From Geosiphon pyriformis uo1 (taxonomy: Eukaryota; Fungi; Glomeromycota), in NCBI GenBank assembly GCA_016748015.1, contig JAAOMT010000054.1, positions 124,001-188,000 of the forward strand: DNA of 64,000 nucleotides, given 5' to 3'. This document shows positions 1 to 64,000 of this stretch, piece after piece (positions within the stretch are counted from its first letter, which is position 1; each line of letters starts with the position of its first letter). Position numbers and translations under genes: made by a program. Under the pieces are notes generated by a model. The model worked only from the letters and a program-made list of their open reading frames with translations, made no database searches and was not told where the DNA came from.

Positions 1-1015
1 ATTATAAACAAAGATAAGACTAATCTGAATGACAACTTAAAAGACATAGAAAACTCTGAATTGGGACTTTCAAGCAGAATAATAAGTCCAAGTTCAAACC
101 AATATAGTAGTAAATCACTTGGCAAAAAATCCATGTTTATGGAACCAAACTATAATAAAGAATGGAAAACTGTGGTCTATAGAACCAAAAAACATGTGCT
201 TTTTGTGCAGGCATTGGATATACCAGAAAAGATTATGAGAAAGAAAGTTGGGTGGATCTACAATCTTTTGGGAGATGTTAGTTACCTTTTGAGGGCTGTA
301 ATAGTAAAGAACCAAGAAATTTGAATGGATTTCTTTCAAATAGTTGGAAGGGATCAGGCCAAAGAAATTCTGACAAGTAAAGAAATTGAATCTTTTTTAA
401 TGGCTACTGATGACATTACCAACCAAATGGCTGGTCAAAGAAAAGTCTTGGTAAAAAATATCCTCTTAGGCATCTCAGACAAAAAAGTGGAAGCTGCCAT
501 GAAAGAATTTGGCAAGATAAAAAATGTTCAAATCAAAGTGGCTGGAAAATGGCAATTAGCAGTGGTTGAATATAACAACCAAGAAAAAACAGAGCTGTAA
601 ACCAATGGTCAACCATGGTAAGAAAAGATACAGTCAGAATTTACCCAATGATTAAAATCCAAAAGGTTATTGAGCAGAGAAAAACCTGAGAAGCTAAACT
701 AGTAGGTTTACCACAGAACTATACTGTTTACTACTTGAGCACTATTCTGGATCAGATCAAAGCCTGATCCTGTTTCATCTCAAGAACCAGCAAAAATTAT
801 ACAAGGATGGATTGTGCTTATATAGAATTTAACAGTGAAACTAGTTGCAATAGTACTATCATGAAGCCCTTAGTAATTGAAGACATACTAATTTACTAAG
901 TGTCTACTAATGCCAAAGAGTGCCATTTTTGTTACCAGATAGGACATCTGGTTTTCAAATGTCCAACTTTGCACAAGAAAAAAAAAAAAGACACCAAGAA
1001 AGTTTCTAACAATAT
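1..1015 (+). mobile_element. LINE family L-A copy 1, ORF1 region (2 RRM-like domains + CCHC knuckle), degenerate; starts before the window
   Basis: ORFs 61-324 and 325-600 (KVLVKNILLGISDKKVEAAMKEFGKIKNVQI..WQLAVVEY) and CHFCYQIGHLVFKC at ~920-963. Colinear with 33835-34984 + 45059-45733, which leads into APE/RT. Confidence 0.85.
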
Positions 1016-1714
1016 TGTTACAGTTGAAACTCATAGTTTTTATTAGTTATCACATATATTAGCCATTAATGTCATGTAATTAGCCAACCTATTTTTAGAT
1101 AGTAATCATTGACCTGATCAATGACCTGACCATTGACTTGATCATTGACCTAATCATTGATCTGATCATTGATCTGGTTATTGACCACTTTTCATAGCTA
1201 TATAAGCAATGAGTCTCTTAGCTGTAGAAAAGTATGTTCCCAACAATTAAAGAAATATAATAAAACAACTTTCATCTCAAAAATTTTCTTATTGCTAATT
1301 TTCCTTTCCCTATCTTCAAGTATCTAAACATCTTTTGGATAAAAAATCTCTTGTTGGTGTTTATCTGCCTTTTCCTGAAATGATTAAACAAAGTATTTGA
1401 AGATTATTGAATAAAACATAACTGAAGAGCACATCTGATACTTGATATTGAATTCTAAGAGCACTGACATAAGGCATAGAATTATACCAAGTGTGATCAT
1501 TTGTTAACAGTATGGACTATCTCTCTACCTTCAGATTCTCCGGTTACCTTTGAAAAATATAGTGACTAAAATATTTTATGAGACTAATCTTGCACATTGA
1601 ATCCATACTTATTCAATTTGCTCTTTGAAGTTGAATTCCTCTTTGATTATTTCCATCACCCTACAATCCTGTTCTCCTTTGCTATCCATTAGCTTGTTAC
1701 TCCAACCCATAACA
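1016..1714 (+). repeat. 5' LTR of A1
   Basis: Direct repeat of 8043-8777, followed by the PBS. Confidence 0.95.
1105..1205 (+). promoter_or_regulatory. U3 array of ~6 x 13-bp ATCATTGACCTG(A) repeats followed by a TATATAA box (family A LTR promoter)
   Basis: Repeats are visible in A1, A2 and A3 LTRs, with variable copy number. TATATAAG at 1199-1206. Promoter role is inferred from position. Confidence 0.6.
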
Positions 1715-1720
1715 TAAAAG

Positions 1721-1739
1721 TAGTGCTCTCTGTGAGGTT
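1721..1739 (+). promoter_or_regulatory. Primer-binding site, complementary to the 3' end of elongator tRNA-Met
   Basis: TAGTGCTCTCTGTGAGGTT; window consensus TGGTGCTCCCTGTGAGGT. Reverse complement CCTCACAGGGAGCACCA resembles eukaryotic elongator tRNA-Met 3' ends (recalled, not searched). Confidence 0.75.
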
Positions 1740-1766
1740 GTCAAAATTTACTTATTTCCTCATTAT

Positions 1767-3317
1767 ATGAGTGATTATTCATATCTGCCATAGCAATCAG
1801 AAGAACACTTTGCAGCACACAACAGAAATAATTTAGACTTTATTGAACTTAATCCTTTGCCTTTCTGCTTGATCTGCTTTCCTCTTGAAGAACAATCTAG
1901 TAAACAATTCCAAGACTTTTAGAACTGGTTCCTAAACAAGCACTCAGCTGAAACCTATACAGCATATACAACTTATTACTTTGACCAAGCTTATTTTGAA
2001 GACAACTTTGAAAAAAGAAATAATAGCAATCAGCTTTTATACTTCACAACTTTCACACAACAGCCCCCTGATTTCGAATATTTGAATCACCAAATACACA
2101 TTTGGGTTGCTGCTTATCAATCAACTATAACTCTCCTTGAAACAGAAGAAGAAAGTTACCAAACTGCTCCTATTTATGATCTCTTTTTAAGTGAATCAGA
2201 ACATTCCACTCAAACAGTAACTCCTGAACCAATGGCCCAAGACCCCATGCAAGGAAACATTCTGGCCGTCCTTCAAGGCATACAAACTGCTTTGGGGCAA
2301 AGAAACAACACCCCACTACTCTTATTTAGAGGTGATGCTCAAGATCCAATTGAATAGTTGAACGATTTTGAAAAAGCAGCCACTGTAAACCAGTATGATA
2401 ATGAATACAAGTTCCAAATTGTTAGTGGTTACTTCCAAGGCTCCCCTGCTACCTGGTTTTTACAAAAAACCAATGCTGGTGCTCAACAAAAAATTGTTAG
2501 ATGGATCCCAGCAAATATTGAAAAAAACAACACCTCTTTTACTACCTGGTTTGAAAACAAATTCAGAATCCCCATCTTAATATCCAAATGGCATATGGAA
2601 TTAGAAAAAAGAACCCAAGGTCTTGGTGAAGTTGTGACTGAATATGCCAAAGCAATCAGAAAACTCATCAAGCATGTAGACTCTGGTAGAAACTGGACTG
2701 AAGAGCAAAAGATCTACTCCTTCACAAAAGGATTGAGAACTAATTTATTGTATGCTCTTTGGCCTTTTTTGGCTTTAAAAAATAATCCCACCATGGATAT
2801 GACCATTAAACTCACCCAAAGAATTGAAGACAATCAAAGAATGCATTTGGAATCCACACTTCCAGTTTTTGCTCCTGCTCCTGTTATGGCTTCTACTCAT
2901 TAAATGACTGCTACTTCTTTTGTTGCCCAGACACAAAATCCAAATGAACAATTAATAGATAGACTTACAGCAAATCTTGCTTGGCTATTAGAACCATTAG
3001 TCCAAGCAGTCAGAGATAACTAGCAACCATAAAGACTCAGATTTAAAAACCGTTTTAATCAGCTCCAGCAACCCCCTTACCAAAAACAGCAAAATTATAG
3101 CCCTTCTGTGTGTTATAGATGTGGATTAACTGGACATTTCTCCAGAGATTGCAACAATCCTCCTTTGCCTCCTCCAGCTCCCAGAAACAATGATAACCAA
3201 AACAACAGAACTATTAACAACAATGCCCCCAATCAAAGACCTAATCATGTCAATATCAATTTCTTTGGAGAGGATCCCCTAATTAAAGCCACTGTTTATT
3301 AGCCTTTAAACTGATAG
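1767..3317 (+). pseudogene. gag: gag of A1 (N-terminal domain, retrotransposon capsid, CCHC knuckle)
   Basis: ATG 1767 is in frame with ORFs 2082, 2358 and 3108. FRGDAQDPIEWLNDFEKAA, QGLGEVVTEYAKAI, CYRCGLTGHFSRDC. Internal stops come from transitions. Confidence 0.9.
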
Positions 3318-3347
3318 GCGCACTTCCAAAAAGTGAGAGTGCAAGCC
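3305..3347 (+). promoter_or_regulatory. -1 ribosomal frameshift signal (U UUA AAC + downstream hairpin)
   Basis: Heptamer at 3305-3311 is in the correct phase, gag stops just after it, and the -1 frame is the pol frame. Same at 50962-50968 in A2. Confidence 0.8.
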
Positions 3348-5998
3348 AACCAGAAGAAAACCTCTTTTATGCTTTTAACTTAACTGATAATGACCATAAT
3401 ATGGATGAACTAGCAATTAACACCTCAAAATCAACAAGGAAGAAGAAGAAAGCCAAGGTTGATTTCGTTTTAGATCTAAATAAACTATCCACATCAACTG
3501 CTGATAATAATGAGCCACCAAAGACTAAAATCATTAAGAATTCTCCAAAGTTGAAATCTCCAGAAATAGTACAAAAATCTGGTTCTTATTCTGTTGTCAA
3601 AGATCTCATAGAAACTCCTGCACACATTACCTTTGGCCAACTAATGACCCACCCACAATTCAGAAAAGATCTCCACAAATCTCTAATTCCCAAGAAGAAA
3701 ACACCAAAAACCAATAAACACTCTTGCCAAGCTAGACTTGCTGACAACAGCAATGTCACCCCATTAATTTGCAAAGCCCAAGTGGCTGGCTATTTTATTG
3801 ACTTGATCCTAGACAGTGGATCATCTGTTAGCATCATTGCCAAACACTTTTTGAAAGCAATTGAAAGAAAGATTGATGAACCTTCCACCCGACCAATAAC
3901 CAATATACATAGTAACAAGAAGAAAGGTTTGGGTATAACCAAAGCTGTTTCTGTCCATATTAATGGCATCAGCATTGAAACTGACATGGAAGTTTTTGAA
4001 ATCAAGGAATACACTATTATTGTTGGAAATGAATGACTCAAAAAAACCAAAGCATTACTTGACTATGAACTTTGTGAACTAACCATCAGATGTGATGAGA
4101 AGCCCATTGTAGTTAAGTGTTGCCACTGGACAACCCCTTCAACACCAAAACAGAATCAGGAAGAAGAACAATCAGAGGAATCAGATGATAAAAAAAGTGA
4201 TAATAAAGAAAAACAAGAGAAACAAAAAGAAACTGCTAAACTTGTCTATACCACCTTCACCAGCAATGGCAAGCCACTGGACAATGTCAAAGCTGACAGA
4301 AAAGGAATCATTGTAAATAGCAAGCTAATCTGCTGGCCCTACTATGATATCCTAAGAAGAACTTTTGACCAGAAGCCTAACAAGAAAGCCAAGTACTGTT
4401 ATTGGTGGCATGGTTCTTGTGCCCGGTACTGGTGTAACCAACTCTTGTATTCTCCAAGTGATGAATACAAATCATGCCTGATCTATTACAAAGATTGGAA
4501 ACCAATCAGTTTAATACCTAGAGAAGAATTGAAAGAAGTTTAAAAGTTTTTTGAAAATGAACCATCTGAGATCCAATCACTAGTTGTAGAACAAAGAGAA
4601 CTCTTTTCAGAAAAAAGAAAAATAGACATTGAAAATCTGCTGGCTAGAAACAGCCCAGTTATCTCAAAAGAAGGTAATACTTCTGGACAAACTCATGTAA
4701 TACAACACACCATCACCACCAGAGAAACTTGCCTCATCCATTTGAAGCCATATCAATCCAATCGGCACAATGATGAGTTTATCAAGAAAGAGATAAACCA
4801 GATGAAAGAACTTGGATTCATACAAAAAACCAAGAGTGAATAGGCTTTTCCAGTTGTAGTAATATCCAAGAAAGGTGGAACCCTATGCTTCTGTGTTGAC
4901 TACCGTCAATTAAATACTATCACTAAAAGAGACATGTACTCACTTCCCAAGATTGATGCAATGCTGGACCAATTCAAAGATGCTGCTTTCTTTTCAACCA
5001 TTGATCTAACTGCTAGATTCTGACAAGTAGAGATAGATCCAGAAAGCCGGAAAAAAACCACCTTCATCACCAAGTATGGCACCTATGAATTCACAGTCAT
5101 GTCTTTTGGTCTTACCAATACTCCTCCCATCTTTCAATACTTAATGGATAAAGTATTTGAATTAGTGAAAGAAAACTTTGTTTTGGTCTATTTGGACGAT
5201 ATAATGGTGTACTCAAAAACCTGGAATGAACACCTTGTACATTTGCAAAAGGTTTTTGATTTTCTCAGAAATGCAGGTCTCAAGATTAACCTGATCAAAT
5301 CTTTTTTTAGAAGACAATCCACCCAATTTCTTGGTCATCTTATCACAAAAGATGGAATTTTTCCTGACCCAGCTAAGATTGAAAAAGTCCAGAACATTAG
5401 ACAACCAATGAATATTCATGAACTATGCTCTTTTCTTGGTTTGGCTTCTTATTATCACAAATTTGTCAAGAATTTCTCCAAAATAGCTGCTCTACTTAAT
5501 CAGCTACTCAGGAAAAACGTCAACTACTATTGGAGCACACACCAACAAAAAGCTTTTAAAACTCTAAAGGAAAAACTAATCACTGAACCAATTCTGAAGC
5601 AACCTAATCTAGATCAACCTTTCATCCTCCATACTGATACATCTGGCTATGGACTTAGAGCTGTTCTATCCCAAAAAGATAAAAATGGCAAAGAACATGT
5701 CATAGCATATGCCAATAGAACTCTCTCACCAGTAGAGCAGAACTACTTGGTAACTGAACAAGAATGCCTGGCAGTAGTATGGGCTACTAGTTATTGGAAC
5801 AAATATCTTTTTGGTGCCAAATTCCTGGTAGTAACAGATCACCAAGCTTTGGTTTGGTTACATAACAAAAAGAAGCTGGAACATAAAAGAATAACTCACT
5901 GGATACTTCACTTGGATGAATTCGACTATGATATTCAACATTGCAAAGAAGCACATTATCAAAATGCTGATGCTCTCTTTAGACTTACCATCCAGTGA
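3305..5998 (+). pseudogene. pol: pol of A1: aspartic protease, acidic/Cys-rich linker, reverse transcriptase, RNase H (no integrase)
   Basis: LILDSGSS, FCVDYRQLN, MSFGLTNTP, VYLDDIMVYS, LHTDTSGYG, TDHQAL, NADAL..LTIQ-stop. Confidence 0.93.
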
Positions 5999-6063
5999 CA
6001 GTACAATTACCTTAAACCAAACCAACCTAATTATTAGTAATTCTCTCACAACCAAACACGATA

Positions 6064-7375
6064 ATGGACTTGGACAACTATTCTGCCTTAATGGAATTTT
6101 TGGGTAAAGGACAATACCCACTGGAATACAATCAACAGCAAAGAAAACATTTGCATAAACAATCAAATTTCTATTTGATCTGCCAGAACCAACTATACAA
6201 AAGAAACAAAAAAATCCTGACTGCCCCCAGAAAGTCATAAGATTTGAAGAAAAAAAAATTGTGATCTACAATATGCACACTGATCCATTAGCTGGACACT
6301 TTGGAAAAACAAAAACAATTCAGAAAACCTTAGCTCACTATTATTGGCCTACCTTGGAAAAAGACATTGCTGAATACATTAAAACCTGCGATACCTGCCA
6401 AAGAAGAGGAAAACCCAATTGCAAAAAAAATATCCATCCAATTTCTGTTGGTCAACCATTTGACAGAATTGGTATAGATGTTGTTGGACTTTTAATAGTA
6501 ACTCTTGATGGCAACAGATACATCATCACAGCTACTGACTATTTTACAAAGTGGGTAGAAGCAAAAGCCATCCCAGATCAAACAGCAGTCTCAATAGCCA
6601 ATTTTATTTATGAAGATATCATTTGTTGTCATGGCTGCTCCAAAGAACTATTATCTGATAGAGGAAGAGCTTTTCTTAATACACTGGTTGAAGAACTTTG
6701 TAGAAAAATAGAAATACATCACAAACTTTCTTCCTCTTATTACTCCTAAACAAATGGCCTAGTAGAACGTTTCAATAAAATACTATGTGAAACCCTAGCC
6801 AAAACAAGTAAAGAAACAAACTTATGAGACAAAGTACTGCTTTCAGCTTTGTTTGCTTATAGAACTGTGAATCATAACATAACAAGTTATGAACCTTTTT
6901 ATTTGCTCTATGAATGAAGACAACACTATTAATAGAAACTGATATTAAGACAATATCCTTTGAAGCGATCACAATAGGGAATTACAAAGACATTTTACAA
7001 AGGAAACTTGGTACCATTCTTGACTCACTTGTAGAAGCACGAATAATTGTCTTTGAAAAGATAAAACAGTTTCAAGAAAAGCTTAAAAAGAAGAAAACTT
7101 ATAAAATACTTTTTTTAAGTATTGGTAACTTAGTTTTGGAATACCACTCAGACAAAGACAATGTCTATGGTAATAAATTCTCTAGCCAATGGAAAGAACC
7201 CTTTATAGTCAACAAAGTTTTAAACAATAGTTCTTATATTCTTCAAAATCAATTCAGAACAATCTTTAATGATCGTCTTGTTTATGGCACATGACTCAAG
7301 AAATATCACAAATGACCTGATTGGTTACCAGTTATAGTAATACTGACCCAAATGATCAGCAAAAACCAAGTATAA
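6064..7375 (+). pseudogene. Stand-alone DDE integrase ORF of A1 (HHCC, rve core, GPF/SH3-like C-terminus)
   Basis: ATG 6064 lies 65 nt after the pol stop. H-TDPLAGH..CDTC, IGIDVVG, TDYFTKWVEA, LSDRG, NGLVERFN. A few small indels. Confidence 0.9.
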
Positions 7376-7416
7376 ATAAATGCACCATTCCCAAAACAGA
7401 GGTATCTTCAATTGAC

Positions 7417-8073
7417 ATGAACAATTATTTTCTGGATCAAAACATTCAAAACGCTTTCTATACTTTTTATGAGTATTGGATTAAAAACTATCCAAATGCT
7501 ACTCTAACTATTGGAAAACAAACTACAATAACTGACAACAGTGGAACACATACTGTTATCAGACCAAAGAAAACAACTACCAGAAGAGAAAAAATTGGTA
7601 GCAAAATGGATAAGTATCTGTTGGAAAGCATAACAGCAGTAATACTTGTATCTTCCACCACAATTAGAAAAATGATTAAAAAAATCTTGCCCATAGACAA
7701 AAACTTGTCATATGGAAAACAACTAGAGCTCTATAGTCGCCTTGGTAAAATCATAAAAGACATGAAGCTCATAAAGAAAACAACTTCTGAGATACAAGTA
7801 GAAATTTTGGACATTATATGATTGGATGTCCCAAAAGTTTTGATCATTGCCAGAAGAGCCAAAACTCTTATACAAAGGTTTGGTCTCTTGGATACAAAGC
7901 TCATTTCATCTTAAGTACTATACACTTTATCCACAAAAAACTTTAACAAATTAGTTAGTTTTGAGTTAGATAAAACTCTTCAATTAGAATATCCCATAAA
8001 TAGTTTGATTTTGCCAGAGCTCAATCTCTTTGGAGAGGATAATGTTATGATTGAAACTTATAGTTTTTATTAG
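7417..8073 (+). pseudogene. ORF3 of family A (~218 codons, unknown function, env position, runs into the 3' LTR)
   Basis: Same frame as ORF 7321-7821. Conserved in A2 (56430-57086), A3 (58962-59592) and A4 (~21709-22366). Confidence 0.75.
8032..8042 (+). promoter_or_regulatory. Polypurine tract of A1
   Basis: GGAGAGGATAA immediately before the 3' LTR TGT. Confidence 0.8.
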
Positions 8074-8777
8074 TTATCACATATATTAGCCACTGATGTC
8101 ATGTAATTAGCCAACCTATTTTTAGATAGTAATCATTGACTTGATCAATGACCTGACTGTTGACCTGATCATTGACCTGATCATTGACTTGATCAATGAC
8201 CTGACCATTAACCTGATCATTGACCTGATCATTGATCTGATTGTTGACCACTTTTTATAGCTATATAAGCAATGAGTCTCTTAGCTGTAGAAAAGTATGT
8301 TCCCAATAATCAAAGAAATATAATAAAACAACTTTCATCTTAAACATTCTCTTATCACTAATTTTCCTTTTCCTACCTTCAAGTATCTGAACATCTTTTG
8401 AATAAAAGATCTCTTGTTGGTGTTTATCTGCCTTTTTCTGAAATAATTAAACAAAGTATTTGAAGATTATTGAATAAAATGTGACTGAAGAGCACATCTG
8501 ATACTTGATATTGAATTCTAAGAATGCCAATGTGAGGCATAAAATTATACCAAGTGTGATCATTTGTTGACAGTATGGACTATCCCTCTACCTTCAGATT
8601 CCCTGGTTACCTTTGAAAAGTATAGCGACTGAGATATTTTATGAGACTGATCTCACACATTGAATTCATACTTATTCAATTCATTCTTTGAAGTTGAATT
8701 CCTCTTTGATTATTTCCATTACTCTACAATTCTGTTCTCTTTTGCTATCCATTAGCTTGTTACTCCAACCTGTAACA
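8043..8777 (+). repeat. 3' LTR of A1
   Basis: Direct repeat of 1016-1714; ends TGTAACA then the TSD. Confidence 0.95.
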
Positions 8778-9141
8778 ATATCAGATTGGCAAAGCTATAT
8801 GTTAAAAAAAAAGTTCCAGAAGAAACTGTCAAGGCCTTTGGTGAGAAATCTTATGCCAAAATGGCTGTACTTAGACTGCCTCATAATTTGAACAACACAA
8901 ATTCAAACAGACTTCAAAGACCTGGTCTACAAGTAAACAATAAAGAAATACAACTGAAAAAAGAGGTTAACCAATCATAGAAGGCTGAAATTAATGAGTT
9001 AAGACAGCAGGTTAATAAAATGGCCAAACTGCTGAATGCAGTAGCTACTAAACTTGGAGTAATAGTGGAAAAAGAAAAAAACATAATAGTTACTTAACAA
9101 CAAAATCACATTTCAGAAAAAAAAAAAGAGATAGAAAATAG
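8778..9141 (+). mobile_element. L-A copy 1 ORF1, continuation after the A1 insertion
   Basis: IRLAKLYVKKKVPEETVKAFGEKSYAKMA matches L-A2 at 45173-45540. Confidence 0.85.
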
Positions 9142-9304
9142 TGTTATGGATTAGAGTAACAAGCTAATAGATAGCAAGGGAGAACAGGATTGTAGAGTGA
9201 TAAAAGGAAACAAAGGAAATTCAACTTTAAAGAGCAAATTAAATAAGTATGGATTCAGTCTTATAAAATATCTCAGTCACTATATTTTTCAAAGATAACC
9301 AGAA

Positions 9305-11535
9305 AAAAAAATGATAAAAAAAAACTCTTTCTTTCCTAATTTTTATGATTACAACTAGAGCTAAAAGTAAAAAAGTTGCAAACAGTACTTTTTCTATAGT
9401 AACTAATAAAGTTTCAACACGGAAAGGTCTTTCTGTTATTGAAGCAGCTAGACAAAATATTCTGGCAACATTTTATTTAAAAAATATTAATGATAAGCTG
9501 CTTTTAGCAGCTTTTGATTTATTTTTTTTACCTTTGGCTGGTAGTTTTTTTCCAGTCAAAGTTCCTTCCAAAAGACACATTCAGATTAATCCCAGTGTTG
9601 TTTCTACTGTCTCTAAGAGCCCAAAGATTTTTAATAACAGACCAGTCAACAAGTTGGTCTTTCCTGCTCTCACTGCTTCCACTACTACTTCTACTATTAC
9701 TGCTTCACAAATGGCTACAAAAGCAAAAAATTTCAAAAAACAGCAGCAGACAGTTACAACTGCTATGGTCACACCAAACTCCTTTGTAGTTTCAGATAAA
9801 ATCTTCTGTAAGATCTCCACAGTAGCAGCCAGCATTCTTTTTGATATAGATGGCAACAGCAGTAGCACATCTCCCAAAATGGGCCAAGATCAACTACTGA
9901 CTGTGTTGTCTAATGTAATATTCTCTAGCAGATCATTGCCAATTCCAGTAGTAAAACAGTTCATCAATTCAGATGATCTCAAAGATTGAACTGATCAGAT
10001 GGAAATGTAATCAACTATCTCTTTTCCAGTTTCTGGTGCTGCTGATGGTAGTGCTTAGAAGAATGTGAATAGTTGTCAGAGGTTCTTTGGTTGGGTGGTC
10101 TCTAATCTAGTACCTGGTGCTATATTTAAAATTAAAATGGCCTGTTTGGTTTTTTGTTTCAGTTGCTGTCTGGTTGTATTGGGCTTAAGTCAGTTTCATG
10201 AAATACTGTTAAGTTGTTCTGTGTGGAATTTGCATTTCAAAAAAGTCTAAATAGTGCCACCAAAATGGCTATCAGTGATAAGATTTTTTTGACCACTTTT
10301 AAGATTGCACAGTTTTCTGATGTAGTCTCTGTTTTTTTTTCTTCTTTGTTAGTTGCACTGTGTGACATATTTTTGGGTACCTCTTCTAATGACATCAAAA
10401 CTGCTCTTGGCATTTTTGGTGTTGTCACTTCTGTTAAGTTAAAGCCTGCTGGCTTATGGCAATATGCTGTGGTTAACTTCAAAGACACTTTTTCTGTTGC
10501 TGCTGTTCTTTCTAACTGGTCTGTATTGGTCAAAAAAAATAGTATTAAAATTTTTTCCATTGCCAACCAAAAGAAAATTATCTTCTCAAGAGATACATTT
10601 AAAGCTAAGTCAGTCAATCTTCTATTTGGCTGTATTGTCTTTGAGATAAGTAGTTTGGTCTCCCAAATTGGTGGCTGTACATGCTTCATTCCTTACTCTC
10701 CTGAATCTTATTGATGTTAATGCTTTGCTGTGGTTACTTTTGATTCTTTGAAATCTTTGAATGTTGCTGTGTCAAAAACTAGTACCTTGCGTGGTTGTCA
10801 GATTTGATGGGAAACTCTTAGATGTTGCCACTGCTATAGGTGTCAAGACTTGAATCATTTGGCTGTAGACTGTAAGAAGTTACTTTCTCTTTCATTCAAA
10901 TTTTTCTCCAACACTTCTAGTGGCCCCAAAATTTTTAAACCTTTGTTTGCTGGATCTAAATTTTATGCCAAAGCTGCTGCTTTTGTGGTTCTTCTTGGTG
11001 CTATTGCTGCTGATATAGACTTGGATCTTGGTGATCCTTCCAAAACTACAATACTTATGGTGCTTGCTGTTCCTTTTCTTTTCAATTTTGCTGTTGAATC
11101 TAGGTTGGCTTCTTTGGAATCCCACTTTAGTGAACTATTTGTGTTGATAAAATTCTTAGTTGAATCTGTTGGTGCTCTGGTTGTATTGGTTACTAAATTG
11201 CTGTCTACTCCAACTGCCATGGATGTGTTAGTTAAAAAATGTGTGGATGGGTTGGCTAAGCAAAATAAAGGCTTGGCTGTTGTTGCCATTGTAATGCAGA
11301 AAAAAATGACACGTCTTGAAAAAAAATGTGAACAGGCTGGCTTGAAGGATGGATCAGATGTTGATGACATGGTTAATGATGATGATGATGACAATAAAAA
11401 TTTTTCAGTTTATGATAATATCTTTAATATTATGATATACTTATGAGAAGATCAGCCTTCCAGTATCAAATCCAGTCCTGATCAGACTGCTAAGTAGATG
11501 AGTGGTATGGTTAAAAATAGTTATAAGCTTATTAG
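9305..11535 (+). mobile_element. ORF1-only non-LTR element L-B copy 1 (3' end deleted)
   Basis: ATG 9345 MITTRAKSKK.., two RRM-like segments, CHCYRCQDLNHLAVDC, coiled coil and acidic tract. Same 5' start as the complete copy at 26407-28852. Confidence 0.85.
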
Positions 11536-11550
11536 CTAAAAATAGAGTAG

Positions 11551-12424
11551 TGTTACTCATAAAATATAGAAAGTATATTAGCATATAAATTAGCCAATTA
11601 GGAATAGCTGTAGTAAATATGAAATTCCAGAATTTTACTTAAGAGGAATTGCAGAATTTCAGGAATTTCAGGATTCTTGTACAAAGAATTGCAAGATTCC
11701 AGAATTCCAGGATTCCTCTCAAAAAAAATTGCAGGATTTTAAGAATTCCAGGATTTCTGGTGTGAAAAAATGAGGAATTGAGAAATCTCAATTATGTATA
11801 TATAACAGTAGTGTTAGAAGCAAAAAAAGACAAAATTCTTTAGTTAGAGACCTTCCAGTTTAGATTTGATCTAAGCAATCTTCCACATCACAAATAAATA
11901 ATTATTCATTATCTCAATTCATTTGCCACTATCAACATTTCATGTTGATAGTAATTGATACTTAATCACACTGAAACAATAGCTTTTGATCATAGCTATT
12001 GATGGAATACTAACTTGTAATTACTTTTACTTGTTTTTTTATTTTCTTTTATTTTCTTTTATTTTCTTTTTTATTTCTTTGTTATTTCTTTGGTTTTTAC
12101 TAAATTAATTAAGAATTAAGCACTGAAATACAGATGTCATAGGGACTGGTAAAAGACCTGTGAAACAAAGGTAGAACACTCATAGATTTGAGAATAACTT
12201 ACCAAGAAAATTACTGGCCATCATGCTGAGAAAAAAATTCGACAAAACTGTAGTTTTGGGAAGCTATAGATAAAACCATCAATTAAATCTCTGTCTATTA
12301 TACAAAAAACTCCACACCAAAATTTTCAGAAAACACACCTTCAAATATTAACACCACATATCAACCAAGCACCAAGTTATGAGTTTGTTATTTGATTTGA
12401 GATTCCAAATAATTACCTGTAACA
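11551..12424 (+). repeat. 5' LTR of B1
   Basis: TGTTACTC..TGTAACA, repeated at 20803-21666. Contains a GGAATTCCAGGATTCC-type array (11622-11759), TATA (~11797) and AATAAA. Confidence 0.95.
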
Positions 12425-12426
12425 TT

Positions 12427-12443
12427 TGGTGCTCCCTGTAAAA
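12427..12443 (+). promoter_or_regulatory. PBS of B1 (elongator tRNA-Met type)
   Basis: TGGTGCTCCCTGTAAAA, 2 nt after the LTR end. Confidence 0.75.
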
Positions 12444-12486
12444 TATAATCCTACAAAAAACTGGTACCAACAACAGTCATTAAAAA

Positions 12487-15400
12487 GTGGCAGAATCAGA
12501 AAACATAGGAGCAAACCATTTAGGATTCACTAAATTCTTGTTTCAACAGTACAGCCAACAATTAGAATTAAACAATAACCACTTTCCAGCAGAATTCGCC
12601 TTTAACTTCTATGTCAATAATAAAATCACAGACTGCTTAGAAGGAACAGTTAACATTGAATTTGCAAAGAAAAATTTCTATACAGAATTATTTCAACATA
12701 CCAGCTTATCAAGAAACTACAGTTTCACACCAATCATCAGGGAAATCAATCAAACCATCGAAAGGTATACACAACAACAATTCCTCATTACCTATGCAGA
12801 CAAAGGCAAAAGAAGGTTGCAAACACCAGCAGTAACACCAAAACAAATACAACCATCCACTTGGAAGAAAACCAGAGTTGAATCACCAACAAAACTATCA
12901 TATCATTATACACTCAGAAGCGCCATCAATATCACATCAATAGACACATCCACATCACACATGACATCAATATTTGGACAACTCTTATTTCAAAGTAAAC
13001 AAAAAAAAGCAGAATTACTAGGAACCTATAGCAATTATTTTGAAAGATTTAAATTGCGATCACCAATGCCATCAGGATTCCGATCACCACTACTTCAACC
13101 AGATTTTGAAAACACGAGTCCCTGAGAAATAACAGAATCAAAAGAGAAAGAAGAAAAAGAAGCCAAATATTGGAAATTTACTTACCAGAACCCAATTTTA
13201 GAAAACCTGAACATTGAAACCTCAAACTTTCAGACTTAGCAAAATCCAAATTTAAAAAATCTGAGAATTGAAACTCTGAACTTTTGAATCTCTCAAAATC
13301 CAAACAATACAAACCCCAAAACAATTAATCAACAAAACTTATCTTTAGTAATTGTTATTGATCAACCACTAATTGAACCGATTATTAAACCAATTTAACA
13401 GCAGTCACTTCAACTATCTCAACAACCACAACAGCCACTTCAACAGCTGCAACAACAAGTTCAACAACCAAACTTGGATCCAATGGCCTATGCTCCAATA
13501 GCAAAACTCGAGAAATTTACCAGTGAAGAAGATAATGCCCAAATATGACTCAATGACATTAAAAAAACCATCATGGCCAATGAATAGAACAACATGAGAG
13601 CACTCCAAGCCATCCCCTATTTTTTACAGAATACTACCAACTTGTGGTATCAAAGTTTAGTCGCCAAATCTTAGACATTTCAGGAATTCAAAGTTGCTTT
13701 CCTGAGATATTTCAGTAATAATAACAGTATTAATTGCCTAGTCAACATTTTTATCACAATCAAACAAGGAGAAACTGAAGCAGTTACCACTTACTTGGGA
13801 TGCTTCCACCAAAATTTGTGCTAAATTTAAACAATCCAAGCTGATTATTTTACAGTGTCTCAGATTCTAAACCAGTTTATTCATGAATTGCACAGTAGCA
13901 TTCTTCAATGCATATGTCCAATGCATCCAGCAGATCTTCAAGCCACTGTAACAAATGCCAGAGATTTTGAAGCAGCTGAACTCGAAGCTAACCATGCCCA
14001 AGCCATCAATCTAGTAATGAACGGATCATCTAAATTGGATTCTAAGTTGAAACAATTTAGTGATTCTATCAACCAAAAATTAGAGGAATACTTAGCTAAC
14101 AATCAGGCAATTTATTAACCTCCACAATAATGCAATAATCAAGGAAATGCAAATCATTTTCAGAATCAGTTGTATCTATTATTCTCGACCAATCAATAGT
14201 GGCAGCAAGAGACATGTGTTTACCACTACTGTGGTAAAAAAGGGCATTTAAGGGTTGATTGTAGGTTAAAGATAGATAACCAATGATTAGAAAATCAATA
14301 TTGAAACTCTGATTACCAGTTTCCAACTCTGAATTACCAATCCAACCCAGCACCATATCAACCAACTTACCTGCCAATGACACAACAGCCAATATATCAA
14401 CCACCCATATATCAACCTCCAGTTTATTAACCACAGCCATCAATAATATATCAACTACTGCAGCCACAAATAATTTATCAGACACCTGCAGTTCAAACAT
14501 CACCATCCAACTCAGCTCAAATGACATCAGAAAACTTCAGATCAAGAGTTACCCAAAACTGAAGATTGGCAATGGTTGTTCACCAACCAATTTTCAGTCA
14601 TTCAACCAGCTGTTAAGATCACAACAACAGAGTTCAGAAACCAGGTATACTCAAAACCTGAGTTCCCAGAACTATTTAAGTCTCCTAATTACTCTAGAAA
14701 ACACCCAACCCAATAATCTGGAAACCAACCAACAATTAACACTTACCAGCAATATTCCACCAGCTACTATCACTGAGAACGAATCATTGGATGCCATTTT
14801 TCCATTTAAACTCAAGGAACTGTCAGCCATGCTGTTATTTAGTGAAGCCATTCTCGAAAAAAAACCTATTACCATCATATACACCAATGCCAAAGTTGAT
14901 GGCCACCCAATCAAACTAATTTTAGACAGTGGATCAGCCAGCAGTATTATCACAAGACAACTCATGGACCAGTTAGATTGCTAAGTTGATTGAGCTGCCA
15001 GCACACAAATCATTACAGCTAATGAAGTAACCAAAACTCTAATTGGCAAGATTGATGACTTTTCTATAGAAGTCAACAGCATCATTGTGCCAATCAAAGT
15101 ATTAGTCATGGAAGCCACTCAATATCAAGTACTTATTGGCAATGACTGGCTGTTCAAAACCAACGTGATGTTTGATTGAAACACACAAAAGCTCCAACTC
15201 AGCCAAAATAGTCAACACACATGAGTACCAGCCACATGTGGCCATTTCAAAACACCCAACATGCCAGCATCTCTTATCAAGTTTGAGAAAAAAAAAAAGA
15301 AACCTACCTGGAAAGCATACCAAGTCTCATGGGCCAACAAAGACCACAATGAGTTACCACTAGTACTCTCATGGGGCAACAACAGAAAAGAAAAGAAAAA

Positions 15401-18400
15401 AGAAAAACCTACCTGGAATTCTGACCAAGCCTGGGGAACCAATAACAACCAGGAAGAGCTAATAGATTAAGAATGGAAAGAAAAGACAAAAGAAAAAAAA
15501 AGAGAAAAGAAGAAGGATCAATATTCACTAGCACCACCACTTATAATTTCTACACTATATCACAGCAATCTGCTTATTGCTGTCCAAAACTGGTATGCAT
15601 TGATTGTGACAAGAAATTGTTGTCAATGGGTGCTTGCTGTGGCAATAATAAGGAATACCAAATGACAACCAAGTTTTACTGTTACTCATGTGTTATAGAA
15701 TGTTTTGAAAGACCAAAATGAGTGAGAAAATGAGATAATGAGCTGTGCTTGGCTTGTGGGGAAACTCTTCTTGATAAAGGAATGTGGAATAACATTTCTG
15801 GAAGGGAAAGAACATGTAACAAATTGTGCCAATACACAATTTTTATAAGCAACTGGGTGAGAAAAAAAACACCCATAGATGCTGCCTGAAAATGTGCAGT
15901 CAAATGATTGGATGGATGTCCACACAATGATGACAAAATCTGGCAAATAGTACTCACCAAAATTGAAGAAGCATTACCAGAAAAAATAAAAACAATTAAA
16001 AATAACCCATCTGAATCCATAAAACTTGACTGGGATCCAGAACCAGTCATAAATCCATTAGATCCAGAACAATTCTATGAACACTATCAGGAATTAGCAC
16101 CCACTAGAAAGAAACAAGAGCAATGGTTGAAAGAAATCAACACTCAACTATGTGACTATTGTTTAATTTCCTGTGACTTTCAATATTGTAATGAATGTGA
16201 CCTTATTTACAATCTACCAATCCACATGATCTATACAATTCCAGAGGAAGAAGAACCAATTAGCAGCTGCACATCAGAATTGGAATCAAATTTCAATCCT
16301 GATTCAAACTCCGACAATAATGATAACAAAAACAACAGTTTCAGCTCTGCTCTAAATAGCAACAAAAATTATGACAATTCAAACTCCAATTCAAATCTTG
16401 AAACATTTATTGCACTTTCTGACCTCATTAAGGAACAGAAACTTAAATAATTCAGTAATAATAGTGAAAATATTATGCCAGAACACATATATGATACTAA
16501 TGCAGAATTTGATCTGAGATATCCAGAGAAAAATGCCATAAAATTGGAACCCCATTTGTGCACCTGCATTGATTTCAAAATAGCATTGGAAATTCCAGCA
16601 ACAACAATGGTTCAGTTAGCATCTAGAAGTAGCTTAGCCAAAAAAGGAATCAACATCAGAGGAGGAATAATTGACAAGAATATGTAAGAAATATTATTGC
16701 TATGCTACAAAATGACTCAGAAAAAGCATATATTATAGATCTAAATGAAAAGATAGCACAGACAATATTCCTACCTCTGGTAAAAATAGCTCAGTTAGTG
16801 TCAGTAGAAATCAGAGAAGAATTAGGGATTACTGCTAAAAGGATACAGAGATTCGGATTAATGAGTAGAATAAACATACCAGTTAATATAGCAGAGGAAG
16901 AGGTTATTGACAAAAAAGAAATTATCTTAACCCATCAATCAATTTTCATTCCACCATATGATCAGTATATGTTAGTCATAAAAAGAGAAGTAAAAGATCA
17001 AACTCAGTTGTTTGAAGCAGAAGCCACCATTTGCAAATCAGGAGAGATTGAACTTACTAATCTCTACATATCAGCCAAAAGCCCCAAAAACATCAAAATT
17101 TCTATCTACAACACAATGAAAAATGTCATTGAAATACCAAAGGGAACTATCATTGGATATTTAACCACTGAAGTTGAAGATCAACCACCAGACCATATTC
17201 CAGATTTTCCACAGCTTTGCAGATATGTGGACATTACATCACAAATCATCTATGGGCGAAAGAAATGTTATCTGCTCCAACCAAAACAATTGGAACAAAT
17301 AAACATAGAGAATCTAGACTCACTCTAACAGATACAACTAAAGATATTACTTAGCAATTTCAATGACATCTTTGCTAGTGAAAATAAATTTGGCCACACC
17401 AACATCATCCAACATCAGATTAAGACTGGAGATACAATGCCAATTAAACAAAAAGTATACAGAGTACCACCAGCTAGTCATATTCATCAAGAAATCAATT
17501 GGATGCTTGACAACAGACTAATTTAGCCATCAATGAGTCTATGGTTATTACCAGTGGTATTAGTCTAAAAGAAAAATGGAAAAATTTGCTTTTGTGTGGA
17601 TTACTGGAAACTGAATAGAGTAACCAAAAGAGACAGCTATCCAACTTCAAAGATCCAAGAACTATTTGACACTTTTGGAGGAAATAAATGGTTCTCAATA
17701 TTAGATTTAGATAGTGGTTACTAGCAAGTAGCCATGGATTCAGCCGACAAAGAGAAAACAGCATTTACCATAAAAGAGAGAAATTTTGAATTTGAAGTTA
17801 TGCTATTTGGCTTGATAAATGCTCCAGCAACATTCCAATGGCTCATGGAAATTGTTTATACTGGATTATTGTGGAAATCAGTAGTTGTTTACTTAGATAA
17901 CACAAATGTGTTCTCAAAAACATTCGATGATCATTTACACCATCTCCAATAAGTATTTGAAAAACTCAGATGAGCAGAATTGAAACTAAATGCCAACAAA
18001 TGCTTTTTTGGAAAAACAGAACTAAAATTCTTGAAACATGTTGTAAGTAAAGATGGCATCAAAACAGATTAAAGTTGTTAAGAACTTTCTAGTACCAAAC
18101 AATCTCACAGAACTAAGAGCATTTTTGGAATTTGCAGAGTACTATCACTGCTTTATCAAAGACTTTTCTAAACTGGCCCAGCCACTTCATTATTTACAAA
18201 CTAAAAATGTGAAGTATGAATGGACAGAAGCTCAATAAAAAGCATTCAACACACTAAAAAAAAAGCTTATTTAAGCTCTAGTGTTGATGTATCCAGATCA
18301 CAACAAACCATTTATCATTACCACCAATGCATCAGGCCAGACATTGGGAGCAGTACTATTACAGAAAAGACCAGATAAAAGAAAACATCCAATAGCTTAT

Positions 18401-18682
18401 GCCAGTAAAAGCTTAAGTCCAACTAAAAAAAACTATGGAACACCAGCATTAAAACACTTAGCAATCTATTGGGCAGTCATAAAATAGAAAGAATACTTGA
18501 GCCAAAAGTTTGAAATATATATGGATCACAAAAGATTGACCTCAATTCAGAAGCAAGAATTTGGAGATGACCACCATGTCAAATAGAAAATAGAACTTTC
18601 ACCATTCAATTATATAGTACATTATAAAAAGGGAAAAGACAATGGAAATGCTGATGGATTGTCGCAAATAAGACAAATCTAA
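12487..18682 (+). pseudogene. gag-pol: B1 gag-pol polyprotein (N-extension, capsid, CCHC, Q/P/Y repeats, PR, Cys-rich domains, dUTPase, RT, RNase H)
   Basis: MAYAPIAKLEKF capsid start, LILDSGSA, VVVYLDNTNVFS, IITTNASG, NADGLS..RQI-stop. A few indels; colinear with B2. Confidence 0.9.
16475..16866 (+). pseudogene. dut: dUTPase domain within B1 pol
   Basis: AEFDLRYP (motif 1), ASRSSLAKKG (motif 2), GGIID (motif 3), EKIAQ (motif 4), decayed GFGS (motif 5). Confidence 0.88.
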
Positions 18683-18712
18683 AAACATTTCAAACCAAAA
18701 ATATAACAAAAG

Positions 18713-20089
18713 ATGAATATACAAAAATACCAACAACTTTAACATTATATAAATATCCAATTGTTCAAGGAGAAATTATCTCAACAGGAACAAAAAAACA
18801 TAAAACAAAAATTAAAATATTTTATCAACCATTAAAATATACTTTACTGGAAGAACAAAAGAAATCCAGATCAACCAATCAAAGTAATCATTGAACCAAA
18901 AAAAGAGACAGTACTATTTAACATGCATTCAGATCCAACAGCAAGACATTTTCATAAAGAAGCAATCATGGAAAAAACCAGAAAAAGATACTATTGGCCA
19001 TCAATGTATCTGAACATTATTTAATACATTCAAAGTTGTGATGCTTGTCAAAGAAGAGATGGAACCAAACCCAGTGAACCATTAAGACCAATCAAAGTGG
19101 AACAATCATTCAACTGTATTAGAATTGATTTAGTCGGACTATTAACAATCACCAGCAGAGGCAACAGATATATTGCAATAGCCATAGACTATCTTACAAA
19201 ATGGCCAGAAGCAAAAGTCATTCAAAAAGCAGATGCAGAATCTGTTGCTGAATTTATTTATCAAGACTTGATATGTCGACATGGATGCCCAAAAGAACTA
19301 CTATCAGATCAAGGAACTCACTTTGTAAACAGAATATTGACAGAACTAAGTCAAAAATTTGGAATTAAAAGACCATTGTCATCATCATACTATCTACAAA
19401 CCAACAGATTAGTTAAAAGATTCAATAGAACACTGTGTAAAACAATTGCCAAAATCAGTCAAAAAAACCAGGACAAATAGAACTTGTTTATATCATCAAT
19501 ATTATTTGCTTATTGGACAATGAAGCAAGACACTACACAAGTAACACCATTTGAATTAGTATATAGTAGAACAACAACATTACCAGTTGAAATAGAAGTC
19601 AATACTTATCCAACAAAACCAATAAATGAAGACAATTTTCAGGAAATGTTACTAAGAAAAACATATGACTTAATGGAAACACTAGAAAACAAATGACGAA
19701 GAGCAGCTGATAATATTCAAAAGTCACAAGAAAAACAAAAAAAAAGACATGATAATCAACTATCAGAGAAACCAGTTGGATTCAAAATTAGAGACAAAGT
19801 GCTTCTACATTATACCAAAGTGAAAAAACAATAGAGTAGGAAATTTGACCCCAAATGGGATGAATCATTTCACATTAAAGAAATTCTTAAAAATAGAGCT
19901 TATAAATTAAGATGGGACAACAAAATCTTAATCAAAGCAGCACATAGTGATTGACTGAAACCATATTATCATATAGTGTCACCATCTACCAATAATATTC
20001 CACAATTGGGAATACAAAAAATACTAATTCAACCAGATAAGATTTCATGAGATCTGGAACCAATCATAATCATTGGACCAAACACATAA
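18713..20089 (+). pseudogene. Stand-alone integrase ORF of B1
   Basis: ATG MNIQKYQQL.. after two TAA codons. HSDPTARH..CDAC, IDLVG, DYLTKWPEA, LSDQGTHF, KFDPKWD. Confidence 0.9.
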
Positions 20090-20119
20090 AGTTGAACAAT
20101 AAAGAAAGTATATAAAGAC

Positions 20120-20788
20120 ATGGCAGACATGACAAAAGACTTCAAAAAAATAGAAATTACTGACAACATCTACTCACTAGCACAACAACTCTTCCAATTG
20201 ATTCAACAACAGAATATAGAAATTACTATCAATCAACAAACCATTAGATACCAAAATACTAAAAAGACATCCAAATACAAAAGTCAAAAGAAAACAGAAA
20301 ACACTATTGACAAAATGGTGTTGAAAATAAAATTAGCAATAAAAGAACCAATAAGTATCAACATATATCAAGAGTTGATTAAAGAAACTTGGAAATGGTG
20401 GATACACGAATTTCCAAAGAACTTTTGTTATTTCTACTTGGGAAGACACTTGAATATTCAGAACTTATACATAGATAAAACAAAACGATTATTTGACACA
20501 ACAATACTGCAACAACTAGAACAATTTGTGAGAAAAAACAATATAACAACACAAATAAGAGCCATCTATTGATTGCATGCTGGATTCCAAAACAGATCAG
20601 AAGTTCTACTTAATCTGAAAATGAACTCCATTACAGCTAACCAAATGGGAAAAATAACCAACACCCAATTTAAAGAATTACAAACCAAAATAACACAAAT
20701 AATTCTCGAAAAAGAAGTTCAAGAAATACTTTAAGAAAAAGAATTAGAGTTAAGAGATTTGAGAGATCTCGACAGAGCTTAATATTAA
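20120..20788 (+). pseudogene. ORF3 of family B (~220 codons, unknown function)
   Basis: ORF 20120-20572 plus in-frame continuation to the PPT. Homologous copy at 43550-44209. Confidence 0.75.
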
Positions 20789-20802
20789 AAAGAAGAGAAT
20801 AA

Positions 20803-21666
20803 CATTACTTATAAAATATAGAAAATATATTAGCATATAAATTAGCCAATCAGGAATAGCCATAGTAAATGTGGAATTCCAGGATTCCTTTCAAGAGAAA
20901 TTGCAGGATTCCAGGAATTTCAGAATTCTCATACAAGGAATCGCAGGATTTCAAAATTCCAGGATTTCTCTCAAAAAAAATTGCAGAATTCTAGGAATTC
21001 CAAGATTTCTGGTGTGAAGAAATAAGAAATTGAGAAATCTCAATTATGTATATATAGCAGTAGCATTAAAAACAGAAAGAGACAGAATCCTTTAGTTAGA
21101 GACCTCCCAGTTTAGATTTGATCTAAGCAATTTTCCACATCACAAATAAATAATTATTCATTATTTTAATCTATTTCCCACTATCAACATGAAATGTTGA
21201 TAGTAATTGATACTTAACCATACTGGAACAATAGCTCTTAATTATGGCTATTGACGGAATACTAACTTACAATTGCTTTTACTTGTTTCTTTATTTTCTT
21301 TTATTTTATTTTTTATTTTTTTGTTATTTCTTTGGTTTTTACTAAATTGATTAAAGATTAAGCGCTGAGATACAAATGTCATAGGAACTGGTAAAAAACC
21401 TGTAAAACAAGAGTAGAACACTCATAGATTTGAGGATAGCTTACCAAGAGAATTACCAGCCATTATGCTGAGAAAGAAATTTGACAAAACTGTGGTTTTG
21501 GGAAGCTACAAATAAAACCATTAATTAAATCTCTGTCTATTATACAAAGAACTCTACACCAAAACCTTCAGAAAACACACCTTCAGATATTAACACCACA
21601 TATCAACCAAGCACCAAGTTATGGGTTTGTTATTTAATTTGAGACCCCAAATAATCAACTATAACA
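20803..21666 (+). repeat. 3' LTR of B1
   Basis: Direct repeat of 11551-12424, preceded by the purine tract AAAAAGAAGAGAATAA. Confidence 0.95.
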
Positions 21667-23065
21667 GTGGCTAATTTATATGACATCAATGGCTAATACA
21701 TGTGATAATTAATAAGAAGTGTAGGTTTCAACCATAACATTATCCTCTCCAAAGAGATTGAGCTCTGACAAAATCAAGCTATTCATGATGTAATCTATTT
21801 GAAAAGTTTTATTTAACTCAAAGTTAACTAGTTTGTTGAAGTTTTTTGTGGATAGGATATATAATACTTAAGATGAAATGAGTTTTGTATACAAGAAACC
21901 AAATCTTTGTATTAGAGTTTTGGCTTTTTTAGCAATAGTTAAAACTTTTGGGGCATCTAACCATATAATGCCCAAAATTTCTGTCTGTATTTCTGAAGTT
22001 GTTTTTCTTCATGAGTTTTATATCTTCTATAATTTTACTAAGGCAACTATAGAGTTTTAATTGCCTTCTATATAACAAGTTTTTGTCTATGGGTAAAATT
22101 TCTTGGAATGTTTTTCCAATTGTGCTGGAAGATGGGAGTATAGCTGCTGTTATACTTTCCAACAGATATTTATCCATTTTGCTACTAATTTTTTCTCTTC
22201 TGATAATAGTTTTCTTTTGTCTAATAACAGTATGTATTCTACTGTTATCAGTTATGATGGTTTGTTTTTTAATGGTCAGAGTAGCATTTGGATAGTTTTT
22301 GATCCAATACTTATGAAGAGTATAGAAGGCATTTTGAATGTTTTGATTCAGAAAATAATTATTCATATTGATTGAAAATACCTCTGTTTTGGGAATGGTG
22401 TATTTATTTATACTTGATTTTTGCTGATTATTTGAGTTAATATTACCACAACAGGCAACCAATCAGATTATTTATAATATTTCTTGAATCATGTACCATG
22501 AACAGGATGATTATTGAAGATTGTTCTGGATTGATCTTGAAGAATATAAGAACCATTGTTTAAAACTTTGTTGACTATAAAGAGTCTTTTCCACTGGCTA
22601 AAAAATTTATCACCATAGACATTGTCTCTATCTGAATGGTATTTTAGTACTAAGTCACCAACACTTAAAAAAAGTGTTTTATAAGTTTTCTTTTTCTTAA
22701 GCTTTTCTTGGAACTGTTTTATCTTTTCAAAAGCAATTATTCATGCTTCTATTAAGAAGTCAAGAATGATATCAAGTCTTCTTTGCAAAATGTCTTTGTA
22801 ATTTTCTATTGTGATTTCTTTAAAAGATATTGTTTTAATGTCAGTTTCTATTAGTAGTGTTGCCATGCATCCATAGAACAAATAAAAAGGTTCATAATTT
22901 GTTATGTCATGATTTACAGTTCTATAAGCAAACAAAGTTGAAGGCAGTACTTTGTTCTATAAGTTTGTTTCTTCACTGGTTTTGGCTAGAATTTCACATA
23001 GTGTTCTATTAAAACATTCCACTAAGCTATTTGTTTAGGGGTGATAAGAGAAAGAAAGTTTATGA

Positions 23066-24035
23066 TGTTGTCATTAGCAGAATTTTAGCTATTAATTAGC
23101 ATAAAATTACTCTCATAATTCCTATTATTAATTAGTATATATTATTATTATTTCGAATATTACTTATTATTTAATCAAATTATCAAATATTATTACTCAA
23201 TTAATAATCTGATTTGTACCATAGAAATTAAGATAATCAAATTACACAATACCCTGAACCATTTAATATAGTCAAATTTGCTGAAATTAATAAAAATTGG
23301 CCGAAATAATCAATAGTTCAGTGAAATAACTTGCAGTTTGCTAAAATGTATCTTTAGTTTACCCAAATTGTAGCAAAAAGAAAAGTGCAAGTTCAAAAAC
23401 TAGTACTATAACAAGTTGTATAAAAGAAGAGCTTCTTTCTTCAAGAAAATGTATTTTCTTATAGTATTTTAACATAGTATCTCACTTTAGATATCTTAAT
23501 TAGAACAAATCATTTTTTACATATTCAAATAAAAATTAAATATTCAAAAACCAAATTCTTTGATTATTGCACTTCAAATTCCCTTAACACAACTAACATT
23601 TCAAAATTGATTAGCTATCAATTTTAGTAATTTGTTAGTAATTCTAAGTCTGGATAGAAAATGTTTCTCTTGATAAATTTTATTTTTTTTATATTTTTTT
23701 TATTTATTTTTCTTTTTTATTACAATCATTAAGGTAGTCTACAAACAAAATTTCTGTAGAAGAGTTGACTTTCACAGCAAAGTAACTACACATTTTTAGT
23801 GAGCTTTTAGATGAGCAATTTCTAAGAAAGAGTTAATGTTTACTACAATGTAACTACATAAAGTAACTGGCAAGAAATTGGCCATTTCACTTATAAGCCC
23901 AGCAGTTTAAATTATAAGAGATAATTTGAAGATAAATTCAGTTACTAGAGATCCAACTACTTCCTGAGAATGTGAATTCACAGCAAATTAACATTAACAA
24001 CATTCAAGAAAAGAGACCAAAAACCTCCTGTAATA
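23066..24035 (+). repeat. 5' LTR of C (partner not visible)
   Basis: TG-start, decayed TGTAACA end abutting the PBS, TATAAAA at ~23419. No second copy to confirm it. Confidence 0.7.
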
Positions 24036-26406
24036 TTTGGTGCTTTTCTATAGAAATAACACAGCAACAACAAATTCAAAGTGGCGACCATATCAAACAC
24101 AACAACTCTAAAGTATTATCAGCAATTTATACTTACTGCAAGCAAAGATTCAACATCCCAGATGGAATTGAAGTTGTCAAGAAATCAGTATACCAATATA
24201 TTGAAAACTGTATTAACAATTATCTTTTTGGAAACTACAACATTTTAGAAGTTAGAAGCAACCTTTACAATAATTTAGTGCATTATTCACAATTAAAAAC
24301 AGAAGACCTGAACAGTGAAACTCTTGCAACCTACTTCCAAAAACTTAACTTTAGCATTATTCAGTATTGTAAAGAAAAATACCCAGTACAGGCTAGATAC
24401 TCTATTGACTTTGAATCAGAAACAGAAACAAGCAACAAAGGCAAACAAAAACTAAAGCAACATTCAAACACCACTCCAACCACCCCAAAGACACCAAAAA
24501 TAACTGCCAAAAACTTGCAAATTTCAGAACAAAGAACTAGCACCAGACTTTCACTCTTAGTTACACTCTTTTTAATTTTATTTGCTCAATCACAAACACC
24601 AAATTTATTACTTATCCATTTTTCAAGACCAAAAGATTTTCAGTTATCCAAAAATTCTATTCAATAGCAGGAACTCATATCAACCAGCACCAATATTATT
24701 GATTACCTACAAAAAAACAAAAGTAATTATTCAGAGAACTTGGAAAGTAAGAAAACTGAATCAGAACAAAAAAAAACTACAGAAAATAAAAAAAAATAAC
24801 AACTGCTTATATTGCAAAAATCCCAAAATTTACTGGTAAAAATAATAATACCAGTCCTTAAGAATGGCTTGATAAAGTCCAGAAAACAGGAGATGCAAAT
24901 GGTTGAAATACAGCAAGAATGCTCAAAACAATCTCATACTTTCTCCAAGAAACTACAGAAGAATGGTTTGAAAACTTAGAAAAACCATTTAGAAACTGGC
25001 AAGCATTCAAAGATGCTTTCTTACAACAATTCACCAACAACAACACCTCTATTACTCTCTGAAATTGCTTTCACAATATCAAACAAGAAACATCTGAAAC
25101 TGTTATGACCTATCTGGGAAGATTCAACAAACTTCTTTGACAAATTCGACAATTGGAAACCAATGAATTCTATTTTAATGCCCAGATTTTGAATCAGTTT
25201 ATAGCAGAATTAAAAGACAAATTAATCAAGAAAGTTCACCCACATGTCTCAGAAGACTTAGCAGCAGCCATTAGACATGCAAAAAATTATGAAATAGTAA
25301 TAAAAGAAGCCAATCATACTAAACTTGTAAATCTTGCTATTGGAGAAACTAGCTCAACAGCTGAAAAAGAAATTGACCAACTAACAAAGAAGATTGAGAA
25401 CTATTTCACTAACCAGCAACAACAGCAACAATTACAAAGATATTAGCCACCACAATAATAAAACCAAAACAACTATTCATTTTCATTAAACAGCCAAAAC
25501 CAAAGTTGTTACTATTGTGGAATTCTAGAACATTGGAAACAAGATTGCAGAAAGCTACAAAGAGACCAACAAAACAAAAGTAATCAATGTTACTCTTCAA
25601 TACAGCAATTTTATTATCAGCCTCTACCACCAGCCTACTATTCTTCAAGACCTCAACAGCAAACCAATTACTATCAATCTGCTTTACAGCAACAATATTA
25701 ACAACTTTCACCAATTTGACAGTATTAGCCATCTACACAACAATATTAAGTACCAGCCTGAAGATTGGTTCAACATAACCAATTTACATCTCAAAATCAA
25801 TTTTAGAATAACAACAACAGAATCAACTCAATAACCAGTTAGTTCTCTGAAATTCTGGTTAGCAAAGACCCAATCACTATTACACTCAACCCAATTATCT
25901 TACAATGTCTGAAGGATCAAATTTTTAACAAACTGTACTTTTTGAAGGTGAAGTTGCAGCACCAAAATCAAACCCTTCTAACAATACTATTTCACCAGCT
26001 CAAATTGCTCAAAATACCAATCTCTCAGATATATTTCCATTTAAATTTGAAGCCAATGAATCACCATTTTTGTTTAGCAATACAGCAGTCAATAAACAAA
26101 AAACAATTACAGCAATATATACTAAAGCTAAAGTTAAAGGAAAACCAATTTGGTTAATCTTAGATAGTGGATTAGCTAGAAGTATTATTACCTACTAATT
26201 AATGCAACAGCTTTAAAGAACTGTTAACAGGCCAGCCCAAACTGTCATTGTTACAGCAGATGGGATGAAAAAGACACCAATAGGAGAAATTAACAACTTT
26301 TTATTTACAATTAATGAAATCACCATTCCAGTCAAAGTTTTAGTCATGAATGCACCACAATACCAAGCTCTTGTTAGAAATAATTGGCTTCTCAAGGCCA
26401 ATGCAA

Positions 26407-28852
26407 TTTTTTTTTTTTTTGTTAATGTATAGCCATGTTAGTTGTTTATTAGTTAAGTCCACAGTAATATGGCAGTTTTATAAAGCCAGCTTACTCAATA
26501 ATACAAAAATCACAAGATGCGGCTAACTACAAATGGAAAGCCCTAACTACACATTAATATTATCTTTGCTACCTAATGTATTAAACATATCTAATTCATA
26601 TATCTTACCTATAATGCATACAAGCTCATGGCTACTCTTAACAAAACCACTTATCCACTTAGCAGTCTGATCAAGATCAGATTTGATATTAAAGGATTGA
26701 ACCTCCCACAATTCCATCATTGCATCAAATGTATCATCATAGACTGAAAAATTTTTAACTTCATTATTATTATTATTATTATTATCATCCATGTTTTCAT
26801 CATCAAATATGTCAAAGTGAACTTTCCTACTCCTTAACTTGATGGCCCCCATTTTTTTTTGCAGCACAGAAGCCACAGCATGAACAGCATTAATTTGGTT
26901 TCCCAATCCAACCATACTTTTTTTCATTGCTTCTGCCATAACAGGTGGAGTAGACAATATTTTAGTAATCAACACAACCAAAAAACTCACAGGCTCAACT
27001 ATAGATTTAATCAACAAAGACAGTTTACTAAGTTGGGTTTCCAGAAAAGTCAATCTAGCATTAACAGCAACATCTGAACCAGAGAAAACAACAGGCAACA
27101 GAGATACAACACCTTTGGGAGGAGCACTAAAAGCCAGAACTATATTGGCAGCAGCAGCAACAGGAAAAACCACAGAGGTAGCAGCTTTGGTATAGGATTT
27201 TGCTCCAATAAAGAATGACTTAAAGATATTGGCACCACCAGCAGAATTAGAAAAGAGTTTGGGCAGGAGAGGTGGCAACACCTTGCAGTTTACAGCCAAG
27301 TAATCTAAACTTTGACATCTGTAGCAGTGATGACATCCAGAAGTTTCCCACCAGATACAGCAGCCACATAAAGTACCAGTTTTTGAAACAGCAGTATTTA
27401 AAGATTCCAAAAAATTAAAGGTCACCACAGCAAAGCATTAACATTAATAGAAATTAGGGAAGTAGGAAATGAAACATGTATGGCCACCAACTTGGGAGAC
27501 CATATTACTTATTTCAAATACAGTGCAGCCAAATGGAAGATTTACTAGCTTAGCTTTAAAAGCATCTTTTGAGGAGATAGCTTTCTTTTAGTTGGCAATA
27601 GGAAGAATCCTAATACTGTTTTTCCTGACCAAAACAGACCAATAAGAGAAAACATTAGCAGCAGAAGAAGTGTCCTTAAAATTAACCACAGCATATTGCC
27701 ATAAGCCAGCAGGCTTTAACTTAACAGACATGACAATACCAAAAATGCCAAGAGCAGTTTTGATGTCATTAGAAGAGGTACCCAAAGATATGTCATGCAG
27801 TACAACTAACAGAGAAGGAAAAGAAACAGAGGCCACACCAGAAGATTGTGCAATCTTAAGAGTGGTCAAAAAAATCTTATTACCAATGGCCACTTTGGTG
27901 GCACCAGTTAAATTTTCTTAAGATGCAAATTCTACACAGAACAACTTAACAGCATTTCATAAAACTGACTTAAGCCCAATACAACTAAGCAGTAGCTGAA
28001 ACAAGGAACTAAGAAGGGCCATCTTGATCTTGAATGTGGCACCAGGCACAAGAGTGGAGGCCACCCATCCAGAAAACTTTTGTTGACCATTCACATTTAT
28101 CCAAGCACCACTATCAACAACACCAGAAACTGGGGGAAAAGTAGATAATTCTATTTCTATCTGATCAGTTCAATCTTTGAGATCATTTGAAATGATGGGC
28201 TGTTTTGCTTCCATGACAGAAAATGATCTGCCAGAGATTACTACATCAGACAACACAGCCAGTGGTTAATTTTGCTTCATATTAGGAGTTAAGCCATTGC
28301 TATTGCCATTCATATCAGAAAGAGGGCTGGCTGCTGTTGTAAAGATCTTACCTAAGATCTCATCTGGAACTACAAAAGAGTTTGATATGACCATAGCAGT
28401 TGTTATTGCTTGCTGCTGTTTTTTGGAATTTTTGGCTTTTGTGGTCATTTGTAAAGTAGAGATAGTAGAAGTAGTGGAAGTGGTGAGAGCAGGAAAGACC
28501 AACTTGTTGACAGGTTTGTTATTAAAAATCTTTGGACTTTTTGAAGTAGTAAAGACAACACTGAGACTAATCCGAGTATGCCTTTTTGAAAGAACTTTGA
28601 CTAGAGAAGAATTACCAGCCAAAGGAAAAGAAAATGAACCAGAAGTCACTAAAAGCAGCTTTTCACTAATGTTTTTTAAAAGAAATATAGCCAGAACATT
28701 TTGTCTAGCTGCTTCAATAACAGAGAAACTCTCTCATGTTGAAACTTTATTAGTTACTATAGAAAAAGTACTGTTTGTAGCTTTTTTACTCTTAGCTTTA
28801 GTCGTGGTCATAAAATTTAAGAGAGAAAGAGTTTTTGAAATCAATAAAATTT
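26407..28852 (-). mobile_element. ORF1-only non-LTR element L-B copy 2, complete (2446 bp, poly(A), 10-bp TSD)
   Basis: TSD GCCAATGCAA at 26397-26406 and 28853-28862. Poly(T) at 26407-26420. AATAAA upstream of the tail on the element strand. No APE or RT. Confidence 0.92.
26547..28811 (-). pseudogene. L-B ORF (755 codons in one frame: S/T-rich N-terminus, RRM-like domains, CCHC knuckle, coiled coil, acidic tract)
   Basis: ORFs 28266-28649, 27588-27893 and 26547-27428 all share the frame of ATG 28811. Aligns by eye with L-A ORF1 (AGLWQYAVVNF vs AGKWQLAVVEY; AKLVNLPFGCT vs AKLVDLPQNCT). Confidence 0.85.
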
Positions 28853-29899
28853 GCCAATGCAAATTTAGATTGAGAAACCCAAAAATTGAAGATTTTATAC
28901 CAAGGACAATATACTAAAGTACTTGCCACTTGTAGCACTTTTAATAAAAAATCTGAGAAAGCTTCAGTATTCAAATTTGAAAAAGAAAAAGAACTACTAA
29001 TTACTGAAATCTTTATGGCTCTTGGATCAACATCCAGTTGGGCTAAGAAAACAGAACAAGAAATCTTTGAGAAGACCAGAAAATAAAATGTAATTAGATA
29101 TTCTACACCAGAACCATGGAAACAACCACCTTATATTCCACTCAAATACAAAGATTGCAACAAGAAACTTTTATTAATGAGAGCATGTATTTCTCCAGAA
29201 AAAGAATATGAAACTCACACCTACTACTTTTGCAAAGCATGCCATAAAGAACGATTTGGATATTCCAAAAAGAGTGAAAAATGGGACAACACTCTTTGCC
29301 TTACATGTGAAGATATACTACCAGAAGAATGCAACTGGATTAATGTTGCAATAAGAGGAGGAGTATGTAACCAAATCTGCCAATATGCCCTATTAATTTC
29401 GGAAAAAGTTAAAAGAGGAACACTTTTTAATGTAGCATACAACAGTGCTTTTAACAAACTTTACTACTATCTTTATAATGCTAAAATGATCTTTGATTTA
29501 GCAATAGCTTTAATTAATAAAGCCATACAGAAAGATGTCCAACAAATGAAAGAAGCTAAGTACATTAAATACACAATAAAATTAGCTAGATTCAACTATA
29601 AAAATGAAGTAAAGACATACCACCAAATTGCAAGCCACACATATTCAAACCAAGAAGCTCAAATTCAATAAATAAAGCAAATAAACATTTAATTGTGTAA
29701 AGAATACATCATGCCTTGTGATGACAAATAGTGTCCAAAATGCTATGCTTTTAGCATTCCTCTGCCCAGTAAAAATAACCAAAAAGAAATTGAATTTGAG
29801 AAACCAGAAACAAAAAAAAAATTGCAACAACACCAATTTATCTTACTGAAAACCAGCCTGCTATACAATTTAAATACTTTGACAACAATGGACAAGGAA

Positions 29900-30294
29900 T
29901 AAAACCAGAAAAAGCCCATAAAATTGATGCAGAATATAATTTCAGATATCTTGGCAAAGATACTTTAGTTCTTCAACCAAAATGCTTAACCAAAATCAAC
30001 TTCAGAATTGCTCTTAAAATATTACCAAAAGCAATAGTACAAATTGCTTCCCAATTATTATTGGCAAACAAAGGAATCAATGTTAAAAAAAGAGTCATAG
30101 ATGCAGAATATACTGGAGACATTACTATCATGTTACAGAATGAAACAGACAAACCATTTAAGATTGAACATGCTGAAAAAATTATCCAAACAATTTACTT
30201 ACTCTTAATCAACATTTCGGGTTTACAATCAGTTAAGAACAGAGAACAATTGAGAAAAAGTGAAAGAAAAACTCAAGGTTTTGGTTCAACTGGA
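29900..30294 (+). pseudogene. dut: dUTPase domain within C pol
   Basis: KAHKIDAEYNFRY, LANKGINV, VIDAEYTGDI, EKIIQ, intact GFGSTG. Confidence 0.88.
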
Positions 30295-32193
30295 CGATTT
30301 ACAGTACCAGTAAACATAGCTCTTAATGCACAGAATGAATCTCACCAGATTTTTCAATTTCTCTAATTACCATTTCACTTTTTGGAGAACATCACAAAAT
30401 TTACACTTGCTTAAAACTCACCACTACTCAACAAATCTTTGAATCCAATGAACAAATCTGTTTATAGCATGAAATCTCAATCTCAAACATTTATATTCCC
30501 AAAAAAATGAAAAAATTTCAAGTTATATTCTACAACTCCAATAATTATCTTATTGTCTTATTGATAAATTAGAGATTGGAATCATACACAGCAATATCTT
30601 CCAAGATAAAAATCCTTAAATTATCTCTAATTTCATCAAAATTATAAGACATACACTATTTTCAAATCCAAACATCATTTCTACTACTAAAAACTACCAC
30701 CTTTTGGAAAAAAAACTCTCTCAAATCAACATGGGTCCCTTAGAACCTTAACAACAAAGACAATTGAAACAGCTAATAGCTGAATTCGCTAACATATTTG
30801 CAAAAAACAACAATAACCTTGGAAAAATTGATATTGTTCAACATTAAATCCATACAAAAGATGTTCTACCAAAATATCAATAAGCTTATTGAGTGCCACT
30901 TGCCAGCCACCAATTCATTAGGAAAGAAGTTCAAAGAATGCTCAATAATGGATTGATTTAACCATCAAGAAGTCCTTGGGCCTCACCAGTAGTCTTTATT
31001 AAAAAAAAAATAGAAAAATCAGATTTTGTGTTAACTATCACCAACTGAACAGTATGACAATTGGAGAAGCCTACTCTTTACCAAGAATTAATAACATGCT
31101 AGATGTTCTAGAAAAAACCATGTTCTTTTTAACTTTAGACTTGAAAAGTAGATACTGACAAGTCGAAATAGACCCAAAAAATCAATCCAAAACAGCATTT
31201 ACCACTCAAGAAGAAAACTATGAGTTCAATGTTATGTCTTTTAAACTCTGCAATGCATCAGCAACATTCCAATAACTTATGAATGTTGTATATAAAGGAC
31301 TTTTATGGCAATTAGTAGTTGTCTATCTGGATGACACTAATGTGTACTTACCAAGTTTTGAAGCCCATTTTATCTGCCTGTAAGAAGTTTTTTAATGATT
31401 ACAGAAAGCAGGATTAAAGTTAAACATTGAGAAATATTACTTTAGAAAAACAAGTTTAATCTTTCTTGGATACATTGTTAGCAAAGATGGAGTTAAACCA
31501 AACCTTAGAACAATCAGTGCTGTTAAAAACTTTCAAACTTCCAAAAATACCACAGAGCTATGAAAATTTGTAGGATTAGTCTCCTACTATTGAAAATTCA
31601 TAAAAAAATTCTCAGAAATTGCCAAACTACTCAATTATCTTACCAACAAAAATGTGCCATATCAATGAACTGAAGAACAACAAAAAGCTTTTGAAACCCT
31701 CAAAACAAAATTGACAACAGCCCCAGTTTTTGCTTATTCAGACTTCAACAAATGATTTTAACTAGTCACTGATGCCTCACATATAGCATTTGGTGTCATC
31801 TTATCACAATTAGATAAAAATAGCCAAGAACAAGTCATTGTCTATGCCAGTAAAACACTCAAGCCAACAGAACTCAAATATAGCTCAACTGAATTAGAAG
31901 CTGTTACAGTCATTTGGGCTATTAAACATTTTTAACAATACCTAAAGAATAGAAAAGAATTTGACATCATAACTGACAATATTGGCCTCAAATGGCTCAA
32001 TAAAAAGAAAACTGAACAAAGTGCCAAACAGTCTCAATAGAATAACTTTTTAGCAGACTACAAATATATTATACACCACAAACCAAGAAAACTACACATT
32101 AATGTTAATAGCTTTTTAAGAATAAGACAAGATTAACACCAACAACAAATCCGCCACAACTCACCAACCTACCAACAAAATAACTAAACAACA

Positions 32194-33566
32194 ATGAATC
32201 CCAGAAATTACAACAACATTAAAAACTATTTGGAGACTTTTATTATGTTAAAAAATTGGTCTCCAAGTGAAAAACATCGATTACAATACCAATCTAAACA
32301 ATATTTTATACACCACAACAAAATTTATTACAAAAATCGCAGAAACCCAAATCAACCACTCAGATTAATACAGAAAAATGAAAAAGAAACAATTCTATAC
32401 AACATGTACACAGATTTTTCTTCAGTACACTTGGGAAGAGATGGAACAATTTAAAGAACTCTTGAACATTACTTTTGGCCTTACATGCAAAAAAACATTT
32501 GACAATATGTAGAATCTTGTAATAGTTATTAAAAAAAAGGAAGAACTTGCCTCACAGAATCTTTAAATCCAATCAAAGTTGGACAACCTTTTGACAGAGT
32601 TGGAATTAATTTAGTCAGATCATTTCCTATTACAACTCAAGAAAATCATTATATTGCAGTTGCAGTAGATTATCTTACCAAATGGCCTAAAGCTAAAGCC
32701 ATCCAAAGAGCAGATGCAAAATCAGTAGTAAATTTCATCTATGAAAACATTATTTATAAACATGGATGTCCAATTAAACTTTTATCTGATCAAAAAACAC
32801 ATTTTGTGAACAACTTGATACAAGAAATTTGTGAACAATTCAATGTCAAAAGACTTTTATTATTATCTTATTACTCCCAAACAAATAGACTTATAGAACA
32901 GTTCAACAGAATATTGTGTAAATCTTTAGCCAAAGTCTCAACAGATTTTAAGCAGGAATAAAATATCTTTATTCTATCAGTATTATTAGCATACAAAACA
33001 CTAAAACAAAATACCACAAAACACATCATTTGATCTTACTTATGGAAAAACAGCAATATTACCAATTAATTTTAAGGTAGAAACATATCCAGTGCAACCA
33101 ATCAATAAAGAAAACTTTCAAGAAATACTCCAAAAATGGGCTTATACTCTTCTTAATACATTGGAAGGAAAGAAACACATAGCAGCCACTCATATTGAAC
33201 ATTCTTAAGCCCTACAAAAAAAAAGACATGACAACAAACTGCCACCAGTTACCAATAAATTTAAAGTTAGAAATAAAGTTTTCTTATACAGAACTAAAGC
33301 TAAAAAACAATGGAGTGGAAAATTTGAACATAAATGGGATGAACCATTTTATATCCACAAAATTTTAGGCAATAGATCATACAAGTTAAGACTTGATAAC
33401 AAAGTACTAGCAAAAGTTGTACATAAAGATTGATTAAAACACTATTACTCCTAAATCATTAATTCCACAAATTGGTATACATTCTTCTTTAATTAATCCT
33501 GAAGATATTTCTCGAAATTTAGAACCAATAATTATAATAGAACAACAACCAAACTTGAACACTTAA
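32194..33566 (+). pseudogene. Integrase ORF of C (own ATG, 57 nt after the RNase H stop)
   Basis: MNPRNYNNIKNYLE.., VDYLTKWPKA, LLSDQ, WSGKFEHKWDEPF. Confidence 0.88.
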
Positions 33567-33719
33567 TTCAACATAATTTTACAATAATTCTTTTAATAAC
33601 ACACAAAAACAAAAATAGTAAATAATTACAAAAAACACCCAAACCCAAAAACAAATAAAACTCCATATTCAAAAATAATTTTTGTTATTTTTTTTTTTTA
33701 TTAGTTAACTATTTTTATC

Positions 33720-33835
33720 ATGATTATTCCCCAAAATATTCAACAAATATTCCAAAAATTAATGTTAGCTTTAAAAACACTTTCTGACTTATCTATAACA
33801 ATTAATGGAAGTCAAATTAATTACATTCAAAAAAA
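33720..33835 (+). pseudogene. N-terminal fragment of ORF3 of family C, cut by L-A2
   Basis: MIIPQNIQQIFQKLMLALKTLSDLSITINGSQINY resembles the ORF3 starts of B (ITNNIHSLAQQLFQLI..EITINQQTIRY) and A (DQNIQNAFYTL..TLTIGKQ). Confidence 0.55.
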
Positions 33836-34984
33836 ACCACAGTCCTGGCAGTAAATAATTCTCAGAATTATCATCCCTATAGAAAAAAAACAAAAAGTTA
33901 TTCTGGTCTCAAAGTCCCTAAAAAAATTGAATAAATCTTCAAAAACACTTAATAGAAATAGTAAAAGAGCTGTGCAGATAGAAGCAGCTCTAAAAAAATG
34001 CAAATCTGATATTTTGGACAGAATTAACAGTAGAAATTCTGTGGTAGAAATTGAGAAGCAAATGAACAATCCATTTGATGCAAAAAAAGATAAAGCCAAT
34101 CCAGATGACACTATAGAGAACATAGAAGACTCTGAATTGGGCCTATCTAGCAGAATAGAAAATTTAAGTTCAGGACAATATAGTAGTAAATCACTTGGCA
34201 AAAGACCCCATGTTTATAGAACCAGACCATAAAAAAGGATAGAAAACTGTAGTTCATGGAACCAAAAAACATGTGCTCTTTGTACAGGTGGTAAATATAC
34301 TAAAAAAAATCATGGGAAAGAAAGTGGAATAGATTTACAATCTTTTGGAGAATGTCAGTTACTTCTTGGGAGCTGTAATAGCAAGAAACCAAGAAATCTG
34401 AATGGATTTCTCCCAAGTGACTAGAAAAGACCAGACCAGAGAAATACTAGCAAGTAAAAAGATTGAATCATTTCTAATGGCTACAGATGGCATTACCAAT
34501 CAGATGGCTGGTCAAAAAAAAGTTCTGGTAAGAGATATTTTTTTAAGAATATCAAACAAAGAAATGTGAGCTATTATAAAAGAATTTAACAAAATAAAAA
34601 AAGTTCAAATCAAAGTAGCTAGAAAATGGCAATCTGCAGTGATTGAATACAGCAACCAAGAAGAGGCAACCAGAGCTGTAAACCAATGGTCAACTATGAT
34701 CAGGAAAGACACAGTCAGAATTTACTCAATGGTTGAGATCCAGAAAATTATTGAGCAAAAAAAAACCTGGGAGGCCAAACTAGTAGATTTGCCACAAAAC
34801 TGTACTGTTCATTACTTAAGCACCACTCTGGATCAGATTAAAGCCCGATCTTACTTCATTTCAAGAACTAGCAAGAACTACACAAGAATGGGCTGTGCTT
34901 ACATAGAATTTGACAGTGAAGCTAGTCACAACAATACTACCAAAAAACCATTGGTAATTGGAGACACACTGGTTTACTGGATGC

Positions 34985-35861
34985 TGTTACTCATAGAAAT
35001 ATAGAAAATATATTAGCATAATTATTAGCCAATCAGAAGTAGGTGTAGTAAATATGGAATTCCAGGATTTTTCTCAGGAATTGCAAAATTCCAGGAATTT
35101 CAGGATTCCCCGATAAGGAATTGTAGAATTTTAGAATTCCAGAATTCCTCTCAAAGGAATCGCAGGATTCCAGAAATCCAGGATTTCTGTCATAAAGAAT
35201 CGAGAAATTGAGGATTCTCAATTATGTATATATAGCAGCAGAATTAGAAGCTGAAAAAACAGACCTCTTAGTTTAGATTTAATCTAAACAACTCTCCAAA
35301 TCACAAGCATCTAATAAATAACTATTTGTTATCTCAAAACCCATTTCCACTATCAACACTTCATGTTGATAGTAATTGATACTTAACCACACTGGAACAA
35401 TAGCTCTTGATCATGGCTATTGACAGAATACTAACTTGTAAATTGCCTTGGCTTATTTCTTTTCTTTCTTTATTTTATTTTATTTTCTTTATTTTCTTGC
35501 TTTGATTTTATTGTTGTTTACTAACTCTATTGAGAATTAACGTGCGGGACACTGATGTCAGGATAAACATAACTGGTAAAAGACCCAGAAATAAGAGTAG
35601 AACACTCGATTGAGGATAGCTTATCAGAAAGAATACCAGCCATCAAGCTGAGAAAAAAATTGACAAAACTGCAGTTTCGGGAAGCTATAAATAAAACTAT
35701 CACCATTTAATCTCTGTCCATTATACAAAAAACTCAACCAAACCCTTCAGATACAAAACTTTTAGATACCAAACCTTCAGATCATCGACAATGAGAATAA
35801 CTTTGAACACCAAGTTATGGATTTGTATTTAATTCAACACCAGAAATTGTCATCTGTAACA
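34985..35861 (+). repeat. 5' LTR of B2
   Basis: Direct repeat of 44223-45058. Confidence 0.95.
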
Positions 35862-35863
35862 TT

Positions 35864-35881
35864 TGGTGCTTTCTGTGAGGT
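35864..35881 (+). promoter_or_regulatory. PBS of B2 (elongator tRNA-Met type)
   Basis: TGGTGCTTTCTGTGAGGT. Confidence 0.75.
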
Positions 35882-35923
35882 ATAATCTTACAGAGAACCA
35901 GCACCAACAAATACCATCTAAAA

Positions 35924-38900
35924 GTGGCAGAATCAGAAAACATAGGAGCAAACCATTTAGGATTCGCAAAATCTCTATTTCAACACTATTGTTAACACTT
36001 AAGATTAAATCACAATCATATATCCACTGAATCAGCCTTTAATTTCTATGTCAACAAAAAAATTTCTTCTTTGTTAAGAATACCAGTGAATACTGAATCA
36101 GCCAGGGAAACTTTCTACAGAGAATTAATTCAAAATACCAACCTGCCAACAAATCACAATTTTGCCTTCATTATTACTGAGATCAACAAAAAAATTGAAC
36201 ATTACACCCAACAAAGATATCCAATTACTTATGCCAGTAAAGGCAAAGGAAAATTACAAACACCAGTGGTAACACCCAAAAAGATACAACCACCTACTTG
36301 GAAGAAAACAAGAGTTGAATCACCAACTGCTCCATCCTATCACTACACACTGGGAAGTGCCATCAATATAACATTAGCAAGTACATTCACATCAAATACA
36401 ATATCAACATTCAGACAATTTTCATTCCAAAGTAAACAAAAAAAAACAGATCTACTAGGACTATATGGCAAATATTTTGAAAAATTTAAGTCGTGATCAC
36501 CAACACCATCAGGAATTCGATCACTGCCACCTCAACTGGACTTTGGAACCATTACCCTGTGGGAACTATCTGAAGAAGAATCAGAAGATCAAGAATTTAC
36601 TTACCAAAACCCGATCCTTGAAAACCCAGAATTTGGAACTGCAAACATTCAAACTCAGCAAGAAAATCCAGAAATTGAAACTCCAAATATTTAAGCACTG
36701 CAAAATCAAAATCTTGAAGTAATTAATTAACACTTACCTCCAGTTATCATCATCAATCAACCACCAATTAAACCAATTGGTCAGCCCATCCAAATACTGA
36801 ACCAACAAACTCAACAACCACCTCCAGTATCACCTCAGCAACAACAACAAATGGCATATGCACCAATCATGAAGCTCAACAAATTCACTAGCAAAGAGGA
36901 TGACACACAAGTTTGGCTAAATGATGTAGAAAAAGCCATTACAACCAATGGATGGAATGACACCAGAGCCATGCAAGCCATACTTTATTTTCTCAAGGAT
37001 ACAGCAGATTCATGGTATCAAAGCCTGATTGACAAACCCCAAGATTTCAATACTTTCAAATTAGAATTTTTGAGATACTTTAGCAATAACAACAGCATTA
37101 ACAGATTAGCCAACACTTACACTACAATTAAACAAGGAGAAACTGAAGCAGTTACCACATATCTGAAACATTTCCATAGAAATCTGCAACAAATTCAAGC
37201 AATTGATGCTAATTATTTTATAGTGCCACAAATTCTCAATCAATTCATCTGTGGTCTGTGCAGTAGTATTCTGCAACATGTATGTTCATTGCATCCAGCC
37301 ACTCTCCAGGACACAGTCACACATGCCAAAGATTTTGAATCTGCCAAATTAGAAGCCAATCATGCCCATGCCATGAACCTAGTAATGAATAGATCATCTG
37401 AATTAGATTCTAAATTGAAACAATTTAGTGATTCAATTAATCAGAAGTTAGAGAGATACTTAGCTGACAATTGCGCAATTTATCAACCACCACAATGATG
37501 CAATAATCCAGAAAATACAAATCATTTCCAAAATCAGTCATGTCTATCATCATTATCAGCAGCACCTAATCAGTTGTGGCAGCTAGAAATGCGTGTTTGC
37601 CACAACTGTGGTAAACAAGGACACATAAAAGCAGACTGCAGATTTTATAACAACAATTCACAATCGGAAAATCAATATCGAAACCTCGATTGCAGATTTC
37701 AAACTCCGAATTGTTACCCAAATTAAGATCAAACTACTTACTTGCCAACAATGCAGCCACCAATTTATTAACCACCAGTATATTAACCTCAAATTTATCA
37801 ACTGCACTCACCAATAATCTATCAGCCACAACCCCAAATAATTTATCAACCCCAATCAATTCAGACACTGCCCCAAAATTCAGTTAACATGACATTAGAC
37901 CACTCCAGACCTAGAATCACACAAAACTGGAGATCGGCAATGGTTGTTTACCAACTGATCCCCAGTTCTTCCAATTCATCATCAGGATTGCGTTCTTGGA
38001 ATTTGAGTACTGGTACCACCCAAAACCCAAATTCCCAGAACTATTTAAGTCTTCTGGTTACCTCAGAAGACACTACCAACACCAATTTGGGATCCAACCA
38101 ACAATTAACACTTACCAGCAATATTCCACCAGCCACCGTTATAGAAGACAAGTCACTCGCAGCCATATTCCCATTTGAAATTGAGGAACCATCAAGAGTT
38201 CCTTTGTTCAGCAGAGCTGCTATTAAGGAAAAACCCATCATGGTGATGTACACCAATGCCAAAATTGATGGCCATTCTATCAAGCTTATTCTTGATAGTG
38301 GGTCAGCAGACAGCATTATCACATGACAACTTATAGACCAATTAGGTCACCAAGTTGATCATGCTGCCAGCACCAGAATCATAACAGCTAATGGAGCAAC
38401 CAAAACTCCTATTGGCAAGATTGACAATCTACTCATTGAAATCAATGGCATCACTGTACCAATCAAGATATTAATAATGGAAGCAACCCAGTACCAAGCT
38501 CTTGTTGGCAATGACTGGTTGTCCAAAATCAATGCAATGCTCAACTGGAACACACAGAAACTCCAACTTAGTCAAAACAGCCAATACACGTGAGTACCAG
38601 CCATGTGTGGCCATTTCAAACCTAACAATGTTATGTCATCAATGCCGCTCATTGATTTAGAGAAGAAAAAACCAAAGCCTACTTGGGAGGCATACCAAGT
38701 ATCATGGGCCAACACTGACCACAATGAACTACCACCAATACTCTCATGGAATGACAACCCTAAGAGAAAGCAAAAAGAGGAACTGATCTAGGAGACAGAC
38801 AATTTGACCTGGACTGACAACGAACAGAAAGAACCATCAAGTTGGGAGTGGAAAGAAGAAAAGAGAAAAGGGAAAGAGAGGGAGGAAGAAAACACTCAAG

Positions 38901-41900
38901 CCAACAATACTTATATCCCATACACCTATGGTCAACAACAATCATCAACCTATCGCTGACCCAAACTAATATGCATTGATTGTGGCAAAAAATTGTCATC
39001 AATAAGCGCATGCTGTGGCAACAACAAAGAATATCAGATGGCAACCAAGTTTTATTGCTGCGCATGCCACATTGAATGTTTTGGAAGACCAAAACAAGTG
39101 GGAAAATGGGATAATACACCATGTCTAGCCTGTGGAGAAACTCTCCTCGACAAAGGAATGTGGAACAACATTCCAGAGAGAGGAGGAATGTGTGACATTT
39201 TCTGCCAATACACAATCCTCATCAGTGACTGGGTTAAGAAAAAAACACCAATAGAAGCCGCCTAGAGAAGAGCTGTACAGCAACTGGACAGTTGTCCACA
39301 TGATGATGACAAAATTTGGAGAATGGCAATCACCAAAATAGAAGGAGCAACACCCAAAAAGATCAGAGAAATCAAAAACAACCCACCAGAATCCATTGAA
39401 CTTGACTAAAATGCAGAGCCAGTCATAAATTTCCTGGAACCAGAAGAGTTCTATGAGCACTACCAAAACTTGGCACTCACTAGAGAGAAGCAAAAACAAT
39501 GGCTAGCATAGTTGAATACAAGACTGTGTCACCATTGTTTAATTCCCAGTAATTTTGAATATTGTAACAATTGTGACCTTATTTACAATCTACCACCACA
39601 CATGATCTACACAATCTCCGAAGAGGAAGAACCAATCAGCAGCTGCACATTAGAGTTGGAATCACCATTCAATCCCAATTCAAACTCCAACAATGACAAT
39701 GACAATGAGAATAATGGTTCCAGCTCCGTTCAAAATGGCAATGACTCCAACTTAGATTCAAACTCCAATTCAAACTGTGAACAATATATCATACTCTCTG
39801 ACCTCTCCAAAGAACAAGAGCTCAAATGGTTTAGTCATAATGGTAAAGATATCATACCAGAACGCGTGCATAATACAGATATAGGGTTTGATCTAAGATA
39901 TTTAAAAAAAGATGCTATCAAATTGGAACCAAACACACGAGTATGCATTGATTTGAAAATAGCTCTAGAGATTCCAGCAACAACCATGGTTCTTTTAGCA
40001 TTTAGAAGTAGTTTAGCAAAAAAGGAGATTAATATTAGAAGGAGAATAGTAGATACAAGATATACAGGAAATATCAGCATCATACTACAAAATGATTCAG
40101 AAAAGGCTTATACAATTGAGCCAAATAAAAAGATAGCACAGACCATATTCCTGCCATTAGTCAAAATAGCCAGCTTAGTGAAAGTGAGAACAAAGAAAGA
40201 ATTGGAAATAACAGCAAGAGAGATACAGGGATTTGGGTCAATGGGTAGAATAGAGGTATCAGTTAATATGGTGGAGAAAGAAATTGTTGGCCAAGGAGAA
40301 ATTATCTCAACCAGTCAAGCTATTTCCATTCCACCATATAGCCAGTACATGTTAGCAATAGAAAGGAAGGAAAAGGAACAAGAACAGATTTTTGAAGCTG
40401 AAGCAAATCTTTGTGAATCAGGAGAGATTGGGCTGATCAATCTCAACATACCAGCCAAAAGCTATAGCCGCATAAAAATTCCCATCTACAACAACACTGA
40501 CAATGTTATCAACATATCAGAAGAAACCACCATTGGATATTTAACCACAGAAATAGAAAACCAACCACCAAACTCCATTTCAAACTTTCCACAACTTTGT
40601 AGATATGTCAACATCACATCACAAACAATCTATGGATGAGACAAATGTTATTTGTTCCAACCAGAACAATTAGAACAAATGAACATGGGAAACTTAGATC
40701 TACTCCAATGTATGCAGCTCAAGATATTGCTCAACAATTTCAATGACATCTTTGCCAGCGAAAATAAGTTTGGCCAAACTGACATTATCTAGCATTAGAT
40801 CAAGACTGGAGATGCAATGCCAATCAAACAAAGAGCATACAGAGTGCTGCCAGCCAGCCATGAGATCATTCATCAAGAGATAAACTGAATACTTGACAAT
40901 GGGCTAATTCAATTATCAATGAGCCCATGGTCATTACCAGTGGTACTTGTCTGTAAAAAGAATAGGAAAATCCAATTTTGTGTGGACTATAGGAAACTCA
41001 ACAGTGTAACTTATGGAGACAGCTATCCAACTCCATGAATACAGAAATTATTCAATGCTTTCAGCGGAAACAAATGGTTCTCAACATTAGACTTAAATAG
41101 TGGTTATTGGCAAGTAGCTATGAATCCAGCTGACAAAGAGAAGACAGCATTCACCACTAGAGAAGGGAATTTCGAATTTGAAGTGATGCCATTTGGCTTA
41201 ACCAATGCTCCAGCCACTTTCCAATGGCTAATGGAAATTGTTTATACTGGCTTATTGTGGAAATCAGTAGTTGTATACTTGGACAACACCAATGTATTCT
41301 CAAAAATGTTTGATGATCATCTTCATCATCTTCAACAAATGTTTGAAAGACTAAGAAGAGCAGGACTAAAGTTAAATGCAACAAAGTGCTTTTTTGGCAA
41401 GACAAAACTAAAATTCTTGGAACACATAGTCAGCAAAGATAGCATCAAAATAGATCCAGAGAAAATAAAGATAGTAAAAAACTTTTCAGTGCTGACCAAT
41501 ATGACAGAACTGAAATCATTCTTGGGATTTGCCAGCTACTATCGACGTTTTATCAAGAACTTCTCTAAAATAGCACAGTCACTTAACCAACTGCAAAACA
41601 AAAATACAAAATATGAATGGACAGAAAGTCAACAAGAAGCTTTTGATATTCTGAAAAGAAAGCTTATCCAAGCTCCAGTACTGATCTATTCAGATCACAA
41701 CCAACTATTTATCATTACCACCAATGCATCCAACCAAGCATTGAGAGCAGTACTATCTCAGAGAAGACCAGACAGCAGAAAACATCCAGTAATATATGTC
41801 AGTAGAGGTTTAACACCAGCCGAAAAGAACTATAGAACACCAGAACAAGAACACTTATCAATATACTGAGCAGTCATAAAATAGAAAAAATACTTGAACC

Positions 41901-42079
41901 AGAAATTTGAAATATACACAGATCACAAATGATTAAAATTACTTTAAAAACAAGAATTTGAAGATAGAAGACAGTCAAGATGGAAAATGGCACTTGCATC
42001 ATATAATTATACTATACATTATAAAAAGGGAAAAGACAATGGAAATGCTGACAGTTTGTCATGAATGAGACAAATCTAA
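35924..42079 (+). pseudogene. gag-pol: B2 gag-pol in a single reading frame (no frameshift), ending after RNase H
   Basis: ORFs 36071, 36851, 37889, 38603, 38993, 39512 and 41120 are all in the same frame. CHNCGKQGHIKADC, LILDSGSA, MPFGLTNAPATFQ. Confidence 0.92.
39855..40246 (+). pseudogene. dut: dUTPase domain within B2 pol
   Basis: ERVHNTDIGFDLRY, AFRSSLAKK, IVDTRYTGNI, KKIAQ, QGFGSMG. Confidence 0.88.
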
Positions 42080-42142
42080 AAACATTTTCAACCCAAAAAT
42101 ATAACAAAACCAGAACAATACCAACGAAAAATATAACAAAAG

Positions 42143-43525
42143 ATGAACATACAAAAATATCAACAACTGTTACATTATATAAACACTCAACAGTTCAAGG
42201 AGAATTTATCTCAAACAAAATGAAAGAGTATCAAACAACAATCAAAATATTTTATCACTCATCAAAATATACTTTATTAGAAAAATAGAAGAGATCTAAA
42301 GCAACCAACCAGAGTAATTACAGAGCCAGAAAAAGAGACAATATTATTCAACATGTACTCAAATCCAACAGCAGGACACTTTCACAAAGAAGCAATCATG
42401 GAAAAAACCAAAAAAAGATACTATTGGCCATTAATATATCCAGATATTATCCAATATGTTCAAAATTGTGATGCTTGTCAGTGAAGAGGAGATATAAAAC
42501 CCAGTAAACCATTAAAACCAATCAAAGTGGGACAACCATTTAACTGTATTGGAATTGATCTAGTCGGACCATTAACAATCACCAGAGGAGGAAACAGGTA
42601 CATAGCAGTAGCCATGGACTATCTCACTAAATGACCAGAGGTGAAAGCAATTCAAAGAGCAGATGCAAAATCCATTGCCGAATTTGTTTATCAAGATTTA
42701 ATTTGTCGACACGGATGTCCAAAGGAATTATTATCAGACCAAGAAACTCATTTTGTGAACAGAACATTAACAGAATTGAGCCAAAGATTCGGAATTAAGA
42801 GACCATTATTATCACCATACCATCCACAAACCAATGGATTAGTCGAAAAATTCAACAGAACATTGTGTGAAGCAATAGCTAAGCTCAGTTAAGAAAACCA
42901 GAACAATTAGAACATGTTGATACCAGCAGTACTATTTGCTTATCGAACAATGAAACAAGACACTACACAAGCAACACTATTTGAATTAGTATATGGTAGA
43001 ACAGCAACATTACCAGTAGAAATAAAGGTCAACACATATCCAACTGAACCAATAACAGAAGAAAATTTCCAAGAAACATTGTTAAGAAAAACATATGACT
43101 TAATAGAAACATTGGAAAACAAACGAAGAAGAGCAGCTGATAACATACAAAAGTCACAAGAGAAACAGAAAGAAAGACATAATAATCAACTACTAAACAA
43201 ACCAGTTGAATTCAAGATTGGAGACAAAGTACTCTTACATCATACCAAAGCAGAAAAACAATGGAGTGGAAAATTTGACCCCAAATAGGATGGACCATTT
43301 CACATAGAAAAAATTCTAGAAAATAGAGCTTACAAATTAAGACTGGACAACAAAATCTTAACCAAAGCAGTACATGAAAATCGACTGAAACCATATCACA
43401 ACACCATACTACCATCTACCAGTAATATTCCACAATTAGAAGTACAGAGAATAGTAGTCCAACCAGATTAGATTCCACATAATCTGGAACCAATCATTAT
43501 TATTAACAACAACACATCAAATTGA
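42143..43525 (+). pseudogene. Stand-alone integrase ORF of B2
   Basis: ATG 42143. AGHFH..CDAC, GIDLVGP, LSDQETHF, SPYHPQTNGLVEKFN, DGPFHI. Confidence 0.9.
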
Positions 43526-43549
43526 TCCATCAAAAAAATATATAAAAAC

Positions 43550-44209
43550 ATAGTAGATACAACAGAAAATATCAGAAAAATGGAAATTACAAACAACATT
43601 CACTCACTAGCACAACAACTCTTTCAATTGATCTAATACCAGAAAATGGAAATTACAATCAATCAACAAACCATTCGATATTAAGATATTAGAAAGACAT
43701 TGCAACCCAGAACACAGAAGAAAACTGAAAATACTGTGGACAAAATCATTGCAAAAGTAAAATTAGCAATAAGAGAGTCGACAAAAGAATTACTATATCA
43801 AGAGTTGACTAAAGAAACTTGGAATTGGTAAATACAACAATTTCCACAAAACTATTGTTATTTTTACTTAGAACAACATGTAAATATCCAGAATCTATAT
43901 ATGGATAAAACAAAGCAATTATTTGACAAAAGAATATTACAACAATTAGAACATTTTGTGGGAAAAAACAACTTATCCACACAGGCCCGAGCTATATACT
44001 GAATACACACAGTATTTCAGAATAGACCAGAAATATTACTCAACAAAGCAATGGATATGGTTACCAGTAATCAATTGAGAAAGATTACCAATGCTCAATT
44101 TGAAAAATTACAGACCCAAATAACACAAGTAATTCTCAAAAACAAAATCCAGAAAATACTTCAAAAAAAGGAATTAAACAAGTTAGATTTCGACAGAGCT
44201 CAATATTAA
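43550..44209 (+). pseudogene. ORF3 of B2
   Basis: Homologous to 20120-20788. First ATG has decayed to ATA; second ATG at 43580. Confidence 0.7.
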
Positions 44210-44222
44210 AAGGAAGGAATAA

Positions 44223-45058
44223 TATTACTCATAGAAATATAGGAAATATATTAACATGATTATTAGCCAATCAGAAGTAGGCATAGTAAATGTGGAATTT
44301 TAGGATTTCCCAACAAGGAATTGCAGGATTCCAGAATTCCAGGATTCTTCTCAAAGGAATTGCAGGATTCCAGGAATTTCAGGATTCCTGTTGTAAAGAA
44401 TCAAGGAATTGAGGAATCTCAATTATGTATATATAGCAGCAGGATTAAAAGCTGAAAAGACAGACCTCTTAGTTTAAATTTAATCTAAGCAATGCTTCAA
44501 ATCACAAGCATCTAATAAATAACTATTTGTTATCTCAAACCCATTTCCATTATCAACACTTCATGTTGATAGTAATTGATACTTAACCACACTGGAACAA
44601 TAGCTCTTGATCATAGCTATTGACAGAATACTAACTTGCAAATTGTCTTGGCTTATTTCTTTTCTTTTCTTTATTTTCTTGCTTTGATTTTATTGTTGTT
44701 TACTAACTCTATTGAAGATTAACGCGTGAGGCACTGACGTTAGAATAAACGTGACTGGTAAAAGACCCAGAAATAAGGGTAGAATACTCGATTAAGGATA
44801 GCTTACCAGGAGGAATACCAGCCATCAAGCTGAGAAAGAAATTGATGAAACTGCAGTTTCGGAAAGCTACAGATAAAACTATTATCATTGAATCTCTGTC
44901 CATTATACAAAAAACTCAACCAAACTCTTCAGATACAAACTCTTCAGATACAAAACCTTTAGATACCAAACCTTCAGATTATTGACAACGAGAATAGCTT
45001 TGAGCACCAAGTTATGGGTTTGTATTTAATTCAACACCAGAAATTGTCATCTGTAACA
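44223..45058 (+). repeat. 3' LTR of B2
   Basis: Direct repeat of 34985-35861, after the PPT AAAAGGAAGGAATAA. Confidence 0.95.
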
Positions 45059-45722
45059 GTACCTACTGATGCCAAAGAGTGCCATTTTTGTTACCAAGTA
45101 GGGCATTTGGTTTCCAAATGTCCAACTCTACAAAGAAAAAAAGAGAGGGATATCAAGAAAGTTACTAACAATATTAGATTGGCAAAACTGTATGTTAAAA
45201 GAAATGTTCTAAAGGAAAATGTCAAGGCTTTTGGTGGAAAATCATATGCTGAAATGGCTGCACTCAGACTGTCTTATAATTTGAACAGCTCAAATTCAAA
45301 CAAATCCCAAAAACCTGGTTCACAAGTAAACAATAAAGAAAACCAACTGAAAAAAGGAGGAGTCAACCAACTATAAAAGGCTGAAATTAATAAGTTAAGA
45401 CTACAGATTAATGAAATGGCCAAACTGCTAAGTGCAGTAGCTGCCAAACTTGGGGTAACAGTAGAAAAAGAAAAGGACATAATGGTCACTTAGCAGCAAA
45501 GTCACAATACAAAGGAAAAAAAAAAGATGGAAAGTAAGGTACCAAGCCAGAATACTACATCCAAGTCTAACTTGGCAGAGAAAAATGAGGCATACAACCC
45601 AAAAAAGGAAATCAAGGAAATTAAAAAATCATTAAAACCCATTCTGGAATTACTAAAGCAAGTAAAAAAACAGAGTGGCTGGAGCAGTTCTACTGCTGGA
45701 AAAACTAAATTTATGGAAACAG

Positions 45723-48687
45723 ATGATGTATAGCACATCTAATTCTAACACAGAACAAAACCATCTCAATAACAATACTTGGAAAATTGGTATTATTAAT
45801 GTTAGAGAACTTAATAATCTTGGCAAAGCTGAAGAGATACTACAATGGTGTATTGAAGAACAATTTGATTTTGTGATTATTATGGAAATTAAATTGACTC
45901 CACCCAAAAAAAAGAGTGTTTTTTTTGGTTCTAATGAATATTATGCTTTTTGAGAGTCAAGTGCTAAGAAACAAATAAGAACTGGGGTTGGTATACTGGT
46001 CAAAAAATGTTGGATGCATCATGTGGAAACAATTAGAAGATACTGTAGAAGGCTGTTATATTTGGCATTGAAATTTAGGGGTAAAATCAGTATACATATA
46101 GTTGAGCTGTACATGCCTGCTTCTAAATTGTCTAGAAAGAAAGCAGCAGCCAAAGAAATCAGAAAACTGCTAAAAGACATAGTGCAAAACAAAGAAATAA
46201 TCATAGTAGCAGGTGATTTGAATGAAGATCTAACATCCAAATCACTTGAAGAAACATTTGCTACAAATAGAGTCAAAGAATGTCTTACTGCTATAACATT
46301 ACAACATATGAATTTAGTAGATACATATAGAGTATATACAACAAACAATCCAGAAAAGACATTGGCATTAAATAGAGTACAAAGAAAATTAGACTATGTG
46401 TTTACTAATGCAGTTACAGCCTTACTGGTCACAAACATTGGGGTGATTGATGTTAATAAATCATTTAGCACTGATCACAACAATTATCCAATTTAACAGA
46501 ATATTAGCAGACACTAAAAATCTAAATTAGGAAGAAAAAAGAGTAGCACAACCATAATTGATGTTAGAAAAGCATCTGGAGTTCAATGAGAGATCTATAC
46601 AAAAGAAACTGATCAATTAACAGATGAAGCACAAAGAAAATTGATAGATAACAGCAATGATAATCTAAACCAGATATGGCTTACAATCAAGAAGACTGTG
46701 TTACAAGCTGTTGACTGCCTACCAAAAAGAAAAGTGGAAGCCTGATCTGTACACACAAAAAAAGAATGCTTGGATCACAAGCTTGTAAGAATTGTTGCTG
46801 ATATAATCAAACAAATAAGAGTAAACAATGCAGATATGCATAATAACAATATTATACAGCTGTTGGCTAAATGGAAACAGCTGAAACCTGAAGCAGTAAT
46901 TGCATATCTGATGACTCTCCTAAAAGATAAGCTTATTTCAGAATTACTCAGCATCAAGAAAGAATTCAGATCAACATTGCATGCCAAAATCAGACTACAA
47001 CAGCAGAGACAGATAGTGGACAATATCATCAAAAGACAACAAAATTTTGAACTAAACAAAGAAGCTATGATTAAAAGCATTTTAAACAGAAAAAAACAAA
47101 GAATTGTACTAGACCATGTTATTAAAGAAGGAAAATTTCATGATGATTCTGATGAGATTAAAAAGCTAGTAAACAAAAAAGCTCAAGATTGGACTAGGAC
47201 TAGAATTCTTAAACCTAAACTGTGTAAGAGTTGAGAACACAGATTTAAGCCAATTGAGAGCATTTTAGACTATGTCTTTAATAGTGTGATGGCTAAAATA
47301 ATGAATGAGAAATTTGAACACATATTGAGCCATACACCTTATAACAAAGCCCCTGGTCTATCAGGCATTCAAGCTGAACTCTAGAGGAAAGCTGGGCCTA
47401 ATACCAAGTCCAAACTGAGAACATTGCTTAATGCTTGCATAGATGCAGCAAACATGTCTGAAGAGTAGAGAATAATACAAGTTATACTGATTCCAAAGCC
47501 AAAAGAATGGGGTGGCAATGTTAACATTACCAGGCCAATCACACTAATTGAAATTACTAGAAAGATTTTAATAAAGATTTTAACTGCAAAAATATCAAAG
47601 GCATGTGAGCTTTATGATGTCTTAAAAAGTTACAACACCTCAATTCTAAAGAATACTTTCACAACAGTGCCAATTCATGTAATTAATGCTGTTGCTGAGC
47701 ATGCAAAAAAATTTGGTAATGAGGCTTGGTTTACATTTCATGACATGAAAAAAGCATATAATTCAGTAGGATAGAAACCCATAGAAGCTACACTAAAAAA
47801 AATCAAAATGAACAATAGGTTTACTGAGTTATTTGGCTTGATACACAACAATAAAAGCAATAGGATTATAACTGAGTTTGGTCTAAGTAATAAATATCAA
47901 GTACAAGATGGACTGGATCAGGGGAAAACAAGCTCACCCATTATGTAGAGAATTTTTTATGACCTCTTACTGTGTAAAGTAAAAAAACCAATTATAGTCA
48001 AGAATACAAATTAACAGCTGAATAGAAAAAGTGGGACAATCAACTTGACACATAATCTCTGGCAGTATCAGTAAACCACTTAGCCTTTGTTGATAACACA
48101 GTGTGGATAGCTAATTCAAAACAAGGAATAAAAAGTATTCTGAACACAGCCAGTTCTTTTTTTAGAATAGTAGATATTGAGATCAACTTAAATAAGACTG
48201 AAACAATGGTGGTTAGACCTTCTAAAAGGAAATCATTGTTAATTGAGCCACTGAAATTTGGGCCAAATAAACAATCCTTAAAATTGTTAGATCTATCTAC
48301 ATGCACCTGATATCTGAGGGTGTGGATCAAAGCAGATGAAAAGAATAAAACTATGCTAAAAATGATAAGATTTGATATTGAAGCAGTGTGTGAAATTATT
48401 AGGAAAAAACACATCATTGAAAAACAGACAATTTACATTTTCAATAGTGTATTCAGTCCTGCAATAAAATTTAGATCTTAATTGACCCATATTCCAAAAA
48501 GCTGGGCCAGAAAATAGATCTCAAAAATCTTAGCCACTGTAAAGAAAAAAGCAAATCTTTCAGTAGATTTTCCAGCCAGTATCATATATCACTTATCTTT
48601 AAACAATTTGTTTAAAATTGATGATATACAAGCAAAAAGCAAGATTACAGATTTGTTAGTTAGATTGAACAGTAATGATATTGCTGG
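45723..48687 (+). pseudogene. L-A ORF2: APE endonuclease + non-LTR reverse transcriptase (continues at 57770-58278)
   Basis: IGIINVRELN, IVAGDLN, KLDYVF, FSTDH (APE); KAPGLSGI, LIPKPK..RPITLIE..RKIL, DMKKAY, GLDQG..SP, LAFVD(N) (RT). The ATG overlaps the end of ORF1 (stop 45731-45733). Confidence 0.92.
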
Positions 48688-49389
48688 TGTTATGGTTGAA
48701 ACTTATACTTTTTATTAATTATCACATGTATTAGCCACTAATGTCATATAAATTAGCCACTCTATTTTTAGAAAGTGATCATTGACCTAATCAATAATCT
48801 GACTGTTAATCTGATTATTGACCTGATCATTGACCTAACCATTGACCTGATCATTGACCACTTTTGACAGCTATATAAGCAATGAATCTCTTAGCTATAG
48901 AAAAACATGTAAGAATAAAAAAAAATAAAAAAAATAAAATAACAACTTCATCTTAATTCTTCTCTTATCGCTAATTTCTCTTTCCTACTTTCAAGTATCT
49001 GAACATCTTAAAGATAAAAGATTACTTGTTGGTTATTTCCTACCCTTTTCCTAAACATGTAATTGCAACATTTGGAAATTATTGAATAAAACGTAAGTGA
49101 AGAGCACATCTGATACTTAATATTGAATTCTAAAAGCATTGATGTAAGGCATAGAATTATACCAAGTGTAATCATTTGTTGACAGTACGGACTATCCCTC
49201 TACCTTCAGATTCCCCAGTTATCTTTGAAAAGTATAGCGACTAAGATATTTTATAAGACTGATCTCACACATTGAATCCATACTTATTCAATTCACTCTT
49301 TAAAGTTGAATTCCTTTTTGATTATTTTCATCACCCTACAATTCTGTTCTCTCTTGCTATCCATTAGCTTGTTACTTCAATTTGTAACA
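48688..49389 (+). repeat. 5' LTR of A2
   Basis: Direct repeat of 57056-57769. Confidence 0.95.
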
Positions 49390-49441
49390 TAAAAGTGGTG
49401 TTCCCTGTAAGGTTGTCAAAATCCACTTTGTTTTTTATTGT

Positions 49442-50974
49442 ATGGATGATTATTCATATCTGCCACAACAATCAGAAAAACACTTTAAAGCACACAACAA
49501 AAATGATCTAGACTTTATTGAACTCAATCTTTTGCTCTTCTGCTTGATTTGCTTCCCCATTGAAAAACAATCCAGCAGACAATTCCAAGACTTTTGGAAC
49601 TGGTTTCTGAACAAGCATTTAGCTGAAATCTACACAGCTTATATAACCTATTACTTTGATCAAGCTTATTTTGAAGATGACTTTGAAGAAAAAAACAACA
49701 GTATCAATCAGCTCTTATATTCTGCTATCTTTGAACAACAGCCTCCTGATTTTGAATATCTGAATCATCAAATCCACATTTAGATTGTTGCCCATCAATT
49801 AACAGAAACTTCTCTTGAAACAGAAGAAGAAAGCTATTAAACCACTCCTGTTTTTAATCTCTTTTCAAGTGAATTAGAACACTCTACACAAACAGTTATA
49901 CCTGAATCAATGGCTCAAGACCCTTTACAACAAAACATTCTGATTGCCCTCCAAGATATACAGACTGCTTTAGGGTGAAGAAACAACACCCCATTACCAT
50001 TATTCAGAGGTGATGTCCAAAATCCAATTGAATAGCTGGATGATTTTGAGAGAGCTGCCACAACAAACCAATATGATAATAAATACAAGTTCCAAATTGT
50101 TGGTGGCTACCTACAAGGCTCTCTTGCTACTTGGTTCTTACAAGAAACCAATGCCAATGCTCAGCAAAGAATCATTAGATGGGCACCAGCAAATGCTGGA
50201 GAAGACAACACTTCTTTCACTACCCGGTTTGAAATAAAATTTAGAACTTCTATCTTAATCTCAAAATGGCATATGGAATTAGAAAAAAGAACTCAAGGCT
50301 CTGGTAAGATTGTAACAGAATATGCCATTAAACAAGTAGACTCTAAAAGAAATTAGACAAAAAAGCAGAAAATACATTTCTTTACAAAAGGACTGAGAAT
50401 TAATTTATCATATGCTCTTTGGCCCCTTCTGGTCTTGAAAAATAATCTCACAATGGATATAGCCAAACTTGCTCAGAGAATAGAAGACAATCAAAGAATG
50501 CACCTAGGATTCACACTTCTAGTTTTTGCTTCTGTTCCTGTTATGGCTCCTGCTTCCCAAATGGCTGCTACCTCTTTTACTGCTCAAACTCAAAACCCCA
50601 ATGAATAGTTGATAGATAGACTTATAGCAAATCTTGCTAGGCTATTAGAACCATTAGCTCAAACAGTCAGAAACAATCAGCAATTACAAAAACTCAGATT
50701 TGAACTCCATTTTAATTAGTCCCAGCAAACTCCTTATCAAAAACAACAAAATTATGACCCACCTGTATGCTATTACTGTAGACTAACTGGACACTTCTCA
50801 AGAGACTGCAACAATCCTCTATTGCCTCTTCCAGTTTCCAGAAACAATGACAATTAAAATAACAGACCCAACAATAATAATGTTTCCAATCAAAGACCTA
50901 ATCATGCCAACATCAATTTTTTTGGAGAGGATCCCTTAGTTGAAGCCACTGTTTATCAGCCTTTAAACTGGTAG
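49442..50974 (+). pseudogene. gag: gag of A2
   Basis: Colinear with A1 gag. CYYCRLTGHFSRDC. Ends CCT TTA AAC TGG TAG. Confidence 0.9.
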
Positions 50975-53655
50975 GCACACCTCCAAAGGATGAGAGTACA
51001 AGCCAACCAGAAGAAAACCTTTTTTATGCTTTTAACCTAACTGATGATGATCATAATATGAATGAACTAGCAATTAACACCTCTGAATCAACCAGAAAGA
51101 AGAAAAAAGCCAAGATTGATTTTGTCTTGGACCCAAACAATGCATCCAAATTATCTGCTGATAACAATGAGTTACCAAAGACTAAGATTTTTAAAAATCC
51201 TCTTAAGTTGGAACCTCCAGAAATTGTACAAAAATCTGGATCCTATTCTGTTGTTAAAGATCTCATGAAAACCCCAGCACACATTACATTTGGCCAACTG
51301 ATGACCTATCCACAGTTCAGAAAAAATCTTTGCAAATCATTGATACCAAAGAAGAAGACACCAAAGACAAACAAATGCCCTCACCAGACTGAACTCGCTA
51401 ACAACAGCAATGTTATCTCTCTTATTTGCAAAGCCCAAGTGGCTGGTTATTTTATTGATCTGATCCTGGACAGTAAATCGTCTGTTAGCATCATTGCCAA
51501 ACACTTCTTAGAAACAATTAGCAGAAAGATTGATGAACCATCCACAAGACCAATGATCAATATACATGGTAACAAGAAAAAAGACCTAGGCATAGTCAAA
51601 GCTATTCCTGTCTGAATTAATGGCATCAGCATTGAAACTGACATAAAAGTATCTGAAGCAAAAGAATACACCATAATAGTTGGCAATGAATGGCTTAAGA
51701 AAACAAAAGTTTTGCTTAATTATGAACTTTGTGAACTGACCATCAGATGTGGTAAGATACCCATTGTGGTTAAATGTTGTCATTAGACAACCCCTTTAGT
51801 ATCCAAACAAAGCCAAGAAAAAAAACAATCAGATAAATCAGATAATGATGAAAGTGATGAAGATAAAGATCAAGAAAAACCAGAAGAAACTGCTGAACTC
51901 ACTTATACCATCTTTATCAGCAATGGTAAGCCACTAGACAATGTTAAAGCTGACAAAAAAAGAATCATGGTAAATGGCAAGCTGATCTGCTGGTCCTACT
52001 ATGATATCCTCAGAAGAATCTTTGACAGAAAACCTAGCAAAAAAGCCAAATACAGTTATTGGTGGCATGGCCTTTGTGCATGGTGCTGGTGCAATAAACC
52101 TTTGTATTTACCAAGTGATGAATGCAAATCTTGTCTGATCTATTACAAAGATTGGGAACCAATTAGTTTGATACCTTGAAAAGAACTTAAAGAAGTACAA
52201 AATTTCTTTGAGAATAAACCAACTGAAATCCAATCACTAGTTATAGAACAAAAAGAATCTTCCCCTGAAGAAAAAAAAATGGACATTAAAAATCTGTTGG
52301 CTAGAAATAGCCCAGTTATCTCAAAAGAAGATAACGCCCCTGAACAACTCCATGTGATACAACACATCATTACCACCAAAAAAACTTGTTCCATCTATTT
52401 GAAGTTTTATCAATCCAATCAACACAATGATGAGTTTATCAAAAAAGAAATAAACCAGATGAAAGATTTTGGATTCATACAAGAAACCAAGAGTGAATAA
52501 GCTTTCCCAGTTGTAGTGGTATCCAAGAAAGGTGGAACCTTATGCTTCTGTGTTGACTACTGATAATTAAATGCCATCACTATAAAAGACATGTACCCAC
52601 TCCCCAAAATTGATGCAATGCTAGATAAATTCAATGGTGCTGCTTTCTTCTTAACCATTGACTTAACTGCTGAATTCTGGCAAGTAGAGATAGATCCAAA
52701 AAGCAGAAAAAAAACTGCCTTTATCAACAAGTATGGCATCTATGAATTCACAGTCATGCTTTTTAGTCTTACCAATGCTCCTTCCATCTTTCAATGCCTA
52801 ATGGATAAAGTGTTTGAATCAGTAAAAAAAAACTTTGTTCTGGTTTACTTGAACAACATAATGGTATATTCAAAAACCTGAGATAAACATCTTGAACATT
52901 TACAAAAGATTTTTGACCTGCTCAAAAATACTGGCCTTAAGATCAACCCAATCAAATCTTTCTTTGGATGCCAATCCACTCAGTTTCTTGGTTATCTTAT
53001 TACAAAAGATGGAATCTTCTCTAATTTAGCTAAAGTTGAAAAAGTCCAGAATATTAGACAGCCAATGAATGTTCTTGAACTATGCTCTTTCCTTGGTTTG
53101 GTCTCTTACTATTGCAAATTTATTAAGGATTTCTCCAAAATTGCCTTTCCTCTCAACCAGCTACTCAGGAAAAATATCAATTATTACTGGAATACTCATC
53201 AACAAAAAGCTTTTGAATTTCTAAAGAAAAAACTTGTTACTGAACCAATTCTTAAACAACCTAATCTGAATCAACTTTTTATCCTTCACACTGATACATC
53301 TGGCTATGAATTTGGTGCTGTTCTTTCACAAAAAGATAAAAATGGCAGAAAACATGCAATAGTATATGCCAGTAGATCCTTTATACCAGCAGAAAAAAAC
53401 TATTCAGTTACTGAACAAGAATGTCTAGCAGTAGTTTGGGCTACTAGCTACTGGGATCAATATCTTCTTGGTGCAAAATTCTTAGTGGTAACATATCATT
53501 AAGCTTTGATTTGGCTGTGCAAGAAAAAGAAGCTGAAACACAAACAAATAACTTACTGAATACTCTACTTGAATGAATTTGACTATGATATTTAACACCA
53601 CAAAGAAGCAAATCATCAAAACGCTGATGCTCTATCTAGACTTACCATCCAGTAA
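50962..53655 (+). pseudogene. pol: pol of A2 (PR, RT, RNase H), -1 frame relative to gag
   Basis: ORFs 51058, 51967, 52279, 52591 and 53065. Ends ALSRLTIQ-TAA. Confidence 0.92.
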
Positions 53656-53921
53656 CAGTACAATCTCTCAAACCAAACCAACTTAATTATTAGTAACTCC
53701 TTCATAAACAAACAATAATAGACTTGAACAATTACTCTGTCTTAATAGAATTTTTGGATAAAAGACAATACCCACCAGAATACACTCGACAGCAAAGAGA
53801 ACATTTGCACAAACAATCAAATTTCTATTTAATCTACCAGAACCAATTATATAAAAGAAACAAAAAAGATCCTGACTGCCTCCAGAGAGTTATCAGATTT
53901 GAAGAAAGAAAAATTGTAATA

Positions 53922-55276
53922 CAAAGAGGTATAAAAAGTATTGAACACTTTTATAATATGTTATATAAAAGAACTAACTTATGAATCATTAATTTTTTAT
54001 TATTATATTAAAATACATGTTAGTATTTTGTTTGACCCCTATTTGCTTCAAAAATAGCTTGAACTCAACGTGGCATAGACTTAATCAAATTACGATAGTA
54101 ATTTACAGGTATTGCATCTTATTCTTTCTTAACCCACTGTTCCAATTATACAATATTTGAGGGTTGTAAATTACATTGACAAATTTTAACTTCAATATAT
54201 GACCAAAGATTTTCTATTAGAGTAATATTAGGACTTTGTGCTGGCCAAGAAAGTAATTCAACATTTGAAGAGATAAAAAAAGAACGTGCAACTTTTGATG
54301 TGTGGATTGGTGTATTGTCTTCCTGAAAAAAAAACTTTTTTTTAGTTTTTTTTGCATAAAGTTTTACCATAGAAATTGCATAATTAGCCAAGATTTTGCA
54401 GTGTATAACTTCAGTAATATAACCAACCAAAGGAACTAAAGGACTCAAACTAACCCATGAAAAAAATCCCCAAAACATATGACCAAAGCTTTTTCTAACT
54501 GTGGCTGTAATACAATCCTTATGAAACTCTTCGGAAGGTTTACACCATACATGTTCAAATCTTGTAGTCTTAAATTGTGTATATATAGATTCATCTGACC
54601 AAACAACTTATTTAAAATCTTTTACTGTCCAATTTTCATAAGTACAAGCCCATTGTAAACGTTTTTTTTTATTTGATTTAAAAATTAATGGCTTGAGACG
54701 AAGAATGCACAAGCAAAGTTCTTCTTGAGCTAATTTATTTTGAATAGTTTGTATAGAAATAGATTTGTTAGTATCTTTAATAAAATTCAATCGTATTTGA
54801 GAAAGAGTTTGGCAGCAGGTTTTTTTATTCTCTATTATTGAATATTTGAGTTGTTTATGTGCGTGTTTGTCAAGAATTTGTGGTCGGCCCGTTCGTTTTT
54901 TAGGAAGTTTTTTTAGCTCATATGACTTTTATACACATATTACAGAAGAACATGAACATTCAATAGTCATGGAAATTTCACTGCTTGTATGTCCTAACTT
55001 TATTGCTAAAATAATTTCTTCTTTTTGGTATTTAGAAAGTTCTTTTCCAAGACACATTTGATGCAGTAAATTTTTTCATGACAAGAATGTTTGATATTTT
55101 ATATATACACATATGATCCACTGTTGTGTTTTACAAAGACACAATTTATGTTGATTTGTAGATTATAACTATAAGTAATTATAAAAAAAATTATGGCTTA
55201 AATTGGTAATAGTATTACTATATATAGCCTTTTTTATATATTATATTAAGTGTTTAATACTTTTTATACTTCTTTG
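53922..55276 (-). mobile_element. Tc1/mariner DNA transposon (1355 bp, TA TSD, ~28-bp core TIRs)
   Basis: TA|CAAAGAGGTATAAAAAGTATTGAACAC ... GTGTTTAATACTTTTTATACTTCTTTG|TA. The empty site is seen in A3. Confidence 0.95.
54020..55057 (-). pseudogene. Tc1-type DDE transposase (~345 codons, several stops)
   Basis: RTGRP, KKKRLQWA, VVWSDES, MFWGFFS, FQEDNTPIH, WPAQSPNITLIENLW. Confidence 0.93.
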
Positions 55277-56429
55277 TATATAACATGCACACTAACCCAT
55301 TAGCTGGACACTTTGGAAAAACAAAAACAATTCAGAAAATTTTAGCTCATTATTATTGGCCTACCTTGGAAAAGAATATTGCTGAATACATCAAAACCTG
55401 TGACATCTGCCAAAAAAAAAACAAACCCAATCATAAAAAAGATATCCATCCAATTTCTGTTGGTCAACCCTTTAACAAAATTGGTATAGATGTTGTTGGA
55501 CTTTTAACAATCACTTCTGATGACAACAGATATATTATCACAGCTACTGACTATCTTACAAAATGGGTAGAAGTAAAAGCTACCCCAAACCAAACAGCAG
55601 TCTTAATAACCAATTTTATTTATGAAGATATCATCTGCCATCATGGCTGCCCCAAAAAACTTTTATCTGATAGCAAAAGAGCTTTTCTCAGTACACTGGT
55701 TGAAGAACTTTGTAGAAAAATGGGAATATGTCATAAACTTTCCTCCCCTTATTACTCCTAAACAAATGGCCTAGTAAAACATTTCAATAGAACATTATGT
55801 GAAACCTTAGCCAAAACCAGTAAAGAAAAAAACTTATGAAACAAAGTACTGCCTTCAGCTTTGTTTGCTTATAGAACTGTGAATTATGACATAACAAGTT
55901 ATGAACTTTTTTATCTGCTCTATAGATGTATGGCAACACTACCAATAGAAATTAATATTGAAACAATACCCTTTGAAGAGATTACAATAGGAAATTACAA
56001 AAACATTTTGCAAAAAAGACTTGGTACTATTCTTGACTCTTTGGTAGAAACATAAATAATTGTTTTTGAAAAGATAAAACAGTTCCAAAAAAAGCTTAAA
56101 AAAAAGAAAACCGATAAAACACTTTCTTTAAATATAAGTGACTTGGTACTAGAATATCATTCAGATAGAGACAATATTTATGGTGATAAATTCTCTAGCC
56201 AATAGAAAAGACTCTTTATAGTCAACAAAGTTTTGAACAATGGTTCTTATATTCTTCAAGATCAATCTGGAACAATCTTCAATAATCATCCTGTTTATGG
56301 TACATAACTCAAGAAATATCATAAACGACCTGATTGGCTGCCTGTTGTGGTAATACTGACTTAAATGATCAGCAAAAATCAAGTATAAATAAATGCATCA
56401 TTCTCAAAATAGAGGTATCTTTAATTAAC

Positions 56430-57086
56430 ATGAACAATTATTTTCTGGATCAAAACATTTAAAATGCTTTCTATACTCTCCATGAGTATTGAATCAAAAA
56501 CTATTCAAATACTACTCTGACCATTGGAAAACAAACCACTATAACTGATAACAGTGGAATACATACTGTTATTAAACCAAAGAAAACTACTACTAGAAGA
56601 GAAAAAATTGGTAGTAAAATGGATAAATATCTGTTAGAAAGTATAATAGTAACTATACTTCCATCTTCTAGCACAATTGGAAAAACACTTCAAGAAATCT
56701 TACCTATAGACAAAAACTTGTCATATGGAAGGCAATTAAAACTCTATGGTTGTCTTGGTGAAATCATAGAGAATATGAAACTCATGAAAAAAACAACTTT
56801 AGAGATACAGACAGAAATTTTGGGTATTATATAATTAGATGTTCCAAGAGTTTTAACTATTGCTAAAAGAGCCAAAACTTTAATACAAAGATTTGGTCTC
56901 TTGGATACAAAACTCATTTCATTTCAAGTGTTATATATCTTATTCACAAAAGACTTCAACAAACTAGTTAGCTTTGAGTTAGATAAAACCCTTCCAATAG
57001 ATTACACCATAAATAGCTTGATTTTGCCAGAGCTCAATCTCTTTGGAGAGGATGATGTTACAATTGAAACTTATACTTTTTATTAA
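56430..57086 (+). pseudogene. ORF3 of A2
   Basis: ORFs 56619-56834 and 56901-57086; homologous to A1 ORF3. Confidence 0.72.
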
Positions 57087-57769
57087 TTATCACATGTATT
57101 AGCCACTGATGTCATATAAATTAGCCACTCTATTTTTAGAAAGTGATCATTGATCTAATCAATGATCTGATCATTGACCTGATCATTGACCTAATTATTG
57201 ACCTGATTATTGACCTGACCAACGACCTGATTATTGACCACTTTTGACAGCTATATAAATAATAAATTTCTTAGCTGTAGAAAAGCATGTAAGAATAAAA
57301 AAAAATAAAAGAAATAAAATAACAACTTCATCTTAATCCTTTTCTTATTACTAATTTCTTTTTCCTACTTTCAAGTATCTGAACATCTTAAAAATAAAAG
57401 ATTACTTGTTGGTTATTTTCTACCCTTTTTCTGAACGTGTAATTGCAACATTTGGAGATTATTGAATAAAATGTGACTGAAAAGCACATCTGATACTTGA
57501 TATTGAATTCTAAGAGCACCAATGTAAGGCATAGAATTATACCAAGTATGATTATTTGTTGACAGTATGGACTATTCCTCTACCTTTAGATTCTCCAGTT
57601 ATCTTTGAAAAGTATAGTGACTAAAATATTTTATAAGACTGATCTCACACATTGAATCCATACTTATTCAATTCGCTCTTTAAAGTTGAATTCCCTTTTG
57701 ATTATTTCTATTATCCTACAATTCTGTTTTCCTTTGCTATCTGTTAGCTTGTTACTCCAACCCATAACA
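57056..57769 (+). repeat. 3' LTR of A2
   Basis: Direct repeat of 48688-49389. Confidence 0.95.
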
Positions 57770-58278
57770 CTGAAATGACTACAAAAATCAGATTAGCCAA
57801 CTTGCAAACACAAAGATGGTCAGTTTATAGTATATTTGAATATCCCACTAAGGAATGATCTAAGTTAGAGTTTAATTTTATAGCAAATATTATGCAAATA
57901 ATAGAAGAAAAGAGCATCTTATTCAAAAGCTCTAGTAACTTACATGGGATATCTGAATCTTCAAGACTATATGTACACTTAATTGAGACTATTATAGCTT
58001 TAGGTGCAATCTACACTAAAGTTAGAAGCTTACTAAGAAAAGAGAACATTTTGTATTTGCATCAGATACAAAACATGGAGAAAAGTGAGATTGTTTTTTA
58101 GGCTTTTTTGCCTGTTATCACAAAATTTATTATGTCTCAAATTTAGAAAAAAGTTTTTTGCCAAAAGATACTTTTAATTATAATACATTTTTATTATTAT
58201 TATAGTTTTTAAAGTGTCTGACAACAATACTAATAGTAAAGTGACAACAATCACAAACAAAAGTACAAACAAAGATAC

Positions 58279-58992
58279 TATTATGGGTTGGAGTAACAAG
58301 CTAATAGATAGCAAGAAAGAACAGAATTGTAGAGTAATGGATATAATCAAAAAAGAATTCAACTTCAAAGAGCAAATTAAATAAGTATGGATTCAATGTG
58401 TAAGATCAGTCTTATAAAATATCTTAGTTGCTATATTTTTTAAAGATAACTAAGGAATCTGAAGATAGAGAGATAATCCATACTGTCAACAAATGATTAC
58501 ACTTGGTATAATTTTATGTCTCATGTCAGTGCTCTTAGAATTCAATATCAAGTATTAGATGTGCTCTTTAGTCATGTTTTATTCAATAATCTTCAAATGT
58601 TGCAATTACACATTCAGAAAAAGAATAGGAAATAACCAACAAGTAATCTTTTATCTTTAAGATGTTCAGATACTTGAAAGTAAGAAAGGAAAATTAGCGA
58701 TAAGAAAAGGATTGAGATGAAGTTGTTATTTTATTTCTTTTATTTTTTTTTATTCTTACATGTTTTTTTACAGCTAAGAGATTCATCACTTATATAGCTG
58801 TCAAAAGTGGTCAATAATCAGATCAATGGTCAGGTTAATGATCAGGTCAATGATCAGGTTAATGATCAGGTCAATGGTCAGGTCATTGATCAAATCAATG
58901 ATTACTTTCTAAAAATAGAGTGGCTAATTTATATAACATCAGTGACTAATATATGTGATAATTAATAAAAAGTATAAGTTTCAACCATAACA
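58279..58992 (-). repeat. 3' LTR of A3
   Basis: Reverse complement of the A2 LTRs; adjacent to the PPT complement TTATCCTCTCC. Confidence 0.93.
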
Positions 58993-61900
58993 TTATCCTC
59001 TCCAAAAAGATTAAGCTCCAGCGAAATCAAGCTATTTATGGTGTAATTTATTGGAAGAGTTTTATCTAACTCAAAGCTAACTAGTTTGTTAAAGTTTTTT
59101 GTAAATAAGTTTTGTATCTAAGAGACCAAATCTTTGTATTAAAGTTTTGGCTCTTCTAGCAATAGTTAAAACTCTTAGAACATCTAACCATATAATGTCC
59201 AAAATTTCTGTCTGTATCTCTGAAGTTGTTTTTTTTATGAGTTTCATATTCTCTATAATTTCACCAAGACAACCATAGAGTTCTAATTGCTTTCCATATG
59301 ACAAGTTTTTGTTTATGAATAAGATTTCTTGAAGTGTTTTTCCAATTGTGCTGGAAGATGGAAGTATAGTTACTATTATACTTTCTAACAGATATTTATC
59401 TATTTTACTACCAATTCTTTCTCTTCTAGTAGTAGTTTTCTTTGGTTTAATAACAGTATGTGTTCTACTGTTATCAGTTATAGTGGTTTGTTTTTCAATG
59501 GTCAGAGTAGTATTTGAATAGTTTTTGATCCAATACTCATGGAAAGTATAGAAGACATTTTAAATGTTTTGATCCAGAAAATAATTGTTCATGTTAATTG
59601 AAGATACCTCTGTTTTGAGAATAATGCATTTATTTATACTTGATTTTTGCTGATTATTTGAGTCAGTATTACCACAACAGGCAGCCAATCAGGTCATTTA
59701 TGATATTTCTTGAGTCATGTACCATGAACAGGATGATCATTAAAGATTGTTCCAGATTGATCTTGAAGAATATAAGAACCATTGTTCAAAACTTTGTTGA
59801 CTATAAAAAGTCTTTTCCATTGGCTAAAAAATTTATCACCATAAACATTATCTCTATCTGAATGGTATTCTAGTACCAAGTCACTAACACTTAAAGAAAG
59901 TGTTTTATCGGTTTTCTTTTTTTTAAGCTTTTTTTGGAACTGTTTTATCTTTTCAAAAGCAATTATTTATGTTTCTACCAAGGGGTCAAGAATAGTACCA
60001 AGTCTTTTTTGCAAAATGTTTTTGTAATTTCCTATCGTTATTTCTTCAAAGGGTATTGTTTCAATATTAGTTTCTATTGATAGTATTGCCATGCATCCAT
60101 AGAGCAGATAAAAAAGTTCATAACTTGTTATGTCATGATTCACAGTTCTATAAACAAACAAAACTGAAGGCAGTACTTTGTTCCATAAGTTTTTTTCTTT
60201 CCTGGTTTTGGCTAAGGTTTTACATAATGTTTTATTGAAAGATTCTACTAAGTCATTTGTTTAGGAGTGATAAGAGGAGGAAAGTTTATGACATATTCCC
60301 ATTTTTTTACAAAGTTTTTCAACCAGTGTACTGAGAAAAGCTTTTTCGCTATCAGATAAAAGTTCTTTGGAGCAGCTATAATGGCAGATAATATCTTCAT
60401 AAATGAAATTGGCTATTGAGACTGCTGTTTGATCTGGGGTGGCTTTTGTTTCTACCCATTTTGTAAGATAGTTGGTAGCTGTAATAATATATCTGTTGCC
60501 ATCAGGAGTGATTGTTAAAGATCCAATAACATCTATACCAATTCTGTTAAAGGGTTGATCAACAGAGATTGGATGGATATCTTCTTTATGATTGGGTTTG
60601 TCTCTTCTTTGGCAGATGTCACAGATTTTGATGTATTTAGTAATGTTCTTTCCCAAGGTAGGCCAATAATAATGAGCTAAAGTTTTTTGAATTGTTTTTG
60701 TTTTTCCAAAGTGTCTAGTTAATGGGTCAGTGTGCATGTTATATATTACAATTTCTTTTCTTCAAATCTGATAACTCTTTGGAGGCAGTCAGGATCTTTT
60801 CTATTTCTTTTATATAATTGATTCTGGTGGATCAAATAAAAATTTGATTGTTTGTGCAAATGTTTTCTTTGCTGTTGAGTGTATTCTGGTGGGTATTGTC
60901 CTTTACCCAAAAATTCTATTAAGGCAGAGTAGTTGTCCAAGTCCATTATTGTGTTTGTTTTTGAAGGAGTTACTAATAATTAAGTTGGTTTGGTTTGATA
61001 GGTTGTATTGTTACTGGATGGTAAGTCTAGATAAAGTGTCAGCATTTTAATGATTTGCTCCTTTACAGTGTTGAATATTATAGTCAAATTCATCCAAGTG
61101 GAGTATTCAGCAAGTTATTTGTTTGTGTTCCAGCTTCTTTTTCTTGCACAGCCAAACCAAGGCTTGATGATATGTTACCACTAAGAATTTTGCACCAAGA
61201 AGATATTGATCCCAGTAGTTAGTAACCCAAACTACTGCTAGACATTCTTGTTCAGTAACTGAATAGTTCTTTTCTGCTGGTATAAGGGATCTACTGGCAT
61301 ATACTATTGCATGTTCTCTGCCATTTTTATCTTTCTGTGAAACGACAGCACCAAGTCCATAGCCAGATGTATCAGTGTGGAGGATAAAAGGTTGATTCAG
61401 ATTAGGTTGTTTAAGAATTGGTTCAGTAACAAGTTTTTTCTTTAGAAATTCAAAAGCTTTTTGTTGATGAGTGTCCCAGTGATAATTGACATTTTTCCTG
61501 AGTAGCTGGTTGAAAGAAAAAGCAATTTTGGAGAAATCCTTGATAAATTTGTGATAGTAAGAGGCCAAACCAAGAAAAGAGCATAGTTCAGGAACATTCA
61601 TTGACTGTCTAATGTTCTGGACTTTTTCAACTTTAGCTAGATTAGGGAAGATTCTATCTTTTGTAATAAGATAACCAAGAAACTAAGTGGATTGGCATCC
61701 AAAAAAAGATTTGATTGGGTTGATCTTAAGACCAGCATTTTTGAGCAGGTCAAAAATCTTTTGTAAATATTCAAGGTGTTTATCCCAGGTTTTTGAATAT
61801 ACCATTATGTCATCCAAGTAAACCAGAACAAAGTTTTCTTTTACTGATTCAAACACTTTATCCATTAAGTATTGAAAGGTGGGAGGAGCATTGGTAAGAC

Positions 61901-62970
61901 CAAAAGGCATGACTGTGAATTCATAGGTGCCATACTTAGTGATAAAGGCAGTTTTTTTTCTGCTTTCTGAATCCATTTCTATTTGCCAGAATCTAGCAGT
62001 TAAGTCAATGATTGAAAAAAAAGCAGCACCATTGAATTTATCTAGCATTGCATCAATTTTGGGAAGTGGATACATGTCTCTTATAGTGATGGCATTTAAT
62101 TGTCAGTAGTCAACACAAAAGCATAGGGTTCCACCTTTCTTGGATATCATTACAACTGGAAAAGCCTATTTACTCTTGGTTTCTTGTATGAATCCAAGAT
62201 CTTTCATCTGGTTTATCTTTTTCTTAATAAACTCATCATTGTGTTGATTGGATTGATAAGACTTCAAATGAATGGGGCGAGTTTCTTTGATGGTGATGAT
62301 GTGTTGTATTACATGGGTTTGTTCAGGGTCATTATCTTCTTTTGAGATAACTGGGCTATTTCTAGCCAACAGATTTTCAATGTCCACTTTTCTTTCTTCG
62401 GGGAAAGTTTTTTTTGTTCTATAACTAGTAATTGGATTTCAGGTGGTTCATTCTCAAAGGATTTTTGTACTTCTTTAAGTTCTTCTCGAGGTATCAAACT
62501 AATTGGTTCCCAATCTTTGTAATAGATCAGGCAGAATTTGCATTTATCACTTGGTGAATACAAAGGTTTATTGCACTAGCACCATGCATAAGGGCCATGC
62601 CACCAATAATTGTATTTGGCTTTCTTGCTAGATTTTCTGTTAAAGATTCTTCTGAGGATATCATAGTAGGACCAGCAGATCAGCTTGCCATTTACCATGA
62701 TTCCTTTTTTGTCAGCTTTAACATTGTCTAGTGGCTTGCTATTGCTGGTGAAGATGATATAAGTGAGTTCAGCAGTTTCTTCTGGTTCTTCTTGATCTTC
62801 ATCTTTATCACTTTCATCATTATCTGATTTGTCTGATTGCTCTTCTTCTTGGCTTTGTTTGAGTACTGGAGGAGTTGTCCAATGACAACATTTAACCACA
62901 ATAGATTTCTTATTACATTTGATGGTCAGTTCACAAAGTTCATAATCAAGCAAGACTTTTGCTTTCTTAA
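58279..62970 (-). mobile_element. Family A copy A3 (3' LTR 58279-58992, ORF3, IN 59634-60946, RT/RH and end of PR 61011-62970); remainder beyond L-B3 and off-window
   Basis: Reverse complement of A2. VYLDDIMVYS, MPFGLTNAPPTFQ, MDLDNYSALIEFL integrase start. Confidence 0.93.
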
Positions 62971-64000
62971 TTTATTTATTTTTTTTTTGTTAATGTGTAG
63001 CCACACTGGTCGTTTATTAGTTAAGTCCATAGTAATGTGGTGGTTTCATAAAGCCAGCTCACCCAATAATACAAAAATCACAAGATATGGCTAACCACAG
63101 GTGGAAAGCCTTAACTATACACTAGTACTACCTTTGCTACTTAATGTATCAAACATTTCTAATTCATACATTTTACCCATAATGCTGACAAGTTTATGAC
63201 TATCTTTAACCATATCACTCATCCACTTAGCAGTTTGGTCAGGACTGGATTTGATTCTGGAAGGCTGATCTTCCCATAGGTGTATCATAACATCAAAGAT
63301 ATTATCATAAACTGAAAAGTCTTTATCATCATCATCATCATTATTATCAATATCATCAACCATGTCATCAACTTCTGGTCTGTTCTCTAAACAGATCCGT
63401 TTACATATTTTTTCAAGACATGTCAATCTTTTCTGTATCACAGTGGCAACAGCAGCCAAGCCTTTATTTTGCTTAGCCAACTCCTCCACAAACTCCTTAA
63501 CTGACACATCCACAGCAGGTGGAGTAGACAGCAATTTGGTAACCAATGTAACCAGAGAATTGACAGGTTCAACTAAGAATTTTATTAACACAGAAAGTTT
63601 ACTAAGATGGAATTCTAGAGAAGCCAACTTAGATTCAACAGCAGAATTGGGAGCAGAAGGAACAGCAGGCAACATGGATGTTGTAGTTTCAGGAGGACTA
63701 CCAAGATCTAAGTCCATATCAGCAGCAGCAGCACCAGGGGGAACCACAAAAGCAGCAGCCTTGGCATAAGATTTAGATCCAGCAAATGAAGATTTGAAGA
63801 TTTTGGGACCACCAGAAGTGTTGGAAGAAGTTTTGAGAGGAAGAAGAAGTAACCTCTTGTAGTCCACAGCCAAATGATTCAAGTCTTGACATTTATAGCA
63901 ACAGCAACATCCAGGGGTTTCCCACCAGATGTGGCAATCATGCAAGGTACCAGTTTTTGACACAGCAACATTCAGAGATTCCAAGAAATCAAAAGTAACC
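62971..64000 (-). mobile_element. L-B copy 3, 3' part with poly(A) tail
   Basis: Poly(T) at 62971-62988. 3' UTR nearly identical to L-B2. ORF 63115-63984(-) with a CCHC knuckle. Confidence 0.9.

Follow-up and report, generated by a model that had tools for sequence, protein, structure and literature searches.

The window, a 64,000-nt stretch of the Geosiphon pyriformis uo1 genome (contig JAAOMT010000054.1), contains six decayed LTR retrotransposon copies in which the integrase (IN) lies outside Pol as a gene of its own, and this split is a design and not a product of decay. Judging from the sequence, the six copies are dead members of a Ty3/Gypsy-type lineage of Glomeromycota-like fungi, in which IN is a separate gene with a third conserved gene, ORF3, behind it. 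IN may well be made by termination and restart of translation on the genomic RNA. In Ty3/Gypsy elements, IN is the C-terminal part of Pol and is cleaved out of it, which explains its dosing and packaging. A large and successful lineage without IN in Pol needs another route for both.

Elements and Pol/IN junctions of the window

The elements and their parts, with the junctions as read from the sequence, are as follows.

1016..8777, forward: element A1, a decayed but full-length LTR retrotransposon, with LTRs at 1016-1714 and 8043-8777
1721..1737, forward: A1 PBS-like sequence, 6 nt past the 5' LTR
1923..3317, forward: A1 gag, broken (Retrotrans_gag, zinc knuckle)
3305..5998, forward: A1 pol (protease, RT, RNase H), with stop TGA 5996-5998 four codons past the last RNase H motif
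5999..6063, forward: A1 A/C-rich spacer, 65 nt between the Pol stop and the IN ATG
6064..7375, forward: A1 integrase gene with its own ATG at 6064 (YPYY-type N-terminus, H2C2 zinc finger, rve core)
7417..8073, forward: A1 ORF3, broken, weakly similar to the ORF3 proteins that the intact relatives encode
11551..21666, forward: element B1 with dUTPase; Pol stop TAA 18680, IN ATG 18713, 30 nt between; ORF3 about 20120-20810
21666..23068, reverse: family A fragment (IN 3' part, ORF3, LTR start), junction absent
23900..33850 (approximate ends), forward: element C with dUTPase; Pol stop TAA 32134, IN ATG 32194, 57 nt between
34985..45058, forward: element B2 with dUTPase; Pol stop TAA 42077, IN ATG 42143, 63 nt between
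48688..57769, forward: element A2; Pol stop TAA 53653, IN start decayed to ATA 53718, 62 nt between
58281..64000, reverse: element A3, which continues beyond the window on its 5' side; Pol stop TAA 61013, IN ATG 60946, 64 nt between

The LTRs of A1 are 91% alike, with transitions accounting for 61 of the 62 differences, and are flanked by a 4-bp target duplication; its PBS-like sequence presumably resembles the 3' end of elongator tRNA-Met. The A1 integrase gene is broken by stops and two frameshifts, and A1 ORF3 spans the polypurine tract and extends into the 3' LTR. A Tc1/mariner-like insertion (about 53920-55276) disrupts the IN of A2, and a LINE disrupts the 3' end of element C; no LTR pair was found for element C in the window. 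In B2, the IN stop (43523-43525) is in frame with ORF3. The TGT..ACA ends reported in the preliminary description were recovered with some decay, and the 4-bp duplications reported there are exact in A1 but one to two transitions off in A2, B1, and B2. The single gag-PR-RT-RH frame of that description had to be abandoned, as in family A gag leads into pol through a −1 slippery heptamer at 3305, with a probable pseudoknot behind it.

The proposed split itself was found in all six copies, in which Pol ends 3-5 codons past RNase H and IN restarts 30-65 nt further on. As also proposed, the family A spacers (65, 62, and 64 nt) do not keep the frame, none being divisible by 3. B1, B2, and C have gaps that keep the frame, each with a second in-frame TAA. 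The two B copies have a TAA at the same codon at none of 341 RT-RH codons and none of 429 IN codons, though they share one TAG in each of these regions; in family A coding sequence, one of 499 codons is a stop in all three copies. Sharing within the window alone is thus not decisive. The A1 spacer is A/C-rich, lacks ATG, is unstructured (z +1.4), and varies among family copies.

Fixation and descent of the split

Stops at the junctions could be read as C-to-T decay products of a formerly fused Pol, since the window is CpG-depleted (observed/expected 0.10) and rich in premature stops, some of them common to several copies. This reading is contradicted at the family level. When 491 contig pieces of run X1 were aligned to positions 5970-6085 and variant letters at ≥4% were listed, the Pol stop (5996-5998) and the IN ATG (6064-6066) showed no other letter at that level, and in the same pieces 19 differences were listed at spacer positions 6001-6052. 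Furthermore, intact relatives without CpG depletion also carry the Pol/IN stop, making an origin of the stops by decay extremely improbable.

The split is present in 36 of 43 intact metagenome loci with an RNase H end and IN, with gaps of −14 to +829 nt in all frames, though near-duplicates make these loci non-independent, and for repeats a metagenome contig may represent several family members collapsed into one path. In 32 of the 36 split loci, RT-RH contains no stop. The best 40 of 112 IN relatives lack an RT/RH domain and have the same Met start, and 56 of 60 Pol relatives at ≥47% identity lack an IN domain. IN is under purifying selection, with dN/dS of 0.035-0.18 in the 7 unsaturated pairs of 12. 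Its start reads M-D/E/N in 53/53 cases, the pattern of NatB acetylation, compared to D/E/N/Q after only 27% of internal Met residues; the conserved Met is the true IN start. Together with the family A invariance, the split loci of the relatives bear out the earlier view that the split is fixed and lineage-wide. No separate IN gene is described in the literature covered, including PMC2836005, PMC11943222, PMC11952901, 10.1101/2021.03.30.436303, and PMC3248453; Repbase, GyDB, subscription journals, and supplements lie outside this scope and could contain one.

Within Ty3/Gypsy, the split elements group in a single clade (92/97) with one fused member, adjoining plant elements that we take to be Athila/Tat-like from host names and an extra RNase H domain. 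In an RT+IN tree of 40 rows, Gypsy-type only and rooted on one plant row, the clade is sister to plant non-chromovirus-type elements (96/86). The fused member, P0210, is fused throughout; P0194, P0035, P0414, and P0415 were dropped as candidates for true fusions because they are eukaryotic gene models, P0194 moreover lacking the RNase H end. In AU tests, a split-only clade was neither rejected (RT, p 0.72; IN, p 0.24) nor shown. The RT distances correlate with the IN distances (Mantel rho 0.68), as a split of the resident IN, and not an imported IN, would predict. We infer a single ancestral fission of IN from Pol, probably followed by at least one re-fusion (P0210).

By descent the elements are Ty3/Gypsy, as the RT-RH-IN order is kept and the clade lies among fused Gypsy-type elements in the 40-row tree. 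They share with Ty3/Gypsy (Metaviridae) the LTRs, PBS, PPT, Ty3-type capsid, PR-RT-RH-IN order, and an H2C2/DDE/GPY-F integrase, whose best match among solved structures is Ty3 Gag-Pol (E 3e-53). The Metaviridae profile comprises an internal region of 3-15 kb between LTRs, a PBS and PPT, gag with capsid and nucleocapsid, and pol including integrase (PMC7879559). A1, A2, B1, and B2 have an internal region of that length between two LTRs, with a TGG-type PBS 2-6 nt past the LTR and a purine tract ahead of the 3' LTR, and gag carries Retrotrans_gag, Ty3_capsid, and a zinc knuckle as in Metaviridae. In contrast to the profile, IN is separate from pol in 6/6 window copies and 36/43 loci, and the elements are thus filed as a Metaviridae variant and not as canonical members. 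They also differ from Ty3/Gypsy in having a small third gene without a membrane span in place of env and inserted extra genes or domains (dUTPase, kinase-like, Nudix), and in lacking a chromodomain.

The earlier suggestion of a link to Ginger transposons found no support, since the N-terminal motif on which it drew is YPYY, which also occurs in fused Gypsy integrases. Passages of Bao et al. (2010, PMC2836005) give this motif for Ginger1 as well as for Athila/Tat, Cer1, Gypsy-1-I_RO, and DGLT-A1 integrases, and give TGT ends as common to both Gypsy and Ginger. Six fused loci match the same profile from columns 3-6. The lineage resembles Ginger1/GIN1, as described in those passages, in encoding IN on its own, at about 420 aa and with the YPYY motif, a zinc finger, DDE, and GPY/F; these features were assigned here against the published Ginger1 description and are present in fused Gypsy integrases too. 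It differs in having direct LTRs instead of terminal inverted repeats (40-270 bp in Ginger1), RT-RH upstream, and, by Pfam, no OTU or Ulp1 family on 40 stand-alone INs or on ORF3. A CCGG/CCGT target duplication occurs in 0/4 elements as read, though in some of them a former CG centre may be masked by CpG decay.

Routes of integrase expression

The preliminary description was right that these elements are polycistronic and that IN requires a translation start of its own and a separate path into the particle. Of its three expression routes, reinitiation agrees best with the data, and splicing is unsupported. Production of IN within Pol by stop readthrough or frameshifting, for which the in-frame gaps of B1, B2, C, and L002 and the fully fused P0210 might speak, is very improbable and is contradicted for most members. 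The gap frames are distributed 12/10/12, sister loci differ (L005, 63 and L058, 64; L037, 75 and L045, 76), and readthrough signatures occur at 0/36 RNase H-side stops. The same lineage does have such signatures upstream of RT, with five in-frame TGA-CTA and one TAG-CAA-TTA among 16 loci checked.

We propose that ribosomes would terminate at the upstream stop and then restart at the IN ATG on the genomic RNA, directly where stop and start overlap or, as in the window copies, after short scanning over A-rich, AUG-poor spacers. At eight of 34 junctions, stop and start overlap (−1 to −14 nt), as in TAATG and ATGA, which was counted in favour of coupling; at 17 they lie within 100 nt of each other, and nine gaps are longer. 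Where further genes lie between Pol and IN, the last of them terminates on the IN start (L064, −4; L038, −8; L051, −1; L070, −8; L022, −4). Furthermore, a coupled ORF ends at the IN start in three of the nine long spacers compared to 0.1 by shuffling, with a 40-codon cut picked after the data were seen. Spacers of up to 200 nt contain nine ATGs where 19.6 are expected, and the IN-to-ORF3 junctions span the same range as the Pol-IN junctions. An old, short RH-IN linker alone would also bring stop and start close together.

Precedents for coupled termination-reinitiation are SART1, CHV1, and HvV190S, as summarized in PMC10275272, and the UAAUG and AUGA overlaps resemble theirs. According to the same source, SART1 depends on RNA structure past the stop, the position that a hairpin occupies in one subclade here. 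The present lineage differs in that the gap ranges from −14 to hundreds of nucleotides within one clade, with up to three junctions in series, and the coupling is putative. Counted against reinitiation are gaps >200 nt in 5/34 junctions and the window junctions, in which no structure or motif was found and the 30-65 nt gaps leave no stop-start overlap. In L015 and L032 (727 nt, 12 ATGs), no ORF ends near the IN start. The pentamer TGGGA, the core of the calicivirus-type TURBS, stands upstream of the stop in only 2/36 cases. With Pol already limited by −1 frameshifting (family A) or readthrough, a restart within the calicivirus range of 3-20% (PMC10275272) would leave little IN and less ORF3.

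This low yield would be solved if IN and ORF3 came from separate unspliced subgenomic RNAs, made by internal promoters or by genomic RNA processing, with the subclade hairpin marking or protecting such a 5' end. The IN start has a good context (purine at −3 in 45/53 compared to a background of 56%), and this and the AUG-poor spacers suit a subgenomic leader equally well. The long spacers of L015 and L032 without a coupled ORF also favour such RNAs, as does the hairpin, which ends 3-4 nt ahead of the ATG in 11/16 loci and 9-32 nt ahead in the others. However, subgenomic RNAs leave the stops of inserted genes on the IN ATG and the −1 to −14 nt overlaps unexplained, and, the hairpin subclade aside, no shared promoter-like sequence was found upstream of the 53 starts. 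We consider this route possible but somewhat unlikely.

Recruitment of ribosomes independently of Pol translation, by the A-rich, unstructured spacers or by the hairpin, a conserved covarying element beside the ATG in one subclade, is less likely still, since eight junctions have no spacer at all and, in five pairs with spacers, the spacer is no better kept than the flanking coding DNA. Delivery of IN by a spliced RNA, as for env or foamy virus pol, is improbable, even with the foamy virus precedent and a branch-like site followed by TAG in the family A spacers. In 17/50 cases, a branch site with a YAG lies no more than 100 nt from the ATG, compared to 16.0 after shuffling; after the last upstream ATG, 7/49 have no AG and 13/49 no YAG, and the C spacer lacks AG.

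IN would perhaps enter the particle attached in cis to the RNA that encodes it, like foamy virus Pol. Foamy viruses likewise make an enzyme precursor apart from Gag and package it through RNA, as described in PMC3196705 and PMC3705302, though there the whole Pol including IN is made separately and here only IN is detached.

ORF3 and the subclade hairpin

ORF3 encodes about 145 aa, is all-helical and conserved in the lineage, and is fused to IN in one relative; it may be a detached C-terminal module of IN. Its highest 19-residue hydropathy is 1.29 (17 members), indicating no membrane span and hence no errantivirus-like env. PDB and viral fold libraries yielded no match at E 0.001 (best Z 4.7), and no Pfam family above the cut-off or usable Atlas match was found. 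ORF3 of L002 matches that of B1 (E 1e-14) and B2 (E 3e-9), and A1 ORF3 matches the family weakly in a targeted search of 18 sequences (E 4e-4); a deep ORF3 profile found no match in the whole window.

The RNA hairpin ahead of the IN start in one subclade is supported by covariation only, and 14 of its 16 matches built the model. Single-sequence folding of two hairpin loci was no better than shuffles, and the hairpin has no Rfam match, its pattern being absent from the viral and prokaryote contigs searched. Speculatively, it could aid restart or loading. Tentatively, and as a rather unlikely extension, the clade might run its genome like an operon, general coupling letting Pol be cut and new genes be chained. 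ORF3 would then be a detached new-fold IN module acting in trans, as a targeting factor or reinitiation activator, and the new RNA element at the IN start would tie IN synthesis to loading on the genomic RNA.

With dozens of naturally occurring forms of the junction (overlaps, short spacers, a hairpin, inserted genes, re-fusion), the lineage could serve to test how fungal ribosomes reinitiate after long reading frames. Related copies are present in Rhizophagus irregularis, and Rhizophagus gene predictors appear to join these genes. A further risk for annotation is that an integrase standing alone could be mistaken for a DNA transposase.

Separation of Pol and integrase genes

In all six window copies of the Ty3/Gypsy-type elements (families A, B and C), Pol stops 3–5 codons past the last RNase H (RH) motif, and integrase (IN) restarts after 65 (A1), 62 (A2), 64 (A3), 30 (B1), 63 (B2) and 57 nt (C). 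The window sequence thus confirms the arrangement reported in the preliminary description, including the family A spacers that do not keep the frame; the gap lengths of B and C keep the frame, and each of these gaps has a second TAA. Premature stops are numerous in the copies and a few are shared, so the window by itself is no proof of design. When sequencing run X1 was aligned to window 5970–6085 (491 contig pieces), no alternative letter reached 4% at the family A stop or ATG, as expected if both are fixed, and 19 differences were listed in the spacer. As run X1 is possibly the window's own source, this result bears on fixation within family A, not on independence.

Most intact relatives were organized likewise. 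When longer proteins were searched with IN, the best 40 of 112 matches (39–66% identity, 344–491 aa) were without an RT or RNase H domain, and fused proteins first appeared at rank 41, at no more than 42% identity. Most stand-alone INs begin at a Met equivalent to the A1 start, which is invariant in 35 sequences. An RT-RH query listed at least 120 matches; among the matches listed, 56 of the 60 with at least 47% identity had no IN domain, ending a few residues past RNase H or carrying a non-IN tail. Named members of the family in both searches were from Rhizophagus. The annotation of P0429, a member of this IN family, assigns it to the metagenome-assembled genome of an archaeon; fungal contamination is the probable cause.

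At the locus level, we compared the best 80 of at least 599 metagenome stretches and one viral contig. RNase H end and IN were both present in 43 of these 81 loci, 36 split and seven fused, counts that include several near-duplicates and possibly repeat contigs representing collapsed family paths. Where a split locus had an IN start (34 loci), the gaps were −14 to −1 (eight), 5–93 (17), 156–163 (four) and 365–829 nt (five), and gaps of split loci occurred in all three frames. IN, including its first 60 codons, is under purifying selection (dN/dS 0.035–0.18 in the seven unsaturated of 12 pairs), and its second residue is D, E or N in 53/53. Locus L032 holds a complete element:

L032:1-9888, complete element with all frames open; terminal repeats 435 bp, 97% alike
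L032 junction, 587-residue Pol tail, then a 727-nt gap before IN

The ICTV profile (PMC7879559) and, in excerpt, a fungal survey (PMC3248453) place IN within pol; the split layout goes unmentioned in excerpts from surveys covering these fungi, and our literature search found no description of a separate IN gene. The split is a real, new variant of Ty3/Gypsy organization.

Expression of integrase

The mechanism of IN expression is a matter we infer from sequence. Termination–reinitiation, in which ribosomes would finish the upstream frame at its stop and restart at the IN ATG, is favoured because of stop/start overlaps, AUG-poor spacers (nine ATGs observed vs 19.6 expected) and, chiefly, inserted genes ending on the IN start:

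L064, 263-aa kinase-like gene inserted before IN, overlap −4
L038, two short frames chained before IN, −13 and −8
L051, inserted frame ending on the IN start, −1
L070, frames before IN, −4 and −8
L022, inserted frame ending on the IN start, −4

The last frame ends on the IN start in 3/9 long spacers vs 0.1 by shuffling, with the cut chosen post hoc, and coupled reinitiation has precedents in SART1, CHV1 and HvV190S (PMC10275272, in excerpt). Against reinitiation stand the long spacers of L015 and L032 without coupling and the low IN yield expected after a frameshift; a TURBS-like core, sought as a reinitiation signal, occurred at only 2/36 stops. Of the other routes proposed in the preliminary description, a subgenomic RNA is a strong rival as the source of IN, whereas splicing left no signal: splice signals were found in 17/50 cases vs 16.0 shuffled, and AG was absent past the last upstream ATG in 7/49.

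Production of IN by readthrough or frameshift from Pol is excluded for most members, as the gap frame varies among them and readthrough contexts were found upstream of RT in 6/16 loci vs 0/36 RNase H-side stops:

L015:870, L026:902, L029:3290, L032:3358, L047:1585, L034:929, in-frame stops with readthrough-type context, upstream of RT

These contexts are TGA-CTA, except one TAG-CAA-TTA, and the stop lies past protease in L032, the locus examined for position. They likely serve Gag-PR to RT readthrough, in an unusual position.

One IN subclade (15 rows, support 96) carries, as a single change on the tree, a hairpin of approximately 40 nt that follows the upstream stop and precedes the IN ATG. 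Eight of the hairpin's 12 pairs show compensatory changes, 95% of cells are paired (0/500 shuffles as high), and loop and bulge bases are conserved. The hairpin model was found in 16/82 sources, always before the IN start, though 14 of the 16 served to build it; the model had no match in the window, nor did the hairpin in Rfam.

L003, L004, L006, L007, L010-L012, L018, L019, L028, L031, L039, L040, L055, L057, L061, hairpin just 5' of the IN ATG

Descent and ORF3

The RT+IN tree comprised 40 rows; six near-duplicates and a long branch were omitted, and further rows fell short on coverage. In this tree, all 26 split rows grouped with one fused protein (92/97), with L053 and plant non-chromovirus-type elements as sister (96/86); this clade was not starred, and single-domain RT and IN trees were less clear.

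P0210, 1023 aa, a single frame coding RT-RH-IN-ORF3, placed within the split elements

P0210 paired with two split loci (99/97) and is likely a re-fusion; the tree fits one fission and one re-fusion. RT and IN distances agreed over 33 split elements (rho 0.68, 0/999 permutations). The suggested link to Ginger is unsupported: the N-terminal motif is YPYY, common to Athila/Tat and other Gypsy integrases (PMC2836005, in excerpt) and also found in six fused loci of the present set. Ginger1, compared by published description, has inverted repeats and a protease domain, both absent from window-type elements.

Intact elements hold a third gene, ORF3 (about 145–230 aa; 543 representatives at E 0.001), with a predicted all-helical domain (pLDDT 93) and no membrane span found. 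As it forms the C-terminal part of P0210 (E 2e-22), ORF3 is likely a detached module of IN. Window matches were weak (B1 1e-14 and B2 3e-9, both to L002; A1 4e-4 in a small search). In both family B copies the IN stop is a TGA in frame with ORF3 (window 43523-43525 and 20093-20095), which could stem from CpG decay, so that IN and ORF3 may originally have been one fusion protein in family B.

Putatively captured genes and neighbouring insertions

A P-loop kinase-like domain, assigned by eye and without a match in Pfam, occurs, depending on the element, either as a C-terminal fusion to Pol or as a gene of its own located between Pol and IN:

L064:181-972, L070:2-637, tails of proteins P0185 and P0192, P-loop kinase-like domain

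Together with dUTPase in window B and C and Nudix in protein P0133, this hints that nucleotide enzymes were captured repeatedly.

The window (GC 26–40%, CpG o/e 0.10) holds nested, decayed transposons:

A1-A3 and one fragment, B1-B2, C, LTR element families
LINE pieces, other transposon remains
53920-55276, minus strand, Tc1/mariner-like DNA transposon in A2 integrase, inverted repeats ~40 bp
6-897 with 8773-9140, LINE copy around A1
34082-34978 with 45166-48000, LINE copy around B2

For the B2 Gag frame, 119 of the 120 matches listed were named proteins, all from Geosiphon pyriformis (56–84% identity), which makes this glomeromycotan fungus the most likely host. A1 and B2 each lie within a copy of a single LINE family (RRM, zinc knuckle, endonuclease), close to where ORF1 ends, and that LINE also cuts the 3' end of C. 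All eight target-site halves of A1, A2, B1 and B2 read N-T-purine-N, a pattern that fits the decay of an original CG centre as well as a preference for pyrimidine-purine.
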